Below, one piece after another: positions 1 through 64,000 of a DNA stretch of 64,000 bases (positions are counted from its first letter, which is position 1; each line of letters starts with the position of its first letter). This stretch comes from an uncultured Hyphomicrobiales bacterium (GTDB lineage Bacteria > Bacteroidota > Ignavibacteria > Kapaibacteriales > UBA2268): positions 3,495 to 67,494 of the forward strand of contig CAYXFU010000005.1 of the NCBI GenBank assembly GCA_964464375.1, read 5' to 3'. The translations under genes were made by a program, and so were the position numbers. The notes below the pieces were generated by a model. It saw only the letters and a list, made by a program, of their open reading frames with translations. It had not been told where the DNA came from and did not search any database.

Positions 1-312
1 CCGAACATATATCCTGTTGCATTCATTGCAGTCTTTTGATCACACTGTGCTACAACTTTATATCCAAGTATTCTGGCTAGCTCCTTTAGTGATACTTCAA
101 GATCACCATGCTGCAAAACGATAAATATATCTTTGCTATCGCCGATTAGTACTAGTGTTTTAATTACTAAATGCTCATCAACTTCAAGTTCAATAGCTGT
201 ATGATGAGTACCGCCTTTTTCCTCATATTCATAGAAAAAAGCTTCAAACTGTACCTTGTGCGATTTCAATAGGCGAATAGCCTGCGTAACGGGAATTTCC
301 TGCTTACTCATT
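1..312 (-). CDS. ybaK: Cys-tRNA(Pro)/Cys-tRNA(Cys) deacylase YbaK/ProX family (partial, 3' end outside window)
   Basis: Minus-strand translation starting at ATG (complement of 310-312) reads MSKQEIPVTQAIRLLKSHKVQFEAFFYEYEEKGGTHHTAIELEVDEHLVIKTLVLIGD...; this matches YbaK-type aminoacyl-tRNA deacylases. The ORF runs off the window edge. Confidence 0.65.
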
Positions 313-326
313 TGATAAGGGTAAAT

Positions 327-1136
327 CTATTGATAATATTCATATTCTGTTTTGTAGTAGCTTTTGGAACCATCAATATTAATCTTAATGTAACCGGTCA
401 TTTTCAAATTATCATCATATAAATAATTAATCTTGACCTTATTTCCTAGAAAAGCAATTTGTTCATTTAGCTTTTGTTTGCTTTTTCCATATTTGAATTT
501 AGTAGTTGAGAGAAGACGACCGTTACTTTTAACTCTCTCCTCAATTAAATTATTTTGTTTATCATACTTAAATTCATATTTATCCACAAGGATACGATCA
601 CTTTCAGATTCGACTACATTGCCTAGTTTATCTGTCTTGGGGTAAAAAGTATATCCATTCTTTTTAATTAAATTTCCCTTTTTGTCATAAATTAATTCGT
701 ATTCGCGGTATTCAGCACCAGAACTGGTAATAGTTGTATATCTGCCTAATGAATCATAATTAAACGAAGTAATCAAAGTATTTGCAGCGGCAGCTGTTTT
801 CATTTGAGTTTTCAAGTATCCATCACTATGATATTCGTACCTTGAATTTAATGAATCTTCAGTAGATTCATATTCAGAAAGGTTAATAATTTTGCCATCA
901 GGATCAAAATGAGTGACTTTAATAAGTCTGCCATTGCTGAAACTTAATGAATCATTCATATCCGCCGATGGAAGCAGGAGTGCAATATATTGAACTTTGA
1001 TCTTGTTGGTCTTGATAATTGCTCTTTGCCAAATCAGATTGGTCTGTTCATTGCTGATAGCTCTTAGCTGTGCGAATAAAGGACAACCGGAAAAAATGAA
1101 AAAGCCGAGCAAAAAAAATGTAATTATTCTAATCAT
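327..1136 (-). CDS. secreted/lipoprotein made of YD (RHS-type) repeats, no toxin domain
   Basis: N-terminal signal peptide with FIFSGC lipobox-like motif. At least five repeats follow of the form YxYDxxGxL (YEYHSDGYL, FNYDSLGRY, LIYDKKGNL, FKYDKQNNL, YLYDDNLKM). Confidence 0.6.
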   Translation of the reverse strand: MIRIITFFLLGFFIFSGCPLFAQLRAISNEQTNLIWQRAIIKTNKIKVQYIALLLPSADMNDSLSFSNGRLIKVTHFDPDGKIINLSEYESTEDSLNSRYEYHSDGYLKTQMKTAAAANTLITSFNYDSLGRYTTITSSGAEYREYELIYDKKGNLIKKNGYTFYPKTDKLGNVVESESDRILVDKYEFKYDKQNNLIEERVKSNGRLLSTTKFKYGKSKQKLNEQIAFLGNKVKINYLYDDNLKMTGYIKINIDGSKSYYKTEYEYYQ

Positions 1137-1213
1137 AAACTAATTAAAATCATTTGTAATAATAATTCAACTCTATAGACTTATTTCATAAAAAATATTG
1201 TAGATATATTTGA

Positions 1214-4200
1214 TTATAGCCAGCTGTATAAGTGGCTACGCATACCCATAATCAACTGAGACAATTCAGATTCAATGTTAATTAACTCCGCTTTATCCCA
1301 GGAGAATTCGTGAGACCAATCGTTATCTTCAGCATCTTCTATTGCTAATCTAGTGAATAATAATCTAGCTTTTATGTTCTTTTTGTCTGGATAGAGTTTA
1401 TGAACAAAATATGCATAGGTTCGCATCTGCAGTTCATAATGCTTTGCATGCGCTTCAACTGTAAATTTTTCGTTCACAATATTAGATTTCCAGTCCCATA
1501 TCTCGATTGAGTCTTCATTTTCAATAAGCAGATCGATGCTCCCGTTCAGAATATCACCATTAATAGGAAGTATCAGATTGAACTCCGGTTTTCCATTAAG
1601 TATATGTTTCAAATTATTCTTTATCAACTTTGTCCCAGCAATTTTCCGGCATTCAATCATCAATCTGGAAGAAAGACTGGATGGAGTATCAAAGTCTGCT
1701 TTAGTATATCGGGAAATTTCATTTTTCAAAGATTCAGTATTGATAATTCCATCTTTGTTTATCCACCTTGAAATACTCTGAAGAACTGAGTGAATTGCCA
1801 AACCTGCTGTAAACCCTGTAGTAATTGGCATATCGCTTTGAATTTCAAACTCCTTGTCATAATCAATTGGATTTATATCAGGCATTCCAAATATATATTT
1901 TTTTGAATAGGATAATGAATCAGACTCATAAGTCATCAATTTAGTAGGTGAAAACATTTCATTTGTTTGGGTAGATTTTATATCCTTATTGAGCATGATT
2001 TTGTCGGATGCTTTGATAATCCTAACTTCTGAAGTTATGCCCGAAATATCAATATTTGTTAAAATATCAATCGGATAAGTGATTTTTACAGGGTATATCC
2101 TGGATTGATTATATACATTCAGTTCATCCGATATGAGGATTGTATCTTTCGCAATTATTTCTGAAAATTGAATTTCCAATGAACTGATAATATCATCAAT
2201 AAATCCATTGATGGTATAAACATCCTTCTTCTCGTTGTACTTGTATGTCGATGAAATAACTATTTTACTCTTCGATCGGGTTAGTGCAACATACAGCAAT
2301 CTCTTTTTTTCGGCTTTCTCTGCAAGTTGGCTTATCCTTTTGTTAATCAGGAATTGTGGTGTATCTAAATCTTGCTTATAGAGTTCTTCTATTGCTACAG
2401 GAATTTTATAACCAATTCCGTATTCAGGTGTAATATAATAAGACGGATTATGGTTTGGTGAAAAATTACTATTAAACAATATAACTACCGGAAATTCCAA
2501 ACCCTTGGAGGCATGTATTGTCATAATATTTACAGCATTTTCACCCGTAATAATTGCTGCTTCGCTCTCGAGTATTTTATTTCCAGAGATAAAATTCATC
2601 TCCTCAACAAAATCATAGAGATTCTTAAAACCCTTATTCTCGTATTCACGTGCTATTTGAATAAATTTATCCATATTTGCTAATATCTGATATTTTGCAT
2701 TGCTATCATTGATTGTTCCATACCAGCCACAGGTCTGATTAATCATGATAATAATCTTTGATACCGGCATTGATGTTGAAGTTGCTATGATGTTTGTTAA
2801 TGAGTCAACTATAAGGTTGTAATTTGATTCAGTTATTAAATGGTTCAATTTCTCCCAAAAGGAGCCTTCAGCCTCTGATTTTGCTATTCTATAAATAGAA
2901 CTGTCGTCCATGTTGAAGTATCTTGATCTTAGGACCGAAATCAAAGCAGCATCATCATCCGGATTGTAAATAAACTTCATAAATGATAATATATCTATGA
3001 TCTCAGGAGATTGATAGAAACCTTTTCCTGAGTGAACCAGGAAAGGTATGTTGAATTCTATGAACTTTGTTGCTAATTTCTGGAAGTTATTTTTAGTCTG
3101 ACTTAAGATTGTTATATCTTTGAATTCATAATCGTTATCGGGATCATTCACAAGTTTGAGTATATATTTTGCGATTAGATTTTCTTCCAAAAAGCCTGTA
3201 TCCTCTTCTGCCTCATCAGAAGCTTCTTCTGAATTCTTTTGGTTTGACTTCTGTGGCAACTCTGACAGAAGAAATGAAATTGACCCTAACCTGGTATCTT
3301 TAATTATATTCAGGTTGTTCTCTTCCAATGTTTCTCCATCCTTTGAGCAAATCAATGGAATGTAATCAACATCATAATCAGAGTTTTTACTGTTCATTAA
3401 TTTGCCGCATACTTTGTTAACAAACGAAGCAGGCACTGGTGATAATCGAAAAGTTGTGGTTAAATTAACATTCCCAATAGAAGACTCCACATTTGCAAGA
3501 GCAGCTTCATTCGAGCTTGTTTTTGAATTCAAGTCTGATATATCTTTTCCTGCCTGCTGGAACACCCTGACATCTGCATTGCGGAAACCATAAATGCTCT
3601 GTTTAACGTCACCGACAATAAAAAGATTTATTAAATCCTTTCCCCCATCCTTGCCTTCAAGTTCCGGCATCAATTTTTTAACTATATCATACTGCAACTG
3701 ATTTGTATCCTGGAATTCATCCACCATCAGGAAATCAACCTTGCTTCGGATTCGTGCAACAACATCAGAATTGTCGAGAAGTTTGCTGGCATACATTTGC
3801 AGATCATTAATATCCAGTGCATTGAGCAATAATTTCTCTTCATCGATTGAATGTATTACAACTTTAGAAAAATCGAGCAACAGTCTTGAAAGACCAATTT
3901 GTTCTACCTGTTTGTCGAAATTATCAACATAATTCTTAACAATATCAATCTTTTTCTGCAGTTCCTTACCATCCAAACTGTTTAGATATTCAATATCATC
4001 GGCATTATCTAAACATTTTCTAAACTCAACTCTAACACCGGTATCGGTAAGCATGAATTTTTTTAGTGCCTGATACGCATCGAGAATTGCACTGATAGTT
4101 GAGTATTCCACTACATCAGTATTCAAATAATGGGATATTTTCTTTGCATAAACTAAAGCATCAGGAAATTTCTTAGTAAGGCTGTCGATTACTCCACGAT

Positions 4201-4951
4201 TGACAATTTGGATGAGTAATTCTGCATACTGCAGGAGTGGTTCAACATATTCTCTCTGCATAATCATTTTGATTTCATCAAGGATTTCCTGATCGGATTT
4301 TGCATAGAAAACATCCAGATTCTTCTTGATTTCAATCTTATCGATAATAGCCGATACGATTGTATTGACTTTATCCTGGTTTAACATTCTGAGCATCCGC
4401 TTGGAATTATTCCTTAATTCGAAGTCCGAAGATGTCAGCCAGTCTTCCAATGTACTCTCAATTGTCTTGTTGGTTAGTCTGATCTTATCAGGTTCACTCA
4501 ACTCAGCGAAATTGAGTGGCACACCGGCTTCAATAGGATATTCTTTCAATAATGAAGAACAAAAGCTATGGATTGTCGATATTCTGGCATAGGTCAAACC
4601 TTCGCGAATTTTTCTAAGAAGGTTTATTTGCTTAAAATCCTTTTTTTGACCCTCATCAGATTTAATAAGATTCGTCAGATCTTCATCAAATGAGCGGACT
4701 ACCTTCGCAAGCATTTCTGAAGCAGCTTTGCGGGTGAATGTTATTGCAAGAATCCTTGTAGGGTCAATTCTGAATTCATTACCTTTGAAGCTGTCAATCG
4801 GCAAAGTCGCATACTGTTTCAGAATTTTTTTAAATCTTTCGACAAGTACGAAAGTTTTCCCGGAACCTGCATTAGCAGTAACGGAAAGATGCTTATCTGT
4901 TGACAATGCCGATATTTGTTCACTGGTTAAGTTCACCGGGTATCCTGACAT
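1214..4951 (-). CDS. UvrD/PcrA-family superfamily-1 helicase fused to a C-terminal RecB-like PD-(D/E)XK nuclease (AddA/RecB-like helicase-nuclease)
   Basis: The 1245-aa product has an N-terminal Walker A (ANAGSGKTFVL). The C-terminus carries nuclease motifs (GSIDLLIEN..IEIWDWKSN, QMRTYAYF = QxxxY). Confidence 0.85.
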   Translation of the reverse strand: MSGYPVNLTSEQISALSTDKHLSVTANAGSGKTFVLVERFKKILKQYATLPIDSFKGNEFRIDPTRILAITFTRKAASEMLAKVVRSFDEDLTNLIKSDEGQKKDFKQINLLRKIREGLTYARISTIHSFCSSLLKEYPIEAGVPLNFAELSEPDKIRLTNKTIESTLEDWLTSSDFELRNNSKRMLRMLNQDKVNTIVSAIIDKIEIKKNLDVFYAKSDQEILDEIKMIMQREYVEPLLQYAELLIQIVNRGVIDSLTKKFPDALVYAKKISHYLNTDVVEYSTISAILDAYQALKKFMLTDTGVRVEFRKCLDNADDIEYLNSLDGKELQKKIDIVKNYVDNFDKQVEQIGLSRLLLDFSKVVIHSIDEEKLLLNALDINDLQMYASKLLDNSDVVARIRSKVDFLMVDEFQDTNQLQYDIVKKLMPELEGKDGGKDLINLFIVGDVKQSIYGFRNADVRVFQQAGKDISDLNSKTSSNEAALANVESSIGNVNLTTTFRLSPVPASFVNKVCGKLMNSKNSDYDVDYIPLICSKDGETLEENNLNIIKDTRLGSISFLLSELPQKSNQKNSEEASDEAEEDTGFLEENLIAKYILKLVNDPDNDYEFKDITILSQTKNNFQKLATKFIEFNIPFLVHSGKGFYQSPEIIDILSFMKFIYNPDDDAALISVLRSRYFNMDDSSIYRIAKSEAEGSFWEKLNHLITESNYNLIVDSLTNIIATSTSMPVSKIIIMINQTCGWYGTINDSNAKYQILANMDKFIQIAREYENKGFKNLYDFVEEMNFISGNKILESEAAIITGENAVNIMTIHASKGLEFPVVILFNSNFSPNHNPSYYITPEYGIGYKIPVAIEELYKQDLDTPQFLINKRISQLAEKAEKKRLLYVALTRSKSKIVISSTYKYNEKKDVYTINGFIDDIISSLEIQFSEIIAKDTILISDELNVYNQSRIYPVKITYPIDILTNIDISGITSEVRIIKASDKIMLNKDIKSTQTNEMFSPTKLMTYESDSLSYSKKYIFGMPDINPIDYDKEFEIQSDMPITTGFTAGLAIHSVLQSISRWINKDGIINTESLKNEISRYTKADFDTPSSLSSRLMIECRKIAGTKLIKNNLKHILNGKPEFNLILPINGDILNGSIDLLIENEDSIEIWDWKSNIVNEKFTVEAHAKHYELQMRTYAYFVHKLYPDKKNIKARLLFTRLAIEDAEDNDWSHEFSWDKAELINIESELSQLIMGMRSHLYSWL

Positions 4952-5018
4952 TTTTTAGTTTAAAAGTTAATAAATTATGAAAAATCATAAATATTGCGTA
5001 TTTTTGTATTCTAAACAT

Positions 5019-5091
5019 CGCGGGGTGGAGCAAATGGTAGCTCGTCGGGCTCATAACCCGAAGGCTCTAGGTTCAAGTCCTAGCCCCGCTA
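5019..5091 (+). tRNA. initiator tRNA-fMet (anticodon CAT)
   Basis: A 73-nt cloverleaf: acceptor CGCGGGG/CCCCGCU, U8, D-stem GAGC/GCTC, anticodon stem TCGGG/CCCGA with three consecutive G-C pairs, loop CTCATAA, T-arm CTAGG-TTCAAGT-CCTAG. Position 1 (C) is unpaired with position 72 (U). It is near-identical in layout to E. coli tRNAfMet, and CCA is not encoded. Confidence 0.88.
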
Positions 5092-5776
5092 CTAAGCAAT
5101 CTTTCGAACACTTGGTCAGTCCTTGCATTACGGACTTTTAAAGAACGCCTACTGACAAAACTACTGACAAAAAACCAATTTCATTTTCCTCTGACTTCGA
5201 AAATCACATTCGAAATATTAAAGCCAAAAACCCTGAAAATTCGAAAAATTACTTTACTCAAAAGAATTAGATTGAAAATGAATACCAGAGTTTGTTTTTA
5301 TCAACCCATTCTTTAGCATAGAGTTTGTAATAATTTAATCATTCAAAGTTTTTAATTGAGTTTGAAGTAACTCTCACATCTCCCTCACTATCTTTACTGT
5401 TTCCATATTTACCGTAACTATCTACGGTTACATCACAGGATATAACTCGGTTTAATAGAGAGCATAATGAACTATCAATCTCATAGACAAACATCAGACT
5501 AATTTAACTGCTGGAAAAAAATAACTTTCAAATATAAGACTTTTAGAGCAAAACTATGACGTGTATATTAAATCCAATGAATTATTTACTCCAGCTAACA
5601 CAAAATATTAATAAATTCGGAATTTAATTTAGTGCAAAACGTCCATTTATATGTAAGAATTTTCATCATGTGTTCAGGACGGTTAGTGAATAAGAAAAAA
5701 AATATATATTGTTGTGGATATTCCTCTTACCATATTTATTACTGTCTTAATATTTTTTAAATTTTACCGATATTAA

Positions 5777-6232
5777 GTGAATAATTATTTAAATTTAATT
5801 TTTATTCTCAATGATTGGGAGAACGCTATGCAGTGGGAGAATAACTTTGAAGTTGGTGTCAAAAGTATTGACATCGAGCATCGTGAATTAGTAAAAATGA
5901 TAACCAGGCTCGAGAACAGCCTTTCTAAGGGTATGGAATCATATCACTTGGGGTTAGTGATAAAAGATTTAGTCGCTTATACAAAACATCACTTTGCATC
6001 TGAAGAAAGTGTGATGAAACAAATTCATTTCGCTGAATTAGATAGGCATAAAAAGTTGCATGAAGATCTTATCCAGGATGTTATCAATATTTTGATAAAT
6101 CTCAAAGTGGGTAAAGATATAACGAGTAATGAGTTAATAGCTTTCTTGACAAAATGGTTAAACGAACATATAATTAATGAAGACAAGAAAATTGGAACCT
6201 ATTATGCAGGTTATATTGATATGAATCTATAG
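5777..6232 (+). CDS. bacteriohemerythrin (hemerythrin-like metal-binding protein); real start probably at 5828 (MQWENNF...)
   Basis: W-x-x-x-FEVGV-x-x-IDIEHRELV motif, plus downstream His/Glu ligand positions (HHFASEE, H..LHEDL) typical of hemerythrin-like domains. Confidence 0.75.
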   Translation: MNNYLNLIFILNDWENAMQWENNFEVGVKSIDIEHRELVKMITRLENSLSKGMESYHLGLVIKDLVAYTKHHFASEESVMKQIHFAELDRHKKLHEDLIQDVINILINLKVGKDITSNELIAFLTKWLNEHIINEDKKIGTYYAGYIDMNL

Positions 6233-6426
6233 GAAGAATAATCATGTTTCTATAGAATCTCTACCGATTGAAGGCATGAAGTAACCTTTCTGCGAGCAGT
6301 GCCAGTCGGCCCTGGAATTCATAGCCAAGAATTATTTCAAGTGAATTTCATGAAAAAAGAATGGTTCAGTACCAATTATGAAATTCGGAGAAGACCATTA
6401 CTGAGGATTTCGTTACTAATATTTAA

Positions 6427-6454
6427 CCCAGGCTTCTGCAAGCCAGGGTTTTTT
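6427..6454 (+). terminator. rho-independent terminator-like hairpin (CCCAGGCTT-ctgc-AAGCCAGGG + T6)
   Basis: GC-rich imperfect stem followed by TTTTTT, inside the decayed non-coding patch. Confidence 0.4.
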
Positions 6455-6540
6455 AATATTGAATATAAACTAATTAAAAAATTCCTTAATTTGAAGCCGA
6501 TAAAATGGCAATTCCAAAACGCTATCAAAAAATTTAGGAG

Positions 6541-6803
6541 GATTATCCGGAAGTTGCCCAAGCTTATGAAGAAATTGGAAATGGGAAATGGGAGATGCAG
6601 TGCACAGTACAGGAGCACTTGACGATAGGGCAAGAGCTTTGGTTAAGCTTGCTAGATCATCAGGGGTTCGTCTTGAGGTTGCTGTTTATTCCCATGCAAG
6701 AAAAGTATTGAAAGCCGGTTGCTCACCTGATAAGATGGAACATACGAATATGCTGGCTCTTCAAACAATCGGTCTTCCATCAACAACGGCAGCATTCAGG
6801 TGA
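6541..6803 (+). pseudogene. frameshifted remnant of a carboxymuconolactone decarboxylase (CMD/PcaC, AhpD-like) family gene
   Basis: Frame 1 (6541-~6600) reads DYPEVAQAYEEIGNGKWEM (CMD N-terminal-like). Frame 0 (6588-6803) reads GALDDRARALVKLARSSGVRLEVAVYSHARKVLKAGCSPDKMEHTNMLALQTIGLPSTTAAF, which aligns with the PcaC core (GLDRRSRSLVTLTALVARGHLPELEFHVRAALRNGVTPEEIKEVLLQTAIYAGVPAANTGF). There is no intact start. GC is locally much higher than in flanking DNA. Confidence 0.5.
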
Positions 6804-6831
6804 ATTGAGGATGTTTTAAATTAGGATTAAT

Positions 6832-7353
6832 ATGCAGAATCTTATAGCTCTATTTTGGTCATTCTTTAAGGTTGGATCATTTTCATTTGGAGGAGCGTAT
6901 TCGCTTCTACCATTGATTGAAAATGAGATTGTTGTCAATCATAGCTGGGTAACTAGGGACGAGTTCCTGAAGGTACTTGGAATGGTCGAGATCATACCCG
7001 GTGCTATTTCGATTAAATATGCAACTTATACTGGATTCAAAGTCGCCGGTGTACCTGGAATAATAGCGGCAAATTTAGGCAATATGATAATGCCTATCGG
7101 TTTGATTATACTTATTTCTAGCTTTTACTTCCATTTCGAGCAAAACAAACTGGTGATGAAAGCATTTCAGGGAGTTAAATTTGTTATAATCGGAATGATT
7201 CTTGCTGTCATGATAAAGTACCTTCAGAGCCAATACACAATGCCCAAGGAAATTATATTTATTGCTATCGGTCTTGTTCTCGCATTATTCTTTAAGTTTA
7301 ATCCTATTGTCATTATTTCAGTCGGTGTTATTCTCTCATTGATATTATTATGA
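6832..7353 (+). CDS. chrA: short-chain CHR family transporter (chromate-ion transporter ChrA-like, single half-size unit)
   Basis: CHR signature FKVGSFSFGGAYSLLPLIENEIVVNHSWVTRDEFLKVLGMVEIIPGAIS. The 173-aa product is entirely hydrophobic. Its stop overlaps the moaA start (ATGA). Confidence 0.7.
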   Translation: MQNLIALFWSFFKVGSFSFGGAYSLLPLIENEIVVNHSWVTRDEFLKVLGMVEIIPGAISIKYATYTGFKVAGVPGIIAANLGNMIMPIGLIILISSFYFHFEQNKLVMKAFQGVKFVIIGMILAVMIKYLQSQYTMPKEIIFIAIGLVLALFFKFNPIVIISVGVILSLILL

Positions 7354-8339
7354 TTCAACTCAAGGATGCATATAAACGCAAACATGACTATCTGAGGATA
7401 TCGCTTACAGACAGATGCAATTTGAATTGCATATATTGCAATCCAAACAGTAAACTTACTCTCTCTGAAAAATCAGATTTATTGACTTTTGAGGAAATTG
7501 AGAGAACTGTTGATATTTTCACATCATTAGGTGTGAATAAAATCCGTTTAACAGGTGGTGAACCACTAGCCAGGAAGAATATTACTGGTCTTTTCGTCAG
7601 ACTGAATGAAATTAAAAAAAGAAAACCATTCGAATTAGCGATTACGACTAATGGGTTATTACTTGAAGATAAGATTGAGGAACTGCAAGATTCTGGTCTA
7701 GACAGGGTCAACATTAGTCTCGATTCACTCAATCTACATACATTTGCCAGAATCACAGGCTCTGATGAGTTGATTACTGTTCTAAAATCAATAAACAAAG
7801 CTGTTCAACTAGGAATTAAAGTTAAGCTGAATACCGTTGTAATTAAGGGAATCAATGATTCGGAATTACTTGAATTCTGTAAGTTTTCAATAGATAATGG
7901 GATAAATGTCAGATTTATTGAATTTATGCCGTTCAGCAATAATGGATGGAATAATGAAAAATTCATCAGAACTGATGAAATGCTGGAACTAATTCGCTCC
8001 AAATATAAGCTTGAAAAATTACCTATTACAAATTCACCAGCTATTGATTACCAAATATCCGGAACAAAAGGAAAAATCAGCTTCATTAATTCAATTTCGG
8101 ATCATTTCTGCTCAAATTGCAACAGACTGAGATTAACTTCTATTGGAATGCTAAAGTTATGTTTGTTCTCATCTCATGAAAAAATGCTGAATTTAAAAAA
8201 GCTTATCTCCGAGAACAATGAGAACGATTCTATTGCAGCAATTATAAGCGACTACCTGCAATTGAAGGATTACGAACATCCATCACTCGAGAATTTGATT
8301 GCAATGAATAATAACAATATGATACAAATAGGTGGATGA
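7350..8339 (+). CDS. moaA: GTP 3',8-cyclase MoaA (molybdenum cofactor biosynthesis, radical SAM)
   Basis: CNLNCIYC radical-SAM cysteine triad, GGEPL, and overall MoaA length and order. Confidence 0.9.
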   Translation: MIQLKDAYKRKHDYLRISLTDRCNLNCIYCNPNSKLTLSEKSDLLTFEEIERTVDIFTSLGVNKIRLTGGEPLARKNITGLFVRLNEIKKRKPFELAITTNGLLLEDKIEELQDSGLDRVNISLDSLNLHTFARITGSDELITVLKSINKAVQLGIKVKLNTVVIKGINDSELLEFCKFSIDNGINVRFIEFMPFSNNGWNNEKFIRTDEMLELIRSKYKLEKLPITNSPAIDYQISGTKGKISFINSISDHFCSNCNRLRLTSIGMLKLCLFSSHEKMLNLKKLISENNENDSIAAIISDYLQLKDYEHPSLENLIAMNNNNMIQIGG

Positions 8340-8815
8340 TGGCTGAGTTAACACATTTGAACGAATCCGGCAAGGCACAAATGGTTGATGTTACCGATAA
8401 GGATGCTACTTACAGAACAGCATCGGCAAAGGGTGTTGTGTTGTTAAGTAACAATTCATACAATGCAATTAAAAACAACACTTTAATAAAAGGTGATGCC
8501 TTGGCAGTTGCTAAGATTGCCGGAATTCAAGCTGCTAAGAAAACAAGCGAGCTGATACCTTTATGTCATAATATATTCATTTCACAAATTGATCTCGATT
8601 TTATCCAAAACGATAGCTCACTTAGTATAACTATCATATCAAATGCTAAAACGGATGCAAAAACGGGGATTGAAATGGAAGCACTGACTGCTGTCTCTAT
8701 AGCCGCATTGACAATCTATGATATGTGCAAAAGCGTTGATAAATCAATTCAAATATCAGGTATTGAACTAATTAGCAAAACCGGTGGAAAATCCGGTGAT
8801 TATTATAAGGAATGA
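8336..8815 (+). CDS. moaC: cyclic pyranopterin monophosphate synthase MoaC
   Basis: MVDVTDK...KGDALAVAKIAGIQAAKKTSELIPLCHNI is a MoaC hallmark. Its start overlaps the moaA stop. Confidence 0.9.
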   Translation: MMAELTHLNESGKAQMVDVTDKDATYRTASAKGVVLLSNNSYNAIKNNTLIKGDALAVAKIAGIQAAKKTSELIPLCHNIFISQIDLDFIQNDSSLSITIISNAKTDAKTGIEMEALTAVSIAALTIYDMCKSVDKSIQISGIELISKTGGKSGDYYKE

Positions 8816-8816
8816 A

Positions 8817-9266
8817 ATGACAACTTCTGGCAAAATAGAAGCCATATCTATAAGTACCAAAAAGGGAATTCCAAAATCGAATATTGACTCTGCTATACTC
8901 AGAGAAAACTGGGGTATCGAAGGTGATGCCCACGCTGGTGAGTGGCACAGACAGATATCCCTATTAGCAGATGAGAGCATTGATAAGATACGCAATGCCG
9001 GGCTACCCGAAGTAAAAGCTGGAGCATTTGCCGAAAATATAACTACAAAAAATATCGATTTACTTTCAGTTCAAATTGGTTCAAAGTTAAGAATCGGGAA
9101 AGATATTATTCTCGAAATTACACAGATTGGCAAGGAATGTCATTCAAGATGTGCTATTTATCAAATCGTTGGTGACTGTGTTATGCCAAAAGAAGGTATT
9201 TTCGCTAAGGTTCTTCATGGTGGTAAGATTAGCATTGATGATAGGATAGAATACTATGATATATGA
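8817..9266 (+). CDS. MOSC domain-containing protein (YiiM-like); ORF track start 8784, likely real start 8817
   Basis: MOSC motifs GIEGDAHAG, FAENITTKNIDL, LEITQIGKECHSRC. It lies immediately after the moaC stop. Confidence 0.8.
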   Translation: MTTSGKIEAISISTKKGIPKSNIDSAILRENWGIEGDAHAGEWHRQISLLADESIDKIRNAGLPEVKAGAFAENITTKNIDLLSVQIGSKLRIGKDIILEITQIGKECHSRCAIYQIVGDCVMPKEGIFAKVLHGGKISIDDRIEYYDI

Positions 9267-9506
9267 TTAATCAACCCCACTTGTAAGTTGTTCACAATTA
9301 TGCTTTCCTTAGTAATTCAAAAGTATTTTTTCTAAGTTTTTTTATATAGTTTCGATCTTAAGTATTTATGAATTGGTAGATTAATTGTTATGATGATACT
9401 TAATAATGCAAATGAATATTCAATTATTTTTTAAATCCTAAATATTATTGAAAAGTTACCGACAATATTTATTTAATATAAATTATAATGTTTACTGAGG
9501 TGAGTA

Positions 9507-10676
9507 ATGACTGAAATTGAACGTAAAAACTTACGACTAATAATAGAGAATCTTAAAAATTTGACAAATTCCAGGAATGATTTAGAAACCATTTTGTTTA
9601 TTCCCTTAGGTAAATCTATTAAGCAGGAGGACAAGGAAATATATAGTGATTTATTCGACACTTATAACCGATTTCTTGAGAAACATGCACAGGCACAATC
9701 ATATATAAAATCTCTTGCTAAGGGAGATCTGAATGCTGTGCCACCATCAAAAAATCTTCTGGCTTCTCCCTTCAAGAATCTTCATGCAAATTTGAATCAT
9801 CTTGTTTGGCAGACAAAGCAAGTAGCTACCGGTGATTTGAACCAGAGAATGGATTTTATGGGAGAGTTTTCTAAATCATTTAATATCCTTATTAGTTCAT
9901 TGAAAGAGAAACAAAAGATAGAAGAAGAGTTAAGAGTTAATCAGCAGGACCTACAAGATTCAAATGTAACAAAAGATAGATTTCTATCCATTATTGCACA
10001 TGACTTGAGAAATCCAATCGGTGCGGTAAAAAATGCTCTTGATTTCCTGAGGGATCATCCGGAAATGCTTAGTGATTCTGACACTCCCGATTTTATTGTT
10101 GAATTAGCCGAAACATCAAAAACAGCTTATGATTTGTTGGAAAATCTGCTTACCTGGTCAAGGTCGCAAAGAGGTATTATTCAGTTCAATCCTGAAGAAA
10201 ATGATTTATATTATCTGATAAAGGAAGTCGTTCCTTTGGTACAGATTAATGCCGATAACAAGAAGATAGCAATCACTTCGAATGTGGAAGAAAATACTTT
10301 GATCGAAGCAGATTATAATATGGTGGCTACCATAATTAGAAATCTGGTAACAAATGCGATAAAGTTTACTAAAGAATCCGGAGAAGTAAAAATAAATGCT
10401 TACCCTGATGAGGCTACTAAGGATAAGAAGGATAAATATTTGGTTATTTCTATTGAAGATAATGGCGTAGGAATTAGCCAGGACAATATTGGGAAATTGT
10501 TTAAAATAGATCAGAATTATACCTCAGAAGGTACTAACAGAGAAAAGGGATCCGGATTAGGTTTAATCCTCTGCACTGAGTTTGTGGACAAACACAGCGG
10601 TAAGATATGGGTTGAAAGTCAATTAAACGTTGGGAGCAAATTCAAATTTACAGTGCCCTTATCAAAAACAGAATAA
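9507..10676 (+). CDS. sensor histidine kinase (soluble, coiled-coil/HAMP-like N-terminus, HisKA + HATPase_c)
   Basis: H-box IIAHDLRNPIGAV, then N (VTNAIKFT), G1 (DNGVGIS) and G2 (GSGLGL) boxes. No TM segment. Strong SD (GAGGTGAG) upstream. Confidence 0.85.
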   Translation: MTEIERKNLRLIIENLKNLTNSRNDLETILFIPLGKSIKQEDKEIYSDLFDTYNRFLEKHAQAQSYIKSLAKGDLNAVPPSKNLLASPFKNLHANLNHLVWQTKQVATGDLNQRMDFMGEFSKSFNILISSLKEKQKIEEELRVNQQDLQDSNVTKDRFLSIIAHDLRNPIGAVKNALDFLRDHPEMLSDSDTPDFIVELAETSKTAYDLLENLLTWSRSQRGIIQFNPEENDLYYLIKEVVPLVQINADNKKIAITSNVEENTLIEADYNMVATIIRNLVTNAIKFTKESGEVKINAYPDEATKDKKDKYLVISIEDNGVGISQDNIGKLFKIDQNYTSEGTNREKGSGLGLILCTEFVDKHSGKIWVESQLNVGSKFKFTVPLSKTE

Positions 10677-10683
10677 TATTGAT

Positions 10684-11361
10684 TTATTTGTAATAAAGTG
10701 TAATAACACCGGTAAACTGCTTTGTGAAGAAAGGTGCATTCACAGGAAGAGTTGATATAAAGGATATTTTTATTGTCTTTTTCTCAAAATCATGATCAAT
10801 TATACTAACTTGCGAATTTAATTCAAATTTAGAGTAAGTATAAATATCCATAATGTGTGATGATTTTTTTACTGTGAGAGAGAACCAACGATTGTCTGCT
10901 TTATCCTTATCCAGAACGATGGACTGTTGTTCAGCATTAGCTGCAAATTTTATTTCGAATTCTTTAACCCAATCCCAACGATAATCATTTGTAAATTCTC
11001 TATCAGTTTTTGTAGTCTGCATAGCAAGAGTAAACCAAAGAAAATTTGCTTTCGAGGCTGTATCAAGAATAATTTCCTTGTTTACAATCCTTCCTGCCCA
11101 GTAAAAATAGAACAATCTGTTATTAGCTTTATATTGTTCCTTTAATAAAATCTTTAGAGAATCAATAGTAACTTTTGTGATTGCAGTGTCGTTTCCACCA
11201 GGTGGTATTTGGACTGTATCCTTAATTAGAGGAAATATTTGAACATTTGGATCATAGCCGAGTGAATCCTTGCAGGAATAAAGAAATAATGACAACATTA
11301 CCAAACTGAGAAATATTGGAAATATTAATGAAAGGCTAATATTTGAATGTTTCTTTATCAT
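10684..11361 (-). CDS. lipoprotein of unknown function (third gene of ECF cassette 1)
   Basis: Signal peptide ending in LFLYSC lipobox. Directly abuts the stop of the upstream anti-sigma-like gene (11362). Confidence 0.6.
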   Translation of the reverse strand: MIKKHSNISLSLIFPIFLSLVMLSLFLYSCKDSLGYDPNVQIFPLIKDTVQIPPGGNDTAITKVTIDSLKILLKEQYKANNRLFYFYWAGRIVNKEIILDTASKANFLWFTLAMQTTKTDREFTNDYRWDWVKEFEIKFAANAEQQSIVLDKDKADNRWFSLTVKKSSHIMDIYTYSKFELNSQVSIIDHDFEKKTIKISFISTLPVNAPFFTKQFTGVITLYYK

Positions 11362-12558
11362 TTAGAAATTAAAGCCTAAACCGTAAATAATACCTATTTT
11401 ATTAGAATTAAAAATATTGTTCTGGTGTGTATATGTTAAAACACCAGCCTCACCGCCCAATACGAAGAATATGTCTTTATATGGGGAGTATTGAAGGCCG
11501 ATCATGGCTCTTGTTACAAGTCCGGTAGCAGTTCCGCCAACCTGTCCCTGGACAATACCTTCAAAGCCATTAGATCGAAGGAAAGTATATCTTCCGGATA
11601 ATGAAAAAGACAAATATGTAGGATTTTGCCGATATTCGAACTTTTCATTAACTTCGTTAGTACCTTTATAAACCTGATAGAAATTTTCCTGTCGTATATC
11701 CATACCTAACTTTAAATTATCTGATACTTTATAATTTAAAATTAACGAAGTATTATTCAGCAATTGATTAGAATAAATAGGCAATGTTGAGCTTGGTAAA
11801 GACCAGCTTCCATTTCCTTTGATTTCAAATGAGAGTCCTAAATCACTCTTAATTCTAATATTATCTGTAAATGAGTTGTAGATTGGTTGATCCAGGCTAT
11901 TTAGGTTCGATGAATTATTGTCAGAATTAATCTGTGCAGGCAATGTTGGATAATTAAAATTACTAAAGGATGCAAAATGAGGAACTATAGTGATATCCTT
12001 ATTTGAAGCAATTAATGCTTCTTTCTCAATGATTTGATTGCTATTGTCAGTTAAATAAACATATTTGATGATAGTGCGAACTCTTGGTGGCACTACTTCG
12101 TTAGACATGATATTAGGTACAGAATTATTATTATTTAGTGAACTCGATTCAGATTTAACTATTTGATTTGATTGAGCTACCGATTGATTATCCTGATTTT
12201 TCTCCAACGTGTGAAGACCCAGGAACAGTCCTGTAGTAACTGCAAGAGTAGCCAAACCAGAAATAATAGCCTGAGAATAAGTGCTAAAAAATGATGCAAA
12301 TGCTGATTTCCCGGCTAGAGCTGCTCCGGCAATACCGGCTGCTGTTCCAATACCCAATTGCTGGAAAATGCCAATTGTAGAAGCTGAAGTTGGCACAAAT
12401 GCACTGATTCGCTTATTAAAGGCTTTATCGAGAGAAATAGCCTGCTTCAGCTCGTTCCTTAGTTCGTCACTAGTAGATAAACCAAGAAAAAGCTGAGCTT
12501 CTCCAGCTTTATCCAGTGTACCTTCAAGAAATTCATGTATCAGTTGATTGTATTCCAT
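11362..12558 (-). CDS. putative anti-sigma factor: N-terminal cytoplasmic domain, single TM, Ser/Asn-rich linker, C-terminal outer-membrane beta-barrel-like domain with terminal Phe
   Basis: Starts 12 nt after the ECF sigma gene. The N-terminal ~60 aa are helical (LIHEFLEGTLDKAGEAQLF..LRNELKQAISL). A hydrophobic TM follows (LATLAVTTGLFLGL), then a ~110-aa S/N/P-rich low-complexity stretch. The C-terminal ~170 aa show an alternating hydrophobic beta-strand pattern and end in GIIYGLGFNF (OMP beta-signal). Confidence 0.65.
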   Translation of the reverse strand: MEYNQLIHEFLEGTLDKAGEAQLFLGLSTSDELRNELKQAISLDKAFNKRISAFVPTSASTIGIFQQLGIGTAAGIAGAALAGKSAFASFFSTYSQAIISGLATLAVTTGLFLGLHTLEKNQDNQSVAQSNQIVKSESSSLNNNNSVPNIMSNEVVPPRVRTIIKYVYLTDNSNQIIEKEALIASNKDITIVPHFASFSNFNYPTLPAQINSDNNSSNLNSLDQPIYNSFTDNIRIKSDLGLSFEIKGNGSWSLPSSTLPIYSNQLLNNTSLILNYKVSDNLKLGMDIRQENFYQVYKGTNEVNEKFEYRQNPTYLSFSLSGRYTFLRSNGFEGIVQGQVGGTATGLVTRAMIGLQYSPYKDIFFVLGGEAGVLTYTHQNNIFNSNKIGIIYGLGFNF

Positions 12559-12570
12559 ATTCTAAGTCAA

Positions 12571-13137
12571 TTATTTATTCGATAATTCTTTTAAGTAAGG
12601 ATCAAGTAAATCTTTCATTTTATGTTTTCCGGTAAAAACCAAATATCTTGCTCTTGCTGCAGTTATTTCGAGAACTTCTGCAATATCATCATAAGGCATA
12701 TCATTAAAAAACCGCATAATAATAGGTTCACGATATTCAATGTCCAGTAAGTCCAATGCTCTCATCAATAAATCGGATAGTTCAGTTTCTTCATAAGATA
12801 CACCATCTTGATAAATGAGATCATAATCATTAATCGAAATTGTATTCTTTGCATCGCGCTTAACGTTCAAACATAGGTTCCGAGCAATAGTAATTAGGAA
12901 TCCAATTATTGTTCCTCTTTCATATTCAGATTGAACTTTCTGATAAAACCTGATAAAAGTTTCCTGAAAAACATCTTCTGACATTTGCCTATCATTCAAA
13001 ATCGTCCGGATATAAGCATTAATGCGGATACCATAACGATCATATATCTCTCCGAAAGCTGTATCTGAGTCAGGCTTAGCCCCTTTCAGAATTTTAATCA
13101 GCTCTTCGTCAGTATATTTTGAAAAATCTTTCCGCAT
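12571..13137 (-). CDS. RNA polymerase sigma-70 factor, ECF subfamily
   Basis: Region 2 (DVFQETFIRFYQK, IARNLCLNVKRD) and region 4 HTH (DMPYDDIAEVLEITAARARYLVF). Confidence 0.85.
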   Translation of the reverse strand: MRKDFSKYTDEELIKILKGAKPDSDTAFGEIYDRYGIRINAYIRTILNDRQMSEDVFQETFIRFYQKVQSEYERGTIIGFLITIARNLCLNVKRDAKNTISINDYDLIYQDGVSYEETELSDLLMRALDLLDIEYREPIIMRFFNDMPYDDIAEVLEITAARARYLVFTGKHKMKDLLDPYLKELSNK

Positions 13138-13295
13138 TATAGATCGATACTTTAATAACTACACTAAAAGTAATGTTCTGTTAGAAATGAAACAATATTC
13201 AAAAGGTTACAAAATTAATAATTATTCTTTCAAAAAAATTACTAGAAATTAATTAAATTTGAAAAATTAAAATTATTATTTATTGCAGACTAATT

Positions 13296-14033
13296 ATGCA
13301 CTATTTTATTTCGGATATTCATTTAGGAATTTTAGAAAGAGAAGCTGATAAGCATCGCGAAAGTTTATTACTGGATTTTTTGGACAAAATCAAAGATGAT
13401 GCGAAGTCACTTTACATAGTAGGAGATCTGTTTGATTATTGGTTTGAGTACAAATCTGTGATACCGAAATATTACTATAGAGTTTTAGCAAAATTAGCTG
13501 AAATTAATAAATTCGGGATTGATATCATTTATCTTATGGGCAATCACGATTTCGGTCATTTTGACTTTTTCGAGAAAGAATTAGATATTCATGTTTACAA
13601 GGAAGATTTGGAAACCATTATCGATGGAAAGAAGTTTTATCTATCGCACGGTGACGGTAAAGCATACAATGATGCAGGATACCGTTTGATGAAAAAAATT
13701 CTAAGACATCCTCTATCAAACAGTTTCTTTAGGCTCATACATCCTGATTTCGGAATTAATCTTGCATCATCCTCTTCAAAGTCAAGCAGATCCTACACTG
13801 ATTCCAAAGATTTCAGCAAGAAGGAAGGTTTGGAGGATTTTGCTGAAGATATGATTAAACGTGGATTCGATTATGTTATAATGGGTCACCGTCACAAAAT
13901 AAATTATAAACAATACGAAGATGGAATATACGTCAATCTTGGAGATTGGATAAAACCTGAGCCAGTTTTTGGTCAATTCGATGGAAATGAGCTCAAATTA
14001 GTCAAAGTGAAAGAATTTTTATCTAATCATTAA
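13296..14033 (+). CDS. lpxH: UDP-2,3-diacylglucosamine diphosphatase LpxH (calcineurin-like metallophosphoesterase)
   Basis: YFISDIHLG, YIVGDLFDYW, MGNHDF, SHGDG and MGHRHK motifs align along their length with E. coli LpxH. Confidence 0.85.
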   Translation: MHYFISDIHLGILEREADKHRESLLLDFLDKIKDDAKSLYIVGDLFDYWFEYKSVIPKYYYRVLAKLAEINKFGIDIIYLMGNHDFGHFDFFEKELDIHVYKEDLETIIDGKKFYLSHGDGKAYNDAGYRLMKKILRHPLSNSFFRLIHPDFGINLASSSSKSSRSYTDSKDFSKKEGLEDFAEDMIKRGFDYVIMGHRHKINYKQYEDGIYVNLGDWIKPEPVFGQFDGNELKLVKVKEFLSNH

Positions 14034-14119
14034 TGCAATACCTGTCGATAATCTAATTTTGACTTCTAAACGATAAGTTAAAAATAATTATAAATGAACT
14101 CTTTTCTAAAAGGTGCAAC

Positions 14120-15082
14120 ATGAAAAAGATTGGTATTCTTATTGGATCGGATGACGTATTCCCAACTGCTATACTAGATTACATTAATGAAAAAATGGTG
14201 AACAAAGCTTCTGCAGAGTTCATTAAACTAGGTATTGTCAGAATAAATGATGTCAGCGAATATGACATAATTCTTGATTTGGTTTCATCTGAAATTCCCT
14301 TCTATAATTCATATCTGAAACATGGATGTCTATCCGGCGTAACTGTTATTAATAATCCATTTCTTTGTTCAGCAAATGATAATTTTCTTTTAGTTAAATT
14401 AGCAGAAAAGCTTGGAATTGAAACATTAAAGACCGCAATTCTCCCGACTAAGGAAAGACCACATGGAACTCATTCTGAGCACTTCCGAAACATGATTTTC
14501 CCAATAGTCTGGGAGGAAATCTTTGATTATATTGGTTTCCCGGCTGTAATCAAACCAAATTCCGGGATAAGTATGAATAATTCATTTATTGTTTATAATC
14601 CTGAGGAGTTTCATAATGTATATGATTGCTCAGGTTCAAGAGTAATGATAATGCAGGAATCCGTAGATTTTGATGAAACCTTCAGATGCTTTGTAATAGG
14701 CAGTAAGGTGTATACTGTCTATTATGATTCCAGAAAGCCCGTTCACATGCGTTTTTACAATGGAGAACATGGAATACCTTTGAAAATTAGAAAGACTATC
14801 GAAGATGTAAGTTTAAAATTCACACAATCAGTTGGGCTTGATTTTAATGCTGTTGATTTTGTTCTAAAGGGAAAAACACCTTATCCAATTGATTTTATTA
14901 ATGCTCCACCCAAGATAGATCATGCTCACATGCCACCAAACGTTTTCAGATGGCTTGTTGAAACATTAGCTGATTTTCTTGTTACCAAGAATAAAAACAA
15001 CACGAATATTCCTTGCGGATTTTTTTCTCTCCCTAGCGAAGCAAAGAAAGAAAGAAAACCCAGAAAGCAAAAGGAAATCTAG
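14120..15082 (+). CDS. ATP-grasp-like hypothetical protein with Lys/Arg-rich C-terminal tail
   Basis: Pre-ATP-grasp-like N-terminus (KIGILIGSDD), central FPAVIKPNSG and VMIMQESVDFDETFRCFVIG resembling ATP-grasp B and C subdomains. C-terminal tail KKERKPRKQKEI. Confidence 0.55.
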   Translation: MKKIGILIGSDDVFPTAILDYINEKMVNKASAEFIKLGIVRINDVSEYDIILDLVSSEIPFYNSYLKHGCLSGVTVINNPFLCSANDNFLLVKLAEKLGIETLKTAILPTKERPHGTHSEHFRNMIFPIVWEEIFDYIGFPAVIKPNSGISMNNSFIVYNPEEFHNVYDCSGSRVMIMQESVDFDETFRCFVIGSKVYTVYYDSRKPVHMRFYNGEHGIPLKIRKTIEDVSLKFTQSVGLDFNAVDFVLKGKTPYPIDFINAPPKIDHAHMPPNVFRWLVETLADFLVTKNKNNTNIPCGFFSLPSEAKKERKPRKQKEI

Positions 15083-15101
15083 TATTTTTTTTAATTTTTT
15101 T

Positions 15102-15144
15102 ATGGTTGTACTATTTTACAAAATACTACAACCATTTTTTTTTC
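15102..15144 (+). terminator. rho-independent terminator (ATGGTTGTACTATTTT / AAAATACTACAACCAT + T10), T-runs on both sides
   Basis: 16-bp imperfect inverted repeat flanked by T8 upstream and T10 downstream, between the ATP-grasp gene and gltX. Confidence 0.55.
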
Positions 15145-15199
15145 TACACTCTTTTTTTTGTAATTTGCATAGTTATAAATAAATGGTAGAATAAGGTTT

Positions 15200-16657
15200 A
15201 TGTCTGTTAGAGTTAGATTTGCTCCATCGCCAACCGGTTATCTCCATGTAGGAGGACTAAGAACGGCTCTGTACAATTATCTTTTTGCAAAAAAGTTTAA
15301 TGGAACTTTGATTCTAAGAATTGAAGATACCGATAGAAGCAGACTTGTTGAAAATGCTATGGACAACCTTATTGATTCATTGGAATGGGCCGGAATCAAT
15401 TTCGACGAAGGTCCGGTTAAAGATGGTGCACATGGTCCATACATACAATCAGAGAGACTCGAAATTTACAAGAAATATGCTGACTTATTAATTGAATCAG
15501 GTAAAGCATATTATGCTTTCGATACACCTGAAGAAATCGACAATATGCGTAAGAGACTTCAAGAAAGCAATGCCGATTCAAAATATGACAGAATGAATAT
15601 GAGCAATCAGCTTACTTTAGGTGAGGACAAAACAAAAGAATTTCTTAGCCAGGATAAGCAATTTGTGATTCGCTTGAAAATTCCAGATGAATTGATTGAA
15701 TTTAATGATATAATCCGTGGTAAAGTAGCTGTTCATGGAAAAGAAATTGATGACCAGGTCTTGCTCAAATCCGATGGATTTCCTACGTATCACCTGGCTA
15801 ATGTTGTTGATGATCATCTGATGGAAATTACACACGTAATCAGAGGCGAAGAATGGCTTCCATCAACGCCTAAACACGTTATTTTATATAACTGTTTTGG
15901 TTGGGAAATTCCACAATTTGCTCACCTGCCTCTATTGCTGAATAAGGATAAATCTAAATTGAGCAAGAGACAAGGAGATGTTGCAGTTGAAGACTACAGA
16001 GCCAAGGGCTATTTCAGGGATGCTTTTATAAACTTTATTGCTCTATTGGGTTGGAATCCATCAGCTGATAAAGAAATTTATACTATTGATGAATTGATTC
16101 AATCATTCAATCTTGAAAAAGTTAATAAGAGTGGAGCAGTATTTGATTTAGTTAAACTTGACTGGATGAATGCTCATTATCTCAGGAATATTGAATCGGT
16201 AGATATTCTTGCAGGTCAATTAAATGAAATTCTTATTAACAATAATATTGAAGCATCAAATTTTAGCCGGGAATATTTGGAAAAAGTTATGTTACTTTTT
16301 AGAGAAAGAGTTACATTTATTCATGAAATTCCATCTATAGCCTCTTATATGTTCAAAGATCCTGATCAATTTGATGAAGAATATAAATTAAAGTATTGGA
16401 AAGAAAATACCGGAGAGTTGTTAGCAGAACTTAAGACAGATTTGGTAAATTTGAATAATTTTGACCATTTAACAGTACACGATGAGGTTATGAAATTTGT
16501 TGAATCAAAAGGAATTAAACTTAAAGAGATTATTCATCCCATCCGATTGATTATTACAGGAAGATCTCAGGGTGCAGGTATGTTCGAAACAATGGAAGTA
16601 TTGGGTAAAGAAGTATGTTTGAAGAGATTTGAGTATTTTTTATCCAAGGTCAATTAA
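15200..16657 (+). CDS. gltX: glutamyl-tRNA synthetase
   Basis: Class I HIGH-region equivalent PSPTGYLHVGG, KLSKR (KMSKS), and overall GluRS length and order. Confidence 0.92.
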   Translation: MSVRVRFAPSPTGYLHVGGLRTALYNYLFAKKFNGTLILRIEDTDRSRLVENAMDNLIDSLEWAGINFDEGPVKDGAHGPYIQSERLEIYKKYADLLIESGKAYYAFDTPEEIDNMRKRLQESNADSKYDRMNMSNQLTLGEDKTKEFLSQDKQFVIRLKIPDELIEFNDIIRGKVAVHGKEIDDQVLLKSDGFPTYHLANVVDDHLMEITHVIRGEEWLPSTPKHVILYNCFGWEIPQFAHLPLLLNKDKSKLSKRQGDVAVEDYRAKGYFRDAFINFIALLGWNPSADKEIYTIDELIQSFNLEKVNKSGAVFDLVKLDWMNAHYLRNIESVDILAGQLNEILINNNIEASNFSREYLEKVMLLFRERVTFIHEIPSIASYMFKDPDQFDEEYKLKYWKENTGELLAELKTDLVNLNNFDHLTVHDEVMKFVESKGIKLKEIIHPIRLIITGRSQGAGMFETMEVLGKEVCLKRFEYFLSKVN

Positions 16658-16660
16658 GCT

Positions 16661-17125
16661 ATGCAAAGAAATAATTATATTAAATTTGGTAACTTTTTTA
16701 TCTTATTCGTATTATTGCTAATGTTTGAATCTTGTGGCGGAATAAAACCTTACTATTGCTTCAAAGATAAAATGAAAGAAATTAATATTAATTGGGGAGT
16801 TATTGTAAAGGACAAAATATTTTTAACCCACAGCATGCAGTCAAACGGATTAATAACATTAATGAATGCTGATAGTTCAGTTAAGAGGTTAGGTCATCTA
16901 AATGATTCTCTATCTTGTAAGCTTTTTGGAGAAATAAATAGAGCAATGCTTAAAGTACAAGCTTGCATGGATCCTGGTGATACAGTTAGGTTCCTGACAA
17001 TAGTAAATCCTGAGACTGATTTATTTATTAGAACCAGATGGAATCCAAATTTTAATAGTGAGAATTCTAAAATATTGAATCAATTATACGTTAATTTAGA
17101 AAGTTATATAAAAATTATAAATTAA
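16661..17125 (+). CDS. hypothetical secreted protein
   Basis: ORF with N-terminal hydrophobic signal-like segment. No recognisable domain. Confidence 0.45.
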   Translation: MQRNNYIKFGNFFILFVLLLMFESCGGIKPYYCFKDKMKEININWGVIVKDKIFLTHSMQSNGLITLMNADSSVKRLGHLNDSLSCKLFGEINRAMLKVQACMDPGDTVRFLTIVNPETDLFIRTRWNPNFNSENSKILNQLYVNLESYIKIIN

Positions 17126-17146
17126 GAAATTTAAACGGTAAAAATT

Positions 17147-18553
17147 ATGATAGTATTAATCGCTGACGATAATTTTGATTTTTGTTCAACAATTGCAGAT
17201 ATTGTACAATCCTTTGGATATGAGACTAATACAATTCAGGATCCTGAAGAAGCACTCATCTATCTGGAAAAAAATCAAAAGAAAGTCGGAGTATTATTGC
17301 TGGATATTGAATTTGCTCCCGAAGCTAAACTAAATGGCATAGATGTTCTGGAGCAAAGCAGAAAACATTATCCATCAATCCCAGTTATTATGATCTCCGG
17401 CAAAGGAACCATCGATACAGCTGTGAAGGCAACAAAGCTAGGTGCTATGAATTTCATCGAAAAGAGTATTCTTACAAAGGAAAGATTAAAGGAAGTACTC
17501 GCTAGTGCTATGGAACGCCATAATTACAAAGGTGAAGCACGAGAAATTCAGAAATTTCTTGAGATGAATGGAATAATCGGAAAATCGAAGTACATAATTG
17601 AATTAGGCGATAGTATTATCAGGTTTGGCAGAACCGACCTTAATGTATTGATCTCTGGCGAAACCGGCACAGGCAAGAAATTAGTAGCGAGGGCACTACA
17701 TTCAGTTAGCAGGCGTTCTAAATATCCGATTGTTACTGTTGACATTCCTAACATCCCCAGGGAATTGTTTCAAAGCGAGCTGTTCGGGCATAACAAAGGT
17801 TCATTCTCAGGAGCTACTGACACTAAGAAGGGACTATTCCAGCAGGCACATAAGGGAACTCTATTTCTAGATGAAATAGGAGATTTATCAATGGATCTTC
17901 AATCAAGTTTGTTCATTCCAATCGAGGAGAAATTAATAAGAAAAGTTGGTTCAGTGGAAACAGAAGAATTGGATGTGAGATTTGTTTCCGCCACAGACAA
18001 GGACTTGGTCTTTGCAATGAAAGAAGCAAAGTTCAGAGAACAACTTTACCACAGACTTCGCGAATGTGAAATCAGTGTTCCACCATTAAGAGACAGAATC
18101 GAAGATGTTCCTGAAATAATCGAACATTATCTTCTGAAGCATAATTATGAATATAATCAATCTAAAATGATTTCTTCCTCTGCAATTGAATTTTTGCAGG
18201 AGAAAGAATGGTCCGGGAATGTACGTGAATTGGCTAGTGTAATAAAAGTTGTGTTGCAGACAACTGAAAATGATTCAATTGAAGTTTCGGATATAAGCAA
18301 GATAATGATTAGCAATTCCTTTGCTGGTCTAAGCGATGAGAATTCCAATATTCATATTGATTCGAGTAGAACTCTGAAAGAAGATTTAGCTGAAGTTGAT
18401 AAAAAGAAAATAGAATCTACATTGGAAAAATGCGATGGCAATGTTAGTAAATCAGCAGCATTGTTAGGTATTAGCAGAGAAACGTTGCATAATAAAGTAA
18501 GAAGATATGGTATCAACACACAACTGTTCCGAGGGCGAAAAGAATTAAAGTAA
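17147..18553 (+). CDS. sigma-54-dependent response regulator (NtrC/Fis family: REC + AAA+ sigma-54 activator + Fis-type HTH)
   Basis: REC (ADDN..LLLDIEF..ISGKG). Walker A GETGTGKKL, GAFTGA-equivalent GSFSGA, ESELFGH. C-terminal HTH SKSAALLGISRETLHNKVRRYGI. Confidence 0.88.
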   Translation: MIVLIADDNFDFCSTIADIVQSFGYETNTIQDPEEALIYLEKNQKKVGVLLLDIEFAPEAKLNGIDVLEQSRKHYPSIPVIMISGKGTIDTAVKATKLGAMNFIEKSILTKERLKEVLASAMERHNYKGEAREIQKFLEMNGIIGKSKYIIELGDSIIRFGRTDLNVLISGETGTGKKLVARALHSVSRRSKYPIVTVDIPNIPRELFQSELFGHNKGSFSGATDTKKGLFQQAHKGTLFLDEIGDLSMDLQSSLFIPIEEKLIRKVGSVETEELDVRFVSATDKDLVFAMKEAKFREQLYHRLRECEISVPPLRDRIEDVPEIIEHYLLKHNYEYNQSKMISSSAIEFLQEKEWSGNVRELASVIKVVLQTTENDSIEVSDISKIMISNSFAGLSDENSNIHIDSSRTLKEDLAEVDKKKIESTLEKCDGNVSKSAALLGISRETLHNKVRRYGINTQLFRGRKELK

Positions 18554-18572
18554 GAACTAGATAAAGATTAAC

Positions 18573-19157
18573 CTATTTATTTTGTAGGCCTCTGCCTGTC
18601 TTATTAATCTTAGATTCGGATTCAAGCTTTCCGAGGATTTTGTCGAGAACACCATTTATGAAATTTCCACTCTTATCAGTCGAATACCTTTTTGCTATCT
18701 CAATAGATTCATTAATGCTAACTTTAGTTGGAATTTCAGGGAAATAGATTAATTCCACCACAGCCATTTCGATTAATATTCTGTCGAGAGACGCTATTCG
18801 ATCTAATTCCCAGTTTTCAGCTACTGCAGTAATATACTCATCAACAATATCACGTGTTTCTAATGTTTTTTCTACCAGGCTGAAAGCAAAGTCTATTTCT
18901 TCACTTTCCCAAATTATAGCCGTATCAGATTCTACTTCGACAACTTCGGCTTGAGTAAGGATTTTTTCATAATGCTCATCACCATCACCAAAATTGAAAT
19001 CACGATAAAATATATGGTCAAATGAACGGATGAGTGACTCATCCGAAATAAGATAGGTGGTAATCACCTGAAGGGCTTTTTCCCGGGCAAGTCTGCGATT
19101 GCCTTTTATCTCTTTGTTTTTTGAGAGTGGGAAAATAAGTGAAAAATTATCCATCAT
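18573..19157 (-). CDS. nusB: transcription antitermination factor NusB (with N-terminal extension or upstream false start)
   Basis: RRLAREKALQV N-terminal motif and C-terminal DKSGNFINGVLDKI are NusB hallmarks. Confidence 0.8.
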   Translation of the reverse strand: MMDNFSLIFPLSKNKEIKGNRRLAREKALQVITTYLISDESLIRSFDHIFYRDFNFGDGDEHYEKILTQAEVVEVESDTAIIWESEEIDFAFSLVEKTLETRDIVDEYITAVAENWELDRIASLDRILIEMAVVELIYFPEIPTKVSINESIEIAKRYSTDKSGNFINGVLDKILGKLESESKINKTGRGLQNK

Positions 19158-19206
19158 TAATAAAAGAACAAGAAATCAAATAATCACAATTACAAAAATA
19201 CAAAAT

Positions 19207-20883
19207 TTATTTCATTTTTTGATCGAATACAAAATTTTGTTCCAATGTTCTGCTCATAATAAATTCAACTCTACGATTCATAGCTCTATTTACGTCAGTA
19301 TCATTTGGTTTTACTGGTTGATTATAACCTCTTCCATAATGACTTAGTCTTTTATTTGCGACATTTCTTGATAAAATGTAATTATTAACTTCATTTGCAC
19401 GATGTTCTGATAATTCCTTATTATATTTCGATGTGCCCAACCTGTCTGTATGTCCAATAATTGAAATGTTAAAACATGAATATTTAAGCATGATGTCAGC
19501 AATATAATCCAATTCAGGAAAAAATTCACCCGTAATTGGCACTTCATTGAAGCCAAAATAGATTGTTTTTGTATTAAATATGATTTTCTGTAGAATTTCG
19601 TTGGAAATAAGATCCAGATTCTCTGGGACTATTCTCTTTCTTGCAAATTCAGACAAATTTCTCATTGGGATATTAATATTGACGGTTGTGATTGTGTCAT
19701 ACCTTGCTGCGTCAATCAAAATTGGTGCAGATATAAAGCTGTCGGAAATTGCAACTACCCTGTACTGCTTATCTATTGGAAGTGTAATTGCGAAATCACC
19801 TGTCAAAGGATTTGATCTGGTACTTCCTGACATTTTACCTTCTTCTGCCTGTTTATAATATACATATCCCGAAAGTGGTTCTTTGGTTATCGGGTTTATT
19901 AGTTTTCCTTTAACAACCAGGAATGGATCTGGCTTGAGTTCAACTTTCATTTTAATCTGGAATATGTCAGTTCCGCCTTCTGTATCAGTAGAAGAAACAA
20001 AATATGCTTTATCGCCACGTGAAGTAAGATAATAACCTCCTTCAGTACCAGTGGTATTGTAGGGTTTGCCTATATTTACCGGCTTTGACCAATTCGTCCA
20101 GGAATCATCAAGTCGCTTCGAGTAAAAAATATCCATGTCACCATAAGTCTCATGACCATTTGAACTGAAATAAAGTGTTGTTAAGTCAGCAGACAAAAAA
20201 GGTGTTGCCTCATTAAATTCGGTGTTTATTGTAATGCCCAAATTGATTGGTTCCGACCATTCGTTTTCGTCAAGCTTAAAGCAAACATAAAGATCCTTGT
20301 TCCCTTGCGAATCATCGCGTTCAATAGACAGTAGAAGAGTTTTCCAGTCACTACTTAAGAAAAAGCTAACATATTTATTGAGATTATAAAAGTTCTGAAT
20401 ATTAATCTTTTCGGGGTTACTCCATCCGGTTGCGGTTCTGTATGTTAAGGAACAATTCTGATCTAGTGTAGAATCTCCGGTATATTCACCGCCTACCAAT
20501 AATGAATTTCCGTCGGGAGAAATAGAACAAACGTAATTATTTCCGCCATTGTTTAATGGAAATCCAATATTTTTTGGGAATGACCATTTTCCATTTTTCT
20601 GTAGTTCTGACACCCAAATGTCATAATTTTCTTTGTTGTTTTTATACCCGATGTTCCTTGGGTCTTTACCTCTTGAAAAATAAAATGATTTCCCATCAGC
20701 AGATATTACTGGGAATGTCTCGTTGAACATGGTGTTGATTTCTGTACCAATATTTTCTTTAATAAAATCCTTTTGTAAAGAATTTTGAATTGAATTAGCC
20801 GAATCAATCTTAGAATAACAACTCAGAGTTAGCAAAAAAAACGCTGCTATCAGATTTGTTATTAAACTTTTACTAGATTTCAT
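19207..20883 (-). CDS. OmpA-family lipoprotein with TolB-like beta-propeller repeats (ORF track start 20919)
   Basis: Lipobox LLTLSC, TolB/WD40-like repeats (PVISADGKSFYFSR, PFLSADLTTLYFSS), and C-terminal OmpA/MotB peptidoglycan-binding domain (GHTDRLGTSKYNKELSEHRANEV...RRVEF). Confidence 0.8.
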   Translation of the reverse strand: MKSSKSLITNLIAAFFLLTLSCYSKIDSANSIQNSLQKDFIKENIGTEINTMFNETFPVISADGKSFYFSRGKDPRNIGYKNNKENYDIWVSELQKNGKWSFPKNIGFPLNNGGNNYVCSISPDGNSLLVGGEYTGDSTLDQNCSLTYRTATGWSNPEKINIQNFYNLNKYVSFFLSSDWKTLLLSIERDDSQGNKDLYVCFKLDENEWSEPINLGITINTEFNEATPFLSADLTTLYFSSNGHETYGDMDIFYSKRLDDSWTNWSKPVNIGKPYNTTGTEGGYYLTSRGDKAYFVSSTDTEGGTDIFQIKMKVELKPDPFLVVKGKLINPITKEPLSGYVYYKQAEEGKMSGSTRSNPLTGDFAITLPIDKQYRVVAISDSFISAPILIDAARYDTITTVNINIPMRNLSEFARKRIVPENLDLISNEILQKIIFNTKTIYFGFNEVPITGEFFPELDYIADIMLKYSCFNISIIGHTDRLGTSKYNKELSEHRANEVNNYILSRNVANKRLSHYGRGYNQPVKPNDTDVNRAMNRRVEFIMSRTLEQNFVFDQKMK

Positions 20884-20988
20884 TTCAATTTCCTGTTTTA
20901 CTTTTTTATTACGAAACAAAATTAACGATAATAATTAGCAAAAGAAATACGTGTTAATACGTAGTTTTTGAGTAAAATCAATTTATTT

Positions 20989-21666
20989 TCAAATATTTTT
21001 TGGTAATATACATTCTTCTGAATCAAAAGCAGGAAAATTAACCCTTTCATCGACCTGATAAAAATCAAAAATGGATGAATTTGCCGGTATTAGTAGTTTT
21101 TCTATTGCTTCTTTTGTCAAATTCTTTCCCAGCCAATTAATTCTATCATCAGGATCGATTATCACAGGCATTCTGTTGTGAATAATCGCAAGTTTTTCAT
21201 TAGGCTCGCAGGTGATAATAGTTGCAGAATTGATTATCTGATTTTCTTTATTATTCCATGAATCCCAAAGAGCGGCGAAAGTGAACATTTCATCTTTTGA
21301 ATTTTTTATATAATATGGAATCTTTCCCTTACTATTTGGATCAATTTTCCATTCATAATATCCTGAGGCTGGGATCAGACATCTTCTGCGAACGATTAAG
21401 TTCTTGAATGATGGTTTTTCGAATATTGTTTCTGCTCTGGCGTTAATCATTTTTGAGGCTAAAGTATCGTCCTTAGCCCAGGAAGGAATCAAACCCCACT
21501 TAAGTCTGCTCAATTCATCAGTATTGTCATTGGTTAATGCCGAGATATACTGAGTGGGAGCAATGTTATAACGGCTTGTCAATATCACTAGGATCTTGAT
21601 TTGCTTTCCAGGTAACAGTTTTTCTAACTGATCCGTTTTAACTGATAGCGAGAAACGTCCACACAT
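20989..21666 (-). CDS. SOS-response-associated peptidase (SRAP/YedK, abasic-site DNA-protein crosslink sensor); ORF track start 21756 is probably too far upstream
   Basis: MCGRFSL with Cys2 nucleophile, RYNIAPTQ, NARAET and HNRMPVI motifs. Confidence 0.85.
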   Translation of the reverse strand: MCGRFSLSVKTDQLEKLLPGKQIKILVILTSRYNIAPTQYISALTNDNTDELSRLKWGLIPSWAKDDTLASKMINARAETIFEKPSFKNLIVRRRCLIPASGYYEWKIDPNSKGKIPYYIKNSKDEMFTFAALWDSWNNKENQIINSATIITCEPNEKLAIIHNRMPVIIDPDDRINWLGKNLTKEAIEKLLIPANSSIFDFYQVDERVNFPAFDSEECILPKNI

Positions 21667-21778
21667 AATTTTCTTATAATAAAATAAAATTGAAATCAGA
21701 AGTCTTACTAATTCATCAGAAATATGATTAAATTGCATTCTTGATGACGAAATCAATAAAAATAAAATTTATGAGAAA

Positions 21779-24004
21779 TTGATGCCAGAGAGCAAAAAAG
21801 ACACTTTACCATTACAATACATTAAAGGGATTGGTCCTCAGAGAGCTCAGGCACTGGCTAAAGAAGGAATACAGACCCCTGTTGATATGCTTTTTTATCT
21901 TCCCAGAACTTATGTCACACGTTTATTAGTCCCAACTTTAGCGTCATTGAACATAACCTTACGTAAGCAAATGCAGGCTTTCGATGAGTCCTCTGTGCCG
22001 AATTTATCATATCAACAAGAATATACAATCATCGCTCAAGTTGTATCGCATAAGGAACATGTCCTCAGATTTAATAAGAAATTGCTTTTGCTGGAATTGT
22101 CTGACGGCAGTGGAAGCAAGGCTTATATTAGATTTTGGTCTTTTACCGAATTCTATAAGAAGCTATATCCTGAAGGATCCACCATCATCTTAAATGGTAA
22201 ACCACAAATGGATAGTTTTGGCAAAATATCATTCGATCATCCGGATATCCAGAAATTTGATTTTGAAGATCAAACTGATTATAATGCCGGAGCAATTCTG
22301 CCGATTTATAAGCTCAACGAGAAATTAGTTAAAGCCCACATCACTACCAGAATTCTAAGAAAAATTCTGCAATCTGTTATTGAAACACATTTGGACACAA
22401 TAAAGGATTACTTTAGTCAAGAATTTCGAGAAAAGCATTATTTAAGGGAACTTAGTGATTCAATTAAAAATCTGCATTTTCCAAAAAAAATTGAAGATGT
22501 TGAATTGTCTAAACATAGACTTAAATTTGATGAGATTTTCTTTTATGAATTAAATCTTGCTTTGAAAAATAAAGTTGTTCTTGACGAGAAAAAGGGTTTG
22601 CAGATACCTCCCAAAAGCCTGTTGGCTCGGACACTTTTGGAAAAACTTGATTTTGATTTGACAGGTGATCAGAAAAAGGTTATCCGTGAGATAGTAAATG
22701 ATTTTGAATCTGGAAAACCAATGAACAGACTTTTGCAAGGAGATGTTGGATCCGGGAAAACAATCGTTGCTATCTTGACCATGCTCTCAATCGTTGAACA
22801 TGGTTATCAAGTAGCTATAATGGCTCCAACTGAAGTACTTGCAGAACAGCACTTTCACACAATATCTAAACTTGTAGAAGGATTAGATATTACAGTTACC
22901 ACATTAACCGGAGGGCAAAAAAGCTCTATCCGAAAAGAAAGCCTTCTAAAGATTGAATCTGGAGAAGCCAAAATTATTATTGGTACTCATGCACTATTTG
23001 CAACAAAGATAAAATATCATAAATTAGGTTATGTTATCATCGATGAACAGCACAAGTTTGGGGTTATACAACGCTCAGATCTGATAGCAAATAGTAGTGA
23101 ATCATTAGGTGTAAACATAGTTCCACATGTATTGGTCATGTCCGCAACTCCTATACCCAGAACTCTTTCATTGACAATTTATGGCGAACTAGATGTTTCT
23201 ATTATACGTGAGATGCCCAAAAACAGGAAGCAAATAATTACAAAAATAGCATCTGACAGTCAATTGATTCAGGTATTTGATTTTGTAAAGAAGAAAATTG
23301 AAGAAGGAGAGCAAGCTTATATTGTATATCCATTAGTTGAAAAATCTGAAAAAATGCTACTGAAGTCAGCAATCGAACATTTTGAAATGCTTTCAAATGA
23401 AGTTTTTCAGGGATTCAAATGCGGACTTCTTCATGGGCAATTGAAATGGAAGGAAAAGGAAGCTGTTATGAAGGCATTCCTTGAAAAAGAATATCAAATT
23501 CTAATTGCCACTACTGTAATTGAGGTAGGAATAGATGTACCCAATGCATCTGTTATGATTATTGAGAATTCCGAGAGATTTGGCTTGTCCCAGCTTCATC
23601 AGTTAAGAGGCAGAGTTGGTAGAGGCACAACTCAATCCTACTGCATTCTGGTTACGAACGACAAGTTGACGCACGAAATCAAAGGTAAACCTTTAAAAGA
23701 GGATGAAAAGAGACCGGCAGTGGTAAGACTGAAAACAATGGAAAGAACTACTGATGGTTTTGATATCGCTGAGGTAGATCTCAAATTAAGAGGACCGGGT
23801 GATTTGCTGGGAACCAGACAATCAGGTCTACCCGATTTTAAATATATTGATCTGATTACCGATGGCGAAATAATAACTCAGGCTAGGAAGATTGCATTCG
23901 ACATAGCTCTAAATCCCTCTTCGTTGACTTCCTTAGAAAGTGAACATATTATGTCGGAATTCAGCAAACGTTATGGTTCTGAAAACTTTTACGGAATTGC
24001 TTAG
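21779..24004 (+). CDS. recG: ATP-dependent DNA helicase RecG
   Basis: Wedge/OB N-terminus, then helicase motifs GDVGSGKT, DEQHKFGV, SATPIPRTL, QLRGRVGRG. Confidence 0.92.
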   Translation: MMPESKKDTLPLQYIKGIGPQRAQALAKEGIQTPVDMLFYLPRTYVTRLLVPTLASLNITLRKQMQAFDESSVPNLSYQQEYTIIAQVVSHKEHVLRFNKKLLLLELSDGSGSKAYIRFWSFTEFYKKLYPEGSTIILNGKPQMDSFGKISFDHPDIQKFDFEDQTDYNAGAILPIYKLNEKLVKAHITTRILRKILQSVIETHLDTIKDYFSQEFREKHYLRELSDSIKNLHFPKKIEDVELSKHRLKFDEIFFYELNLALKNKVVLDEKKGLQIPPKSLLARTLLEKLDFDLTGDQKKVIREIVNDFESGKPMNRLLQGDVGSGKTIVAILTMLSIVEHGYQVAIMAPTEVLAEQHFHTISKLVEGLDITVTTLTGGQKSSIRKESLLKIESGEAKIIIGTHALFATKIKYHKLGYVIIDEQHKFGVIQRSDLIANSSESLGVNIVPHVLVMSATPIPRTLSLTIYGELDVSIIREMPKNRKQIITKIASDSQLIQVFDFVKKKIEEGEQAYIVYPLVEKSEKMLLKSAIEHFEMLSNEVFQGFKCGLLHGQLKWKEKEAVMKAFLEKEYQILIATTVIEVGIDVPNASVMIIENSERFGLSQLHQLRGRVGRGTTQSYCILVTNDKLTHEIKGKPLKEDEKRPAVVRLKTMERTTDGFDIAEVDLKLRGPGDLLGTRQSGLPDFKYIDLITDGEIITQARKIAFDIALNPSSLTSLESEHIMSEFSKRYGSENFYGIA

Positions 24005-24040
24005 ATCGATTGCGATAATTATGATAATCAGTTCAAAGGA

Positions 24041-24649
24041 TTATTTGATGACATTACAGTCAGCAAACTTAAGATAATCAGATTCTGGAAATTCTCTTTT
24101 TAGCCTTTGGAAGTATCCTGTAGCTAGATCTTTTTTATCCATAATGCAGTATAATTGACCTAATCTTACTATTGACTTCTCTAATACCAGGTGGTCTGTA
24201 GTTGATTTCTCAGTCAATTGTTTTAATAATTCTTCAGCCTTGTTGTTCTCGCCAAACTGAATCAGACATTCAGCCAGATAGAATTGAATATTATAATATT
24301 TTAGATTTGGTTTTTCAATTGTCTGTATTATTTCACTAAAGATTTTTTCTGCTTCTCTGTAGTTCCCATCATCAAAAAATTGTAAAGCTTGATTGAAATT
24401 ATCCGGAACTTCAGAGTCATGTTTTTTTTCAGAAGTAATAAAAACCACAGTCGTATCATCATAACGATTATGGTATTTTGACTTCATTCTTTTAAGTTCC
24501 TGCTCTTTCTTTATTTCAGACTTTTCAGTCTTAGACTGTTCGTCAAGTGGTTTCGTTAGGTTTACTGTACGGGTTTTTACTGAAGAACAGAAAGTAAAAA
24601 CAAGTAAAAATATGACCAGAATTGAAAATGTTTGATAAAAACGTTTCAT
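24041..24649 (-). CDS. secreted TPR-like hypothetical protein
   Basis: Signal peptide, Lys/Glu-rich linker, TPR-like helical repeats (NYREAEKIF, NNKAEELLKQL). Confidence 0.5.
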   Translation of the reverse strand: MKRFYQTFSILVIFLLVFTFCSSVKTRTVNLTKPLDEQSKTEKSEIKKEQELKRMKSKYHNRYDDTTVVFITSEKKHDSEVPDNFNQALQFFDDGNYREAEKIFSEIIQTIEKPNLKYYNIQFYLAECLIQFGENNKAEELLKQLTEKSTTDHLVLEKSIVRLGQLYCIMDKKDLATGYFQRLKREFPESDYLKFADCNVIK

Positions 24650-24849
24650 AGTTATTTATTGATATTATTGGTACTTATGCGAATTTAAATTAAATCTGAC
24701 AAACCCTAAAAATAATTTATAATTAATTGTTTGTCAATATAAAAATTTGTATTTTTGTAACCGATTTTAATGGTAAATTTTTTATTGAATTCATACTAGA
24801 TTTAGTATTTGTTTAGACTAACTTTTATTTGTCACTTTTATAAACGCAG

Positions 24850-27216
24850 ATGTTATTAAGATCAATATCAAAACTAATAAATTCTTTTGTAATTTTAATA
24901 ATTATTATCAATTTTTCGGTTCTTAAATCAGAAGAAAAGAAAATTACATTATCAGGGAAAATTACAAACAAAGCCGGCGATCCAATTCCTTCGGTGAGAA
25001 TTTACATCTCAGACCAGAAAAAGCAAACATTTTCTGCCACCAATGGTACGTTTCATATTACTCAAATTAAACCAGGTAGCTTTAAGCTTGGTTTGGCTAG
25101 AATTGGTTATTCGAATTTAGACACGCTTTTAGACCTATCAAAGTCAATTGAGAATTTGCTGTTCGTTTTAAATGAATCAGATGTAATTACAGATGATGTG
25201 GTTATAACAGGAACTCGTTCCTATAAGCATATCGAAGATTTGCCAATTCCTACTGAAGTTGTTTCAAAAAGTGAGATCAAGAATCAGGGTTATCTCAGAC
25301 TTAATGAAGTTATCAATCAGGAAATGGGAATCCCCATGACTGAAGATAAATTCCGCGGTATGCAGGTTCAGGGCTTGGATGCTGATTATACATTGATATT
25401 GATTAACGGTGAACCTCTGACTGGCAGAACCGGTGGTAACCTTGATATATCCAGATTTTCCGTCGCCAATCTCAGCAGAGTCGAAGTTGTTAGGGGTCCT
25501 TCATCATCGCTATACGGAAGTTCTGCTCTTGCCGGTGTTGTTAACCTAATAACCGAAAAACCTACAAAACCATTGACGCTCAACGCCGCAGGAAGATATG
25601 GATCGCACAGTACTTATGATATTGCAGGTGATGTTTCAGCTGCAACAAAGGATAAAACATTAGGTATTAATCTTTTTATTGACAGTTATAGAACTCAGGG
25701 ATTTTCTGTTTTACCTGGTGTAGTTTCAAAAACAGTACCCGACAATCAAAATCTTTCTATTAGTTCTGATATTTTTTATGATATCACTCATATTGCTACA
25801 ACCAGGCTAGGTGGTAGATTAAAAAATGAAGAAATCAAAAATGATTTTTGGTCGTATATTATTGAAAATGGAATTAAAAAGGACTCATCATTGATTGATG
25901 ATAAAGTAAATAATAGTGAATATTCTCTTGGATTAGATATTAATCACAAAATATCTAACAGATATGGTCTCGAAGGCAGATTATTCTATACAAAATTCAA
26001 AACTGAAACTTTTGATAAGTACAAAACAACCGGTTCCTTATTTGAAAAATATCTTTTCCAGCAGAGCACTTTTAAAGGAGAAGTTCAATCGACTTCGCTA
26101 CTAGGAACAAATCAGATAATTGGAGGTTTTGGTGTACAAATTGAAAGTGCTGAAAGTGACCGGATTGCGGATTCAAATCAATCAATTAGATTAATCTATG
26201 GTTATTTGCAGGATGACTGGCAAATAAATGATCAGATTAATTTAATAGGCAGTCTGAGGTACGATGCTCACAGTGCTTATGCAGACAACTTAAGTCCTAA
26301 GCTTGCCGTTTCATGGAAATCACTACCCGGTTTAACATTACGGGCTTCCGTAGGATCTGGCTTCAAAGCTCCTTCTTTTGAGGAACTTTATCTCAACTGG
26401 TCACTTGCATCCGAAGGTTATACTGTTCTTGGAATAAAGAACTTTATCGCTGATTTTGGTAAGCTTGGAGCGAGCGGGCAAATAGCGGATACTTTAATCA
26501 ATGTTACACAAGTCAATGATTTATTGCCCGAAAGGTCATGGGCTATGGATATTGGCGGAGATTATACCTTAAATGATATCATTGATTTTAGAATTAACCT
26601 TTTCAGAAATAACATTAATGATTTAATTGAATTTCTTCCTGTTGCCGTTAAGACAAATGGACGCTTGCTTTATACATATTTTAACGTTAGAAAAATTCAT
26701 ACTCAGGGCATTGAAACCAGGGTTAGATTTTATCCAATTACTGAAATCAATGTCGAGTTAAATTATCAACTTCTTTATAGTGCAGATGATGAAGTTGAGA
26801 AAACACTGAACGATCCGAATCAAACAAAGTATTGGAAACGAGACGGTGACAACGATAGAAAAGTCAGACCCGACGAGTATGGAGGTCTGATGAATAGATC
26901 AAGGCACAGTGGTGCAGTTAGACTTACTTGGGATAACAAAGATCTGGATTTATATTTAACATTAAGAGGTGTTTTTAAATCACAATATGGATTTGCTGAT
27001 GCAAATGGAAATACCATACTTGATGTTGATAATCCTAAGGAATATTCACCGGGATATTCGATGTGGTACATTTCAGCAACAAAAAAGATTTATAAATCTT
27101 TTTCAATACAGGCAGGAATTGACAATCTTGCCGATTATAAAACACATGGCACAAGATTGATTACTTCCGGAAGAACCGGTTACGTAAGCTTGTTATTTAA
27201 TTATATATTTGATTAA
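24850..27216 (+). CDS. TonB-dependent outer-membrane receptor (CarbopepD_reg-like N-domain + plug + barrel)
   Basis: KITLSGKITNKAGDPIPSVRIYI (CarbopepD_reg), DVVITGTR, and plug motif VEVVRGPSSSLYGSSALAGVVNLIT. 788 aa. Confidence 0.88.
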   Translation: MLLRSISKLINSFVILIIIINFSVLKSEEKKITLSGKITNKAGDPIPSVRIYISDQKKQTFSATNGTFHITQIKPGSFKLGLARIGYSNLDTLLDLSKSIENLLFVLNESDVITDDVVITGTRSYKHIEDLPIPTEVVSKSEIKNQGYLRLNEVINQEMGIPMTEDKFRGMQVQGLDADYTLILINGEPLTGRTGGNLDISRFSVANLSRVEVVRGPSSSLYGSSALAGVVNLITEKPTKPLTLNAAGRYGSHSTYDIAGDVSAATKDKTLGINLFIDSYRTQGFSVLPGVVSKTVPDNQNLSISSDIFYDITHIATTRLGGRLKNEEIKNDFWSYIIENGIKKDSSLIDDKVNNSEYSLGLDINHKISNRYGLEGRLFYTKFKTETFDKYKTTGSLFEKYLFQQSTFKGEVQSTSLLGTNQIIGGFGVQIESAESDRIADSNQSIRLIYGYLQDDWQINDQINLIGSLRYDAHSAYADNLSPKLAVSWKSLPGLTLRASVGSGFKAPSFEELYLNWSLASEGYTVLGIKNFIADFGKLGASGQIADTLINVTQVNDLLPERSWAMDIGGDYTLNDIIDFRINLFRNNINDLIEFLPVAVKTNGRLLYTYFNVRKIHTQGIETRVRFYPITEINVELNYQLLYSADDEVEKTLNDPNQTKYWKRDGDNDRKVRPDEYGGLMNRSRHSGAVRLTWDNKDLDLYLTLRGVFKSQYGFADANGNTILDVDNPKEYSPGYSMWYISATKKIYKSFSIQAGIDNLADYKTHGTRLITSGRTGYVSLLFNYIFD

Positions 27217-27239
27217 CCTTTTTTATTTTAGGAGGATTT

Positions 27240-27809
27240 ATGTTTAAAGTATTAGCAACAATTTGCCTTGCATCAACCCTGTTGCTTATCAGTTGCAAAG
27301 AAACTACAACCGATAACAACAATAATACTAATCTCAATTCAGTTAAAGTTACAAACTTTAGTGCAGACACCAGTGGTCAGACATTCAAATTGTTCAGTTT
27401 CAAGAATAATGCAGTTGTTCCTGTTTCTGATTCAGCTACCACAAAATGGGATATTGGATTCAAATCAACAAGTATCATCGTAAATAGTGCCCCTAATGGA
27501 CCTGGTCTTGCAGGAATCCAGCTTTTACCGGGAACTGATTTTGCTACACTGAAAATTGCTCCTGAGACCGGCTACAGATTAGGTAGTATCGATCCGGCAA
27601 CAAAATGGTATAATTATAATCCGGATACACATATTATTTCACCTGTACCAGGAGTTGTTATCGTAATGAAAACAGCCGATGGCAAATATGTCAAAATGAG
27701 AATTTCCAGCTATTATAAAGATAATCCTGCAACACCAGATCAGACAAGTCTTTCGAGATTCTTTACATTCGAATTTGTATATCAGCCTGACGGAACAAAG
27801 AATTTCTAA
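27240..27809 (+). CDS. lipoprotein immediately downstream of the TonB-dependent receptor (possible HmuY-like accessory protein)
   Basis: Signal peptide plus lipobox LLISC. Co-directional and 24 nt after the receptor gene. Family assignment is uncertain. Confidence 0.5.
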   Translation: MFKVLATICLASTLLLISCKETTTDNNNNTNLNSVKVTNFSADTSGQTFKLFSFKNNAVVPVSDSATTKWDIGFKSTSIIVNSAPNGPGLAGIQLLPGTDFATLKIAPETGYRLGSIDPATKWYNYNPDTHIISPVPGVVIVMKTADGKYVKMRISSYYKDNPATPDQTSLSRFFTFEFVYQPDGTKNF

Positions 27810-27830
27810 TTCTTAATAAAAATCTACTTT

Positions 27831-27863
27831 AAAGCCATACTTTTCGGGGTATGGCTTTTTTTA
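27831..27863 (+). terminator. rho-independent terminator (AGCCATAC-ttttcggg-GTATGGCT + T6)
   Basis: Perfect 8-bp stem followed by T-run, 22 nt after the lipoprotein stop. Confidence 0.65.
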
Positions 27864-27947
27864 TTTTTTATTATTAATCAAAAATTAATAAATTATACTT
27901 TCTGTTTTTATTATTTTCAAACTCTCTGTTAATATTTAATTCTCCTG

Positions 27948-28805
27948 ATGATAAATAGTTCAGAAATAATGATCGATGTGCAAGGCTTACAAAAGTATTT
28001 TGGAGAACATCATATTATCAAAGGTGTTAGTTTCCAGGTGCGTAAAGGTGAGTTGATTTCTGTAATTGGTCGTTCCGGTTGTGGCAAAACTACATTACTC
28101 AGATGTTTGAATTGTCTTGAGCTATTCGATGAAGGTGGCATTTTCATCGCCGGGATTGCTTTAAACCGAACATTATCAGGTAAATCTCAGGAAGCTGATA
28201 AATCTAAGTCAAAAAAAGTGCTTTCCAAAATGGCACTACCTTTCACAGGCTTCGAAAAAGAGAAACAACTCGATGATGATTTCAGAATCAAAGCTCATAC
28301 ACTTAGAACGCGAGTCGGAATGCTATTCCAGAGTCTGAATTTATTCCCTCATCTTACTGTTCTCGAAAATGTATCATTAGCACCAATAATTGTAAAAAAC
28401 GAAAATAAAAATGATGTTCATCAAAAAGCAAAAGAACTACTCAAAAAGGTTGGTCTTGAGCAATTCACAGAACGCTATCCTTCACAGCTGTCAGGAGGGC
28501 AGGCACAAAGAGTAGCTATAGCTAGAGCTTTATCTATGTCTCCACAGGTAATGCTTTATGATGAACCTACATCTGCATTGGATCCAGAGCTGGTAGGCGA
28601 AGTTCTCGAAGTTATGAAAAATCTCCATGACGAAGGAATGACGCAGGTTGTAGTTACTCATGCTCTGGGTTTTGCTCAAAATGCTTCGGACAGAGTAATT
28701 TATATGGAAGAAGGACATATTATAGAAATGTCAACTCCTGATGTAATATTCAAAAATCCTAAAGACGATAGAACATTGAAGTATATAAATATATTAAAAG
28801 ACTAA
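27948..28805 (+). CDS. polar amino-acid ABC transporter ATP-binding protein (GlnQ/HisP-like) with an unusual ~50-aa insertion
   Basis: Walker [10 protein letters not shown], signature [15 protein letters not shown], Walker [12 protein letters not shown]. An inserted segment [46 protein letters not shown] sits between Walker A and the Q-loop. Confidence 0.88.
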
Positions 28806-28837
28806 TAAGAAACATTAAGACTTTAATTACATATTGT

Positions 28838-30331
28838 TTGATTCTAATCATCACTACCATCCTAGTTAATAGTGCGGAAAAGCCTATTTTAAGATGGGCG
28901 GCTGACGCTGAAGGCAATGCTCCGTATATCATTCCAGATCCTAGAAACCCAACTCTGAATATAGGCTTTGAAGTTGATATAGCAAATGCCCTTGCTGAAA
29001 CTATGGGAATGAGAGCAGAATTTGTTCAGAATCAGTGGGATGGTCTAATCCCGGGTCTTCAAAATAAAAATTATGATGTTGCCATTAATGGGATTGAAAT
29101 TACAGACGACAGAAAGCAGGAAGTTAATTTTTCTGCTCCTTATTATTTGACTTATGAACAACTTGTAGTCAACAAAGATAGAGAAGACATCAACTGCCTT
29201 TCAGATTTGGTTGGTAAAAAGGCTGGTGCTTTAAAAGGTTCATTGGCTGAAAGAATTCTTCAGGTTCCCGGTGTTGATATTAAAACCTATGACAGCGAGG
29301 TTGCCGCTTTGACAGATATGGCAAATGGAAGACTGGATGCTGTGCTATGCGATGCGCCAATTGCATTGTATTATGGGAAACCGGATCCTAGATTTAAACT
29401 AGTAGGTCAACCTATAGGTGAAATATCTTATGGAATTGTTCTCAGGAAAGATGATACTCAACTTTTAAACAAAATAAATTCAGCAATAAATAAGATATCT
29501 ACTTCCGGTAAGCTGAGAGAAATCCTTGAACGATGGAATTTATGGCATTATTTAATGGCAGTATATCTGAACGATAAAGGACCATCTAATATTCTGCCAA
29601 CAAAGTATGATTACTATATGAGTAATACAGGTCAAGCAAAAACCTTTGCAGATAAATTGAATCGTTACTGGGAATTTAGATCTCTTTTTATTTGGGGTAT
29701 TGTAAATACTCTTGGAGTTTCTATTGTCGCAATGATTGTGGCAATAATCTGGGGTCTGTTTATTGCCTTAACTCGATTGTATGCTCCAAAGCCATTTTCG
29801 AAGCTTGCTGTTCTCTATATTGAGTTAATTAGAGGCACTCCTTTACTAGTTCAATTGTACTTTATATATTACGCATTGCCAAATGTTGGCATCAGTATGT
29901 CTCCTTTCTTGGCGGCTGTAATTGGACTTGGTCTTAATTATGCAGCTTATGAAGCCGAGAATTATAGAGCCGGGTTATTCTCTGTACCAAGGGGACAGAT
30001 GGAAGCCGCTGTAGCACTTGGAATGAGCAGGAATCAAGCATTAAGACATATTATTGTACCCCAGGGTATTCGATTAGTTATTCCACCAATGACTAATGAT
30101 TTTATTTCACTTCTAAAGGATTCTTCGCTGATAGCTGTTATCACAATGAATGATCTGACCAAAGCATATTTCCAATTTGCAACTACATATTTCGACTTTC
30201 TCGGAGCTGGCGTGCTGGTTGCGCTGCTTTATCTCATTATTGGACTGCCTTTTGTCAAACTTGCCAAGTATGCTGAAGTAAAATTTTCAACCTTTCGCAC
30301 AAGAGAAGAAGAAAATAGAATGAAATTATAA
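28838..30331 (+). CDS. fused periplasmic substrate-binding domain (SBP family 3) + polar amino-acid ABC permease
   Basis: N-terminal SBP_bac_3-like domain (AINGIEITDDRKQEVNFSAPYY), then a permease domain with EAA-like loop (LIRGTPLLVQLYFIYYALP, MSRNQALRHIIVPQGIRLVIPPMTN). Confidence 0.85.
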   Translation: MILIITTILVNSAEKPILRWAADAEGNAPYIIPDPRNPTLNIGFEVDIANALAETMGMRAEFVQNQWDGLIPGLQNKNYDVAINGIEITDDRKQEVNFSAPYYLTYEQLVVNKDREDINCLSDLVGKKAGALKGSLAERILQVPGVDIKTYDSEVAALTDMANGRLDAVLCDAPIALYYGKPDPRFKLVGQPIGEISYGIVLRKDDTQLLNKINSAINKISTSGKLREILERWNLWHYLMAVYLNDKGPSNILPTKYDYYMSNTGQAKTFADKLNRYWEFRSLFIWGIVNTLGVSIVAMIVAIIWGLFIALTRLYAPKPFSKLAVLYIELIRGTPLLVQLYFIYYALPNVGISMSPFLAAVIGLGLNYAAYEAENYRAGLFSVPRGQMEAAVALGMSRNQALRHIIVPQGIRLVIPPMTNDFISLLKDSSLIAVITMNDLTKAYFQFATTYFDFLGAGVLVALLYLIIGLPFVKLAKYAEVKFSTFRTREEENRMKL

Positions 30332-30385
30332 AAATATTTTTTTTATAATCTAGTCTAAGTATAATAAATAATATTTGGTAGGGAC

Positions 30386-31810
30386 ATGAAGTATATTCTT
30401 TTTCTTGTAATAGTAAGCATAGCAATTTCAACCAATAGTTTCGCTCAGAAACTACCCAAAATAAATCCGGCAGTTAAGCCAACGGTTGACAAAATAATCA
30501 AACCAGTGATTAAAGAAATCCAATCCTTAAAAGACAGTGTTTCAAAAAGAATCAAACCCTTAAGATCCCAAGCGGATACTTCTCTTTCGAGTGCTGTTAA
30601 ATCTCCTGAAAACACAAAAAAATTGAATTTGACAAATAAAAAATTAACTAAGTTTCCAGCAGAGATATTAAAATTGTCTGAGCTGGAAGTTCTGATTCTT
30701 TCAAGAAATAATATTACAACTTTTCCTTCCGAAATCAAAGACCTGAAGAAACTCAAAGTTCTGGATTTATCAGAAAACACTCTGGATAGAATTCCACCTG
30801 AAGTTTTTACGATTTTAAGTCTGACTGAACTTATTTTATCAGATAATAATATTTCAAATATTCCTGATGATATTTCTCATTTGATAAATCTTAAGAACAT
30901 TGTGCTGAAACGTAATAAAATAGAAACAATTACTGAGAAATTCTCGGATCTCGTTAACCTTCAGAATATATCATTGGAATTTAATAAATTATCTGCTTTA
31001 CCTGCATCAATCACAAAAATATCTGGTTTGCAGAAACTCAATCTTGCTTCCAACAGTATTCAACAAATACCAGCCAGCATTGTAAATTTAGTCAATCTTA
31101 GGACATTTGTGATTCAGAATAATAAATTAACCCAATTACCCAAAGAAATCGGGAAATTAAAAAAACTTATTGAATTTAGCCTAAATGAAAATCAAATTAC
31201 TATATTGCCAGATGAAATCTCTGAAATGGATGGTTTAAGAAAATTATCAATTCAGAAGAACAATCTTACTGCTATACCGAAAGCTATCTTTGGACTTAAA
31301 AATCTTGAAATTCTATATCTTCACGAAAATAAATTAACTGAAATACCCAAAGATATAGAACAAATGAAGAAATTAAAAGAATTGGGCTTGAGTGCTAATT
31401 CAATTTTAAAAATAAATGCTGATTTGAAATCAATCCTAACACTTCAAAAGTTAAATTTAAGTAAAAACAACTTAAATCAAATCCCTGAAGTAGTTTTTGG
31501 CTTAATTAATCTTACAGAATTAGATTTATCATTCAATCAGTTAACAAAAATTCAAGATAATATTTCAATGCTTAAAAATTTAACTGTATTGAAACTTGAT
31601 CAAAACCAAATAACCGAATTGCCAACATCTATAACACAATTAAATAAATTAAAAACTCTATCACTGACATCCAACAAACTTTCTATTCTTCCTTCTGGAT
31701 TAGAGGCATTAACTACTCTGAAATTGCTAAACATCAAGAATAATGCCTTTACTGACGAATATAAAAGCAAATTAAAAGGATTGTTTAAAGGTACAAGGCT
31801 AAATTTTTAA
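30386..31810 (+). CDS. secreted leucine-rich repeat (LRR) protein, ~17 tandem 23-residue LRR units
   Basis: Signal peptide (SIAISTNSFAQ), then repeats of LxxLxxLxLxxNxLxxLPxxIxx throughout. Confidence 0.8.
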   Translation: MKYILFLVIVSIAISTNSFAQKLPKINPAVKPTVDKIIKPVIKEIQSLKDSVSKRIKPLRSQADTSLSSAVKSPENTKKLNLTNKKLTKFPAEILKLSELEVLILSRNNITTFPSEIKDLKKLKVLDLSENTLDRIPPEVFTILSLTELILSDNNISNIPDDISHLINLKNIVLKRNKIETITEKFSDLVNLQNISLEFNKLSALPASITKISGLQKLNLASNSIQQIPASIVNLVNLRTFVIQNNKLTQLPKEIGKLKKLIEFSLNENQITILPDEISEMDGLRKLSIQKNNLTAIPKAIFGLKNLEILYLHENKLTEIPKDIEQMKKLKELGLSANSILKINADLKSILTLQKLNLSKNNLNQIPEVVFGLINLTELDLSFNQLTKIQDNISMLKNLTVLKLDQNQITELPTSITQLNKLKTLSLTSNKLSILPSGLEALTTLKLLNIKNNAFTDEYKSKLKGLFKGTRLNF

Positions 31811-31839
31811 ATATTAATTTCATATTTTTTGAAACTTTT

Positions 31840-32427
31840 TTGTTTTCATGGTGTTATTGCTTTAGGATGAATAATCTAGACCAATATAACGATAATGAAT
31901 TGTTTGATTTGCTGAATTCTGATAAGAAGACGGCAGAGATGGCGTTTGCCGAGTTGTATTTAAGACATTCACCAAGGATCTATGCGTATTGTAGAAGATT
32001 TCTCGGCAATAAGAATGATGCACAAGATGTTTTCCAGGATACATTTGTCAGATTCGTAGAAAGTTCTAAAAAGCCTAGATTAATGACAAACGTCCCTGCT
32101 TATTTGTTGAAAATTGCTCGTAATTTATGTGTTAACGTTAAAAGACATGAAAAATATCCGGTAACGTTTGAAGACTATATGGTTCCTGATGATCACAATA
32201 ATGATAATGATGAGCTGTTAAAACTTATAAAAATGGCTATTGACATACTTCCTGTAGAATACAAAGATATTTTTATTCTTAGGGAATATGATGGACTTAC
32301 TTACACAGAAATAGCAGAAGTTACAAACACTACTTTGGCGGCGGTTAAGATTAAATTATTCAGAGCTAAACAGAAGGTACGTGAAATATTATCTCCTTAT
32401 TTATCTGAATTAAATAAATATTTATAG
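31840..32427 (+). CDS. RNA polymerase sigma-70 factor, ECF subfamily (cassette 2; possible real start 31867)
   Basis: DVFQDTFVRFVES, IARNLCVNVKRH, C-terminal HTH LTYTEIAEVTNTTLAAVKIKLFRA. Paralogous to 12571-13137. Confidence 0.85.
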   Translation: MFSWCYCFRMNNLDQYNDNELFDLLNSDKKTAEMAFAELYLRHSPRIYAYCRRFLGNKNDAQDVFQDTFVRFVESSKKPRLMTNVPAYLLKIARNLCVNVKRHEKYPVTFEDYMVPDDHNNDNDELLKLIKMAIDILPVEYKDIFILREYDGLTYTEIAEVTNTTLAAVKIKLFRAKQKVREILSPYLSELNKYL

Positions 32428-32456
32428 AAAATTGTTAAACTAAATATAAAATTAAA

Positions 32457-33662
32457 ATGAACAATTTAACAGGGAATAATTCATCCGAAATGCTCCATCT
32501 TCTTCTTGACGGAGAATTGGCTCAGGTTCAGGAAGTACCATTATTTTCTGCACTTGCCGCGAATGAGAATCTTCGGGGAGAGATGAAGGATTTAATATCA
32601 ATACGCAATACGGTTCATAGAGATGATGAGGCTTTCGTCCCACCATTTGCAGCAACCGCAGCAGTATTCCAAAGTACAGGATTTTCTCTGCCAATGGCAG
32701 GTACAGCTTTATCGGCAGGAACAGCTGGCGGAGGATTTTACGGTTTTTTGAAGTCTGTATGGATCCCTATTCTAGTCGCAGGTATGTCTTCATTAATAAC
32801 TTACTACATTGTTTCTGGTAACTATAACGATCAAATAGCATCGATGAAATCAGTTAGTCAGAAAAGTACTGTTTCAAATAATTCTCAATCAAACGCAGGC
32901 TTTGGAGAAAATTTGATAAATAATCAAGCTCCGGCACCTAAGGTTATTATTAAATATGTAAAAGTTCCGACTATCACTTCAAGTGAATCAACCGTTTCTA
33001 AAGCAGAAGCATTACCAACTGTTGAACCTGTTGATGAAAAGATATCAAGTACAAGCATTCATTATCAAAATATCTCTCCAATTCGCTCTAATTCAATGCT
33101 GAGTACACCTTTCAGACCGACAAGTTCATCTTATGAGCCAATGTATGCCACCCTGAACATTCACCCTAAAGAGTATATGTTTATTGTGAGAGGATTGACG
33201 GGAGTCACTATGCCATCTGTTAACGCATCTACACCAGCTGGTTCTGGATTAACAAATATATCTCTGGGTTTTTATTTCCTTTCACCATATAGCAATATCC
33301 ATATTGGTGTAGAAGGTGGGCAGGAACCATTTTCTCAGAATTTTGTTAATACTGAGGGTAGCAGGAAATTCCGTTATGAACAACGTCCTAATGTTGTTTT
33401 TGGAGGAGTAGGAGCAATTGGTAAATTAAATTCAAAAATAGATTTCTTATATGATGCCCAACCTTTTGGTCAATTATTTATTGGTGGCTCCGAATTGGGA
33501 CCTTTAGGGAAAATGATGGCAGGTCTCACATGGGGTTCTGATTCATGGGGTTTGAATGCTTTCTTAGCATTGGAAGGCTCATTCCTGGCATATCAAAATC
33601 AGAGTATATGGTACTCATCCCAGAAGATGGGTATCACTTATGGTTTTTCTGTACAATTTTAA
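32457..33662 (+). CDS. putative anti-sigma factor with single TM and C-terminal outer-membrane beta-barrel-like domain (paralog of 11362-12558)
   Basis: N-terminal LHLLLDGELAQVQEVPLF..LRGEMKDLISI parallels its paralog. TM VWIPILVAGMSSLITYYIV, S/T/P-rich linker, C-terminal beta-pattern ending GITYGFSVQF. Confidence 0.65.
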   Translation: MNNLTGNNSSEMLHLLLDGELAQVQEVPLFSALAANENLRGEMKDLISIRNTVHRDDEAFVPPFAATAAVFQSTGFSLPMAGTALSAGTAGGGFYGFLKSVWIPILVAGMSSLITYYIVSGNYNDQIASMKSVSQKSTVSNNSQSNAGFGENLINNQAPAPKVIIKYVKVPTITSSESTVSKAEALPTVEPVDEKISSTSIHYQNISPIRSNSMLSTPFRPTSSSYEPMYATLNIHPKEYMFIVRGLTGVTMPSVNASTPAGSGLTNISLGFYFLSPYSNIHIGVEGGQEPFSQNFVNTEGSRKFRYEQRPNVVFGGVGAIGKLNSKIDFLYDAQPFGQLFIGGSELGPLGKMMAGLTWGSDSWGLNAFLALEGSFLAYQNQSIWYSSQKMGITYGFSVQF

Positions 33663-33673
33663 GGTTAAAAACG

Positions 33674-34408
33674 ATGAAAATATTAATTAGGTTAAATATT
33701 ATTTTTGCAGCACTTGCTTTGTTTATATCAGCATGTACTTCGCCGATGGATGTTAATACTCCACGAGATCAAAAGCTAATACCCGGAGAAAATTACAAAA
33801 TTTCCGGAAATATTTCTGAGATGAGTTTTGAGGAAAATGGTGTGCAATGCTCATTCAATTTAGGTGAGAATACATTTGAGATAGACACTACAGTTAATCC
33901 AGCAAGAATTTGGCTAAGAGTTAAATTAACCGATAATGAAAATTTTAATGCTACACAAAGTAGAATTTCGGTGAAAAGGATTGACATCAGATTGGATTCG
34001 TTGGATATTTCTAGCCCTTACACATTCACCGGCAGAAAAATCGGGGATAATTTTGCCATTATTGATATCGAACGTGGATTAAATACTTCTAAGGATACTT
34101 CAGTATATTTCGGGCAGGATTTAAATACTGCAGAAGTCACTTTCAATTATAATAAATCAAAAGGTGAACTTTGGGCTTATACATTATCCAAGGTTTACGA
34201 GAATAAAATCTGGCTGGAATACCATGATTCTACTTATACTGATTATATTACAGTGACCAGACCTGATACTACCTATGACAATAATGGTAAAATGATTATC
34301 ACTTTAAAAACTGAAAAGATTGCAAAAGAAGTAACTATTAAATTAGAAGAAGAAAAAATGCTTAAAGATTCTTTGTTTTTAACAGGAAAGTTTAAATTTA
34401 AATTTTAA
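33674..34408 (+). CDS. lipoprotein of unknown function (third gene of ECF cassette 2)
   Basis: MKILIRLNIIFAALALFISAC lipobox. Starts 12 nt after the anti-sigma-like stop. The ORF-track start at 33545 overlaps the upstream gene and is unlikely. Confidence 0.6.
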   Translation: MKILIRLNIIFAALALFISACTSPMDVNTPRDQKLIPGENYKISGNISEMSFEENGVQCSFNLGENTFEIDTTVNPARIWLRVKLTDNENFNATQSRISVKRIDIRLDSLDISSPYTFTGRKIGDNFAIIDIERGLNTSKDTSVYFGQDLNTAEVTFNYNKSKGELWAYTLSKVYENKIWLEYHDSTYTDYITVTRPDTTYDNNGKMIITLKTEKIAKEVTIKLEEEKMLKDSLFLTGKFKFKF

Positions 34409-34459
34409 TTGCTTATATTTGCTAAGAAACCTATTTACATATATTTAACAGGTGATGAC

Positions 34460-37015
34460 ATGAATAAAATGTACCGTTATTTCTTCATTTTTCTTGCTTT
34501 CACATTGCAGTTTGCCATTACTAATGCATTCAATCTCGATGCTCCTCAAAGACTGACAGCAACTACAGGTCAAGATAATCAGGGCTCTTATGTTGATTTA
34601 TCCTGGTATTTCCAGAGTAATAATGATCAACCATATGCCTTTTATATTTACCAAGCGACTAAACAAACCCAGGACAAAAAGGACTTCCAGGTTTTTGGTA
34701 AAGTTAAATTTGACCCAAACACAAATCAATTTACTTACAGACAATATCTACAGACCGGTACTTTTAGTTTCTATGTAACGGCAATTGGTATTGATGGGAA
34801 TAACTTAGTAGAGAGCAACGGTTCTAATATTGTTACAGTTCAGATTGCAAAAGATCCAAACAAACCATTTATACAAATTGTTTCACAACCAAATGTATAT
34901 TCCAAGATTGGTGATAAATATTCTTATCAAATAAAAGCTAAAACAAATCTTGATCCCTCATGCCCATTAGTATATAGGTTGCTCGATGGACCTAAAGATA
35001 TGCAAATAGATGAAACAAATGGTTTAATTACATGGGCTCCCTCAAGTAATGGTTCATTCCCGGTTGCTGTCCAGGTAGGAACAACATGCAAAATTGCTGT
35101 TGATTTTCCTGTTCAAAAATTCATGATTAACGTTGGTGATGTGAATAACGGACCCTATGTAAGATTCGAATCAAAACCTCTACCAACAATTCCTGTTGGT
35201 AAAATGTATGTTTATCAAATTGTTGCAAGCTCTAATGTAAAATGCCCTATTAAATTTGAGTTAATATCAAATACCCCCAATATTAAATTTGATAATGTAA
35301 AGGGTGAACTTTACATTTATTCAGATGTTCCAACAATGATAACCGGTGGCATTAAAGCATATCTCGAATGTGATCCAAAAGTAATGGCATACCAGCAGTT
35401 CGCTATCAAAATTGTTCAGGATCAGCCACAAGAAGATCTTTGTGCAGTTATCAAAGGTAATATTGTTCTCGAGGATGGAACTCTTCCAAGAGAAGGCAAA
35501 GTTATCGCTTGGAGACTTACCGAGAAATCTAATAAAATTCCAGCTTATCCTGGTTACATAAAAGAAGGAAAATTTGAAGTTAATGTTCCGACAGGTGCTT
35601 TCATTCTAGAGTTTGACAGTCCCGTGTTTATGCATGAATACTATCTGGATGCTAATTCAATTGATAAAGCACAGAAAATTGATGTAAAATGTAAAGATGT
35701 TGTTGAAATTGATGTTGCCGTTACAGCTCGTCCAGTTCCAAAAACAAACTCTGTAAGCGGTACAGTTACTTCCATATTGGACAACAGTCCTGTATTCGCA
35801 GTCGTTGAGTTCTATCCTGTTGATCCGAAAAATAATATTAATCAGAAGACTGGTATGGTATTCCAGACAAAAACTGATGCAAATGGAAATTACTCAATTG
35901 AACTGACAGACGATATGACTTATCGTGCTCATTGCAGACCAATGGCTAATATACCATATAAAGATCAATGGTACGATCAGGTAGACAATCCAAACCAGGC
36001 AGATTTGATCTATCCCGATCAACCATTAACCGGAATTGATTTTAAATTAAGTAAAGCAGATTTGATTAAAAACAGTTTTGCAGGCTCAGTTAAAGATGCT
36101 AATGGAGTTTCTGTAAGGTCACGTATTTTAGCTTTGCCTGTCAAAGCAAATCCTAGCAACAATACTAACGCAGGTCAATTTATAACAGAATCTAAGGATG
36201 ATGGTTCATTTATGTTCCAAAATCTTCCTTATGGAAATTATGTTTTACTTTCATTACCCGTTGACAGAAAATTCTTACCAGGATATTACAAATCATCTGA
36301 TTTTGCCACTTTAAAATGGCGTGAAGCAACGCAGATAACTGTTGGCGACAATATGCCGGCTATGATCTACGAAATCAAACACAAGCTGAGAACAGGCTTT
36401 AAAGGTTTGATCAGAATTGATGGAAATATCATCGCCAGCGGAATGGCAAAGAAAAATATAGATATTCCGCAATCAAACGGATCTCCTGTTGAAGATGCTT
36501 TGGTCTATATAATTGATGAGCAGGGTGAAGTCAGCGATTTCGCTTTGACTGATGCTGCAGGTTACTTCGCAATGTCTGAAGTATCTGAAGGTAATTGTAA
36601 ACTATTTGTTGATAAAGTTGGATTCAATACTTTCGAAAAATCATTAACAAATGATTATACCAAGAGCTTCTCATCAAATGTTGATGTAGTCTTAGAACTT
36701 GAAGTAGCCGGAGTTGAAGAAGAACAAGTTGTTTCAAATCTAACCATTTATCCTAATCCTACACAAAATGTAGCAAATATTATTATATCTGGGTATGTAT
36801 ATGCGTCAACTCAAGCAGTTGTAAGAGTAGTTGATGTTATGGGGAATATAATATTAAGTAAAGATGTAAATTTAGAATTTTTAAGTGCAGAAGTCCGTAT
36901 TATGACTTCCACCATGGTTTCATTAGATATTAGCTCATTAGCACACGGAATTTATATAATTGAGGTCATCTCTGGAAACACTAAGACACAAACAAAGCTG
37001 AATGTTATAAGATAA
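34460..37015 (+). CDS. large cell-surface protein with cadherin-like/Ig-like and CarboxypepD_reg-like repeats and a T9SS C-terminal sorting domain
   Basis: Signal peptide MNKMYRYFFIFLAFTLQFAITNA. Repeated putative Ig domain units (YSYQIKA...DGPKDMQIDETNGLITWAP; YVYQIVA...). C-terminal T9SS type-A CTD (NLTIYPNPTQNVANIII...GIYIIEVISGNTKTQTKLNVIR). Confidence 0.8.
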   Translation: MNKMYRYFFIFLAFTLQFAITNAFNLDAPQRLTATTGQDNQGSYVDLSWYFQSNNDQPYAFYIYQATKQTQDKKDFQVFGKVKFDPNTNQFTYRQYLQTGTFSFYVTAIGIDGNNLVESNGSNIVTVQIAKDPNKPFIQIVSQPNVYSKIGDKYSYQIKAKTNLDPSCPLVYRLLDGPKDMQIDETNGLITWAPSSNGSFPVAVQVGTTCKIAVDFPVQKFMINVGDVNNGPYVRFESKPLPTIPVGKMYVYQIVASSNVKCPIKFELISNTPNIKFDNVKGELYIYSDVPTMITGGIKAYLECDPKVMAYQQFAIKIVQDQPQEDLCAVIKGNIVLEDGTLPREGKVIAWRLTEKSNKIPAYPGYIKEGKFEVNVPTGAFILEFDSPVFMHEYYLDANSIDKAQKIDVKCKDVVEIDVAVTARPVPKTNSVSGTVTSILDNSPVFAVVEFYPVDPKNNINQKTGMVFQTKTDANGNYSIELTDDMTYRAHCRPMANIPYKDQWYDQVDNPNQADLIYPDQPLTGIDFKLSKADLIKNSFAGSVKDANGVSVRSRILALPVKANPSNNTNAGQFITESKDDGSFMFQNLPYGNYVLLSLPVDRKFLPGYYKSSDFATLKWREATQITVGDNMPAMIYEIKHKLRTGFKGLIRIDGNIIASGMAKKNIDIPQSNGSPVEDALVYIIDEQGEVSDFALTDAAGYFAMSEVSEGNCKLFVDKVGFNTFEKSLTNDYTKSFSSNVDVVLELEVAGVEEEQVVSNLTIYPNPTQNVANIIISGYVYASTQAVVRVVDVMGNIILSKDVNLEFLSAEVRIMTSTMVSLDISSLAHGIYIIEVISGNTKTQTKLNVIR

Positions 37016-37039
37016 AAGTCTAATCTCTATTTAACAAGA

Positions 37040-37066
37040 AAAGCCGGGTTTTGCCCGGCTTTTCTA
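37040..37066. terminator. bidirectional rho-independent terminator (AGCCGGG-tttt-GCCCGGCT flanked by A/T runs)
   Basis: GC-rich perfect stem with A-run upstream and T-run downstream, between convergent genes. Confidence 0.6.
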
Positions 37067-37084
37067 TTAGTAAGAACAATAAGA

Positions 37085-37261
37085 TTATATAATTGCTTTT
37101 TTGATTTTCTCTACTGATGCCGGTCCATAATAAGCACAAACACCTTTCTTTGCGTCAGGTTCAAGATTCAATGATTCAATTGCTTTTTTAACTTTTCCAA
37201 CTGAAACACCAACTGCTTCTGCTATTTTAGCTGATGTTAATAAATCTGATTTTTCTGCCAT
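37085..37261 (-). CDS. small (58 aa) hypothetical protein with strong ribosome-binding site; not in the ORF track (<60 aa)
   Basis: ATG at complement 37259-37261, preceded by AGGTGGA 5 nt upstream. Product MAEKSDLLTSAKIAEAVGVSVGKVKKAIESLNLEPDAKKGVCAYYGPASVEKIKKAII. It lies between two terminators. Confidence 0.45.
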   Translation of the reverse strand: MAEKSDLLTSAKIAEAVGVSVGKVKKAIESLNLEPDAKKGVCAYYGPASVEKIKKAII

Positions 37262-37285
37262 AATCCACCTAATTATAATTTAAAA

Positions 37286-38236
37286 TTAATCTTCCCAGTT
37301 GATTCTTGTTTGATGAAGAAGCTGTGCTATCTTCTTGGCATCTTCCGGGGAGAAATTGTTTTTACCCAATTCTAAACTGTCTAAATGACCTAGATTTCTT
37401 ATAGAATCAGGTAAATTGGTTAGCTCATTACAACTGAGATCTAATTCCTCTAACTTTGTAAGATTGCCAATTGAATCAGGAATAACAGAAATTTCATTTT
37501 CGTGAATGAAAAATTTCTCAAGATTGACTAACTCACCAATACTATCCGGAATTTCGGTTAGGATATTCTGGAATAATCTCAATTTGGTGAGACCTTTCAT
37601 TTTACCGATTGATTCAGGAATCAAACTTAAATTATTTGTTTGTGCTTCGAGTTTTTCTAAACTTGTTAGGTTACAAATACTAGTGGGGAGTACCGATAGA
37701 TGATTGCTAGAAATTCTCAATTTAATAAGATTTGCAAGATTACCTATTGAATCAGGCAACGATGTTAGTTCATTGTCATTGAGAACAAGAATTTTGAGAT
37801 TGACCAACTTCCCAATACTACCGGACAAAGAAGTAAGTTTATTATGATTTAGACTCAAATCTACAAGATTACCCAATTTACCAATTGAATCAGGAACAGC
37901 TGATATTTCATTCCAGCTCAATACAAGGACTTTGAGATCAGAAAGTTCAGTAATTTCCTCTGGAAAATCAGTAAAGTTGTTACCACTAAGTTCAAGCTTT
38001 CTAAGTTTTGAGAGCTTTGAGATATGAGCTGGCACAGAACTAAGCTTATTATTGAGAAGATTCAATTCCAGTAGGTTTGAGAATTCAAACACTTGTTCAG
38101 GAATTTCAGTTAATTTTTTTAAATGTAAATCAAGTCGTAATACTTTTTGTGGATTCAGAAGTGCTTTGTCGATGGAATAGTATGTGTTTTCAGGAGCGAT
38201 AGCTCCTGATGGTTCTACAGGCAACTCGGTGTTCAT
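37286..38236 (-). CDS. leaderless (predicted cytoplasmic) leucine-rich repeat protein, ~11 LRR units
   Basis: No signal peptide (MNTELPVEPSGAIAPEN...). Repeats LxxLxxLxLxxNxLTxLPxSIGx. Non-LRR C-terminal cap NNFSPEDAKKIAQLLHQTRINWED. Confidence 0.8.
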   Translation of the reverse strand: MNTELPVEPSGAIAPENTYYSIDKALLNPQKVLRLDLHLKKLTEIPEQVFEFSNLLELNLLNNKLSSVPAHISKLSKLRKLELSGNNFTDFPEEITELSDLKVLVLSWNEISAVPDSIGKLGNLVDLSLNHNKLTSLSGSIGKLVNLKILVLNDNELTSLPDSIGNLANLIKLRISSNHLSVLPTSICNLTSLEKLEAQTNNLSLIPESIGKMKGLTKLRLFQNILTEIPDSIGELVNLEKFFIHENEISVIPDSIGNLTKLEELDLSCNELTNLPDSIRNLGHLDSLELGKNNFSPEDAKKIAQLLHQTRINWED

Positions 38237-38417
38237 TTGTACCTCCTTATTCGGTTTAAGCTATTATAATGATTAAAATTATTGAAACTTAATACGATGT
38301 TAATTCTATTTTATTATTGAATTAAATATTTCAAACAATTTAATAAAATCTTTAGTAATTTAAAGGAAATAATTCATAAAATTCAAAAAAACTTGCTAAA
38401 TTTATTTGGAATCGTAA

Positions 38418-40430
38418 ATGAAATTGATTTTTAACTTATTTATTTTTGTTCTTATTCATTGTCTATTCAATGAATCAACAGCTAAAATAGGCGATAAAAC
38501 TATTCTACCAATGTCAGTTGATATATCTTCACCAACTTTGCATCTGAATCAGGCATTTGATGTAATAAATTATTCTGCAGATATTGATTTGAGAAAAGCA
38601 CCATCAACTGAAATGACCGGAATCTCAAGAATAAAAGTATTCTGGAAGGATAATCCTGAAGTTAACTTATTTTATTTTCATTTGAGAAGCTTAATAGTTG
38701 ACTCCGTTTTTTATAATGGTTTTAAGGTTTCCACATCTGCCATTGAAACACCGGTTTCACCAATTTTTCATTATAGTATGGAGCCACCGCCAGGTTCACC
38801 ACAGGATACTGCAGTTATTAGTGTTTATTATCATGGCAATATGACAGCCGCTAATGGAGATAGTTTTGGAGGAGTTTTCTCTCAGGATAGTATTCTTTAT
38901 TCTATCGGTGTAGGTCTTCGCAATAACTACGTATCAGCAACCGAACATTGGCTTGCCTGCTACGATCATCCGTCAGACAAGGCTACTCTCGATTTTAGAT
39001 TCATCACTGATAATGGATTTGTTGTTGCTTCCAACGGATTACTTAAACTAGAGAAAACAACAATAGATAGTAAAGATTATGATGTATACCATTGGAAATC
39101 GGATATACAGACTGCGACATACTTAATGACATTTGCTTGCGGTAAATTTAAGGCTGTGAATTTTACCGGTTTTTACTATCCTATAGTTGTTTATTGCAGA
39201 CCTGGTGATACAAATGCTGTAAAATATACATTTCAAAAAGTACCAGAGATGGTAACTGCATTCCAGAACAGATTTGGAAAGTATTTATTCGAAAAAGTAG
39301 GATATGTTTTAACTCCAATGACCGGTGGAGCAATGGAGCATCAAACAATGATTACCATGCCCGAGCTTGAAATTAGAAAACTATTCAAATCAAAAGATAC
39401 AGTTAATATTACAGCGGCTCACGAGTTATCTCATGGTTGGTTTGGTAATTCTGTAACTCCATATGATTTCCGCGATGCCTGGCTGAATGAAGGCTTTGCG
39501 AAATTTGCTGAAACAACATGGCTTGAGGAAGTGAATGGGTATAATAGCTATCTGACTGGAATCACGAAAGCTATTAATAATTATATAATGACTGATATGT
39601 CTAATGAAGGTACATTTCCTTTATATGATTTTCCACATAATGCTCCATCTTCGAACTATCCATTTACAATATACGATAAAGGATGTGTAGTAACAGCAAT
39701 GCTTAGGTATTACCTTGGAGACGATGAATTCTATTCTGCAATGATGAATTACCTCGATTATTACGCATTTCGTAATAGTACCACTGATTCATTAGAGAAA
39801 TATTTGGAGGAATTCACCGGACAAAATCTTAGCTGGTTCTTTGATCAATGGGTCTATAAGAAGGGTTTTCCTATTATTGATGTGCAGATTTACAAAAGTC
39901 AATCCCAAGTAAATGGATTATTCAAAGCAGAAATAAAAATTACCCAGGTTCAGCCCGGTGATTATGGAGTATATACTAATCTTCCTGTGGAGATAACTTT
40001 CAATCCAGTTAATGGTGCAGCCAAAAGTGTTATATATAATATGACAAATAAAGAGCAAACATTTTATTCAGATTCTCTACCAGATTTTATTTCAGTTTTA
40101 GTAAACAAAGGTCCTACCGTCAGGACTTTAATAAAGTTGAAAAATCTGACTACTTCTTTGCATGAAAAAGAAGATACAGCTGAGGAAATTAATTTTTATC
40201 CAAATCCTGTAACAAACATAATAAATCTGCTTATTAAGGGTATATCTCATAATCTGAATTATTCGATTGTAAATCTTGACGGTACAGAGTTGTTAAAAGG
40301 CACAATAGAAGCCGATGATAGCGGTACCATCACTAAAAAGTTTATCGTTGAAGATTTTGCTGTTGGTAATTATTATCTAAAATTAGAAGGTAATAATTTC
40401 TTTAGAATTTTAAATTTTATTAAGTTGTAA
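38418..40430 (+). CDS. M1-family (gluzincin) aminopeptidase with T9SS C-terminal sorting domain
   Basis: Signal peptide, GAMEH (GAMEN variant), HELSHGWFGNSVT...WLNEGFAKF (HExxH-x18-E), and C-terminal T9SS CTD (INFYPNPVTNIINLLIKG...YYLKLEGNNFFRILNFIKL). Confidence 0.85.
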   Translation: MKLIFNLFIFVLIHCLFNESTAKIGDKTILPMSVDISSPTLHLNQAFDVINYSADIDLRKAPSTEMTGISRIKVFWKDNPEVNLFYFHLRSLIVDSVFYNGFKVSTSAIETPVSPIFHYSMEPPPGSPQDTAVISVYYHGNMTAANGDSFGGVFSQDSILYSIGVGLRNNYVSATEHWLACYDHPSDKATLDFRFITDNGFVVASNGLLKLEKTTIDSKDYDVYHWKSDIQTATYLMTFACGKFKAVNFTGFYYPIVVYCRPGDTNAVKYTFQKVPEMVTAFQNRFGKYLFEKVGYVLTPMTGGAMEHQTMITMPELEIRKLFKSKDTVNITAAHELSHGWFGNSVTPYDFRDAWLNEGFAKFAETTWLEEVNGYNSYLTGITKAINNYIMTDMSNEGTFPLYDFPHNAPSSNYPFTIYDKGCVVTAMLRYYLGDDEFYSAMMNYLDYYAFRNSTTDSLEKYLEEFTGQNLSWFFDQWVYKKGFPIIDVQIYKSQSQVNGLFKAEIKITQVQPGDYGVYTNLPVEITFNPVNGAAKSVIYNMTNKEQTFYSDSLPDFISVLVNKGPTVRTLIKLKNLTTSLHEKEDTAEEINFYPNPVTNIINLLIKGISHNLNYSIVNLDGTELLKGTIEADDSGTITKKFIVEDFAVGNYYLKLEGNNFFRILNFIKL

Positions 40431-40443
40431 CTCAAGGGTATAT

Positions 40444-41172
40444 ATGGAAAATAGACTTTTAGAAGTTCACGAACTCGAACAGAATTGGGATTATATACAG
40501 GATAGAATTGAAACCGCTGCAAAGAAGGCTGGAAGGAACCTTTCAGATATTCAAGTTATTGCTGTTTCTAAGTCACATCCCCCTGAACTTCTGGAAAAAG
40601 CTTTGAAGGCTGGCATAAAAGTATTTGGCGAAAATTATGCTCAGGAAATCAGGAATAAAAACGAAGCACTTTCTCTTTATCAAAACAAGATTATTTGGCA
40701 TTTCATCGGTCATCTTCAATCAAATAAAATTAAGTATATTTGTCCCTTTATAGATACTATTCAATCAGTCGATACGATTGAACTTGCACAAGAGATATCT
40801 AATTATGCCGAAAAACATGAAAGAGATATTAATATCCTCCTTCAGGTAAACACATCTGGTGAGATTCAGAAATCCGGTTGTTCACCTGAAGATGTTTTTG
40901 ATTTAGCAGAGAAAGCCAATGTATTGCCAAATTTGAAAATAAAAGGGATTATGACTATCGGATCATTTTCTGAGAATGAAATAAAGGTCAGGTCTGAATT
41001 TGCTTTGCTCAGATCTACATTGGAGAGATTAAATGTGAAATTTCCAAGTCTGGAATTAAAGGAATTATCTATGGGTATGTCTGGGGATTATCATTGGGCA
41101 GTGCAGGATGGGGCAACAATGCTCAGAATTGGGACAGCTATATTTGGACACAGAATTTATAATGAGGATTAA
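40444..41172 (+). CDS. yggS: YggS-family pyridoxal phosphate homeostasis protein
   Basis: VIAVSKSHPPELLEKALKAGIKVFGENYAQE with PLP-lysine, and overall alanine racemase N-domain-like fold. Length 242 aa. Confidence 0.85.
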   Translation: MENRLLEVHELEQNWDYIQDRIETAAKKAGRNLSDIQVIAVSKSHPPELLEKALKAGIKVFGENYAQEIRNKNEALSLYQNKIIWHFIGHLQSNKIKYICPFIDTIQSVDTIELAQEISNYAEKHERDINILLQVNTSGEIQKSGCSPEDVFDLAEKANVLPNLKIKGIMTIGSFSENEIKVRSEFALLRSTLERLNVKFPSLELKELSMGMSGDYHWAVQDGATMLRIGTAIFGHRIYNED

Positions 41173-41181
41173 GATAAAATA

Positions 41182-42009
41182 ATGAATCAGTCAGATTTAC
41201 AAAGAAAAGTTAAAGAAGCATTAGGTGCCATTTCAGCCAGAACAGAACAGAAACCCTCAATAGGTATTATTCTTGGCACTGGTCTTGGTGATTTAGCACA
41301 TCATATTGAACCAATAGAAATTATACCATACGATGAAATTCCAAATTTCCCAATATCTACCGTAGAATTTCACTCCGGTCAATTTATTATTGGAAAATTG
41401 AGTGGTAAAATTGTTGTTGCTATGCAGGGCAGATTCCATCATTATGAAGGTTATTCACTCCAGGAAGTGACTTTCCCGATTAGGGTGATGCATCAGATGG
41501 GAGTCGAAACTCTGATTATCTCTAATGCATGCGGATCTATGAATCCCAATATGCCCAAAAAGAGCATTATGATTATAGAAGATCATATTAATCTTTTAGG
41601 AGCAAATCCTCTGACAGGCATTAATGATGATTCATTCGGTCCTCGTTTTGTTGATTTGAGCGAACCATATTCTGCTAGATTGATAAGTTTGGTTGAGAAA
41701 ATAGCAAAAACTAAAAATATTAATATTAACAAAGGCGTCTATTGTGCTATGATGGGTCCGAGCCTTGAAACAAGAGCAGAATACAGGATGATGAAGATCA
41801 TAGGTGCTGACGTTGTGGGTATGAGTACTGTTCCTGAATGTATTGTGGCTAGGCAAATGGGTATGGAAGTTCTAGGATTATCAATAATAACAGATGACTG
41901 TGATCCAGAAAATTTGAAGGCTGTTAATATTGATGAAATCATTGCAAACGCAATTAGTGCTGAACCTGATTTAACAACAATAGTAAAATCTTTGGTAGAA
42001 AAACTTTGA
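41182..42009 (+). CDS. punA: purine nucleoside phosphorylase (trimeric PNP family I)
   Basis: IGIILGTGLG, GRFHHYEGY, GVETLIISNACGS, MMGPSLETRAEYRMMKIIGADVVGMSTVPE. Confidence 0.88.
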   Translation: MNQSDLQRKVKEALGAISARTEQKPSIGIILGTGLGDLAHHIEPIEIIPYDEIPNFPISTVEFHSGQFIIGKLSGKIVVAMQGRFHHYEGYSLQEVTFPIRVMHQMGVETLIISNACGSMNPNMPKKSIMIIEDHINLLGANPLTGINDDSFGPRFVDLSEPYSARLISLVEKIAKTKNININKGVYCAMMGPSLETRAEYRMMKIIGADVVGMSTVPECIVARQMGMEVLGLSIITDDCDPENLKAVNIDEIIANAISAEPDLTTIVKSLVEKL

Positions 42010-43046
42010 AAAAATACTTTAAAATATTGCTTATTATCTTGCTAGGAATCTCAACATTATCTTGTGCTAATGAAAAGATTGTTGAAAACACTCAGGACAG
42101 CTGGAAAGTTCTGATTTCAATTAAAAATCCAACACCTGTACTTGCTTTATATGAATATCCATCTGGAAAAGTTCTATCACAGGATGTCTATTTAGAAAAT
42201 AATGGCTCTTCCCTCTCTTCTGTTCCCGAAAAGATGGCAGAATATGCAAATGCTATATTTCTTATCTTTACTGATGGTAAAAAGATTGTTTCTTTGAACT
42301 CAAAGTCATTCAAGACTAATGGAGAATTAGATTTTTCAGGCACCAACAAATCGCCAATTAGTATGTGCTTTGCTAATGCCACAACAGCTTATATCATCTA
42401 TAAAAACGATTCAATAGTTGATGTTTTAGATTTAACTGTATTTAAAATATCCAGATCAGTCAATATTGGTAAGATTACCACAGCTATTGCCTGCTATGGT
42501 AACCGGATTGCTATTGTTAACGGACCAAGCAATACAGTTACTATCATGGCAACCAATGATAATTCTGTCATAGGGAGTATAAATGTAGAGCCTTATCCAT
42601 GTTTGGTTGATTTTACAGCCGACGGTGCGAAAGCTGTCGTAATCTCAGCTGGAAATGGCAAATTTGATAGTACTGCAAAGTCGAATGCAGTTGCTCAAAC
42701 TATTGATTACAATCTAATGCAGCCTCTGGAAAAGATAGATCTTGGAATAGGAATAGTAAAATCTATCGAGCAAATTCCTCAATCTATGGCTACTAATGCC
42801 AAGATTTACTGCTTTGTCGGGACACAGCAGTATTTGTTAAGATATATAACACGTACAGGTAATCAGATTTCAAGAATAGACAACGGGAACTATCTATCTG
42901 TAATTTATAATTTCAAAAGAGAAGAAATGATTTACGTGAAACAAACTGGTACTACATTTCAACTTAAAACATCTGATCCTTCTACTTCTGAAATAAAAGC
43001 CACTTACACTTTACCTTCAGGCTATGTTGCTTTATTACCATTATAA
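42006..43046 (+). CDS. lipoprotein with YVTN-type beta-propeller-like repeats (TTG start overlapping PNP stop)
   Basis: Signal/lipobox LSC. Repeated segments of the form v.vid..t..v.g.i.vg..P..v.f..dG.ka.v. Confidence 0.55.
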   Translation: MKKYFKILLIILLGISTLSCANEKIVENTQDSWKVLISIKNPTPVLALYEYPSGKVLSQDVYLENNGSSLSSVPEKMAEYANAIFLIFTDGKKIVSLNSKSFKTNGELDFSGTNKSPISMCFANATTAYIIYKNDSIVDVLDLTVFKISRSVNIGKITTAIACYGNRIAIVNGPSNTVTIMATNDNSVIGSINVEPYPCLVDFTADGAKAVVISAGNGKFDSTAKSNAVAQTIDYNLMQPLEKIDLGIGIVKSIEQIPQSMATNAKIYCFVGTQQYLLRYITRTGNQISRIDNGNYLSVIYNFKREEMIYVKQTGTTFQLKTSDPSTSEIKATYTLPSGYVALLPL

Positions 43047-43052
43047 AATCCT

Positions 43053-44735
43053 ATGAACATTAAGTCAGTACTCCCGATTAATCTTGAATCCTTGATTGAG
43101 TTAAGCGCAAGACTTAATGAGACTCATGATTTAGCGTTCATTTTGAATGCTGCATTATTAAGTTTGATGGGAAAGCTTAAGGTTTTTAGTGGTTGCGTTC
43201 TTATTCCCGATGAAGAAAAAAATGAATTCAAAACTATTATCTGCAAGGGTAAACTTTCGTTTAATAAGGCTGAATTCATGAAGATTCAAGAGTTCAGAGC
43301 AGTGGATAGTTCTCCCAATGATAATTACTATTATGAAAATGGTGTTCGATATTTTAGCCCCATTGTCTATCAAAATGAGATGATTGCTTTAATCTGTTTA
43401 GGCAAAAGATTAGTCAATGGAGAATTCACAAAGACCGAAGTTCACTATGCAAATCTAGTATCATCTATTACAGCTAATGCTCTTCAGAATGCCAAGAATC
43501 ACCTGACTCTGTTGGAGACTAAGAACAAAGTAGAGCAACGCAATCTGATGCTCTCCTCTCTATTTGAGATTAGCAGAGATTTCTCTATGCTGCTGTCACG
43601 GAACCAGATTACCAAGATGCTCTCTTATAGATTGATGGGTCAGCTCATGGTGAGTAAATTTGCTGTTTATCTGATGAATGAAAATTACGGTTATCTTCCA
43701 CTGTTAAACAGATTTGAAAAGGAAATTGATTCTGGAATTTTCGATGACATCGATATTGATAGCATCCGATTTGTTAAGGAAATGGAATTCACTGAAACTA
43801 ATATTGAAATGATGAAATCAATCGGTATTGAACTGATTTCCCCTATGATCAATCAGGGACTTGTGAAGGGTTACCTTTTAATTGGACATAAAATGTCCGG
43901 TGAGGTAGTTACAAATGAGAACCTGTCATTTGCCGAGGCATTGGGCAATACAGCTCTTTTTGCACTGGAAAACGAAAGACTATTCCTCGAAGAGCTGGAA
44001 AAGAAACGTTTGGAAAGTGAAATGAATCTTGCCCTTGATATTCAAAAGCGTCTTCTTCCGAAATCAGCTCCAATTATTGAAGGATATGATGTATCAGGGT
44101 TGACTGTTCCTTCAAGGCATGTTGGCGGTGATTATTATGATTTTATTAAACTTCCCAATGGGGAAACACTATTCGTAATAGCTGATGTTTCCGGCAAGGG
44201 AATGCCTGCATCACTCATTATGGCTAATCTTCAGGCGGCACTTAAAGTACTTTGCCCATTAGGTTTGAGTTTGAATCAGCTGATATTAAATCTAAATAAT
44301 GTAGTTTATCAAAATACTTCTGCCGATAAATTTGTTACTTTGTTCTGTGGGATTCTTAATCCTAATGAGCATACATTCCATTACATTAACGCAGGTCACA
44401 ATCCACCATTATTGATTAATGAGGATGGAAAGCTTAATACCCTGTCAGAGGGTGGATTAATTCTCGGAATAGTAGATTATGAATATCCTTATGAGGATAC
44501 AACAATTGTACTCTCAGCAGGCGATTTAATCCTGATGTACACAGATGGAGTTACTGAAGCCAAATCAAAGGATGACGATGAATACGGAGAAGGAAGATTG
44601 GAAAATTTTGGAGTATCTAATCGGAATCTAAAAGCCAGTGAACTTACAGATGCAATTTATCATGACCTTCAGCATTTTTTCACCGGTGCGATTCAATCGG
44701 ACGATATTACATTGACTGTACTAAAGAGACTTTAA
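43053..44735 (+). CDS. GAF-domain-containing PP2C-type serine phosphatase (SpoIIE/RsbU family)
   Basis: N-terminal GAF-like region. C-terminal DIQKRLLPK...HVGGDYYDF...FVIADVSGKGMPASLIMANL...GHNPPLL is characteristic of RsbU/SpoIIE. Confidence 0.85.
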   Translation: MNIKSVLPINLESLIELSARLNETHDLAFILNAALLSLMGKLKVFSGCVLIPDEEKNEFKTIICKGKLSFNKAEFMKIQEFRAVDSSPNDNYYYENGVRYFSPIVYQNEMIALICLGKRLVNGEFTKTEVHYANLVSSITANALQNAKNHLTLLETKNKVEQRNLMLSSLFEISRDFSMLLSRNQITKMLSYRLMGQLMVSKFAVYLMNENYGYLPLLNRFEKEIDSGIFDDIDIDSIRFVKEMEFTETNIEMMKSIGIELISPMINQGLVKGYLLIGHKMSGEVVTNENLSFAEALGNTALFALENERLFLEELEKKRLESEMNLALDIQKRLLPKSAPIIEGYDVSGLTVPSRHVGGDYYDFIKLPNGETLFVIADVSGKGMPASLIMANLQAALKVLCPLGLSLNQLILNLNNVVYQNTSADKFVTLFCGILNPNEHTFHYINAGHNPPLLINEDGKLNTLSEGGLILGIVDYEYPYEDTTIVLSAGDLILMYTDGVTEAKSKDDDEYGEGRLENFGVSNRNLKASELTDAIYHDLQHFFTGAIQSDDITLTVLKRL

Positions 44736-44756
44736 ATTTACATTCAGAACGCAAAA

Positions 44757-44793
44757 AACTGGGCTGTCCAACTTTTGAATCAGCCCAGTTTTT
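44757..44793. terminator. bidirectional rho-independent terminator (AACTGGGCTG...CAGCCCAGTT + T5, A6 upstream)
   Basis: 10-bp stem between convergent genes. Confidence 0.65.
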
Positions 44794-44809
44794 AATAATT
44801 TTTATTATA

Positions 44810-45283
44810 TTAATTTGCTTGGGTTTTGAATTTGAAAATGAAATTAACATTTTCCCATTTAAATTCGATATCTCTTTCAAGAATATTTCCGACACTGTCA
44901 ATCTGATTGCAAAGTACTGTATCAAAAGGGGCATCTTTTGATTTAAGCATGACAAAAATAAACTTTACATCTGAATCAACCGGATGAACTTCAATTTGAT
45001 CGTGAGCTTTATAGTCGCGATAGAAAAATCCATATTTGGGTAAATTGGGTTGAATTGAGTATTTATCCTGAACATATTGCTCTAGCTTAATTGTAATAAT
45101 TAGATTATAAAGTGATTCGCATATAGATTCAACTTCTTCAAATTCTTCATAGTTTTGATATTTAACCTGGGCTTTTTCGAGTTCAGGCGCTATTGACATC
45201 AATGCATCTTTATAAAGATTCATGAGCTTATTTATCGCCAAAACTACGTGCTTTGTCTCTTCTTCTTTTACGTTTTTGGGCAT
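44810..45283 (-). CDS. hypothetical cytoplasmic protein
   Basis: 157-aa ORF, no recognisable motif. Divergent from ffh. Confidence 0.5.
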   Translation of the reverse strand: MPKNVKEEETKHVVLAINKLMNLYKDALMSIAPELEKAQVKYQNYEEFEEVESICESLYNLIITIKLEQYVQDKYSIQPNLPKYGFFYRDYKAHDQIEVHPVDSDVKFIFVMLKSKDAPFDTVLCNQIDSVGNILERDIEFKWENVNFIFKFKTQAN

Positions 45284-45465
45284 AAATCAATCCTAAATTT
45301 AATTATATTTCATTTTTTTAAAATCAAATATAAGGAAAAAAAATCTTATAGCTTAATTGAATTTAAATTTGGCTCAATATTTTTTTTTGATAAATTCCTT
45401 TATTATTTTGGACATATAGAATAAAAGCTTTAATTTTGTTGTTCGGATAATTTCATTATTACAAT

Positions 45466-46803
45466 ATGTTTGAGAATTTACAAGACAAATTAGAGCACGC
45501 GCTAAAGCGTTTCCGCGGTCAGGCAACCATTAGCGAAGAGAATATTGATGAAGCATTGCGAGAGATTCGCCGTGCTTTGATTGAAGCTGACGTTAATCTA
45601 AACGTAACCAATAAATTCGTTGAGGATGTAAAGTCCAAGGCTATCGGTACTGAAGTAAAGGGAAAGCTTCTTCCTGAGCAATTAATCGTAAAAATTGTGC
45701 ACGAAGAACTTGTTGAACTGCTTGGAAGTAAGCAAAGTGATCTTCAATTTGCATCCCATCCACCGACAGTAATCATGGTTGCTGGTTTACAAGGATCAGG
45801 TAAGACCACTTTTTGCGCTAAATTAGCTAAAAATTTACGTAAGAAAGGTCGTCAGCCCCTTCTTGTTGCATGCGATGTACACCGTCCTGCAGCTATTGAA
45901 CAGCTAAAACAGCTTGGGCAAACCATCAATCTTCCGGTTTTTGCTACTGATGAGAAAAACCCAGTCAAGATCGCAAGTGATGCTATTATTTACGCAAAGA
46001 AATTTGCACGCGATGTTGTTATAATTGATACAGCCGGTCGTTTGACTATCGATCAGGAGATGATGAAAGAGGTTCAGGATATCAGCAATGCTGTTAATCC
46101 TAACGAAACACTCTTTGTGTGTGATGCTATGATTGGTCAGGATGCTGTAACAACTGCAAAAGCCTTTCATGAAATATTAAGTCTAACAGGTGTTGTTCTA
46201 ACTAAATTAGATGGCGACACAAGAGGTGGTGCGGCTTTATCAGTAATGAATGTAGTCGGAAAACCTATTAAATTTGTTGGTACCGGTGAGAAGGTAGATG
46301 CTTTAGAGCCTTTCCATCCTGAAAGAATTGCTTCAAGAATTCTTGGTATGGGTGATATTCTCACTCTTGTTGAAAAAGCAGAACAGCAACTCGATGAAGA
46401 TCAGGCAAAAAAACTTGAAGAAAAAATTAAAAAGAATGAATTTTCATTCGAGGATTTTCTAGAACAGCTTAGAACTATCCGTAAAATGGGATCGTTAAAA
46501 GATCTTTTGGGGCTTATTCCAGGCATGGATAAAGCAATGAGGAATGTCAATATTGATGATGGTGCTTTCAACAAAGTTGAAGCAGTTATTTTATCTATGA
46601 CTAAATTCGAACGTGAAAATCCAAAATTGCTTAATGGTTCAAGAAGAAAAAGAATTGCAGATGGTAGTGGCACAACCGTCCAGGATGTTAACAGATTGAT
46701 TAAGCAGTTCGACGACATGACAAAAATGATGAAGAATGTATCCCGGGGCGGAAAATCCAGATTTCTTAAATCATTTGGATTGCCACAGAATCTAGGGATG
46801 TAA
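45466..46803 (+). CDS. ffh: signal recognition particle protein Ffh
   Basis: N-domain, G-domain (GLQGSGKTT, DTAGR, TKLDGD) and Met-rich M-domain. Confidence 0.93.
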   Translation: MFENLQDKLEHALKRFRGQATISEENIDEALREIRRALIEADVNLNVTNKFVEDVKSKAIGTEVKGKLLPEQLIVKIVHEELVELLGSKQSDLQFASHPPTVIMVAGLQGSGKTTFCAKLAKNLRKKGRQPLLVACDVHRPAAIEQLKQLGQTINLPVFATDEKNPVKIASDAIIYAKKFARDVVIIDTAGRLTIDQEMMKEVQDISNAVNPNETLFVCDAMIGQDAVTTAKAFHEILSLTGVVLTKLDGDTRGGAALSVMNVVGKPIKFVGTGEKVDALEPFHPERIASRILGMGDILTLVEKAEQQLDEDQAKKLEEKIKKNEFSFEDFLEQLRTIRKMGSLKDLLGLIPGMDKAMRNVNIDDGAFNKVEAVILSMTKFERENPKLLNGSRRKRIADGSGTTVQDVNRLIKQFDDMTKMMKNVSRGGKSRFLKSFGLPQNLGM

Positions 46804-46855
46804 CAAATATTGAATATTCAATTAATTTTATATATTTATTTTAGGAATTTTTAAA

Positions 46856-47308
46856 ATGGTTAAACTTCGTTTACGCAGAAAAGGCAGAACACATTATCCA
46901 GTCTATGATATCATTGCCGTTGATTCAAGAAAAAAACGCGACGGTGATTTCTTGGAAAGACTCGGATATTATGATCCACATTCACAGCCTTCAACGATTT
47001 CAGTTGACCCGACAAGAGCAATTTATTGGCTTAATGTTGGTGCTCAGCCCACAGATCTAGTTCGTGAACTTTTAAGCTATGAGGGAGTTCTTCTTCGTAG
47101 AACTTTAGAATTCAAAGGGAAAACAGCTGAGGAAATTGAGAATGAAATTGAAAAGCATAAAGTAGTTGCTCATGATAGATATTTCCGCCGCTTAGAACTT
47201 CGCAAGAAGAGAGAAGAAGCGAAAATTAAAGCTAAAGCTGATGCTGAAGCAGCAGCTGCCGCTGAAGCAGCGAAACCAGCAGAAGCACCTGCAGTAGCAG
47301 AAGCTTAA
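46856..47308 (+). CDS. rpsP: 30S ribosomal protein S16 with Ala/Glu-rich C-terminal extension
   Basis: MVKLRLRRKGRTHYPVYDIIAVDSRKKRDG. The tail is KAKADAEAAAAAEAAKPAEAPAVAEA. Confidence 0.9.
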   Translation: MVKLRLRRKGRTHYPVYDIIAVDSRKKRDGDFLERLGYYDPHSQPSTISVDPTRAIYWLNVGAQPTDLVRELLSYEGVLLRRTLEFKGKTAEEIENEIEKHKVVAHDRYFRRLELRKKREEAKIKAKADAEAAAAAEAAKPAEAPAVAEA

Positions 47309-47330
47309 TTTTGTTTTAAAATTTGATCAA

Positions 47331-47361
47331 AAGGGTTGTCTCATAAGACAACCCTTTTTTG
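47331..47361. terminator. bidirectional rho-independent terminator (GGGTTGTCT-cataa-GACAACCC + T6; A-run upstream)
   Basis: Perfect stem-loop between rpsP (+) and glgP (-). Confidence 0.65.
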
Positions 47362-47469
47362 GTTTATCGACATTCAGTGAAATCGGGTGCCTAAGTCCTG
47401 AGAAGAAGATCATGTTTGCATAAAGGACCTAGTTTTATTCGCTTCGTTTCAATTTTTTTTTATTCTTAC

Positions 47470-50028
47470 TTATACCTTAGCCCAGGCACATGAATACAAA
47501 TCTGAGTTATTAACCATCATAGGATGTTTTGGCAATATTCTGATTGTGAAACCCTGCTCCCCGGTGTCCGGACAAATGTAAGAGCCTTCATAGTTGTGAT
47601 TCTGCCCTTCTGAATTTTTCAATGATAATGGTGTATATTGAGTATTAATTAACTCACCATCAGGATGAACAGAACCATAATACGCTTGAACAACAACGTC
47701 TGATGGGGTAAGGTTCCCAAGTTTAACTGTTGCTGATACATTTATCGGCTTCCCGACAAAAGCTTCACCTGAGTCATTTATGCCTATTTCAACGACTTCT
47801 ACATGATTCCATTCTGATCTGACTTTTTCTTTCCAGAATTTAAGCTCTGTCGCTTTCTCTGCATTTGAAGCAGTCATTATTTTGTATGCTGATAATGCAG
47901 GCAAATAGAATTTATTAGTATATTCTTTTAACATCCGAATCGTAGAAAATCTCCCGGCAATAGTTTTAATGCTATTTTTCATAAAACCAACCCATTTTTC
48001 AGGAATTTTTCCTTTAGAGGATCTGTTATAAAACATTGGTACAATTACCTGTTCAAGTAATTCATAAAGAGAACCGGCTTCAATGATATCCTGTTCTTCA
48101 TGGTTAGCATATTCCTCACCATGTCCGATAGCAAATCCATTTGAACCATCGAATGATTCATCCCACCAGCCATCGAGAATACTAAGATTAAGTGTACCGT
48201 TGACAGCTGCTTTCATTCCACTTGTCCCACTTGCTTCGAGAGGTCTTACCGGTGTGTTAAGCCAAATATCACACCCTTTAACCATTAGTCTAGCTATAAC
48301 CATATCATAATCTTCAAGAAAAACAATATGATTCTCAAGACCATACTCTTTAACTCTCTGAATAATTGTTTGTATAACTTCTTTTCCTTGCGTATCATGA
48401 GGATGTGCTTTACCTGCAATTATCATTTGGACAGGTCTATCAGAATTCTTGAGGATTTTAGTTAATCTGTCCATATCGCTGAAAACAAGTGTAGCTCTTT
48501 TATATGATGCAAATCTACGTGCAAATCCAATAGTCAAAGCATCAGGATCGAGATACTCGTTAATTTTGTTGTATTGATCAGGAGCCAGAAAACTCTTTTG
48601 TTTCTTCTGCAAATATTGACGAGCAAAGAGTACAACTCTAACTCTGCGTCTTTGCTTTTCTCTCCAGATTTCTTCGGTAGGTATTAGATCCACTTTATCC
48701 CAGAGCTCCTGACTGTCAGTATCAGTTTTCCATCTTGGTGTTAAATATCTGTCAAGTATTTCAGAAAATTCTCTTGCCATCCATGTAGTTGTGTGTATTC
48801 CATTGGTAACATGTCCAATAGGAACTTCATTCTCAGGGAAACATTTCCAGATTTGATGCCACATCTTACGTGCAACCACACCGTGAAGAGCACTAACTCC
48901 ATTATAGTATCCAGTCATTTTCAAACCAAGAATTGTCATCGAGAATCCTGTATTTGAATCAAAATTTCCTTCCTGTCCGAGCGAAATGAACTCTTCTCTG
49001 CTGATGCCAAAAGGTTTGATGTAATTAGTGAAATAATTATTCATCCTGTCCAGCTCGAACATTTCATTGCCTGCTGGAACTGGAGTATGAGTTGTGAAAA
49101 TACTGGTAGATTTAGAAATCTGCTTTGCAGAAATGAAGTCAATATGATAATCATCCATGAAGTACTTGCATCGTTCAAATAAAGCGAAAGCTGCATGTCC
49201 CTCATTTATATGAATAACGGCAGGATTAATACCTAAGGCTCTCAACGCTCTCATGCCACCAATTCCCAAAAACATTTCTTGCTGAATTCTTGTATCCCTG
49301 GTACCGCCATAAAGTTGGTCTGTTATATCGCGATACTCATCAAGTTTGTTCTGGTGAACATTTGTATCGAGTAGATAAAGTGGAATTTTTCCAATTTGGA
49401 GTTTCCATATTTGAGCATAAGCCGTCCCTTTAGGGAGATCTATAGCAATAATAATTGGTTCTCCATTCTGATTTTTTTGAAGAATCAGAGGCATTGAATA
49501 AAAATCATTAAACAAATACATTTCATTCTGCCAGCCATTTTGGGTTAAATGCTGACGGAAATATCCTTGCTGGTATAGTAAACCTATTCCGACAAGGGGT
49601 AGTCCTAAATCGCTTGATGATTTCATATGATCGCCTGATAAAACTCCTAGACCACCTGAATAGTTTGGAAAACTTTCATTTATACCATATTCAGTACTAA
49701 AATAGGCTACAACATCATCTTTAGGGATATTTAGAGAATCAAACCATGATTGACTCTCCATGTATTGGATGAATTTATTATAAACATAATCGAGAAAGCT
49801 TGTAAAATCTGCTTGTTCTGCTAATTCTTCCAGTTTTTCCTGTGAAAGACTGTTGAGCATTGCAACAGGATTATGGTTGACCTTCTCCCATAAAGCAGTA
49901 TCGATACGCATAAAAATTTCTTTTCCATGGTAATTCCAACACCACCAGTAGTTGAATGCTAATTCTTTTAGCTTTGCAATGCGTGCTGGAAGGTTAGCCG
50001 AAACAATAAAACTATGAGCCGGTTTCAT
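47470..50028 (-). CDS. glgP: alpha-1,4-glucan (glycogen/maltodextrin) phosphorylase, GT35 family with DUF3417-type N-terminus
   Basis: WWCWN N-terminal motif, EGHAAFALFER, TTHTPVPAGNE, PLP-site GTSGMKAAVNG. Confidence 0.9.
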   Translation of the reverse strand: MKPAHSFIVSANLPARIAKLKELAFNYWWCWNYHGKEIFMRIDTALWEKVNHNPVAMLNSLSQEKLEELAEQADFTSFLDYVYNKFIQYMESQSWFDSLNIPKDDVVAYFSTEYGINESFPNYSGGLGVLSGDHMKSSSDLGLPLVGIGLLYQQGYFRQHLTQNGWQNEMYLFNDFYSMPLILQKNQNGEPIIIAIDLPKGTAYAQIWKLQIGKIPLYLLDTNVHQNKLDEYRDITDQLYGGTRDTRIQQEMFLGIGGMRALRALGINPAVIHINEGHAAFALFERCKYFMDDYHIDFISAKQISKSTSIFTTHTPVPAGNEMFELDRMNNYFTNYIKPFGISREEFISLGQEGNFDSNTGFSMTILGLKMTGYYNGVSALHGVVARKMWHQIWKCFPENEVPIGHVTNGIHTTTWMAREFSEILDRYLTPRWKTDTDSQELWDKVDLIPTEEIWREKQRRRVRVVLFARQYLQKKQKSFLAPDQYNKINEYLDPDALTIGFARRFASYKRATLVFSDMDRLTKILKNSDRPVQMIIAGKAHPHDTQGKEVIQTIIQRVKEYGLENHIVFLEDYDMVIARLMVKGCDIWLNTPVRPLEASGTSGMKAAVNGTLNLSILDGWWDESFDGSNGFAIGHGEEYANHEEQDIIEAGSLYELLEQVIVPMFYNRSSKGKIPEKWVGFMKNSIKTIAGRFSTIRMLKEYTNKFYLPALSAYKIMTASNAEKATELKFWKEKVRSEWNHVEVVEIGINDSGEAFVGKPINVSATVKLGNLTPSDVVVQAYYGSVHPDGELINTQYTPLSLKNSEGQNHNYEGSYICPDTGEQGFTIRILPKHPMMVNNSDLYSCAWAKV

Positions 50029-50121
50029 AAAATCTCCAATATTTAATAAATTCTATGTATTTTTCGTCAATTTTGAAAATAAATTGAATAATTTTCCAAA
50101 AAAATAGATAATTTCCATTAT

Positions 50122-50778
50122 ATGACAACAGAAATTACAAAAATTTTCTCTAATAATCCAGATTTTGATCTACTCTCTGAATCAGTTAAAAGACTTGCCG
50201 ATTCAGAACCTTTCATATTCCCGACAGAAACAGTTTATGGAATTGGCTGTAGATTAAGCGATATCCAATCAATTGAAAGAATTTTTGAACTAAAGCATCG
50301 GGATTTTTCAAAACCAATGGCGGCACATGTTTCATCTATTAATCAGGTTTATGAATTATGTGAAGAAATTCCAAATGATTTTGAAAAACTACTTGGAGTT
50401 TTTTTCCCCGGACCCCTCTCAATTGTCATGAAAAAGAAAAAAAATATTCCCGATCTGATAACTGCCGGATTCAACTCAATTGCAATACGTTATCCCGATG
50501 ATATAATTTTTAACTCTATTTGTGAAACTCTTGGTGAGCCAATAATCGCAACATCGGCAAATATTTCAGGTAACAAATCACAGATTGATACTTTTGGCAT
50601 TATAAGTGAATTTAATGGAAAGGTAAGACTAATCATAGATTCAGGTATAACAAAGTATAAAGGTGATTCTTCTGTGTTAAGTCTTACTCAAAAAGAGCCG
50701 ATATTATTACGTGAAGGTGTTGTCAGTTTGAAACAAATTGAGAATGTTTTAAACAAACCAGTAAAAAGAATAAGCTGA
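50122..50778 (+). CDS. tsaC: L-threonylcarbamoyladenylate synthase (YrdC/TsaC family, t6A biosynthesis)
   Basis: FIFPTETVYGIGCRL, SANISG; 218 aa. Confidence 0.8.
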   Translation: MTTEITKIFSNNPDFDLLSESVKRLADSEPFIFPTETVYGIGCRLSDIQSIERIFELKHRDFSKPMAAHVSSINQVYELCEEIPNDFEKLLGVFFPGPLSIVMKKKKNIPDLITAGFNSIAIRYPDDIIFNSICETLGEPIIATSANISGNKSQIDTFGIISEFNGKVRLIIDSGITKYKGDSSVLSLTQKEPILLREGVVSLKQIENVLNKPVKRIS

Positions 50779-50871
50779 TTTCTGCAGTTCGATTTATTAT
50801 CAATGAAGTGTGAATATTTATTAGAAAATTATTAGTAATTTTGCGTTTGTATTAAATTAAAAAAATAAAGA

Positions 50872-51135
50872 ATGATTGAACAGTTAGTAGAAGTAGTGAA
50901 TAGAGCCGGCATCCATACCAGGCCTGCAGCTATGATCGTAAAACTTGCGGCGAAATTTAAATCAGATATATATCTAATACGGGATGGTTTTTCGATTAAT
51001 GCTAAGAGCATCATAGGTGTAATGACTTTAGCCGCCGAACAGGGAGCAAAGATAATTGTTAAAATTGATGGGCAGGATGAACAGATGGCAACTGATGAAT
51101 TAACTCAGCTCTTTGCTAGTGGTTTTGGTGAGTAA
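50872..51135 (+). CDS. ptsH: phosphocarrier protein HPr
   Basis: GIHTRPAA (His15) and NAKSIIGVM (Ser46) motifs; 87 aa. Confidence 0.85.
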   Translation: MIEQLVEVVNRAGIHTRPAAMIVKLAAKFKSDIYLIRDGFSINAKSIIGVMTLAAEQGAKIIVKIDGQDEQMATDELTQLFASGFGE

Positions 51136-51169
51136 TTTATTGTTTTAATTAAATTACAGGAAAAAATTA

Positions 51170-52921
51170 TTGAACCTGATTAATGGAAGTACAACTGCAC
51201 TTACAAAAAGAGATGATGAACAAGAACTACTTGTTAAAGGTATCCCCTCTTCACCCGGACTTGTTTTAGGGCGAGCTGTTGTTATTGCTCCACAACCAAT
51301 ATTCGTTATCTCGGAATTAATCACCCTTGATGAAATATCAGTGGAAATAGAAAGATTTAGAACTGCCACTAAAATCTTTTCAGATGAAATCAGATCATTA
51401 ATATCTAAATCTAAATCTGAAAATAGAAATATACTAAATCTCCTTGAAACAAATCTCTTCATTTTACAAGATAAATTTCTTATAGACTCAATAGAAAATT
51501 TGATTAGTGATGGATTATCGGCTGAAATGGCTTTGGTTGAAGAATTCGATACCCAAAAACAATTCTTGCTTAACTCCCAAGACTCTCTGATCAAAGAAAG
51601 ATCTATTGAATTTGATCAAATCAAGCATAGGTTGATTTCAATTCTTAGGAATCAAAACACAGCTCTCAAGGCCGGTAAAGGCAGTATAATTGTTTGTCAA
51701 AGCATAACCCCGGCTGAAGTCATTAAAATTCATGAAGTTGGTGTCGTTGGTATTATCACCGAAATTGGAGGCATATCTTCTCATAGTGCCATTCTTGCAA
51801 GATCCTATGACATAGCACAGGTAATTGGTGTCAAAGATATCACTTCACAGGTAAATAATGGTGATTTTCTTATCATTGATGGTAATACCGGTATTATTCA
51901 GATAAATCCATCTGAGGAATCATTAGTAGCTTTTACTATTAAAAAGAAGAAGGAGAAAGAACATAAAAAGTTACTTGGTAAGCTGATCAAGTTACCGGCT
52001 ACAACTTTAGACGGCAAGGAGATTATTCTTCGGGCGAACATAAATTTTCCTGAGGATATGGTGTCTATGCAGACTGTGGGTGCTTATGGTGCTGGATTAG
52101 TCCGAACAGAGCATCTTGTGATTCAAAGAGGAAAATTCCCGAGTCTCGAAGAACAACAAGAATGGTATGATGAAATTGCTCATCAATCCTACCCTCATCC
52201 AGTAACTCTTAGGATATTTGATATTGGCAGTGATAAAATTGCAGAAGGACTTCCTATTCATGAGAATAATCCTGCTTTGGGTTTGAGGGGCATTAGATTT
52301 CTTCTTCAAAGAATCGATATTTTGAAAACACAGATTAGTGCCATTTTGCGTGCATCCAAATTAAAAAATGTTAGAATTTTATTACCTATGCTCTCCTCAA
52401 TAGAAGAACTGGAGCAAACAATCCAAGTTATTGATGACTGTAAAGCCAATCTAAAAGAACTTAGCATTCCATTTGATGAAATGATTCAAATTGGAGTTAT
52501 GATAGAAACCCCGGGAGCCGCATTAATTGCCGAAGAACTCGCAACCAAATGTGACTTTTTTAGTATTGGAACTAACGATTTGACTCAATATACATTAGCC
52601 GCCGATAGAACCAATGAGTTGATTGCTCATCACTTTGATACTTTTCATCCAGCTGTTTTAAAATTGATTCTAATGGCGATTACGGCAGCAAAAAATCATA
52701 ATATTAAGGCTAGTATATGTGGTGAAATGGCTGGACATGCTGCTGCTACAAGTCTGTTAATCGGCATGGGAATTGATGAACTGAGTATTGTGCCTTCAAT
52801 TTTATTGGAAATCAAGAAGAGAATTAGAACCGTTACCGATTTAGAATCCATAGCATTTGCTAACTCTATTCTTTCATGTAATTCTGTAATCGATATTCAC
52901 AAAAAACTTGGTTTAATGTAA
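51170..52921 (+). CDS. ptsI: phosphoenolpyruvate-protein phosphotransferase (PTS Enzyme I)
   Basis: GGISSHSAILARS (phospho-His), GLVRTEHL, IETPGAAL, FFSIGTNDLTQY. Confidence 0.92.
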   Translation: MNLINGSTTALTKRDDEQELLVKGIPSSPGLVLGRAVVIAPQPIFVISELITLDEISVEIERFRTATKIFSDEIRSLISKSKSENRNILNLLETNLFILQDKFLIDSIENLISDGLSAEMALVEEFDTQKQFLLNSQDSLIKERSIEFDQIKHRLISILRNQNTALKAGKGSIIVCQSITPAEVIKIHEVGVVGIITEIGGISSHSAILARSYDIAQVIGVKDITSQVNNGDFLIIDGNTGIIQINPSEESLVAFTIKKKKEKEHKKLLGKLIKLPATTLDGKEIILRANINFPEDMVSMQTVGAYGAGLVRTEHLVIQRGKFPSLEEQQEWYDEIAHQSYPHPVTLRIFDIGSDKIAEGLPIHENNPALGLRGIRFLLQRIDILKTQISAILRASKLKNVRILLPMLSSIEELEQTIQVIDDCKANLKELSIPFDEMIQIGVMIETPGAALIAEELATKCDFFSIGTNDLTQYTLAADRTNELIAHHFDTFHPAVLKLILMAITAAKNHNIKASICGEMAGHAAATSLLIGMGIDELSIVPSILLEIKKRIRTVTDLESIAFANSILSCNSVIDIHKKLGLM

Positions 52922-52927
52922 AAAAAA

Positions 52928-52960
52928 ATCGTCAGAAACACTCTGACGATTTAATGATTT
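52928..52960. terminator. bidirectional terminator (ATCGTCAG-aaacact-CTGACGAT; T9 follows on the minus strand)
   Basis: 8-bp perfect stem. On the minus strand it is followed by nine T, giving a strong terminator for the gatE-gatD operon. The T-run is weaker on the plus strand after ptsI. Confidence 0.6.
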
Positions 52961-52976
52961 TTAATGCTACCACTTT

Positions 52977-54362
52977 TTACTTGCGATATTTCGAAATAAA
53001 TTCTTCCACTTCCGGTATTCCACCCTGAAATATTAGATAACCGTTGCTTGGCTCCCTATCTGTTATTTCGTTGGCTATTGGTGTTAACATAATTTCTTTT
53101 ACTTTTTCTAAATCTTGGGATTGTCCCAAAGCCCATCCTAGTTTCATGTAAGCAACCTCAGGTAACATATTCCCGGCTGGAACGACTCCGAGATCCATCA
53201 TATCACGACCAGTATCGTAAACATACATCTGCACATAGCCCCATAGTGTTTGAACAGTCATGTAAACTGCAATTCCTTTGTCCTGCGCACGTTTAAGGGC
53301 AGGATAAAGTGGCTTGTTCACATGTCCAAGACCGGTTCCAGCTATCACGATACCTTTATAGCCATTGTCGATCAATGAATCTATTATATCAGCCTTCATA
53401 TTGGGATAATAATATACAATTGCAACTCTATCATCGAAAGCTGTATTTATGATCACATTTCTATCATCACGGCGCTTTCTGTAATCGTTCCTCAGTGGAG
53501 TAATCTTTTGTCTGTCAACCATTGCAATCGGAATTTCACCAATAGTTCTGAAGGTTGATCTATATGATGAATGCATTTTTCTAACACGTGTACCCTGATG
53601 TAAGAGTCCGTAAAGGTCTGATGTCGGACCAAACATACAAACCATAACCTCAGCAATATCACTATCTGCAGCAGTTTTCACACTATGCATTAAATTTAAA
53701 GCCGCATCTGATGATGGTCTGTCACTGGAACGTTGTGAGCCAACCATAACAATAGGAACTGGTGAATTTTGTACCATGAATGATAGTATTGCTGACGTAT
53801 GATGCATTGTGTCGGTACCATGCCCAATTACTATCCCTTTAGCACCATTCTGAATCTCTCTACCGATTGCTTCTGCGGTTCCTCTCCATTGATCAGGTCC
53901 CATATTCTCACTAAAAACTCCATATAGTTTTTCAGTTTGAAGATTGCATATATCTGCAAGTTCTGGAACTGAACCATAGAGTTCTCCTGGAGAAAATGCA
54001 GGAATTACAGCACCAGTTCTATAGTCCAGACGACTTGCAATTGTGCCGCCTGTACCCAGAAGTTTAACATTGGGTTTCTTAGGATCATAAGGGAAAGCTT
54101 TTTCTGGAATTTTATAATGAGCTTCTTTTCTTCCATTAATTTGAATATCTTCTACTTTCTCTGCTGCTATACCAACGTTATAACCTGATCTTAGTTTGAT
54201 AACAATATGCTTATCGTCTCCATTCTCAGAACGTGGAAGAATGATTCCGATATGTTTTCCGGTTGCTGTTTTAATCTCAACGTCACTCCATACCAAAGCA
54301 TCAAAATTCTTCAATGTACTTAATGCCTGACCTCTATAACCTTTATATGATTCATCTGCCAT
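52977..54362 (-). CDS. gatD: Glu-tRNA(Gln) amidotransferase subunit D, archaeal type (GatD; asparaginase-like)
   Basis: LKLRSGYNVG, GTGGTIASRLDYRTGAV, HGTDTMHHTSAILSFM, QRSSDRPSSDAALN. These align closely with archaeal GatD. Confidence 0.88.
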   Translation of the reverse strand: MADESYKGYRGQALSTLKNFDALVWSDVEIKTATGKHIGIILPRSENGDDKHIVIKLRSGYNVGIAAEKVEDIQINGRKEAHYKIPEKAFPYDPKKPNVKLLGTGGTIASRLDYRTGAVIPAFSPGELYGSVPELADICNLQTEKLYGVFSENMGPDQWRGTAEAIGREIQNGAKGIVIGHGTDTMHHTSAILSFMVQNSPVPIVMVGSQRSSDRPSSDAALNLMHSVKTAADSDIAEVMVCMFGPTSDLYGLLHQGTRVRKMHSSYRSTFRTIGEIPIAMVDRQKITPLRNDYRKRRDDRNVIINTAFDDRVAIVYYYPNMKADIIDSLIDNGYKGIVIAGTGLGHVNKPLYPALKRAQDKGIAVYMTVQTLWGYVQMYVYDTGRDMMDLGVVPAGNMLPEVAYMKLGWALGQSQDLEKVKEIMLTPIANEITDREPSNGYLIFQGGIPEVEEFISKYRK

Positions 54363-54363
54363 C

Positions 54364-56286
54364 TTATGCCTCCATCTTGTAATTATTTGTTACATACTTT
54401 CTAATATGTTGTCCGCTGCATCTTCCAATAAGGTCTGCCATGATTAATCCAATTAAAAATTCTGGCTTTTTGTCATGATTATGAAATTTTTGAGCATTCA
54501 TATCTTTTAAGCATTTTTCAAATGATTGTTTGATATCTGCATCGGAAGCTGGTAATGTGATATTCCCATCAAATTTACCATCGTTTTTAATGATCATTTC
54601 CATGGAAAATAATATACCATCCTTTGTCAATGAACCATCAGACACTGATTTGAATAATAGTTCCAAATTTGAATTATTAAGTAAATCAATACTTAATTTT
54701 TTCTTTTTTAATCTTTTAGTGAACTGAATTAATGCATGAGCAACTAAAATAGGATTTAATTTTAAAGTGTTAACTGCATAGTCGAAAACTGTTGCAAATT
54801 TAGATATTGACAACGGTTCAGCGATATCGGGAGATATGTTTAAATCCAAGTACTCCTTCAATCTAATCCAATAGGGAGCTAGTATTTCTGACTTTAACCT
54901 GATTAAACGTTCCTTAGTTATCATTATAGGGGGTAAATCAGTATCAGGATACATTCTATCAGCACCTGGAAGGATACGTTCAAAGCCGTTTGTGCCATCA
55001 CGAAAAGCCTGACGGGTTTCAGATGGGATTCCGATTGTAGCTTCTTTTGCTCTAATAATTATTTCTTTGGAGGCAGTATCAGTATCGGTTTCATCGCCCC
55101 ATACTAATACTAAAGTGTCTTCTTCTTTTGCTGAAACACTTTTGCGTATCTTTTGCCCATCTGCCGATGAGATAGTATTTTCGGCACTATCAGAATGAAC
55201 CATATTAGGTGTATTTGACAAACATGCAATGACTCGTACTCTGTCAGAGACTTCCTTGCCAAAGAAAGTGTCAGTCTGAGTCTTCCAGCTTAGTAAACCT
55301 TTGAATCCTGTGAGAGTAACACATTTTACAAGTAATCCCTTTGAGATAGCATTGGCAATTGGTTCATATTGTGTTTTCTTTAATAATTTTGTTACATCAT
55401 CAGTTTTTGAGTGGAATGTATCCGTTGTTATTCCACGCTTACTGAGTTCTTCTCTTAATCTAAGAAGATTCCACTGACGCATCGCTTCGTTATATGTTAA
55501 GAGTGGAATAGATTTAATATGGGCTACCCCCTTAATTTCAATTCTAGTACCCCCTGTTACACTAACATTAACATCTTCTCTACCTGCACCAATTCCTGTT
55601 CTAGCCTTTCCAGTACTACGGGCAACCTTACGAATGATTTGATTCACATCCGCTACTTCCTGAGGAGTAAGCATTTCAGGTGCTGTTACTGTTTCAATCA
55701 AAGGCATTCCGAGTCTGTCTGTTTTGTAAACTCTTCTATGTCCAAAATCGCTAATTTCTCTGCAAGAATCTTCCTCGATAGACATTTGAATTATATTAAT
55801 TTCCCTGTCTTTATATGGAATTTTACCATTTACACTTACTATAGCTGTACGCTGAAAACCGGTAGGAATACTGCCGTCAAGATACTGCTTTCTGGCTATA
55901 TGCAATTCATCAACTATATTGCAGTCCATTAACTGTCCTACTTGAATAGCCACATCCAAAGCTTGGTCATTCATAATAAAAGGTGGGGTATCGTCCATTT
56001 CGTAAGTGCAAACAGTAGCTCTGTTTATCCTATAGACAATATCCTTTTTAGTTTTAAATTCCATCAAAGCAGTGCCATCGTACTCTCCAAGTTCTGAAAG
56101 AGTTGGTCTCATGTGCCTTAATATTTCAGCATGATATTCCTCACTATATTGACCGGCAGGACACCTGCAGAAAAGTTTACGGTCAGTGTAAAGTTGTTGA
56201 TGAACTTCCAAACCTGATTTGAAGCCTATTCTCGAGTAGTCTTCCTGTGTCATTTCTTCGAATGGCTTAAAAACAAAATCTTCCAT
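54364..56286 (-). CDS. gatE: Glu-tRNA(Gln) amidotransferase subunit E, archaeal type (GatE)
   Basis: GLEVHQQL..KLFCRCP, RPTLSELGEYD, TGFQRTAIVSVNG, DRLGMPLIETVTAPE. Collinear with archaeal GatE. Its stop lies 1 nt before the gatD start. Confidence 0.88.
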   Translation of the reverse strand: MEDFVFKPFEEMTQEDYSRIGFKSGLEVHQQLYTDRKLFCRCPAGQYSEEYHAEILRHMRPTLSELGEYDGTALMEFKTKKDIVYRINRATVCTYEMDDTPPFIMNDQALDVAIQVGQLMDCNIVDELHIARKQYLDGSIPTGFQRTAIVSVNGKIPYKDREINIIQMSIEEDSCREISDFGHRRVYKTDRLGMPLIETVTAPEMLTPQEVADVNQIIRKVARSTGKARTGIGAGREDVNVSVTGGTRIEIKGVAHIKSIPLLTYNEAMRQWNLLRLREELSKRGITTDTFHSKTDDVTKLLKKTQYEPIANAISKGLLVKCVTLTGFKGLLSWKTQTDTFFGKEVSDRVRVIACLSNTPNMVHSDSAENTISSADGQKIRKSVSAKEEDTLVLVWGDETDTDTASKEIIIRAKEATIGIPSETRQAFRDGTNGFERILPGADRMYPDTDLPPIMITKERLIRLKSEILAPYWIRLKEYLDLNISPDIAEPLSISKFATVFDYAVNTLKLNPILVAHALIQFTKRLKKKKLSIDLLNNSNLELLFKSVSDGSLTKDGILFSMEMIIKNDGKFDGNITLPASDADIKQSFEKCLKDMNAQKFHNHDKKPEFLIGLIMADLIGRCSGQHIRKYVTNNYKMEA

Positions 56287-56478
56287 AACTACCTTATCAA
56301 AGTATCTTTATAATTATTATAATTTTAACATTATACGAACTTCAAATTTACGAAAAATATTTAATTTTGTGGCTGTAAGGCACAATATTTATTAAGGAAA
56401 CTCACAGGAAAAAATATTTTTATAGTTGCAAGCGTTAATATCACCAAAAACTATCTATTAATAAATTAAAGGACAATA

Positions 56479-56952
56479 ATGAAAAAAATATTGCTGCTAC
56501 TCATCATTGCATCTTCGATGTTGATATCCAACAATGAAGCCAAAGCTCAAATTGAAGATACAAAACTTGCCAAAATGGATCTCAGTGAATACTTAGGTGC
56601 AAGGTTATATAAACTTTTCCAGACATTCGGAACTCCGGATGATATTGCATGTTCAAATGATGAACGAGGAGAACCAATTCTTGATTTTGGTAAATTTGCT
56701 TTCCAGATTGGAGCAAAAACTGTAAATATTATTTATTTCTGGGAGAATTATCCCGGTAAAGTGATGGGATTTAAGGTTGGTGATAGCCGTGCAGACTTAG
56801 AAAAGAAATATGGTAAACCCAATGTTGAAAAGGATGCCAAGGATGGTAGTCTTATTTGGATTTATAATTTTAAAGAAATTGATAGATATTTTGTTGTGTT
56901 TTTTGATGATGACGCAAAAATCAAAAAAATGCAACTAGAGCTGATGATTTAA
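56479..56952 (+). CDS. hypothetical secreted protein
   Basis: Signal peptide MKKILLLLIIASSMLISNNEAKA; 157 aa with no recognisable domain. Confidence 0.5.
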   Translation: MKKILLLLIIASSMLISNNEAKAQIEDTKLAKMDLSEYLGARLYKLFQTFGTPDDIACSNDERGEPILDFGKFAFQIGAKTVNIIYFWENYPGKVMGFKVGDSRADLEKKYGKPNVEKDAKDGSLIWIYNFKEIDRYFVVFFDDDAKIKKMQLELMI

Positions 56953-57060
56953 TTTGGATTTAAAAAATGAATATCGCAAAAGTTTCAATTCATGTCATTC
57001 CCTCAAAAGAGGCTTAGTGAAATGTTGGTAATTGCGTTAATTCTGAGAATTAAAAACATA

Positions 57061-57230
57061 GGATGGGATACCCAATAAATGAGACTGTGTGAAAACTACG
57101 ATTACGTCATTCTGAGGGAGCGAAGCGACCGTGAGAATCCAGTATTCATGCGGTCTGGATTCTTCACTGCGTTCAGAATGACATCTAGAAATGACTTTTC
57201 ACACAATCTCTAAATCCGGGAATCCCATCC
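57061..57230. repeat. ~170-bp nested imperfect palindrome (MITE/REP-like element or structured RNA) between convergent genes
   Basis: Four concentric inverted-repeat pairs: GGATGGGATACCC (57061-73) with GGGAATCCCATCC (57218-30); GAGACTGTGTGAAAA (57081-95) with TTTTCACACAATCTC (57196-210); GTCATTCTGAG (57106-16) with TCAGAATGAC (57173-82); GAGAATCCAG (57133-42) with CTGGATTCTTC (57155-65). A degenerate half-copy (GTCATTCCCTCAAAAGAGG, ATTCTGAGAAT) lies just upstream at 56990-57060. Confidence 0.6.
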
Positions 57231-57261
57231 ATAAGGCATTTATTATTAAACTTTTGATCTA

Positions 57262-60126
57262 TCACTTTTCAAGTATTATACTCTTATACCTTTGGTATAA
57301 ATACGATACTGTGAGCAATATCAATCCTAAAGCGATGAATGAGATTATTCTGTACAAAGTTTCCAGGAATGATAAATCAAATACGAATACTTTAAGAATC
57401 GTTACACCAAACAGACCTATGGATAGTAGCCGTAGAAGCTTTATCCTTCGCCATATACCAATCATGAGCATAAATATAGAGTAAAAAATCCATATTCCCG
57501 ATAACGACAATTGTTGCATATTTCGGAATTTGCTTAATTCGCTGAAGATAAATTTGATATTATTATCATTGCTGGATTTATTGAGATTTTCAATTATCTT
57601 ATTGAAGTAATCGCTTGTTTCGGCACTTATCAGGATAACTATCATTAATATAAACATAATGAATAGAGTACCTGCGACCTTTTCCATCCAATTTGGATAA
57701 TCAATGTTTTTATTTGTAATGTTTAAAATTAATGCAGTAGAGATTATGACTATACTAAAAGCAAGGAACCTGTAATTCATAATTAAATTGAACTGATTGA
57801 TTGGATCAAAAGCAAATCCACCAAATACTGTTATTAATACACCAATAGCAATGCATCCTAAAGCTACATATATTGCAGGGTTTGTTTTTGTCTTGAAACC
57901 ATAATAAATCAAAGGTACAGAGTATATTACAAGAGAGAATGCATACGTTAAAGTACGATTAAAATAGATTGAATCTAGATTATATTTATGAGATAAATAT
58001 GCTAAATGTTCATGATAGACAGAAATTTCTGAACATATTGGAATGATTACAAAAAGAATGCATGTGGTAAATATAGCATTCGCAGCTTTTGAAAACCTTT
58101 GCGAATAATCCAAGCTCCTTTTGGTAATTACATAAATAATCGCAAGAGAAATAATAACAATCAGAAATGACAAAAAACTATAGTTCATGATAATTTGATA
58201 TGGTTCAGGCATTAGATATGTAGTACCTCCGATAAGAGTCACCACTACCCCAATACAAATGCTACCAAATGCAACATAGATTGCCGGTTCTGTTTTGGTT
58301 CTGAAACCATAATAAATGAGAGGAATGGCATAAATCAATAGCGAAAAGCCATAGGTCAGCTTTTGAGTAGATTCTATAAAGGAAGCATACTCCCAATTAG
58401 TAATGATTTGCAGATGTGTGTGATAATTAGTTATTTCATTAAAAATCAGATAAACCAGCGAAATACTCCAGAGATAGCTGTAAATTTCTGAGATATTCAA
58501 ATAATGTGTTTTATCCTGTTTCTTAAGCATGAAGCTACATAAAAAAGCCGCTACAGCTATTGAAAGAGAGGCAAACATCATTGGGTTAAGTATAATCCAA
58601 TAATTTCCAACTTTAGTATATTCCTGAGTATTAGAAATAATGAATTTGATAACAGCAAGTCCAAATGTTATCATTGTCAGTTTGTTCAGAACTTTTAGTT
58701 TTTTATTCAATCCGAAATACAAAAAGATCACTGCTTCACCGGCTAAGACTGCAACTGTTACATAATCTTTGAACTGTATAAAAGTAGCAATTACGAACAG
58801 AGCAGCGGATGAAATGAGTAATATATCTCTTCGTTGGGTATCTGAGGGATTCTTCAAGGATGATATCCGGAATAATCCGAAGTAAACAACTGCAATAATA
58901 AGTGTACACAGTCCCATCCAAGCATGATGATGTCCATCGACCACATAATTTAAATTAGAATAGAATATAACAAGGCTGATAACATTCGTGATTTTAAAAA
59001 TATCTGTATTCTTAATTTTACCTGAGTAAATAGCATAAAACTCAACTAAGACAAATAAAATCCAGAAAATGATAAGAAATATAGATGTAATCATTACATC
59101 CAATCTTGGATTATAATACTCACTGAACCATGCAAAATAAGTGAGATAAGTACCAACCAAAACCATCGGATAGATAAATTCCCATTCATTCTTTTTGATG
59201 AAAATGAGCAGAATACCAATATCAAGTAGAGAAACATAAGTAAAAAGTCCGATCTCATTTGCCTGACCGGTGCTGAGCATGAATGGAGTTAGAAAACCTC
59301 CAAGCCAGCCAAGAATCGCAACCGCCATTGAATTGTATTTGATTCCCAGCCAGAAAGTAAAAGCTGTAATTGCTGACATCATTATGAATGCAACAATCTG
59401 AGGGACCAAATGGTAAAAGTTAAAAGATGCAAATACTGATAGGAACAAAGTTGCTATACCGGCACCAATCAATCCTTGAGAGAATATTTTAAAATCCCGT
59501 TTATTAAATTGCCAGCCACCAATTATCAATGCAAAACCTGAAACAAAGCCAATTCCAACTCTTACCCATTCACTTATCCAGTTTTTATCGAAAGCATATT
59601 TGAGGAAAAAGCCGATACCGATTATCAATGCCAGAGAACCGATACGATTTAATAATTTGCCTCCAATCAACGATTCAAGTTCTTTGTTAGCAAACCAGTT
59701 TGTAGATGTTTTTCTTGGAGTTTCATTTATAAATGGAATACGTTCTTGCGGAATATCAACAGTGGGTACTTCCTGTTCTACTTTTATGTCAGGAATTTCA
59801 TCTTCAATCTCATTCTGTTGAATATATGTAAATTCTGAAACAGGCTCAACCATAGCGGGAATATTTATTTCACCGGGATCTACTGATTCTGTTATCTCAT
59901 CTGCTTGGATGACATGTTCTTGCTTCTCTGCTGATCTAGCTTCAGCATGCTGTTTAACAATTTCAGAATATGTATCGGTTTTAAAGAATTGTTGTTTCAG
60001 GAACCTGACATCATGGAAGAGCATCTTCAAATCATGTTCAACTTTACTAATTCTATTATGGTAAACCACAAGAACAATAATTGGTACAAGAAAGACAACT
60101 ATAACAATGAATATTACTCCGCCCAT
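57262..60126 (-). CDS. large polytopic membrane protein (DUF2339-like), >20 predicted TM helices
   Basis: 954 aa. N-terminal TM plus coiled region, acidic linker, then continuous hydrophobic helices with internal duplication (..IYYGFRTKTEPAIYVAFGSICIGV.. / ..IYYGFKTKTNPAIYVALGCIAIGV..). Confidence 0.7.
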   Translation of the reverse strand: MGGVIFIVIVVFLVPIIVLVVYHNRISKVEHDLKMLFHDVRFLKQQFFKTDTYSEIVKQHAEARSAEKQEHVIQADEITESVDPGEINIPAMVEPVSEFTYIQQNEIEDEIPDIKVEQEVPTVDIPQERIPFINETPRKTSTNWFANKELESLIGGKLLNRIGSLALIIGIGFFLKYAFDKNWISEWVRVGIGFVSGFALIIGGWQFNKRDFKIFSQGLIGAGIATLFLSVFASFNFYHLVPQIVAFIMMSAITAFTFWLGIKYNSMAVAILGWLGGFLTPFMLSTGQANEIGLFTYVSLLDIGILLIFIKKNEWEFIYPMVLVGTYLTYFAWFSEYYNPRLDVMITSIFLIIFWILFVLVEFYAIYSGKIKNTDIFKITNVISLVIFYSNLNYVVDGHHHAWMGLCTLIIAVVYFGLFRISSLKNPSDTQRRDILLISSAALFVIATFIQFKDYVTVAVLAGEAVIFLYFGLNKKLKVLNKLTMITFGLAVIKFIISNTQEYTKVGNYWIILNPMMFASLSIAVAAFLCSFMLKKQDKTHYLNISEIYSYLWSISLVYLIFNEITNYHTHLQIITNWEYASFIESTQKLTYGFSLLIYAIPLIYYGFRTKTEPAIYVAFGSICIGVVVTLIGGTTYLMPEPYQIIMNYSFLSFLIVIISLAIIYVITKRSLDYSQRFSKAANAIFTTCILFVIIPICSEISVYHEHLAYLSHKYNLDSIYFNRTLTYAFSLVIYSVPLIYYGFKTKTNPAIYVALGCIAIGVLITVFGGFAFDPINQFNLIMNYRFLAFSIVIISTALILNITNKNIDYPNWMEKVAGTLFIMFILMIVILISAETSDYFNKIIENLNKSSNDNNIKFIFSELSKFRNMQQLSLSGIWIFYSIFMLMIGIWRRIKLLRLLSIGLFGVTILKVFVFDLSFLETLYRIISFIALGLILLTVSYLYQRYKSIILEK

Positions 60127-60319
60127 AAATACTCTCCTTTGGCTTCCCGTAAATTTTTTTTATTAAATTACTGAAAAAAGGGGTAAAATTAAAAAATTAA
60201 CTAATCAATTGTTAGAATAATACTATTATTTTTTTAAAATCCGATAATTTTTGATAAATTTGAAAGATGCTAAGTAGCATTTTTGGTTGTATATTATTTG
60301 TCATTTATATAGATTTATC

Positions 60320-60985
60320 ATGAAGCTCATTTTTCTATTTAGTTCCATTTTTCTTGTGACTTTAAGCTTAACTACATCATCGAAAATTGCATCGTCACAT
60401 CATGACTTCAGCGGTCAATCTTGGGCGAACAACGAAATATGTATTGTTTGCCATACACCACATAATGCAAGCACAACGGTTACTGATGCTCCTCTCTGGA
60501 ACCATCAGGTTACTACAGCGACCTTTCAGGTTTATTCTAGTAATACACTAAATGCTACAATCGGTCAACCTATTGGTCCAACTAAATTATGTTTATCTTG
60601 TCATGATGGTACTGTTGCTTATGATAACTATGGAACTTCAACTAGTGGCTCTAGATTTATCTCAAGTACAAATGCAGGATACTTAGGAACTGATTTGAGA
60701 CACGAACATCCTGTTTCGTTTGAGTATAATACTGCATTAGCAGCATCAGATGGAGGACTTTACGACCCTTCAGCACAGTCTTCAGGTTTGGGTGGTACAA
60801 TTGCAAATGATTTACTTATGAATGGAAGATTAGAATGTACATCATGTCATGATGTGCACATTAAAAGAAATACTGCCGGCACTTGTACAGGTTGTCATAG
60901 TATTCATCCTATGAGAACAACATCTTTATCATTAAGAAAATCCAATACAGGGAGTGCATTGTGCCTAACATGTCATATAAAGTAA
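60320..60985 (+). CDS. small pentaheme c-type cytochrome (five CxxCH motifs), secreted or membrane-anchored
   Basis: N-terminal hydrophobic segment MKLIFLFSSIFLVTLSL. Heme-binding motifs CIVCH, CLSCH, CTSCH, CTGCH, CLTCH in ~200 aa. Confidence 0.8.
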   Translation: MKLIFLFSSIFLVTLSLTTSSKIASSHHDFSGQSWANNEICIVCHTPHNASTTVTDAPLWNHQVTTATFQVYSSNTLNATIGQPIGPTKLCLSCHDGTVAYDNYGTSTSGSRFISSTNAGYLGTDLRHEHPVSFEYNTALAASDGGLYDPSAQSSGLGGTIANDLLMNGRLECTSCHDVHIKRNTAGTCTGCHSIHPMRTTSLSLRKSNTGSALCLTCHIK

Positions 60986-60997
60986 AATCATTAATAA

Positions 60998-61025
60998 AAA
61001 GCCGCTTATAAAACGGCTTTTTTAT
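60998..61025. terminator. bidirectional rho-independent terminator (AGCCG-cttataaaa-CGGCT flanked by A5 / T5)
   Basis: Stem-loop between the cytochrome gene (+) and ftsY (-). Confidence 0.55.
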
Positions 61026-61032
61026 TAATTTC

Positions 61033-62025
61033 CTATTCTCCGAACAACGCATCTATAAAGGCTGTTGGACTGAACAGCTGCAGATCGTCTATCTTTTCAC
61101 CGACACCGATATAGCGAACAGGGATTTTTAATTCTGCGGCAATTGGAATAACGACTCCACCTTTGGCAGTTCCATCAAGTTTAGTAAGTACTATACCTGT
61201 GATCGGTGAGACCTTCATAAACTCCTTTGCCTGCTGAATTGCATTTTGTCCTGTTGTGGCATCTAGAACAAGATAAACATCCTCAGGTCCTTCGGGTTTC
61301 AATTTTTTGATTACACGAGAAATCTTGTCCAGCTCAGCCATCAGGTTCATCTTATTATGCAATCTTCCTGCCGTATCTATTATGACTACATCCAAATCAC
61401 GTGAAATTGCAGAATTAACAGTATCGTAAGCAACAGCGGCGGGATCAGCACCATGTTTCTGCTGAACAATCTGGACTCCGGCTCGGTCAGCCCATATTTC
61501 GAGCTGTTCATTAGCTGCAGCTCTGAAAGTATCTGCGGCACCAATAACAACAGATCTTCCGGCGTTTTTGTAATTATACGCAAGTTTACCGATTGTAGTA
61601 GTCTTTCCAACGCCATTAACTCCTACAACCAGAATTGTATGAGGTTTTCTTTCGGGATTGATATTATAGACAGCATCATTATGTGCAGAAGGTGACTTAA
61701 TGAGGATTTTCAGCAATTCATCTTTAAGAATATCAAAAACGTCTTCAGCATTCTCATGACCTTCTTTTTTAACTCTTTCGCGAACAGAATTGATGATTTG
61801 TTCCGATGTGTCAAATCCAATATCTGCGGTTATGAGTATCTCCTCAAGCTGAGTAAGTAATTGTGCATCTATCTTCCTGCCAACACCTAAAACTCCCTGA
61901 ATCCGGCTGAGAAATGTATCACGGGTTTTGCTAAGTCCGTCTTTTAATTTTGTAAATCCAAGTGCATCTGTTGTCGATTGTACAACAGAGCTTACTTTCT
62001 CTTTAAATCTATCGAATATTCCCAT
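61033..62025 (-). CDS. ftsY: signal recognition particle receptor FtsY
   Basis: NG domain (VVGVNGVGKTTTIGKLA, DTAGRLHNK, TKLDGTAKGG); 330 aa without the long acidic A-domain. Confidence 0.92.
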   Translation of the reverse strand: MGIFDRFKEKVSSVVQSTTDALGFTKLKDGLSKTRDTFLSRIQGVLGVGRKIDAQLLTQLEEILITADIGFDTSEQIINSVRERVKKEGHENAEDVFDILKDELLKILIKSPSAHNDAVYNINPERKPHTILVVGVNGVGKTTTIGKLAYNYKNAGRSVVIGAADTFRAAANEQLEIWADRAGVQIVQQKHGADPAAVAYDTVNSAISRDLDVVIIDTAGRLHNKMNLMAELDKISRVIKKLKPEGPEDVYLVLDATTGQNAIQQAKEFMKVSPITGIVLTKLDGTAKGGVVIPIAAELKIPVRYIGVGEKIDDLQLFSPTAFIDALFGE

Positions 62026-62433
62026 TAATTAATCTGTTTCGTAATAAAATGAATTACAAAAATATGAAATGATACTATATTAAAATAATATAAATTTAAA
62101 GTTTCTTTTCGATCGTGAGCTTCACATTTTAATTCATCAGTGAAAATCGAAATATATTAGCTAAAGATAATGCAAAGGCAATTCTATTCTTCTTTCTATC
62201 AATTTGTAATTGGTGCAATTTTACAATAATCAAATCATAAAATGATAAAATTCATTTAGTCAGAATATTTCTTATCGATTAATAAAATTTTCGTTTATTT
62301 TTGTAATCTTATTGGTCGAATATATTTAATCATTTGCAAGAATTTTTGAAACTTATTCTTCGATTGGTCGTTATTTCATATACAATCCATTTATAATTTT
62401 TTAATAATTTGTTTAACAAATTTATAAAACACT

Positions 62434-63723
62434 ATGCTAAAGAAATTAATTTTTATTCTAATGTTTTCCCTGCCATTGGCCGTATTTTCTCAGGAAGAAA
62501 TTTATCTTGCGAAAGCTCAACAAGCATTGAACAAAAAGAACTATACAGAAGCAATTAGTTTTTACTCTCAGGCTATTTCAGAGAATGACAAGAATCCGGA
62601 ATCATTCTACAACAGAGGTTTAGCCTATATGTTTATTCAAAGATTTGATGATGCTTTATCAGACTTTAATAGTGTTATCAAATTGGATACTACAGTAGTT
62701 GATGCTTTTAACAACCGTGGGTATCTTTTCTATCTTAATAGTCAATACGATTTTGCTTTGGATGATTTCAATAAGGCTATAAGTTTAGACAGTAAATTTA
62801 CAGAAGCTTATATCAATCGTGGTTCCAATTACATTGATATGAAAAAGTATAATGAAGCAATCACCGATCTCATCAAAGCTCAGTCCTTCGACAAAAAGAA
62901 TCCTTCGATTAATCTTGAACTTGGTCGTGCTTATTATAAGAAAAAGGAATATGAAAAAGCAATAGATAACTATTCAAAATCTATAAAAAAAGGTTTGAAG
63001 AACTCTAAAATTTATTATAATCGTGGAAATGCTTACTATAATTTAAAAGATTACAAGAATGCTATTAAAGACTATTCATTTGGAATCAAACTCGATTCTA
63101 CTGATGCCGAATGTCTGAATAACCGAGCGATTGCCTACGACAAAATTGGAGACACTGTGTCAGCTGAAAATGACAGGAAAAGATTAGGTACTTTGTCCGG
63201 GAATAGTGAAATGTTTGTTCCTTATGAAACGATTAAATACATACCTTTGAAGGATTCTACAGGAAGAATCAATTTTTCAATTCCATCTTCATGGAAAATG
63301 CATGAACTACAAACTGAAAAAGTATCTGAATTGATTGTTTCTCCGGAGCCTTTAGCACTTTTCACATCACCATTTAATGTTGGTGTGAGAATGTCATTGA
63401 ATTCGAATATGTTTAGTCAATATCAGATTGAGAATAAGGATTCTTTGCTTGAGTTTTGGCATGGAAGCATTCTACAGAATTCAAAAAATTACTTCTCATA
63501 TAATATTATGTCCGAGAAAGTACTTGTCAAAGGACAATACAAGGGCAGATTAAATAAAGTTTTGGTTCAATTTGATAAAGATGGTTATAAATATATCTTT
63601 TATGAATTCGGATTGGCAAAGGAAAATGAATTATTTTTTGCTTTTTTCCAGGTACCAGATAAGCAATACGAATACTTCGCCCCAATTTTTGAAAAAATTA
63701 TTGATTCAATTAATATAAACTAG
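62434..63723 (+). CDS. secreted tetratricopeptide-repeat (TPR) protein
   Basis: Signal peptide; at least six TPR units (W-LG-Y-A-F-A-P pattern, e.g. AISFYSQAISENDKNPESFYNRGLAYMF). Confidence 0.8.
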   Translation: MLKKLIFILMFSLPLAVFSQEEIYLAKAQQALNKKNYTEAISFYSQAISENDKNPESFYNRGLAYMFIQRFDDALSDFNSVIKLDTTVVDAFNNRGYLFYLNSQYDFALDDFNKAISLDSKFTEAYINRGSNYIDMKKYNEAITDLIKAQSFDKKNPSINLELGRAYYKKKEYEKAIDNYSKSIKKGLKNSKIYYNRGNAYYNLKDYKNAIKDYSFGIKLDSTDAECLNNRAIAYDKIGDTVSAENDRKRLGTLSGNSEMFVPYETIKYIPLKDSTGRINFSIPSSWKMHELQTEKVSELIVSPEPLALFTSPFNVGVRMSLNSNMFSQYQIENKDSLLEFWHGSILQNSKNYFSYNIMSEKVLVKGQYKGRLNKVLVQFDKDGYKYIFYEFGLAKENELFFAFFQVPDKQYEYFAPIFEKIIDSININ

Positions 63724-63724
63724 C

Positions 63725-64000
63725 ATGGAAAAATCTTTGATCATTATCGCTTCTCCAAGCGGTGGCGGTAAATCGACTGTTGCAAAGCATTTATTAAAAG
63801 TTTTCACACTTGAGTTTTCTATCTCTGCCACAACACGTACTAAACGTCCGGGTGAAGAACATGGCAGGGAGTATTATTTTATTTCAAATGATGAATTCAA
63901 GTATAAGATTGAAAACGAGGAATTTGTTGAGTATGAAGAAATATTTGGGAACCAATACGGCACATTAAAATCTGAAATCGATAAAGCACTTCTTAATAAT
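63725..64000 (+). CDS. gmk: guanylate kinase (partial, 3' end outside window)
   Basis: LIIIASPSGGGKST (P-loop), SISATTRTKRPGEEHGREYYFIS, GNQYGT. ATG at 63725, 1 nt after the upstream stop. Confidence 0.85.
   Translation, partial: MEKSLIIIASPSGGGKSTVAKHLLKVFTLEFSISATTRTKRPGEEHGREYYFISNDEFKYKIENEEFVEYEEIFGNQYGTLKSEIDKALLNN

Follow-up and report, generated by a model that had tools for sequence, protein, structure and literature searches.

The DNA analyzed in this study, a 64-kb stretch referred to below as the window, carries four co-directional genes at 6832-9266, which encode a short-chain CHR protein (SCHR), MoaA, MoaC, and a small MOSC-domain protein, and a degenerate segment lies immediately upstream of them (Table 1). 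All four reading frames are located where the original prediction had placed them, and the tight SCHR-moaA-moaC-MOSC coupling that it had claimed could be read in the sequence: SCHR and moaA share an ATGA overlap at 7350-7353, a second ATGA overlap at 8336-8339 joins moaA to moaC, and a gap of 1 nt separates the moaC stop codon from the start of the MOSC gene. For the latter, the ATG at 8817 is most likely the start codon, the GTG at 8784 being merely the first possible one; gene callers chose the equivalent ATG in contig L001. The MOSC protein also aligns with the C-terminal half of NF011069, a model for MoaC/MOSC fusions (221.5 bits). With overlapping genes in one direction and both MoaA and MoaC scoring above equivalog cut-offs, the unit is a Moco biosynthesis operon. 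A phmmer search for moeA, mobA, mogA, other Moco genes, and molybdoenzyme genes found none in the window.

Table 1. Features of the four-gene unit and of the segment upstream of it (window coordinates)
Feature	Position	Strand	Evidence
Spacer from the hemerythrin gene to the relic terminator; site of the Moco/Tuco aptamer in relatives	6233..6415	+	
Terminator-like hairpin with T-run	6416..6447	+	terminator scan
CMD-family (PF02627) pseudogene	6505..6831	+	fragment 6588-6803 matches PF02627, 28.3 bits
SCHR, 173 aa	6832..7353	+	PF02417 Chromate_transp
moaA (GTP 3',8-cyclase)	7350..8339	+	Radical_SAM and Mob_synth_C; TIGR02666, 346.9 bits (cut-off 284)
moaC (cyclic pyranopterin monophosphate synthase)	8336..8815	+	PF01967, 182 bits; NF006870, 220.1 bits (cut-off 162)
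Small MOSC-domain protein	8817..9266	+	PF03473, 42 bits (cut-off 22.7)

The SCHR matches PF02417 with an E value of 2.6e-41 (141.9 bits; cut-off, 28.6), and residues 6-168 align with profile positions 2-164 of 166 (163 positions), so that the protein belongs to the CHR superfamily (PF02417; TC 2.A.51) over the full length of the domain. With 173 aa and one PF02417 stretch, it is of the short-chain type, defined by a single CHR domain and a size of ~200 aa or less. Two motifs have been defined for CHR proteins, GG-X12-V-X4-W and PGP-X10-G-X7-G (PMC2751784). The first is exactly preserved in the SCHR (G20 G21 ... V34 ... W39), and the second is present in a variant form (P56 G57 A58 ... G68 ... 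G73 ... G76). Against the NCBIfam models ChrA (NF053760) and ChrB (NF053759), it scored 61.8 and 64.7 bits, respectively, and the cut-off of 250 was not reached. The protein resembles the N half of two-domain CHRs about as closely as the C half, and the ChrA model of Bacillus about as closely as the ChrB model; it is therefore an undifferentiated half. We found no solved structure for the CHR family; the AF2 model of the SCHR has eight helices and a pLDDT of 86.8. For the SCHR family, the K+R charge bias lies between -1.9 and -3.5, varying with the clade and with the topology model, and it speaks neither for nor against the dual topology required of an antiparallel homodimer. Searches of Pfam and NCBIfam revealed no homology to ModABC, WtpABC, TupABC, MOT1, or MOT2, and CHR-family matches were the only ones above threshold. 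A sub-threshold match to PF01699 (Na_Ca_ex) was also recorded (E 0.0054; 17.1 bits; cut-off, 24.9).

The protein belongs to a tight clade from Ignavibacteriota and Omnitrophota, whose members are >50% identical, and other SCHR-sized relatives in the databases show 36-42% identity. The listed members contain PF02417 alone, and nearly all measure 171-181 aa, with a few outliers of 161-196 aa. Only one CHR half had been claimed for the locus, and neither tblastn nor phmmer --max on six-frame ORFs found a second CHR-like ORF in the 64-kb window. A clade HMM (--max, E<1e-3) likewise found a partner CHR ORF within 7-10 kb at 0/86 loci, and Pfam gene tables contained none for the later loci; an adjacent partner is therefore lacking both in the window and in the loci searched. 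The premise of the original prediction that SCHRs normally occur in pairs agrees with the literature, in which these genes are "usually present as pairs" and B. subtilis requires both ywrA and ywrB (PMC2751784), but it does not hold here, as a lone SCHR is the rule in the whole clade and in the nearest outgroup, where Moco linkage is absent as well. The nearest relatives outside the clade, with 41-45% identity, are lone SCHRs of Firmicutes/Thermaerobacterales (P0254, P0391, and P0394). Like the window protein, members of their clade have 173 aa and no adjacent partner, but they are not Moco-adjacent, their neighbors being an ArsR-type regulator and a P-type ATPase at one locus and an MFS gene at the other. 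An SCHR without a partner gene has also been described in Arthrobacter sp. FB24 (Arth_4251), but that gene is chromate induced and lies beside a full-length chrA in a chromate-resistance determinant (PMC2751784); moreover, its product lacks one CHR motif and predicted transmembrane helices, and it has no Moco link.

It had also been suggested that a partner gene was lost in a decayed patch at 6233-6830. The decay is real, but its content is of another kind: the patch consists of a CMD pseudogene and a riboswitch remnant, and translation in three frames, together with alignments against L007 and L004, ruled out the remnant of an SCHR partner. In L007, the closest relative, the intact homologue is a CMD protein of 103 aa (PF02627, 65.3 bits) and not a CHR protein. 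The window copy has no intact frame, and its CMD/AhpD-like domain (PF02627) is still recognizable. Relative to the L007 gene, it has suffered CAG->TAG, TGG->TGA, and AAG->TAG changes and a 14-nt insertion, and a His->Tyr substitution lies within the EGAVHSH motif. Stop recoding or selenocysteine insertion was ruled out, with TGA replacing a Trp codon and TAG replacing Gln and Lys codons, and further excluded by the 14-nt insertion and the loss of the motif His. The same lesions occur in identical sequence in metagenome contigs L001-L003, which come from three further samples, and sequencing error is therefore unlikely.

Upstream of the pseudogene, the hairpin at 6416-6447 reads AACCCAGGCTT-CTGC-AAGCCAGGGTT-TTTTTT. 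Its position relative to the CMD start is that of the terminator behind the L007 aptamer, and it resembles the post-aptamer terminators of relatives, e.g., that of L067 (AAACCCCGCACTGCAAGGCGGGGTTT). It probably represents the expression platform that remained after a Moco/Tuco riboswitch had been lost. For the RF01055 aptamer itself, Rfam gave no match in the window at the gathering threshold or at E<=10, and our own covariance model, R1, run with filters off, yielded 5.9 bits (E 1.9) at 6235-6348, which was not counted as an aptamer. BLAST detected no homology between the window and L007 upstream of 6446. In the window, the aptamer is thus absent, yet the terminator upstream of the cassette has been kept.

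The gene order was then compared across 79 Ignavibacteriota species loci, of which 72 were informative for moaA and 73 for the CMD gene and the riboswitch. This synteny check, proposed in the original prediction, favors the link: moaA follows SCHR directly 3' in 69 of the 72 informative loci, and the gap, with a median estimated at 3 nt, is <=30 nt in 61 of 74 cases. A CMD-family gene, as a rule the first of the operon, lies directly 5' of SCHR in 65/73 loci (median gap, 2 nt). The Omnitrophota sister clade is Moco linked in another gene order, which is an independent arrangement. There, the lone SCHR is the last gene of fdh-moaA-moaC-MOSC-mogA operons in 6/6 loci, all with the order mobA, fdhA, FeS subunit, FAD subunit, mobB-like, moaA, moaC, MOSC, mogA, and SCHR, and a CMD gene is present in none of the six. 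In 1.45 Mb of flanks from 95 loci, the operon has no ABC system of the Mod, Tup, or Wtp type beside it; two ABC ATPases were encountered, one of the Pst/PhoU type and one of the ABC-F type. Such a system, or a second CHR gene that is unlinked, may be present at other places in these genomes. The sole ABC system in the scanned part of the window is of the SBP_bac_3 (amino-acid) type. ChrB, ChrS, and other chromate-type regulators are absent from the annotated neighborhoods. The SCHR clade is a fixed component of the Mo/W-cofactor biosynthesis operon.

Riboswitch control, which is missing from the window, is found in the relatives. With model R1, the Moco/Tuco aptamer (RF01055) was detected in 58 loci overall, and it heads the operon in 55 of the 73 Ignavibacteriota loci with enough upstream sequence. 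At the Rfam gathering threshold, 18 loci scored 38-89 bits (cut-off, 36), and the aptamer of L007, the closest species, reached 64 bits. A terminator lies 3' of 39/57 aptamers versus 28/300 control windows. Documented positions of this riboswitch class are 5' of genes for molybdate transporters, Moco biosynthesis, and Moco enzymes (PMC2408646), and its occurrence ahead of the SCHR operon in most relatives strengthens the proposal, already made in the original prediction, that the protein handles a Mo/W oxyanion.

Genomic context and regulatory logic, from which we infer substrate, transport direction, and oligomeric state, lead us to lean toward the reading that the SCHR is a self-sufficient, probably homo-oligomeric permease that takes up molybdate/tungstate for Moco synthesis. 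Characterized CHR relatives move tetrahedral oxyanions (chromate and sulfate), and the SCHR carries the same domain (Pfam and literature). The protein most likely self-assembles as a homo-oligomer, which would rebuild the two-domain architecture of long CHRs, and would import molybdate and/or tungstate, both tetrahedral oxyanions, for subsequent insertion into molybdopterin by MoeA. The operon of most species would comprise CMD, SCHR, moaA, moaC, MOSC, moeA, and mobA, with the Moco/Tuco riboswitch and terminator as the putative off-switch. Shut-off by such a device implies that transporter and pathway would be made together when the cofactor is scarce, and end-product repression fits a role in supply, i.e., import.

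As an uptake permease, the SCHR would differ from systems known to date. The long-chain ChrA efflux pumps (TIGR00937), as in Pseudomonas aeruginosa and Cupriavidus metallidurans, are built from a domain homologous to the SCHR, which shows 30-45% identity in alignments with either half. At half their size, however, the SCHR would need to oligomerize for the same architecture, its genomic context is another one, and both the direction (uptake) and the substrate (Mo/W) predicted for it are different. ModABC, TupABC, and WtpABC resemble the proposed SCHR role in being encoded with Moco genes under the same riboswitch class (PMC2408646), but they share neither sequence nor architecture with the SCHR and are ATP driven and dependent on binding proteins, in contrast to a small predicted secondary carrier.

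Three other functions were weighed against Mo/W uptake. The SCHR could carry another solute of the pathway, for example, a sulfur oxyanion for molybdopterin sulfuration or a pterin/phosphate intermediate, maybe together with the CMD protein. Sulfate is a proposed CHR substrate, and the CMD-family gene is coupled to SCHR in 65/73 Ignavibacteriota loci at a median gap of 2 nt. We nevertheless regard such a function as unlikely. The CMD gene is missing in 6/6 Omnitrophota operons and has decayed to a pseudogene in the window, where the SCHR is still strongly constrained (see below), which argues that the SCHR is independent of CMD. In addition, molybdopterin receives its sulfur from cysteine via the MoaD thiocarboxylate and not from an imported oxyanion, and molybdate or tungstate is the sole substrate of the pathway that has to pass the membrane.

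To our knowledge, every biochemically characterized bacterial CHR protein is an exporter, and those studied, including the Bacillus SCHR pair, give resistance via efflux. The SCHR could accordingly shield Moco synthesis or molybdoenzymes from a competing or toxic oxyanion, be it chromate, sulfate, the "wrong" group-6 oxyanion, or excess molybdate, and chromate is known to disturb molybdenum homeostasis (PMC9171197). We consider export rather unlikely. An operon behind a Moco/Tuco aptamer and terminator is switched off by the finished cofactor, and co-repression with the biosynthetic enzymes is illogical for a pump of excess or toxic anions; furthermore, none of the annotated neighborhoods encodes ChrB, ChrS, or another regulator of the chromate type.

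A quite improbable alternative is that the SCHR forms a conventional heterodimeric chromate/sulfate transporter with a partner encoded elsewhere, in which case its position in a Moco operon would be uninformative about the substrate. The model is the B. subtilis pair YwrB/YwrA (Chr3N/Chr3C), which shares with the SCHR a single PF02417 domain, a size of ~170-200 aa, and the motif GG-X12-V-X4-W; both ywrA and ywrB are needed, the pairing of SCHRs is usual (PMC2751784), and SCHR-sized relatives at 36-42% identity exist in the databases. The Bacillus genes, however, form an adjacent, chromate-regulated pair that confers chromate resistance. The window SCHR, on the other hand, is encoded by a single gene of a Moco operon/riboswitch regulon and scores 62-65 bits with the ChrA/ChrB models, and it is undifferentiated as N or C type. 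Moreover, neither the HMM search of 86 loci, which extended over 7-10 kb, nor the gene tables of later loci revealed a partner; this half alone lies in the riboswitch-controlled operon, two phyla preserve its Moco linkage despite their different gene orders, and the nearest outgroup is also lone.

In the window lineage, the cassette has moved to a new genomic place, lost the aptamer, and had its CMD gene inactivated, and SCHR-moaA-moaC-MOSC has been retained intact and translationally coupled. The flanks of the window cassette are unrelated to those in L007. In the comparison with L007, the four intact ORFs gave dN/dS values of 0.03-0.12, and the CMD remnant gave 0.25. The value for SCHR, 0.03, is the lowest in the cassette; hence, SCHR is under strong purifying selection while the neighboring CMD gene has decayed. 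A promoter-like site lies inside the CMD pseudogene at 6708-6736, and AGGA occurs 5 nt before the SCHR start. It is very improbable that the cassette is on its way out and its four genes unexpressed, as the lost aptamer, the terminator retained upstream, the dead first gene, the absence of moeA, mobA, and mogA from the window, and the flanks unlike those in L007 might suggest, given that the four ORFs are intact and score above curated cut-offs, their dN/dS values lie below that of the CMD remnant, the same state recurs in several metagenome samples, and the promoter-like site and AGGA are in place.

Dedicated Mo/W uptake in prokaryotes has been established only for the ABC systems ModABC, WtpABC, and TupABC. 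In a 2018 census, 278 of the 3683 bacteria that use Mo possessed none of the known systems, from which its authors inferred that others must exist (PMC6147048), so that Mo/W systems of an unknown kind are to be expected. Neither Ignavibacterium nor Melioribacter appears in the searched supplements of that work, and molybdoenzymes, but no Mo transporter, are described in the genome reports for I. album and M. roseus. Our literature search for a link of CHR proteins with Moco, molybdate, riboswitches, or Ignavibacteria returned no relevant paper, and we found no published description of a Moco-linked SCHR.

Taken together, the SCHR, a member of the known CHR superfamily that occurs in the Moco operon of this bacterium and of ~80 related species, usually behind a riboswitch that senses the cofactor, is a good candidate for a previously unrecognized molybdate/tungstate uptake system. 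More tentatively, we propose that the clade represents a new bacterial class of molybdate/tungstate importers, a ~173-residue homo-oligomeric CHR half-transporter, possibly of dual topology, in a Moco/Tuco operon that is riboswitch controlled in most species, accounting for Mo/W acquisition in Ignavibacteriota and Omnitrophota. If so, a small secondary carrier of the CHR superfamily would constitute a new route of trace-metal acquisition, "chromate transporter" annotations in anaerobe genomes would have to be read differently, and the Moco/Tuco riboswitch regulon would gain a new gene class. A minimal single-gene CHR protein would also become available for structural and mechanistic work. Finally, the finding would explain how Mo/W is acquired in Ignavibacteriota and Omnitrophota, lineages without a described dedicated transporter.

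The cassette consists of four co-directional genes on the plus strand at window positions 6832-9266, encoding a short-chain, single-domain protein of the CHR (chromate transporter) family (SCHR), MoaA, MoaC and a small MOSC-domain protein, the last matching the C-terminal half of a known MoaC/MOSC fusion model (NF011069). Reading frames, overlaps and profile matches agreed, and the original prediction of four coupled genes with a lone CHR was correct as written. No other CHR-like sequence was detected in the 64-kb window by tblastn or by unfiltered phmmer in six frames, nor did the window contain moeA, mobA, mogA or a molybdoenzyme gene. The scanned part of the window yielded no Mo/W-type ABC transporter; its sole ABC-signature ATPase belonged to an amino-acid-type system.

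Features of the cassette and its upstream region in the window
Feature	Position	Strand	Details
Helicase-nuclease gene	1214-4951	-	UvrD/PD-(D/E)XK
tRNA gene	5019-5091		RF00005, 63 bits; between helicase-nuclease and hemerythrin genes
Bacteriohemerythrin gene	5777-6232		just 5′ of the patch at 6233-6830
Hairpin and T-run	6416-6447		
CMD remnant	6505-6831		aligned to L007: CAG->TAG at codon 11; 14-nt insertion; TGG->TGA; AAG->TAG; His->Tyr in the conserved EGAVHSH motif
Promoter-like site	6708-6736		inside CMD remnant; TTGAAA, 17 nt, TAAGAT preceded by TG
SCHR	6832-7353	+	173 aa; PF02417 Chromate_transp, E 2.6e-41, 141.9 bits, nearly entire profile
moaA	7350-8339	+	ATGA overlap with SCHR at 7350; TIGR02666 346.9 bits (curated equivalog cut-off 284)
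moaC	8336-8815	+	ATGA overlap with moaA at 8336; NF006870 220.1 bits (curated equivalog cut-off 162)
MOSC	8784/8817-9266	+	start probably ATG 8817, 1 base past moaC stop

A single scan of a collection of species-representative genomes, queried with aligned clade members, yielded 80 loci, whose ORFs were searched with the window proteins and with the CMD (carboxymuconolactone decarboxylase family), MoeA and MobA proteins of locus L004. Among the 79 Ignavibacteriota-type loci, SCHR was followed directly by moaA in 69 of the 72 with sufficient downstream sequence, which upholds the predicted link to the molybdenum cofactor (Moco), and CMD lay directly 5′ of SCHR in 65 of the 73 with sufficient upstream sequence. 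The same 79 loci carried moaC in 70 cases, moeA in 60, mobA in 56 and MOSC in 54. The estimated SCHR-moaA gap had a median of 3 nt (30 nt or less in 61/74) and the CMD-SCHR gap one of 2 nt, while a second CHR ORF within 10 kb was found in none of 86 loci, as searched with a clade HMM with filters off.

Several further features of these loci were recorded. The CMD/AhpD-like gene, tied to SCHR throughout most Ignavibacteriota loci, is missing from the Omnitrophota operons. In L054 (7273-9313), L080 (7511-9475) and L038 (7669-9632), a Moco aptamer lies 2.4-2.7 kb 5′ of SCHR and is followed by genes for a DoxX membrane protein, a ScdA_N/hemerythrin (RIC-like) protein, a second hemerythrin-like protein and CMD; a bacteriohemerythrin gene stands upstream in the window too, and a link between hemerythrin-type proteins and the SCHR operon is possible from this gene context. 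L082 (7576-8301, minus strand; 9962-10483) is the sole clade member without moa neighbours and has a DUF364 (PF04016) gene 1.7 kb away, a family previously tied, through its genomic context, to the transport of molybdate, tungstate and vanadium (PMC2954201). Several loci (L012, L016, L044, L074 and L082) share the typical Ignavibacteriota operon layout and SCHR identities of 54-61% and belong to MAGs that carry the labels Syntrophomonadaceae, Acidobacteriota, Bacillota, Chlorobiota or Rhodothermaceae; these off-phylum labels probably reflect mis-binning, or possibly transfer.

In the relatives, the molybdenum/tungsten cofactor (Moco) riboswitch aptamer RF01055 was found just 5′ of CMD, or of SCHR in loci devoid of CMD. 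Of 20 short loci, 14 gave an Rfam match, with scores of 38-89 bits (gathering score 36); L007 (the closest relative), L015, L022 and L047 gave one too. R1, a covariance model of our own for which 12 of these aptamers were used, matched in 58 loci, each time on the strand of the operon; among the 73 loci whose upstream sequence reached 700 nt or more, 55 had a match. A strong terminator-like hairpin followed within about 100 nt 3′ of the aptamer in 39/57 cases, compared with 28 of 300 windows drawn at random from these loci. Switches that stop transcription upon ligand binding are usually built this way, as an aptamer followed by a terminator. Since riboswitches of this class precede the SCHR operons of relatives, SCHR is a member of the Moco regulon, beyond mere neighbourhood. 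The class is known from positions 5′ of genes for molybdate transporters, for Moco biosynthesis and for Moco-dependent enzymes (PMC2408646). Eleven of 57 aptamers (those of L007, L056, L023, L019, L009 and six others) are short, spanning no more than 125 nt, and lack an extra hairpin that the others have between GCCTGCC and GCAAAGGAG. This hairpin probably corresponds to the optional P3 stem of the published motif. Absence of P3 has been correlated with the tungsten cofactor (PMC2408646); if the assignment is right, operons with short aptamers, that of L007 included, may respond to the tungsten over the molybdenum cofactor. A fluoride riboswitch (RF01734, 43.9 bits) at 19532-19608 of L047 (Rosettibacter primus), about 9 kb 3′ of the operon, is unrelated to this finding.

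One of the 80 loci, L086, was from Omnitrophota, and its SCHR used as a query revealed a large sister clade (1454 matches). All six Omnitrophota loci examined had the gene order moaA, moaC, MOSC, mogA/moaB, SCHR, with SCHR abutting or overlapping the preceding gene in five. Upstream of the block lies a molybdopterin enzyme of the formate-dehydrogenase type (TIGR01591, 884 bits), itself preceded by mobA in four loci. Neither a CMD gene nor a second CHR was present in the six loci, and R1 detected no riboswitch in L086-L089. Because the same SCHR clade keeps company with Moco genes in a different gene order, these data argue for a functional linkage rather than mere inherited synteny.

When 1.84 billion cluster representatives were searched exhaustively, 12,839 CHR relatives were returned, only 10 of them with E≤1e-30. 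At 50% clustering, one match (P0241, 56% identity) appears to stand for the Ignavibacteriota and Omnitrophota proteins; the next-best matches were two-domain CHR proteins and other SCHRs of 25-45% identity. The window SCHR aligned about equally well to both halves of two-domain CHR proteins and was about equally similar to the Bacillus ChrA and ChrB models. Its nearest outgroup, a small Firmicutes/Thermaerobacterales clade (41-45% identity), is lone as well but adjoins metal-resistance-type genes, whereas the window clade adjoins Moco genes. Thus, the lone state is not unique to the clade, and the Moco link is.

The window SCHR is identical to a protein on several metagenome contigs and 97% identical to its homologue in the Ignavibacteria MAG CAIOZA01 (L007). 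As an alternative, the original prediction held that a partner SCHR may have been lost in the decayed patch upstream of the gene, which is refuted by alignment to the intact 103-aa CMD gene of L007 (PF02627, 65.3 bits): the patch holds a CMD pseudogene, and a second-SCHR remnant is ruled out. A CMD-family gene also precedes the SCHR homologue of L004 (60% identity), and the same protein is visible in pieces at window 6200-6835 in three-frame translation. The lesions recur in metagenome contig L001, and L002 and L003 share the same truncated CMD call (71 aa), so the remnant is a true pseudogene and no read error. CMD, the first gene of the ancestral operon, is a recent pseudogene in the window and is intact in the closest species.

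BLAST aligned the window to L007 only over 6446-9242 (85% nucleotide identity), with unrelated flanks, and the cassette therefore occupies a different genomic place. No Rfam match was found near the window operon and no Moco aptamer upstream of the cassette, the stretch 6233-6415 included, R1 with filters off giving at most 5.9 bits. The hairpin with its T-run resembles the terminators of other loci, and its spacing to the CMD start equals that of the L007 terminator; we read it as the putative surviving expression platform of a lost riboswitch. As homology to L007 starts only at 6446, loss of the aptamer probably coincided with the move of the cassette to its place beside the hemerythrin gene. 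The −10-like box of the promoter-like site differs from the L007 coding sequence at that position, so the site might, speculatively, have arisen recently as a promoter of the SCHR-moa genes.

Molybdate/tungstate is the one Moco-pathway substrate that needs import, its insertion being performed by MoeA. CHR proteins handle tetrahedral oxyanions with the shape and charge of molybdate and tungstate (PMC2751784). The SCHR gene is often translationally coupled to Moco biosynthesis genes, with whose enzymes it would be co-transcribed and co-repressed, and 1.45 Mb of flanking sequence contained no ABC Mo/W importer next to the operon. On these grounds, the most economical reading is that SCHR is a candidate Mo and/or W uptake permease, to which we give a slightly better than even chance. 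It would import molybdate and/or tungstate for MoeA and, with one undifferentiated half in the operon, should act as a homo-oligomer.

To our knowledge, the characterised bacterial CHR proteins are exporters, which counts against uptake. An exporter role fits poorly with the regulatory logic of the operon. A function coupled to the CMD protein is made less likely by the loss of CMD in the window and its lack in Omnitrophota. SCHR, which does not need the CMD protein, is the most constrained cassette gene (dN/dS between window and L007 of 0.03, versus 0.11 for moaA, 0.12 for moaC, 0.10 for MOSC and 0.25 for the CMD remnant). A charge-bias check for dual topology gave K+R values of -1.9 to -3.5, varying with clade and topology model, which are compatible with dual topology and equally with its absence; no solved CHR structure was found, and the AlphaFold model (pLDDT 86.8, eight helices) is confident and uninformative on substrate. 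The predicted handling of a Mo/W oxyanion has strong comparative support in the moaA synteny, the riboswitch of relatives and the Omnitrophota operons, and we infer uptake as a well-motivated function.

SCHRs have been described as paired chromate-resistance determinants (PMC2751784). A census of molybdenum utilisation takes only ABC systems into account for prokaryotes and counts 278 Mo-using bacteria that have no known transporter (PMC6147048). Full-text searches of a limited collection found no literature linking CHR/chromate transporters with Moco, molybdate uptake, the Moco riboswitch or Ignavibacteria; within the literature searched, the SCHR-Moco association appears to be undescribed so far. 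An SCHR in a Moco operon is no new kind of system, but a functional and architectural novelty inside a known superfamily.

Follow-up and report, generated by a model that had tools for sequence, protein, structure and literature searches.

A Dma-like candidate anti-sigma factor with a predicted outer membrane barrel in a locus of Ignavibacteria

The locus and its diverged second copy

The window, by which we mean the whole 64-kb stretch of DNA analysed, carries on its reverse strand an open reading frame (11362-12558) for an anti-sigma-like protein of 398 residues, and beside it a gene for an ECF sigma factor of 188 residues (12571-13137, reverse strand). The sigma gene lies upstream, with a gap of 12 nt between the two, exactly as an earlier reading made from the sequence alone had stated. 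Its identity is clear from Pfam matches to Sigma70_r2 (E = 9e-12) and Sigma70_r4_2 (E = 8e-11) and from a score of 65.8 bits against TIGR02937, for which the cutoff is 42.9. The top NCBIfam subfamily is TIGR02985, at 70 bits and under that model's cutoff of 126. Orthologues of the sigma gene are found immediately upstream of the anti-sigma gene, across short gaps, in every locus examined. A single tRNA is the sole Rfam find in the window.

On the base directly after the stop codon of the anti-sigma gene starts a third, putatively co-transcribed gene (10684-11361, reverse strand). It encodes a lipoprotein of 225 residues in which the lipobox L-Y-S-C30 is followed by a conserved x-D-S-L-G motif. 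The order sigma factor, anti-sigma factor, lipoprotein is seen in all 15 full-length loci examined, in one contig of 5.46 Mb and in a diverged second copy within the window. A Pfam scan of the lipoprotein returned no family at E <= 1, hence neither of the NigD models, PF12667 and PF17415. Fold searches with its structural model gave no link to NigD; the model is a weak one (pLDDT 58, from an alignment of five sequences), and a remote kinship may exist.

The second copy is a whole, diverged module on the forward strand (31867-34408). Its sigma factor (31867-32427, forward strand) matches Sigma70_r2 and Sigma70_r4_2 in Pfam and is found by hmmsearch with the family profile of the first sigma factor at E = 4e-65. 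The Dma-like anti-sigma factor that follows (32457-33662, forward strand; 401 residues) matches the family HMM at E = 1.3e-65 and ends in GITYGFSVQF; in BLASTP it aligns with its counterpart in the first module from end to end, at 26% identity (E = 1e-23), a VIIKYV island included. The lipoprotein (33674-34408, forward strand; 244 residues) has the lipobox I-S-A-C. BLASTP between the two lipoproteins gave no match; hhalign of the second against an alignment of 16 lipoprotein sequences gave a probability of 91% (E = 1.1e-6) over 156 columns, which span an invariant D-T motif. By this profile alignment, the second lipoprotein is a remote homologue of the first.

Scans of the operon for generic sigma-70 promoters and for terminators gave results at chance level. 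A candidate autoregulatory promoter of ECF type, AAC-N15-GTGTA, lies at 13160-13182 (reverse strand), 22 nt before the start codon of the first sigma gene, and another candidate, AAC-N15-GTGTT, at 31833-31855 (forward strand), 11 nt before the ATG at 31867 that opens the second module. The motif, a fixed-spacing pattern G.A[AT]C-N14-[TA]GTGT[TA][AT], was defined post hoc on the sequence that precedes orthologous sigma genes; 10 of 17 such upstream regions contain it, against a shuffle mean of 0.2. The site in the first module fits a relaxed form; the full site in the second, GAAAC-N15-GTGTTA from 31831, lies outside the set used for derivation. Over the 64-kb window the relaxed form has three matches at one stringency and nine at another (nine against 6.3 expected, no enrichment). 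It is the position of the site alone that is informative. Both may serve as promoters.

Domains of the anti-sigma-like protein

Four parts had been proposed for the protein by the sequence-only reading, namely N-terminal helices, one transmembrane helix, a linker and a C-terminal β region, and all of them are found. The N-terminal domain (residues 1-72; 12343-12558, reverse strand) has four short helices in the AF2 model (3-12, 17-29, 31-46 and 59-67; pLDDT ~74), and these ~70 residues are the best conserved part of the family. Pfam and NCBIfam scans assign the window protein neither a FecR domain (PF04773) nor any other family. Weak matches do fall on this region: zf-HC2 of Pfam in 3 of 12 and 4 of 43 members, RseA_N, the NCBIfam model NF052375 ‘anti-sigma factor’ (residues 8-128, E = 2.5e-4) and RsiW (5wuq_C, with residues 5-67 aligned in register, E = 0.2). 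Every sequence match to a curated anti-sigma or OMP model falls far short of that model's threshold, and the N terminus is likened to anti-sigma domains because zf-HC2, NF052375, RseA_N and RsiW converge, in register, on the same residues.

The zinc ligands are gone. Where RsiW has HLETCEKC the window protein has LSSNEELR; the HxxxCxxC motif occurs in none of the 158 family representatives, and Cys is absent altogether from 124 of them. Pfam scans of 12 and 43 members gave no FecR match, and in the loci inspected none of the genes called on either side of the module encodes a TonB-dependent receptor. The absence of zinc finger and FecR domain that had been claimed is thereby borne out. The accompanying claim, that the protein belongs to no standard anti-sigma family, has to be given up: judged from the weak in-register matches, the domain looks to be related to the ordinary class-I/ZAS anti-sigma domains, though without their zinc site, and it may bind the sigma factor.

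A second transmembrane segment at residues 62-91, which would return the C terminus to the cytoplasm, was considered and rejected. The stretch is Gly/Ala-rich, its start carries the conserved S-T-x-x-I-F-x-x-L-G that constitutes helix 4 of the anti-sigma-like domain, and the residues that follow are polar or Pro-rich in most relatives.

The single transmembrane helix is placed at residues ~95-116 (12211-12276, reverse strand) by hydropathy, with a peak of 1.91 in the 19-residue Kyte-Doolittle window, and by AF2, which has a helix at 84-116. One such segment is present in each of the 158 representatives (median start at residue 99, Kyte-Doolittle value at least 1.56). Residues 117-240 (11839-12210, reverse strand) form a putatively periplasmic tether of 124 residues, with pLDDT below 50 and a column conservation of 0.22-0.38, where the domains on either side of it have 0.5-0.7. 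Among the representatives its length has a minimum of 107, a median of 136 and a maximum of 188 residues. The earlier description of a Ser/Asn/Pro-rich linker of ~110 residues holds as regards richness in Asn and Ser, and fails as regards Pro; we call it Asn/Ser-rich because it contains 21 Asn and 18 Ser (and 13 Ile) against 7 Pro. Pro148 is conserved, as is an island K-Y-V-Y at residues 165-168 (12055-12066, reverse strand).

The C-terminal domain (residues 241-398; 11365-11838, reverse strand) is predicted to be an eight-stranded β-barrel of outer membrane type. An AlphaFold model had been suggested as a check, and the AF2 model, built on an alignment of 12 sequences, has strands throughout 242-397 at pLDDT 79-88, as 10 DSSP elements that reduce to 8 strands over two 2-residue breaks. 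Foldseek finds 39 matches to this domain in the PDB at E <= 1e-3, every one of them an integral outer membrane barrel. At their head are NspA (1p4t, E = 2.9e-6, TMt 0.63), OmpA (9fzc, 0.62) and the N-terminal domain of OprF (4rlc, 0.61), and OmpX is likewise among the eight-stranded outer membrane barrels with which the domain groups in AF2 and Foldseek. Curated models are less forthcoming. In the Pfam check that had been proposed, the window protein itself has no match, PF13568 included; OMP_b-brl models weakly match 2 of 12 and 7 of 43 members, the latter with PF13505 (best E 7.6e-4, under threshold), and OMP_b-brl_2 (PF13568) matches 1 of 43 (E = 0.017).

The protein ends in ...KIGIIYGLGFNF, in which G393-x-x-F396-x-F398 corresponds to the BAM-type β-signal G-x-x-F-x-F. 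The last residue is Phe in 118 of the 158 representatives, Leu in 28 and Tyr in 5 (152 with F, L, Y or W), Gly occupies position -5 in 149, and the signal is conserved in ~95%. On the strands the polar face is better conserved than the hydrophobic one (entropy 2.02 against 2.40), and a more variable hydrophobic face agrees with a lipid-facing exterior. R289, E291, Q295, R350 and E370 form a network of conserved residues in this domain. Prediction and sequence together thus show a barrel fold with a β-signal at the C terminus, as the sequence-only reading had supposed, and this barrel may be inserted in the outer membrane.

A metagenomic family and its likely mode of action

A profile search with the family returned 1,801 clusters at E <= 1e-3 (~1,800 at 50% identity). 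The best 150 of the 1,801 are all full-length in architecture, at E <= 1e-61, and the four-part arrangement is for that reason beyond chance; the recurrence of the same domain fusion, for which a profile search had been advised, is confirmed to that extent. The hosts are MAGs of Ignavibacteria, Melioribacteraceae, Kapabacteria and ‘Bacteroidetes bacterium’. NCBI taxonomy gives the Ignavibacteria a phylum of their own, Ignavibacteriota, and places Kapaibacterium in Bacteroidota; GTDB has both within Bacteroidota. Protein searches were filled by the Ignavibacteria family, a search with the sigma profile brought up only members of that family among the 120 matches listed, and tblastn searches of plasmids with the anti-sigma factor and with the sigma factor yielded nothing relevant. 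There is no Pfam or NCBIfam model for the anti-sigma family. Members are mostly unnamed or ‘hypothetical protein’, and the clusters of distant representatives are almost without names; the two names seen, ‘anti-sigma factor family protein’ and ‘outer membrane protein’, each cover one half of the protein.

Probably the protein is a two-membrane anti-sigma factor of the Dma type, a single chain with one end in the cytoplasm and the other in the outer membrane. Such a trans-envelope polypeptide had been put forward by the sequence-only reading, and the gene adjacency, the likeness of the N terminus to anti-sigma domains, the single transmembrane segment, the tether of at least 107 residues, the outer membrane barrel fold and the β-signal all support it. 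It had also been thought topologically unusual. The design is not new, being the published architecture of Dma (PMC10927553). In Bacteroides thetaiotaomicron, Dma1 (BT_4721), partner of the sigma factor Das1, was shown to span both membranes in experiments that combined dual tagging with fractionation (Pardue et al., PNAS 2024; PMC10927553), and its first 40 residues bind Das1 (PMC10927553). The four-part design beside an ECF sigma factor characterizes the Dma family, to which both Dma1 and Reo belong, the latter with EcfO in B. fragilis and Phocaeicola vulgatus (Pardue et al. 2024, PMC10927553; 10.1101/2025.09.27.678952; PMC13114119).

In the Dma-type reading, the zinc-less class-I domain (residues 1-~70) would hold the ECF sigma factor encoded at 12571-13137 at the inner membrane. 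Helix 95-116 would be an uncleaved N-in signal anchor, and the remaining chain would therefore be exported. The disordered tether would cross the periplasm, and the C-terminal 158 residues, an OmpA/OmpX/NspA-like barrel, would be inserted by BAM by means of G-x-x-F-x-F. If Dma1/Reo is taken as the model, a damaged outer membrane or barrel might cause the tether to be cleaved and regulated intramembrane proteolysis to set in, and the sigma factor would so be released. The freed factor could then transcribe its own operon, the downstream lipoprotein gene included, from the AAC-N15-GTGT promoter.

Three other explanations deserve mention. The protein could be a conventional anti-sigma factor of a single membrane, with a soluble sensor barrel (YceI-, lipocalin- or TbpB-like) in the periplasm and the linker as a flexible spacer. 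We think this unlikely. The sequence-only reading had named a soluble periplasmic β-sandwich beforehand as the outcome contrary to its own proposal, and that outcome did not arise; the 39 Foldseek matches are without exception integral outer membrane proteins. The chain stops exactly at the last strand, with the Phe and Gly frequencies given above, and the conserved BAM β-signal counts against a soluble barrel because such a barrel has no reason to retain it. The hydrophobic face of the strands is the variable one, and nowhere among the 158 representatives is the tether shorter than 107 residues.

Still less credence can be given to the idea that the protein is a structural element or envelope tether that staples the two membranes together, leaving the sigma factor unregulated by its N terminus, with the adjacency of the genes a matter of co-regulation only. 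The statistical weakness of the anti-sigma matches (E of 2.5e-4 for NF052375, the best, and 0.2 for RsiW) speaks for it. Against it, conservation in the protein is highest over the N-terminal 70 residues, independent if weak matches from Pfam, NCBIfam and the PDB all place an anti-sigma domain on that one stretch, and the gene comes right after the ECF sigma gene, with short gaps, at each locus as well as in the second module. Finally, an artefact in which an anti-sigma gene and an OMP gene were fused by frameshift or mis-assembly is refuted, for practical purposes, by the recurrence of the identical protein in different samples, on at least 20 contigs in all, by over 150 representatives (50% identity) that span the profile end to end, and by the diverged paralogue of the same layout in the window.

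The concept of an anti-sigma factor spanning two membranes has been known since 2024 from Dma and is unchanged by the Ignavibacteria family. What is new is a large metagenomic family of Dma-like design (~1,800 clusters at 50% identity), overlooked by domain databases and genome annotation, and the extension of that design to Ignavibacteria, a separate phylum under NCBI taxonomy. Models of assembly and signalling now have three family-wide constraints to account for, namely the minimum tether length of 107 residues, the near-universal β-signal and the short conserved stretch that interrupts the tether. More speculatively, the Ignavibacteria/Kapabacteria proteins could be an ancient sister clade of Dma or an independent invention, forming an obligate trio of sigma factor, two-membrane anti-sigma factor and dedicated eight-stranded-barrel lipoprotein that duplicate and diverge together; the lipoprotein, perhaps through the K-Y-V-Y island, might then take part in sensing or release and not be a mere member of the regulon. 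We hold this to be possible and rather doubtful. If true, the origin of trans-envelope anti-sigma factors would predate the split of Bacteroidota and Ignavibacteriota, and the lipoprotein would be a component outside the published Dma model.

Comparison with known systems

In the FecA-FecR-FecI system, as is proposed here, a single-pass anti-sigma factor of the inner membrane communicates an event at the outer membrane to an ECF sigma factor. That system, however, uses three separate proteins, with a 22-stranded TonB-dependent transducer and a FecR domain in the anti-sigma factor; the window protein has no FecR domain, and its outer membrane element is a small barrel fused to the chain. With RseA/sigma-E and RsiW/sigma-W there is a shared N-terminal helical domain (RsiW in register, RseA_N and zf-HC2 weakly) and a shared single-pass N-in topology, and release of the window's sigma factor is probably proteolytic too. 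The extracytoplasmic part of RseA and RsiW is a soluble periplasmic domain, whereas that of the window protein is predicted to consist of a long tether with a membrane barrel at its end. RsiW also has the zinc ligands that the window protein lacks.

Among small outer membrane barrels, the best structural matches (TMt 0.6-0.63) are NspA, OmpX/Ail, and the N-terminal domains of OmpA and OprF. Both termini on the periplasmic side, short periplasmic turns and an aromatic C terminus are common to these and, by prediction, to the window barrel. Those proteins, however, lose their signal peptide by cleavage and either stand alone or bear a C-terminal periplasmic domain; unlike them, the window barrel is the C-terminal end of a chain anchored in the inner membrane.

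The closest likeness is to the Dma family, and it is one of layout and gene context. In both families an N-terminal sigma-binding domain (here predicted) is followed by one transmembrane segment, a long disordered tether and an eight-stranded barrel, the gene lies beside that of an ECF sigma factor, and there are several paralogues per genome. The hosts differ, with Dma in Bacteroidia and the present family in MAGs of Ignavibacteria and Kapabacteria. The Dma papers limit the family to the phylum Bacteroidota and assign its sigma partner to ECF21; Dma1 is WP_008766767.1, and homologues were defined by tblastn with 95% query cover (PMC10927553). Dma1 carries the Pfam annotation OMP_b-brl_2, which the Ignavibacteria family lacks, and tagged full-length Dma1 runs as a band of ~55 kDa, whereas the Ignavibacteria proteins are smaller, at ~400 residues. 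A lipoprotein gene beside the pair is a further common feature (nigD2/BT_4719 and M0N98_03762 in the Dma systems). The one described here lies downstream in the same putative operon and has no Pfam match at E <= 1. A co-inherited lipoprotein partner is relevant to Bacteroides, where NigD lipoproteins adjoin ecfO-reo.

Architecture and family of the 398-residue protein

The anti-sigma-like protein (11362-12558, minus strand) is encoded 12 nt downstream of the gene (12571-13137, minus strand) for a 188-residue ECF sigma factor, which matches Pfam Sigma70_r2 and Sigma70_r4_2 as well as, above cutoff, TIGR02937. The immediate adjacency of the two genes, put forward in the sequence-only reading, is therefore borne out, and the four-part layout proposed there is real. 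Hydropathy reveals one strong hydrophobic segment, at residues 95-116. An AlphaFold2 model based on an alignment of 12 homologues contains short N-terminal helices (3-12, 17-29, 31-46 and 59-67; pLDDT about 74), a long helix at 84-116, no structure from there up to residue 238 (pLDDT <50) and β-strands spanning residues 242-397 (pLDDT 79-88). The chain ends ...KIGIIYGLGFNF. Described at first as rich in Ser, Asn and Pro, the linker (117-240) does abound in Asn and Ser (21 and 18 residues), but Pro occurs just seven times. Neither Pfam nor NCBIfam matches the protein.

A word-indexed search retrieved 12 relatives and no more; an exhaustive profile search yielded 1,801 clusters (50% identity) at E <= 1e-3 and 673 at E <= 1e-30. 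The best 150 of the 1,801 clusters each score E <= 1e-61, nearly all span the profile end to end and, apart from one 169-residue barrel-only fragment, they are 373-472 residues long. Family-wide constraints were counted in 158 representatives, every one of which has a single hydrophobic segment (median start, residue 99). No region is less conserved than the tether, yet its length stays at or above 107 residues (median 136, maximum 188). Within it an island, K-Y-V-Y (residues 165-168; 12055-12066, minus strand), is conserved along with Pro148 while the remainder is not, and (I/V)-K-Y-V-Y recurs at residues ~162-168 of a paralogue encoded at 32457-33662. The island might serve as a site of cleavage or as a strand that binds a partner. 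A 551-residue relative (locus L022, 2974-4629, plus strand), from a high-GC MAG whose Ectothiorhodospiraceae label is probably wrong, has the N-terminal domain and TM helix of the family and ends ...GFTAGLNYQF. Its tether is far longer, at roughly 200-250 residues, and rich in Pro, Ala, Thr and Ser, so that the design tolerates very different tether compositions.

The terminal domains

Conservation across the family is highest in the N-terminal domain. Pfam zf-HC2 matches it weakly in 3/12 and 4/43 members, and RseA_N matches one. The NCBIfam 'anti-sigma factor' model NF052375 has a weak match (E 2.5e-4) to residues 8-128 of one homologue, P0012, which NCBI names 'anti-sigma factor family protein'. 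Residues 5-67 of a 33-sequence profile (residues 1-72) align, again weakly (E 0.2), with residues 9-70 of RsiW (5wuq_C). These independent weak matches all fall on the same N-terminal residues. In the RsiW alignment the zinc motif HLETCEKC is replaced by LSSNEELR; HxxxCxxC occurs in none of the 158 representatives, 124 of which are free of cysteine. The absence of a zinc motif, remarked on earlier, thus holds, but the accompanying claim that this is not a standard anti-sigma family does not: these alignments are best explained if the domain is related to the ordinary class-I anti-sigma domains but lacks zinc.

For the C-terminal domain, all 39 Foldseek matches in the PDB at E <= 1e-3 are integral outer-membrane barrels. 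The highest target-normalised TM-scores come from eight-stranded barrels, namely NspA (1p4t; 0.63, E 2.9e-6), OmpA (0.62), the N-terminal barrel of OprF (0.61) and a designed eight-strand barrel (0.59), larger barrels scoring much lower. The ten DSSP strand elements of the model reduce to eight strands when merged over two 2-residue breaks, and its turns are compatible with a tether entering from the periplasm and a C-terminus returning there. Pfam OMP_b-brl matches are weak but consistent (2/12 and 7/43 members, best E 7.6e-4). The chief rival is that the domain is a soluble periplasmic barrel carried by a conventional anti-sigma factor. Two observations favour a membrane barrel instead. First, a C-terminal signal G-x-x-(F/Y/V/L/I)-x-F is near-universal among the 158 representatives, and the chain stops exactly there: 118 end in Phe, 28 in Leu and five in Tyr, 149 have Gly at position -5, and a hydrophobic or aromatic residue stands at position -2. 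Second, conservation is higher on the polar/glycine face of the strands than on the hydrophobic one (mean column entropy 2.02 vs 2.40; 1.2-1.7 vs 2.6-2.8 in the last four strands), the pattern expected if the hydrophobic face meets lipid rather than a core. We therefore consider the soluble alternative improbable. The barrel-like C-terminus recognised from sequence is supported, and would lie in the outer membrane.

A three-gene module and its duplication

At every locus with a full-length homologue (15 tabulated loci and a closed 5.46-Mb contig) the sigma factor (about 187-200 residues after start-codon correction) comes first, then the anti-sigma-like protein (380-446) and a third protein (about 209-237), while the genes flanking the module vary. 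The third gene encodes a lipoprotein, with a signal peptide and an invariant lipobox Cys followed directly by conserved x-D-S-L-G. Here it (10684-11361, minus strand) begins at the base right after the anti-sigma stop codon. Pfam and NCBIfam scans found no match to it; its AlphaFold2 model is all-β but weak (pLDDT 58, pTM 0.56), and a Foldseek search with this weak model gave none. Hosts are recorded as Ignavibacteria, Melioribacteraceae, Kapabacteria and 'Bacteroidetes/Bacteroidota bacterium' MAGs, the nearest genome locus being in an Ignavibacteria MAG (75% identity), which makes Ignavibacteria the most likely source of the window. Several binned assemblies carry the labels 'uncultured Hyphomicrobiales' or 'Ectothiorhodospiraceae', which appear unreliable.

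The earlier finding took in the copy at 10684-13137 alone. A local HMM scan of all ORFs in the window uncovered a second, diverged copy, comprising a sigma factor (31867-32427, plus strand), a 401-residue protein ending ...GITYGFSVQF (32457-33662, plus strand) and a lipoprotein ORF with lipobox I-S-A-C (33674-34408, plus strand). The 401- and 398-residue proteins share 26% identity over their whole length (E 1e-23), VIIKYV island included. BLASTP showed no similarity between the two lipoproteins; hhalign aligned the second with a 16-sequence lipoprotein alignment at 91% probability (E 1.1e-6, 156 columns), the match embracing an invariant D-T motif. All three genes having paralogous counterparts, the module duplicates and diverges as a whole, a pattern repeated by two loci of one MAG (L014 and L016).

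Upstream of orthologous sigma genes lies a motif of fixed spacing, G-x-A-(A/T)-C, 14 nt, (T/A)-G-T-G-T-(T/A)-(A/T), present in 10/17 loci, where shuffling gives a mean of 0.2. It was derived post hoc from these sequences. In its relaxed form, A(A/T)C-N15-GTGT(A/T), the motif occurs nine times in the window (6.3 expected), and two of these sites, correctly oriented, immediately precede the two sigma genes. These candidate promoters, at 13160-13182 (minus strand) and 31833-31855 (plus strand; GAAAC-N15-GTGTTA, outside the motif-deriving set), would be compatible with autoregulated ECF promoters.

Several neighbours may be mentioned. A Metallophos (calcineurin-like phosphoesterase) gene (13296-14033, plus strand), whose product we take to resemble LpxH, a lipid A pathway enzyme, diverges from the first sigma operon across a common 158-nt intergenic region; the association is probably not conserved, because neighbours differ elsewhere. 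Immediately upstream of the second module is a secreted 474-residue leucine-rich-repeat protein (30386-31810, plus strand; LRR_8 E 2e-57; ending ...RLNF), and the promoter-like site starts about 20 nt past its stop codon. Directly after that module comes an 868-residue protein (34409-37015, plus strand) with He_PIG, CarboxypepD_reg and Por_Secre_tail, a type-9 secretion C-terminal sorting domain; a 942-residue protein with the same domains adjoins the module in a Kapaibacterium locus (L003, 289-3117, minus strand). Judged from these two cases, such a protein may regularly adjoin the module or belong to its regulon. Two related contigs carry, ~700 nt past the lipoprotein gene on its downstream side and convergent with the module, a gene for a Peptidase_M50, an RseP-like site-2 protease (L023, 6151-6567, minus strand; L024, 6193-6567, minus strand), with a Peptidase_M48 gene just upstream in L023. 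This arrangement was not seen beside the window's two modules.

Comparison with Dma anti-sigma factors

Dma1 (BT_4721) of Bacteroides has at its N-terminus a sigma-binding region, of which 40 residues are enough in a pull-down; one TM helix and a long disordered region follow, and an eight-stranded barrel forms the C-terminal part. Its gene is in the same operon as that of Das1, an ECF21 sigma factor (Pardue et al., PNAS 2024, PMC10927553). By dual tagging and fractionation, the full-length chain was located in total membranes, whereas outer-membrane vesicles contained C-terminal fragments. The authors explicitly contrast Dma1 with FecA/FecR/FecI (PMC10927553), as the sequence-only reading did for the present protein. 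B. fragilis and P. vulgatus have orthologues, Reo/EcfO; NigD lipoprotein genes adjoin these pairs and belong to their regulon.

Compared by architecture rather than sequence, the 398-residue protein agrees with Dma in every feature considered: TM helix, tether, predicted barrel, adjacent ECF sigma factor, paralogues and neighbouring lipoprotein. The proposal of a single chain spanning the envelope is supported. That the barrel inserts into the outer membrane and that the N-terminus binds the sigma factor we infer from prediction, conservation and analogy, and here lies the main uncertainty. Unlike Dma, the protein is smaller and has no OMP_b-brl_2 annotation, and its lipoprotein gene is downstream in the same operon with no Pfam match, hence none to NigD models. 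The host lineage also differs. The Dma papers state that the family is confined to Bacteroidota. NCBI taxonomy assigns Ignavibacteria to a separate phylum, Ignavibacteriota, and Kapaibacterium to Bacteroidota. GTDB places both inside Bacteroidota. The literature searched contained no paper linking Dma to Ignavibacteria.

The two-membrane anti-sigma idea was already published in 2024, so the 398-residue protein is an unannotated member, or a sister clade, of a known design. To that design the present results add, with some value, family size and phyletic reach, a co-inherited lipoprotein, a candidate promoter, and the family-wide constraints of minimum tether length, β-signal and tether island.

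Follow-up and report, generated by a model that had tools for sequence, protein, structure and literature searches.

Two paralogous ECF sigma factor cassettes with predicted barrel-ended anti-sigma factors, probably Dma-type envelope signalling units, in an Ignavibacteria-like genome

Two three-gene cassettes, each consisting of genes for an ECF sigma factor, a barrel anti-sigma protein of about 400 aa and a lipoprotein, lie on opposite strands of the analyzed DNA (64,000 nt, hereafter the window; Table 1). Cassette B covers 31867-34408 on the plus strand and cassette A covers 13137-10684 on the minus strand, as the first-pass annotation had indicated, and a search of the whole window found neither a third copy nor any other ECF sigma gene. 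Two gene starts were revised, and independent gene calls on identical contigs concur with both revisions: sigma factor B most likely starts at ATG 31867 instead of TTG 31840, and the T9SS-sorted protein behind cassette B most likely starts at 34460 and has 851 aa instead of 868. The spacing, initially described as identical in the two cassettes, is different (from gene coordinates, the sigma/anti-sigma and anti-sigma/lipoprotein gaps are 29 nt and 11 nt in B, and 12 nt and 0 nt in A).

Table 1. Coordinates of the cassette genes, predicted protein regions and candidate promoters in the window.
Feature	Position	Strand	Details
Putative autoregulated ECF-type promoter, cassette B	31830..31858	+	TGAAAC-N17-GTTATT
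ECF sigma factor B, 186 aa	31867..32427	+	Pfam Sigma70_r2 (E 6e-14), Sigma70_r4_2 (E 7e-15)
Dma-like anti-sigma factor B, 401 aa	32457..33662	+	
Anti-sigma B residues 1-60, helical predicted sigma-binding domain	32457-32636	+	
Anti-sigma B residues 101-121, transmembrane helix	32757-32819	+	
Anti-sigma B residues 122-239, S/T/P/N-rich disordered tether	32820-33173	+	
Anti-sigma B residues 240-401, predicted 8-stranded outer-membrane beta-barrel	33174-33659	+	
Lipoprotein B, 244 aa	33674..34408	+	Lipobox ...ISAC
T9SS-sorted surface protein, 851 aa	34460..37015	+	Pfam He_PIG, CarboxypepD_reg, Por_Secre_tail
Candidate promoter before the sigma A gene, a conserved block with TGTAAC	13183..13211	-	Shared by the window and locus L034
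ECF sigma factor A, 188 aa	12571..13137	-	Pfam r2 and r4_2; 36% identical to sigma factor B
Dma-like anti-sigma factor A, 398 aa	11362..12558	-	Layout in four parts like B; C-terminus ...GIIYGLGFNF
Lipoprotein A, 225 aa	10684..11361	-	...LYSC-KDSLGYDPNV; remote homologue of lipoprotein B

The earlier assignment of both sigma proteins to the ECF type was borne out by Pfam, which found Sigma70_r2 and Sigma70_r4_2 in each. They contain regions 2 and 4 only and match TIGR02937 (87.3 and 65.8 bits for the two proteins, cut-off 42.9, NCBIfam), as is characteristic of ECF (sigma-70 group 4) factors. This superfamily model is the only sigma factor model scoring above its NCBIfam cut-off, and the best specific models both remained below threshold (sigma_PG0214, 101 bits vs. 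130; Sig70_bacteroi1, 99.5 bits vs. 126.4).

Comparison at the protein level revealed that the cassettes are true paralogues of one dedicated sigma/barrel-anti-sigma/lipoprotein circuit, as had been proposed. The sigma pair shows 36% identity (E 2e-41), and the anti-sigma pair shows 26% identity from end to end (401 vs. 398 aa, E 4e-16), with the two motifs noted before, an N-terminal LxGxL...LRxExK and a C-terminal ...YG(F/L)xxxF, both lying inside the alignment. A lipobox cysteine is present in both third-gene products, which confirms them as lipoproteins. These two were not related by BLASTP (best E 1.6) and were only marginally related by profile-to-sequence hhalign (P 5e-4), whereas profile-profile hhalign aligned them over 164 columns (probability 89.5%, E 2e-6); their probable kinship is thus convincing by the profile-profile comparison only. 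In lipoprotein B the lipobox is followed by the conserved peptide C-x-S-P-x-D-[VIL]-[DN]; the body is all-beta and the C-terminal residue is aromatic. The A-type triad is preserved in another locus (L034), and the pair of barrel protein and lipoprotein is retained in L032. No Pfam family was found for either window lipoprotein at E<=0.1, and the 19 proteins of alignment A2 gave only four chance-level matches to unrelated Pfam families, none of them NigD or DUF4943.

The anti-sigma proteins have the layout of a dual membrane-spanning anti-sigma (Dma) factor. [quoted passage not shown] Hydropathy reaches its maximum at residues 101-119 in anti-sigma B and 97-115 in anti-sigma A, and all 136 family members that were examined have a comparable TM segment. 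The AF2 model of the 401-aa protein, of low overall confidence (mean pLDDT 54, N-terminal domain about 60), contains helices at 9-55, a helix from 102 to 132 at the place of the TM segment, a region without secondary structure at 133-239 (pLDDT <50 at 120-237) and, at 240-400, a domain of beta structure with pLDDT 70-85. Serine, threonine, proline and asparagine together make up 43-46% of the tether, which is about 115 residues long. In the barrel of anti-sigma B, residues 294-309 form a conserved polar hairpin, and the chain ends in ...GITYGFSVQF; a C-terminal phenylalanine is found in 113 of the 136 members. Of the soluble parts, the first 60 residues are the best conserved across the family, with L17, G19, E26, L29, L33, L39 and E42 invariant in alignment A1. 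Neither window protein has a Pfam or NCBIfam match, and among 110 family relatives RseA_N was matched by 21 (best E 3.9e-5) and zf-HC2 by four. In a PDB sequence search the sole match to the family profile was Geminin, which we rejected as a chance hit and which is no anti-sigma relative.

The barrel anti-sigma family comprises 1,851 representatives at 50% identity, anti-sigma A matches its profile with 350 bits, and members were found in Ignavibacteria, Kapaibacteria, Melioribacter and Chlorobiota-labelled genomes, including the cultured species Melioribacter roseus (L025). No Pfam model covers the family, and its clusters are named solely 'hypothetical protein'. Adjacency to an ECF sigma gene, another mark of Dma genes, is strict: each of the 28 related loci with upstream DNA, like both window cassettes, has the sigma gene directly before the anti-sigma gene, with a gap of 0-30 nt or an overlap at every locus. 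Together with the conserved motif before the sigma gene, this supports the original suggestion of a family of dedicated circuits.

Of 30 loci, 29 carry the motif, TG(T/A)(A/G)AC-N17-GT(T/C), no farther than 90 nt from the sigma ATG, while 500 shuffles gave a chance expectation of 0.15 on average and 2 at most. Its conservation before the sigma gene counts for a putative autoregulation. In cassette B, 8 nt separate the end of the -10-like element from the start codon of the sigma gene, so the mRNA would be nearly leaderless. When the window was scanned with the position weight matrix (PWM), this site ranked first with 18.8 bits. By itself this score is one that shuffled windows can also reach (their maxima average 13.3 and go up to 19.7), and the training set had included this site. 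The scan gave no further regulon site in the window; a candidate at 62347-62375 upstream of a TPR gene was rejected with 11.9 bits, inside the shuffle range. The block upstream of sigma A reached a PWM score of only 7.3, and its -10 region departs from the GTTATT consensus. A scan for sigma-70 promoters and terminators was uninformative.

The gene behind cassette B had been proposed as a regulatory target, together with the flanking LRR genes. Its product has the C-terminal Por_Secre_tail of T9SS type A cargo (PF18962, E 1.7e-9, residues 763-847) and matches TIGR04183 with 24 bits (cut-off 23). A gap of 51 nt separates it from the lipoprotein B gene, and the terminator scan found no terminator there. 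Cargo homologues occur nearby, downstream of the module, in three diverged loci (L003, L006 and L015). In L006 the motif is found a second time, 32 nt before the lipoprotein ATG, and the cargo homologue follows the lipoprotein gene; in L015 the motif lies 63 nt upstream of the cargo homologue itself. These loci speak for the proposal; on the other side, the PWM scan found no ECF-type motif of the cargo gene's own in the window, so that control by the sigma factor, if any, would act through read-through. The gene is missing from L001 and L004. We class it as a facultative fourth gene and regard it as a plausible candidate for the regulon. As for the LRR genes, neither a motif nor other evidence in the window marks them as targets (PWM scan), and the upstream one is merely syntenic.

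We consider it likely that each cassette is a Dma-type cell-envelope signalling unit. In such a unit, the anti-sigma protein would use its helical N-terminal domain of about 60 aa to keep the ECF sigma factor inactive at the inner membrane; the chain would pass this membrane once, continue as the disordered tether through the periplasm and end in the barrel, which would enter the outer membrane via its C-terminal aromatic beta-signal. A disturbance of the outer membrane or the surface may lead to proteolysis of the tether and then to intramembrane cleavage, and the conserved polar hairpin, predicted to be an external loop of the barrel, is a possible sensing element. The released sigma factor would bind its own promoter, TG(T/A)AAC-N17-GTTATT, and thereby increase transcription of the operon, which would extend to the downstream lipoprotein and, via read-through, to the T9SS-secreted surface protein. 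The paralogy of the cassettes, the domain layout, the barrel fold, the adjacency of the sigma gene and the conserved promoter motif are results of the present analysis; that the protein binds the sigma factor, spans both membranes and is activated by proteolysis, and what the regulon contains, we infer from Bacteroides Dma1 and Dma2 and from the RseA paradigm.

The absence of a significant anti-sigma domain match in the window proteins (Pfam, NCBIfam) and of an anti-sigma relative in the PDB sequence search would also fit a different role for the ~400-aa protein, namely that of an outer-membrane protein which retains its signal-anchor uncleaved and is just co-transcribed with the sigma gene as a regulon member, with the true anti-sigma located elsewhere or non-existent. 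We regard this as highly improbable, given that the helical N-terminal segment is the best-conserved soluble part and, standing before the TM helix, would be cytoplasmic, that RseA_N or zf-HC2 is matched in 25 of 110 relatives, that the sigma gene is adjacent at every locus, and that binding of Das1 has been demonstrated for the N-terminal 40 aa of Dma1 (PMC10927553). The protein might instead be a conventional single-membrane anti-sigma, its C-terminal beta-barrel serving as a soluble periplasmic sensor and not as an outer-membrane barrel, which seems improbable to us.

Within the Dma-type reading, two extensions concern the lipoprotein. It could be an obligatory co-sensor that sets the threshold for proteolysis by docking to the barrel or to the conserved loop, like RseB for RseA. 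The lipoprotein gene directly follows the anti-sigma gene in 13 diverged loci as well as in both cassettes, the peptide straight after the lipid-modified cysteine is unusually conserved, and in L006 the gene has an ECF motif of its own; however, one clade (L022, L026-L031) keeps the sigma/anti-sigma pair without a lipoprotein, and no structural analogue of the lipoprotein was found, so we hold this role to be tentative and somewhat unlikely. More speculative, and in our judgement unlikely, is that the external hairpin of the barrel and the dedicated lipoprotein form a sensor of the T9SS-decorated surface which feeds back on the expression of T9SS adhesin-like cargo; such a Dma-type circuit would be tied to type IX secretion and not to vesiculation.

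Dma-type anti-sigmas are, to our knowledge, the only proteins reported to join cytoplasm and outer membrane in one chain. A large family of like layout outside Bacteroides would widen the phyletic range of this design; it yields a clean promoter motif for regulon prediction and suggests a conserved lipoprotein partner and T9SS surface proteins as outputs. Because Melioribacter roseus is cultured and carries the module, the question of how one chain is built into two membranes becomes approachable outside Bacteroides. If the T9SS-sensor reading were true, Bacteroidota-Chlorobiota would share an ancestral one-polypeptide trans-envelope device that has diversified into lineage-specific pairs of sensor and partner.

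The architecture itself, which the first-pass annotation did not recognize, has already been described as the Dma family of Bacteroides (PMC10927553, PMC13088901). By its description, Dma1 starts with a segment that binds the sigma factor and continues with one TM helix, a long disordered stretch through the periplasm and, at the C-terminus, an 8-stranded outer-membrane barrel, the order of parts that is also predicted for the window proteins; its gene likewise adjoins an ECF sigma gene, and an adjacent lipoprotein gene (NigD2, BT_4719), which belongs to the Dma1 regulon, has its counterpart in the lipoprotein gene here (PMC10927553). Differences are also evident. Dma1 is annotated as OMP_b-brl_2 (PF13568), while this model matched none of 110 members of the window family and none of 10 distant members, and a few match PF13505 instead. 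The lipoproteins here have no Pfam match to NigD (NigD_N or NigD_C). Furthermore, Dma proteins were described as paired with ECF21 sigma factors and confined to Bacteroidota (PMC10927553), whereas the host here is Ignavibacteria-like (NCBI phylum Ignavibacteriota). The das2-dma2-BT_1557 operon of B. thetaiotaomicron is likewise a three-gene unit, made up of a sigma factor, a Dma protein and a small protein without known function; the operon strongly induces itself, and its neighbours are co-induced upon removal of the anti-sigma (PMC13088901). BT_1557 is a DUF4943 protein, in contrast to the unrelated lipoprotein family without Pfam match here, and the neighbours of the dma2 operon encode a DUF4858 or an enoyl-reductase-like protein where a T9SS-sorted surface protein is encoded here.

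Beyond Dma, the cassettes resemble the RseA/sigma-E envelope-stress system (with RseB, DegS and RseP), in which a single-pass anti-sigma carries an N-terminal cytoplasmic sigma-binding domain (compare the weak RseA_N similarity in the relatives here), the sigma promoter is autoregulated and an accessory envelope protein is encoded downstream, an arrangement that is also predicted here. However, the short periplasmic domain of RseA reads unfolded OMP C-termini indirectly via DegS, whereas the anti-sigma here has a predicted outer-membrane barrel of its own. The Fec system (FecA/FecR/FecI) likewise signals from the outer membrane to a cytoplasmic ECF sigma factor, as is proposed here. Pfam found no TonB box, Plug or FecR domain in the anti-sigma here. 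In Fec the task is shared by a TonB-dependent transducer and a separate anti-sigma, FecR, whereas in the cassettes one polypeptide would accomplish it.

Each module component was found in exactly two copies by profile search of all window ORFs, and the same search found no further ECF sigma factor beyond sigma A and sigma B. In gene calls made on identical public contigs, sigma B starts at the ATG at 31867 (186 aa) and the downstream type IX secretion system (T9SS) cargo gene at 34460 (851 aa). The first-pass annotation had described two duplicated cassettes with identical spacing. The spacing in fact differs (gaps of 29 and 11 nt in cassette B versus 12 and 0 nt in cassette A), while paralogy was confirmed for the sigma factors (36% identity, E 2e-41) and for the predicted anti-sigmas of 401 and 398 aa, which align over their full length (26% identity, E 4e-16). 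Lipoproteins A and B showed no similarity by BLASTP; A-type and B-type lipoproteins were linked by profile-profile comparison (89.5%, E 2e-6, 164 columns). The arrangement is retained around lipoprotein A orthologues in other genomes: locus L034 carries a complete A-type triad, and in L032 the barrel protein C-terminus (...NFGVGFNF) overlaps the start of the lipoprotein. The profile match and the retained A-type arrangement together indicate that the entire three-gene unit was duplicated long ago. Convergent with cassette A lies a soluble-looking histidine kinase gene (HisKA and HATPase_c, 9507-10676, +) with no receiver domain detected, and the same neighbour is retained in L034. A terminator-like hairpin (33609-33636, +; 11 pairs, then a T-rich run) sits within the last anti-sigma B codons, just 5' of the lipoprotein B start, and could be chance or an attenuator.

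Coordinates of the cassette genes and of two promoter motif sites
Feature	Position	Strand	Detail
ECF sigma B	31840/31867-32427	+	ORF listing
Anti-sigma B, 401 aa	32457-33662	+	ORF listing
Lipoprotein B	33674-34408	+	ORF listing
ECF sigma A	13137-12571	-	ORF listing
Anti-sigma A, 398 aa	12558-11362	-	ORF listing
Lipoprotein A	11361-10684	-	ORF listing
Motif of cassette B	31830-31858	+	ends 8 nt 5' of sigma B ATG
Second ECF-type motif in L006	7454-7482		TGCAAC-N17-GTTATT, 17.9 bits

Both sigma factors contain Sigma70_r2 and r4_2 (Pfam) and in NCBIfam exceed the cut-off for the ECF superfamily model only; the ~400-aa proteins and the lipoproteins of the window had no Pfam or NCBIfam match. In an AlphaFold2 model of the 401-aa protein (11-sequence alignment, mean pLDDT 54), N-terminal helices at 9-55 are followed by a helix from 102 on containing the hydrophobic segment 101-119, a stretch without structure at 133-239 (pLDDT <50) and, at 240-400, a beta domain (pLDDT about 70-85) ending in ...GITYGFSVQF. 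Eight of the ten DSSP strands of this barrel domain have one uncharged face enriched in hydrophobic residues or Gly. The short strands 294-300 (QNFVNTE) and 303-309 (RKFRYEQ) are polar and coincide with the motif conserved most strongly across the family (G-x-E-x-G-x-E-x-F-x-Q...Y-E-Q-x-P); should both barrel termini face the periplasm, a topology that we infer, this hairpin would be an external loop. A TM-like segment near residue 99 is present in all 136 relatives and a C-terminal F in 113 of them. Pfam scanning of 110 relatives matched RseA_N in 21 (best E 3.9e-5), OMP_b-brl (PF13505) in seven, zf-HC2 in four and OMP_b-brl_2 (PF13568) in none. Some relatives, including family members P0004-P0009, carry a ~40-aa insertion after the TM helix, in the membrane-proximal part of the tether, with weak coiled-coil-type Pfam/PDB matches (Geminin, ATG16, tropomyosin), which could be a periplasmic dimerisation segment.

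Exhaustive profile search identified a family with 1,851 representatives when clustered at 50% identity, of which 716 reach E <= 1e-30, and a genome scan returned 29 loci. An ECF sigma gene lies immediately 5' of the barrel protein in all 28 loci with upstream DNA. In 13 loci the next gene encodes a lipoprotein of 190-245 aa that combines a lipobox with the conserved peptide C-x-S-P-x-D-[VIL]-[DN] and has an aromatic residue at its C-terminus; loci L022 and L026-L031, a distant two-gene clade, are without it. The credible-looking labels of the loci are Ignavibacteria, Melioribacter, Kapaibacterium and Chlorobiota, and the nearest locus (L003, 82% identity, syntenic with the window) is from an uncultured Ignavibacteria MAG. 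Ignavibacteria form their own phylum, Ignavibacteriota, inside the Bacteroidota/Chlorobiota group in NCBI taxonomy and a class of Bacteroidota in GTDB. Module-bearing MAG contigs L004, L005, L007, L009, L011 and L018 are labelled 'uncultured Hyphomicrobiales' and L014 'Ectothiorhodospiraceae'; the module in all of them is of the Ignavibacteria type, L004 also shows synteny with the window, and these labels look unreliable.

Alignment of regions 5' of the sigma genes revealed the motif TG(T/A)(A/G)AC-N17-GT(T/C)A(T/A)T in 29 of 30 non-redundant loci (0.15 expected; at most 2 in 500 shuffles), which makes a predicted autoregulatory promoter well supported. This putative promoter follows the usual ECF pattern, in which the -35 element contains AAC and the -10 element GT. 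From the motif start to the ATG the distance is 40-46 nt in AT-rich genomes and 56-77 nt in GC-richer ones, with outliers that include L014 at about 167 nt. The -10-like GTTATT of cassette B falls within 31853-31869, and its tight spacing to the ATG, repeated in AT-rich relatives, points to a sigma mRNA with little or no leader. Cassette A keeps the conserved TGTAAC block and lacks the -10 consensus.

T9SS cargo and LRR genes had been proposed as regulatory targets. A PWM scan of the window found no second credible motif site and none 5' of the T9SS gene; nor was there one before the LRR genes. The second-best match (62347-62375, +; TGAAAC-N17-GTTATT, 11.9 bits), ~59 nt 5' of a TPR-repeat protein gene (62434-63723), may be chance because its score falls within the shuffled-sequence range. 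For the T9SS cargo, the case comes from homologues. The second site in L006 lies in a 230-nt anti-sigma/lipoprotein gap, 32 nt 5' of the lipoprotein ATG, and a homologue of the window's T9SS protein comes after the lipoprotein; in that lineage the two seem to be a separate sigma-dependent unit. In L015, a divergent intergenic region (10287-10478, both strands) holds three ECF motif matches, including one of 16.1 bits 63 nt 5' of a cargo homologue (37% identity, E 6e-127) and an opposite-strand one of 26.5 bits facing the gene of a BNR/Asp-box repeat protein of 419 aa that, judged by eye, ends in what looks like a T9SS sorting tail; this region may represent a small T9SS-cargo regulon. Comparison across these loci hints at T9SS surface proteins as outputs of the module. 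Since cargo homologues occur near the module in some loci and are missing from L001 and L004, the T9SS protein would be a facultative output, though a recurrent one. Its expression in the window would be by read-through over the 51-nt gap 3' of lipoprotein B, where a scan found no terminator. Two LRR genes flank cassette B (30386-31810, +; 37286-38236, -); the former, which ends 20 nt 5' of the sigma B promoter, has syntenic counterparts beside the module in L001, L003 and L004 (37-82% identity), and no evidence points to its regulation by the module. A second T9SS cargo gene near cassette B (38418-40430, +) specifies an M1-family peptidase that carries a C-terminal T9SS sorting domain.

At the level of architecture, we consider it quite probable that this Ignavibacteria-like genome carries two paralogous sigma/anti-sigma/lipoprotein modules of the type of Dma, the dual membrane-spanning anti-sigmas of Bacteroides; from this analogy we infer their signalling steps. 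The anti-sigma family is sizeable and covered by no Pfam model, and the modules would extend the taxonomic range of the Dma-type design, adding a conserved lipoprotein partner and the well-supported autoregulatory motif. Dma1 (BT_4721) shares its four-part layout with the window anti-sigmas; Das1, an ECF21 sigma, is bound by residues 1-40 of Dma1, OMVs were found to contain C-terminal Dma1 fragments and membranes the full-length protein, the adjoining NigD2 lipoprotein gene belongs to its regulon, and the Dma family is confined to Bacteroidota according to its authors (PMC10927553). The dma2 gene lies in the three-gene operon das2-dma2-BT_1557 (DUF4943), and its deletion induces the operon and neighbours (PMC13088901). 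The window cassettes resemble Dma in every architectural feature that could be compared. They differ in that Dma1 is annotated with PF13568, which the window family does not match, and in their third gene, which is unrelated to NigD, the Dma1 partner, or to DUF4943 of the dma2 operon.

Follow-up and report, generated by a model that had tools for sequence, protein, structure and literature searches.

An archaeal-type gatE-gatD operon in a bacterial genome and the bacterial clade of GatDE amidotransferases to which it belongs

An intact, translationally coupled gatE-gatD operon within a bacterial genome is confirmed in the 64-kb window, that is, the whole stretch of DNA analysed here. The two genes likely encode a functional archaeal-type amidotransferase of a monophyletic bacterial clade, which would go back to an ancient, Heimdall-related transfer and would probably act beside GlnRS. 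In reviews up to 2022, GatDE is treated as exclusive to Archaea, and scenarios are built on that premise. No description of a bacterial GatDE was found in the literature searched, for which GatDE was combined with Ignavibacteria and other terms, and the enzyme is not mentioned in the papers that describe the genomes of I. album and M. roseus or in the signature paper on Chlorobia and Ignavibacteria.

The gene gatE (54364-56286, minus strand) encodes a tRNA-dependent kinase/transamidase subunit of 640 aa, as indicated by profile, Pfam, and structure matches. The protein scores 527.2 bits with the NCBIfam equivalog NF003107 (cut-off 456) and 453.2 bits with TIGR00134 (cut-off 319.55), and it is composed of cradle, AspRS-like (GAD) insertion, helical domain, and YqeY-like tail. 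In Pfam, the GatB_N match (residues 24-460 against a 277-position model) is broken by an insertion of ~160 aa and accompanied by GatB_Yqey (PF02637, 33.1 bits vs 27). The GAD model covers the insertion over positions 1-92 of 95 with 21 bits, a little short of the 23.4-bit cut-off, and the alignment with 1zq1 and 2d6f is continuous through this region. Moreover, the profile alignment extends to the C-terminus of both solved GatE proteins, and the archaeal GatDE structures 1zq1 (8.6e-95) and 2d6f (3.7e-85) rank best among solved-structure matches. The residues H29, E171, and E198 correspond to H15, E157, and E184 of M. thermautotrophicus GatE, the Mg2+ ligands required for kinase and transamidase activity (PMC2330236), and do not vary across the bacterial and archaeal sets. 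The loop at the first-base-pair site is short, basic, and of GatE type, STGKARTGIGAG in the window compared to archaeal ATKKVKRGLGTI; the GatB loop is two residues longer, and its 3-10 turn is missing from the window GatE.

The adjoining gatD (52977-54362, minus strand) encodes an asparaginase-type glutaminase subunit of 461 aa, in which the GatD-specific N-terminal domain (PF18195, 50.5 bits) stands ahead of the asparaginase N and C domains (PF00710 and PF17763). It exceeds the cut-offs of NF003217 (519.5 vs 310 bits) and TIGR02153 (514.8 vs 324 bits), and its best solved-structure matches are again archaeal GatDE, 1zq1 (5.9e-120) and 2d6f (1.4e-117). T104/T107, T183-D184, and K262, which represent the Thr nucleophile and the Thr-Lys-Asp triad, are invariant in 65 bacterial GatD sequences together with 1zq1 and 2d6f; the catalytic residues of both subunits are named in PMC2330236. 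With the equivalog cut-offs well exceeded and the catalytic residues complete, the identification of this minus-strand pair as GatE and GatD in the earlier note stands, as do the ORF coordinates and the sequence motifs that it quoted for the two proteins.

Compared to the solved archaeal enzymes (M. thermautotrophicus 2D6F and Pyrococcus abyssi 1ZQ1), the window pair shows the same domain architecture in both subunits, keeps all Mg2+ ligands and asparaginase-type catalytic residues, shares the short basic loop, AspRS-like insertion, and YqeY-like tail of GatE, and aligns over its full length with E = 1e-85 to 1e-120. The identity is 46-49% for GatD and 29-31% for GatE over 382 GatB-shared columns. 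In contrast to these enzymes, the window pair resides in a bacterium, and its genes are co-directional, gatE preceding gatD, with translational coupling. Bacterial GatCAB has the same host domain and the same kinase/transamidase chemistry, and its GatB has a homologous cradle and YqeY tail. However, the window GatE lacks the 3-10 turn insertion and the KxGKxK motif of GatB, GatB lacks the GAD insertion, and the partners of GatB are the amidase GatA and GatC whereas the glutaminase of the window is an asparaginase-type GatD.

As an enzyme class, GatDE is characterised as an α2β2 assembly that transamidates Glu-tRNA(Gln), rejects Asp-tRNA(Asn), and recognises both A1-U72 and the D-loop. Given their homology to archaeal GatDE of known structure, the window proteins are predicted to act as follows. 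GatE would bind Glu-tRNA(Gln) and phosphorylate its γ-carboxyl group at the Mg2+ site. GatD would hydrolyse Gln or Asn via the Thr nucleophile and the Thr-Lys-Asp triad, and the ammonia would pass by a tunnel to GatE, where amidation of the intermediate would yield Gln-tRNA(Gln).

The stop and start codons of the two genes are 1 nt apart (TAA-g-ATG), implying translational coupling, and direct reading of the sequence reveals a ribosome-binding site, GGAGG (54369-54373, minus strand), within the 3′ end of gatE, 6 nt 5′ of the gatD ATG. An intrinsic terminator (52926-52952, minus strand) consists of an 11-bp stem followed by T9 (-13.7 kcal/mol, z = -4.6); it is bidirectional and common to gatED and the convergent ptsI. 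A candidate σ70-like promoter (56316-56345, minus strand), composed of TTGAAG, 18 nt, and TATAAT, lies ~30 nt 5′ of the gatE ATG and agrees with 10/12 consensus positions; such matches are rarer in the region than in its shuffles. From the promoter-like site, the junction with its GGAGG, and the shared terminator, both genes would be expressed as one transcript. The surrounding genes are bacterial and include those for HPr, PtsI, TsaC, Ffh, FtsY, RecG, a TonB-dependent receptor, a PorE/OmpA-like protein, and a bacterial-type GluRS. The coupled pair with a 1-nt gap, the strong terminator with hairpin and T9, and the clearly bacterial surroundings had all been proposed from the letters and are borne out by these data.

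The best 120 GatE homologues are 61-98% identical to the window protein, and every source-named one belongs to Ignavibacteria, Kapabacteria, Chlorobi, or other FCB-group bacteria. Species-representative genomes were searched with motifs diagnostic of the bacterial clade, which occur in 32/32 bacterial and 0/76 archaeal representatives; at least 597 stretches matched, and the best 80 of them all come from bacterial MAGs. Their titles include Ignavibacteria/Kapaibacterium, Aminicenantes, Phycisphaerae, Neomarinimicrobiota, Calditrichota, and others, although the taxon names come from the titles that submitters gave to their MAGs, and some of them clearly cannot be relied on. At 71 of these 80 loci gatD is also present, nearly always just 3′ of gatE and usually within ~180 nt; at six loci the apparent gap is larger, 338-3375 nt, some of these cases being truncated or split alignments. 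When all ORFs of 81 loci were clustered, no family was found across phyla apart from gatE, gatD, and the shadow ORFs that overlap these two genes. The gatDE pair is part of a large, old, and purely bacterial branch and is therefore not a one-off import. Together with the bacterial flanks, these matches show that the restriction of GatDE to Archaea does not hold, a restriction that concerns distribution and is no biochemical criterion; the description of GatDE as the archaeal solution is correct as to the type of the family and fails as to its confinement to Archaea.

The window has a single GluRS gene, found where the earlier note had placed it (15200-16657, plus strand); its product is of bacterial type (TIGR00464, 546.6 bits vs cut-off 290) and a candidate supplier of Glu-tRNA(Gln). 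Its Arg residue aligned with R358 of the discriminating T. thermophilus enzyme favours discrimination without being decisive. No tRNA-Gln gene was found in the window, whose only tRNA gene is tRNA-Met, or in 80 related loci covering 1.26 Mb. An apparent U1-A72 tRNA-Glu(CUC) 165 nt 5′ of gatE in one related locus (L078), predicted by ARAGORN, was rejected as an artefact, the 5′ end placed one base later by Infernal giving G1-C72. Among the best 80 loci, glnS lies within 10 kb of gatED on the same contig in three (L043, L049, and L054); where it directly adjoins gatED, it does so in two different arrangements. A glutamine-synthetase-family gene occurs near gatED in four loci; it passes the type I GlnA cut-off in two, is truncated in another, and scores below that cut-off in the last.

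The implicit picture of the earlier note was that GatDE makes all Gln-tRNA(Gln) in a cell with a non-discriminating GluRS and neither GlnRS nor GatCAB. Neither glnS nor gatCAB genes were found within the 64-kb window, and the very strong purifying selection described below is compatible with an essential gene; the window is, however, ~2% of a genome, so their local absence means little. Moreover, GlnRS adjoins gatED in relatives, clusters at ≥79% identity number more than 120, among them some that bear the names Ignavibacteriae or Bacteroidota, and the Arg of the GluRS is typical of discriminating enzymes. GatDE as the sole route is therefore considered doubtful. Since GlnRS is encoded near gatED in three relatives, GatDE does not appear to be simply a substitute for a missing GlnRS, and its probable occurrence alongside GlnRS here is suggested by the several relatives that carry both. 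This distinguishes some hosts of the bacterial clade from Archaea, none of which encodes GlnRS according to reviews (PMC9499178), and resembles bacterial GatCAB, which also coexists with GlnRS in some bacteria. GatDE would then probably serve as a second or corrective route beside GlnRS in this organism.

The typical GatE tail motif GxxAxGx occupies the site where GatB carries a Lys-rich motif (PMC2811023). The strict pattern G..A.G.{2,4}G..M occurs in 13/78 archaeal and 0/40 bacterial-clade sequences. Column by column, archaea have G in 32/78, A in 45/78, and G/S in 42/78, whereas P, R/K, and R stand there in the bacterial clade, whose 40 examined sequences all have a basic/aromatic stretch, P-[DE]-[AK]-[RK]-x-R-[YWF], in place of GxxAxG. 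The GxxAxG tail is a lineage feature and not a catalytic requirement, and its absence from the bacterial clade implies that tRNA specificity may differ. Y135 and P141 in the cradle motif of the window GatE match GatB; they were discarded as signs of bacterial adaptation because they also occur in Heimdall archaeal GatE, so they mark ancestry.

A changed or widened specificity, in which GatDE, once adjusted to the U1-A72 pair of bacterial tRNAs, would serve Asp-tRNA(Asn), alone or with Glu-tRNA(Gln), and so stand in for GatCAB in these lineages, would accord with the loss of GxxAxG, a motif implicated in the rejection of Asp-tRNA(Asn), with the co-occurrence of GlnRS in the three relatives, and with the GatB-like Y135 and P141. 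In PMC4206432, bacterial GatCAB is described as typically serving asparagine where GlnRS co-occurs. The same two cradle residues in Heimdall GatE argue against this explanation, as do the first-base-pair loop of GatE type lacking the GatB turn and the retained insertion domain, for which modelling predicts a clash with ND-AspRS (PMC2330236). In addition, the recurring neighbours of gatED are glnS and glnA, not asnS or aspS, and we consider such a specificity unlikely.

The preferred reading, a clade of Heimdall-related origin, is based on the phylogeny of GatE. Bacterial and archaeal GatE are split in 200/200 neighbour-joining (NJ) bootstraps, and in the unrooted tree the bacterial clade groups with Heimdallarchaeota-type GatE in 185/200. 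Phylogeny places GatE of the window in a separate bacterial clade, and it is this clade that has an archaeal sister, of Heimdall type. The motifs RKQYLDGSIPxGFQRT, RMYPDTD, and YDxxALME are common to the bacterial clade and the Heimdall group and are absent from other archaea. Heimdallarchaeota/Asgard-type GatE (for example, TET29438.1; locus L086), the nearest archaeal relative, is ~40% identical and retains the tail of archaea, G-Q-R-A-L-G. There, gatD and gatE are divergently transcribed, unlike the co-directional pair of the window, and stand in an archaeal context with ribosomal proteins, including aS21, and HMG-CoA reductase nearby. A GatB-rooted NJ tree, built on 382 columns with PDB-derived GatB fragments, supports the monophyly of bacteria with 68/100 and that of archaea with 14/100 and is too weak for the root to be located, so the direction of transfer rests on nesting among Asgard sequences in the unrooted NJ tree. 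An archaeal origin is likely given the sister position of the bacterial branch, which was most likely founded by one ancient transfer out of a Heimdallarchaeota-related archaeon. After that transfer, the clade would have spread over several bacterial phyla and would have resided for long in the Ignavibacteria-type lineage of the window.

Vertical descent of bacterial GatDE would account for a mean distance within the bacterial clade (0.96) that is close to that of archaea (1.09); it is compatible with the GatB-rooted tree and with the LUCA hypothesis recounted in a review (PMC9499178). The grouping is, however, specifically with one archaeal lineage, in both bootstraps and shared motifs, the spread over unrelated phyla is patchy, and the GatD identity of 70-87% between loci titled as different phyla is judged high for inheritance since the phyla diverged, so that vertical descent seems very unlikely.

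Long residence in the host lineage is consistent with the composition of the genes. GC3 is 0.268 for gatD and 0.278 for gatE, compared to a window mean of 0.280 ± 0.030, and the codon usage of both genes is among those nearest the window pool; in both measures the pair agrees with its host. Over relatives, gatE GC follows flank GC from 0.33 to 0.71. When the window is compared with a sister strain, the codon changes in gatD are 58 synonymous and 0 non-synonymous, and those in gatE are 67 and 10, respectively, so the genes are under purifying selection and not pseudogenised. The earlier note had considered a long-established bacterial clade with GlnRS present and decayed gatDE; the clade and, in at least three relatives, GlnRS are found, whereas the genes are intact. 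Its view of a horizontally acquired archaeal-type module keeps the archaeal type and the likely archaeal origin, while acquisition by this bacterium itself is contradicted by the host-like composition and by the position of the genes inside a large bacterial clade. A recent lineage-specific gain from an archaeal donor, or the erroneous assembly of archaeal DNA into a bacterial contig, is effectively refuted: the literature describes the family as archaea-only and gatD has a GC of 0.39 compared to a window mean of 0.35, but GC3 and codon usage are host-typical, an identical gatD with the same adjoining genes occurs on 11 metagenome contigs, independent and from several samples, and the closest homologues are all bacterial, with 29-32% identity to archaeal anchors over the GatB-shared columns and 31-40% by phmmer.

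There is next to no chance that the pair is a mis-annotated ordinary L-asparaginase and GatB/YqeY-type protein, the homologues that the earlier note had named as fatal to its claim: GatD does pass the type I asparaginase model TIGR00519 (390.8 vs 260.5 bits), as expected of a GatD, and GatB models match GatE weakly, but the best of these, NF004012, fails its cut-off (134.4 vs 338 bits), the GatD/GatE equivalog models score far higher, the best structure matches are GatDE, the proteins have a GatD_N domain and a GAD insertion, respectively, and the two genes are coupled and co-conserved, gatE standing immediately upstream of gatD here and in most of the 71/80 relatives, which also excludes a stand-alone type I L-asparaginase.

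Collectively, a well-supported bacterial clade weakens the archaea-only premise. It also offers natural experiments on how an enzyme adapted to the A1-U72 pair of archaeal tRNA(Gln) copes with bacterial tRNAs and on the reason for keeping an indirect pathway beside GlnRS. For annotation, gatDE in a bacterial bin should not be read as a sign of archaeal contamination. We propose, tentatively and at a rather low probability, that Heimdall-derived GatDE in many bacterial phyla, its tail re-tooled for bacterial tRNAs, may serve beside GlnRS either as a replacement of GatCAB, possibly with dual Gln/Asn function, or as a corrector of Glu-tRNA(Gln). If true, bacteria would have a second way of making amide aminoacyl-tRNAs that has so far gone unrecognised.

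The gatE-gatD operon (gatED) of the window comprises gatE (56286-54364, minus strand; 640 aa) and the adjacent gatD (54362-52977, minus strand; 461 aa). GatE scores above both of its NCBIfam equivalog cut-offs (NF003107, 527 bits versus 456; TIGR00134, 453 versus 320) and fails every GatB model, the top one giving 134 of 338 bits; GatD also exceeds both of its own (519.5 bits versus 310 and 514.8 versus 324). According to Pfam, GatD consists of GatD_N and the N- and C-terminal asparaginase domains, and GatE of a GatB_N catalytic domain, broken by ~160 residues, and a GatB/YqeY tail. The interruption matches a GAD-like, AspRS-type insertion (21 bits, model positions 1-92 of 95), by which GatE is told from GatB. 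The top solved structures for the pair are both archaeal GatDE, 1zq1 from Pyrococcus abyssi and 2d6f from Methanothermobacter thermautotrophicus, and the alignment runs end to end. M. thermautotrophicus GatE binds Mg2+ through H15, E157, and E184 (PMC2330236), and their counterparts in the window protein, H29, E171, and E198, are all invariant. The Thr nucleophile and Thr-Asp-Lys residues of GatD (T104/T107, T183, D184, and K262) likewise show no variation across 65 bacterial GatD and the two solved archaeal ones. Every biochemical feature of GatDE that can be read from sequence is present, except for the GxxAxG tail motif of archaeal GatE.

A single nucleotide separates the gatE stop from the gatD start, and the sequence GGAGG can be read 6 nt upstream of the gatD ATG. 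The operon ends in a hairpin followed by T9 (-13.7 kcal/mol, z = -4.6), which is common to the convergent ptsI, and a candidate promoter, TTGAAG-18-TATAAT, lies ~30 nt upstream of gatE. The two-gene operon described in the earlier note is borne out in every detail. Its surroundings are clearly bacterial: Ffh and FtsY of bacterial type, HPr, PtsI, TsaC, RecG, an AddA-like helicase, a sigma-54 activator, a PorE/OmpA-like protein, a TonB-dependent receptor, and a bacterial-type GluRS. The HPr and Enzyme I genes (50872-52921) may represent a regulatory, incomplete PTS because no sugar-specific EII component was found among the annotated window ORFs. Three window ORFs have no NCBIfam match: a large polytopic membrane protein of 954 aa with an internal duplication-like pattern (57262-60126, minus), an ORF of 868 aa (34409-37015, plus), and a 157-aa ORF whose N-terminus is hydrophobic and resembles a signal peptide (56479-56952, plus). 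A leucine-rich-repeat protein with repeats like those of XopAC/XopL-type effectors (30386-31810, plus) and a small protein in which the CXXCH (multihaem) motif is doubled (60287-60985, plus) were also observed.

The GC3 values of gatD (0.268) and gatE (0.278) are close to the window mean (0.280 +/- 0.030), and in codon usage both genes rank among those nearest to the window pool. The identical GatD protein is found on 11 contigs from JGI, NCBI, ENA, and Logan assemblies, with the order gatE-gatD-ptsI-HPr kept. Compared to the sister strain (L084), gatD shows 58 synonymous and 0 non-synonymous codon differences and gatE 67 and 10, respectively, which amounts to strong purifying selection. In GC3, codon usage, these contigs, and the sister-strain comparison, there are no signs of recent transfer, contamination, or decay. 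The earlier interpretation therefore stands as to a true archaeal-type GatE-GatD in a bacterial host, but not as to its import by the window bacterium itself, since GC3 and codon usage match the host.

The best 120 GatE homologues among 5.8 billion sequences show 61-98% identity, and those with a named source all come from Ignavibacteria, Kapabacteria, Chlorobi, or other FCB-group bacteria. Among 1.84 billion representatives at 50% identity, ~50 score 380-650 bits with 40-77% identity over the matched stretches, beyond which identity falls to 31-37%. One genome per GTDB species was then scanned with YD[GP]TALME and [DEN]RMYPDTD, the two peptides of highest conservation, giving at least 597 confirmed matches (at least 599 stretches). 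These matches are of the bacterial type because both peptides occur in 32/32 representatives of the bacterial clade, the GatE branch holding the window protein, and in 0/76 archaeal ones. The best 80 of the at least 597 matches are all bacterial MAGs. Going by MAG titles, some of which are plainly unreliable (e.g., "uncultured Hyphomicrobiales" on Ignavibacteria-like loci), GatE identity to the window protein is 56-73% in Ignavibacteria, Kapaibacterium, and Melioribacteraceae, 75% in a partial match titled Bacteroidota, 56-65% in Aminicenantes, 51-56% in Phycisphaerae and other Planctomycetota, 54-55% in Neomarinimicrobiota, 59% in Calditrichota, 56% in Myxococcota, and 57% in Terriglobales. 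Several of these phyla are each named by more than one independent submitter. Across the relatives, gatE GC tracks flank GC from 0.33 to 0.71; gatED fits its surroundings in widely differing genomes. Closed or near-closed MAGs with bacterial gatED include OY970271.1, OY820579.1, OY760517.1, CP070718.1, and CAVXTT01 (the source of L061). In 71 of the best 80 loci, gatD lies downstream of gatE, mostly within ~180 nt, and no other neighbours conserved across phyla were found around gatED in the 80 loci. GatD is far more conserved across phyla than GatE (70-87%, median 81%, versus 51-75% identity to the window proteins in 71 loci), and 31 GatD positions are invariant in bacteria and different in both solved archaeal enzymes.

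Some of the record labels require comment. The titles Hyphomicrobiales, Eubacteriales, and Cytophagia on 'binchicken'/TPA MAGs (L005, L009, L014, L016, L044, and others) look unreliable; these loci encode a GatE with 52-64% identity to the window protein, which is of Ignavibacteria type, and L044 has the gene order ptsI-HPr-tsaC-glgP in common with the window. One relative (L085; CP070751.1, 3717581-3739518) belongs to a closed record titled 'Thermoplasmata archaeon', and its GatE is bacterial-type with the complete set of bacterial signature motifs. This label is doubtful because of the 5.16-Mb size and because the adjacent accession, CP070718.1, holds the chromosome of a Phycisphaerales MAG. 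In 'MFD'-series MAGs, gatE of L061 (10001-11879) and gatD of L049 (11764-13300) are each split into two ORFs, which we suspect reflects frameshifts in the assembly and not pseudogenes.

Representatives outside the bacterial clade are named Heimdallarchaeota, Thorarchaeota, Thermoprotei, and Parvarchaeota, and both solved archaeal GatE group among the archaeal-named ones. In neighbour-joining trees (613-618 aligned columns, 200 bootstraps), the bacterial clade is separated from everything else in 200/200 bootstraps, the Heimdall/Asgard-type GatE group is recovered in 200/200, and the two are joined in 185/200; the next outward neighbours include one Thorarchaeota-named sequence and several without a name. 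The Heimdall-type group is genuine. Of its ~30 clusters, NCBI names 13 as Heimdallarchaeota, Asgard group, or Thorarchaeota, and one is titled Bathyarchaeia; its genomic surroundings encode aS21, an archaeal ribosomal protein, along with HMG-CoA reductase. Three motifs are common to this group and the bacterial clade and mostly missing in the other archaea examined: RKQYLDGSIPxGFQRT, corresponding to RKxVIDGSNTTGFQRT in most other archaea; RMYPDTD, which reads RMYPETD and RMYLETD in the two solved archaeal enzymes, with E at the Asp position in the other archaea (0.94); and YDxxALME. A tree rooted with GatB fragments gave bacterial monophyly in 68/100 and archaeal monophyly in 14/100 and does not place the root. 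The most economical reading is a single old transfer from a Heimdall-related archaeon to bacteria, which would have been followed by spread among bacteria. Consistent with such later spread, GatD identity is high between loci whose titles name different phyla. The horizontal acquisition proposed earlier is retained as a likely old Heimdall-related origin, on the bootstraps and motifs, but not as a recent transfer, given GC3 and codon usage.

From homology, the window GatDE would turn Glu-tRNA(Gln) into Gln-tRNA(Gln). The bacterial-type GluRS of the window carries Arg at the residue equivalent to T. thermophilus R358, which is compatible with mischarging of tRNA(Gln) or with none. Three relatives carry a bona fide GlnRS (TIGR00440, 716-743 bits versus a cut-off of 426) no more than 10 kb from gatED. 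In L054 (656-2497, minus), it is divergent from and adjacent to gatE (2643-4625, plus); in L049 (13297-14979, minus), it is convergent and abuts the gatD end; and in L043 (70-1995, minus), it is 8 kb from gatED. Chance alone would give an estimated ~0.4 such co-locations of glnS in 80 loci, with ~16 kb sampled per genome. These GlnRS belong to the D. radiodurans-like subfamily without YqeY extension, and more than 120 clusters are at least 79% identical to them, some named Ignavibacteriae or Bacteroidota. A glutamine-synthetase-family gene adjoins or lies near gatE in four further loci: directly upstream in L062 (23-727, cut by the contig end) and L069 (194-1513), both titled Planctomycetota/Phycisphaerae, ~4 kb away in L003 (4767-6080), and between gatD and gatE in L085 (8239-9753). 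Those of L069 and L003 pass the type I GlnA cut-off, and that of L085 is below it. That glutamine genes recur as gatED neighbours argues for a tRNA(Gln)-centred role alongside GlnRS. No tRNA(Gln) gene was found in the window or related loci. In L078, a tRNA-Glu(CUC) gene (9760-9834) lies 165 nt upstream of gatE; its apparent U1-A72 is an extra U-A pair drawn by ARAGORN, and Infernal gives a normal G1-C72.

The tail motif is replaced by P-[DE]-[AK]-[RK]-x-R-[YWF] in 40/40 bacterial-clade GatE, whereas Heimdall-type GatE keeps the archaeal form. The loop facing the first base pair is short, basic, and of GatE type, and lacks the 3-10 turn that allows bacterial GatB to read U1-A72. Our best estimate is that the window GatDE would be an active Glu-tRNA(Gln) amidotransferase beside a GlnRS. 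The nearby GlnRS genes, glutamine-gene neighbours, and changed tail complicate the simple view of an archaeal pathway replacing a missing GlnRS. GatDE as the sole route is a less likely alternative, and a changed or dual specificity, by which GatDE would have replaced GatCAB, is a real one of still lower probability; both are compatible with an active enzyme.

The window locus belongs to the already known GatDE family because automated annotation already names GatE and GatD for these proteins in bacterial MAGs, although its occurrence in bacteria departs from the archaea-only distribution taken to define GatDE. No published description of a bacterial GatDE clade was found in the literature searched; one may exist beyond that set. 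The enzyme itself is ordinary; what would interest a specialist is how widely it occurs in bacteria, its relationship to Heimdall-type archaeal GatE, and the fact that it coexists with GlnRS.
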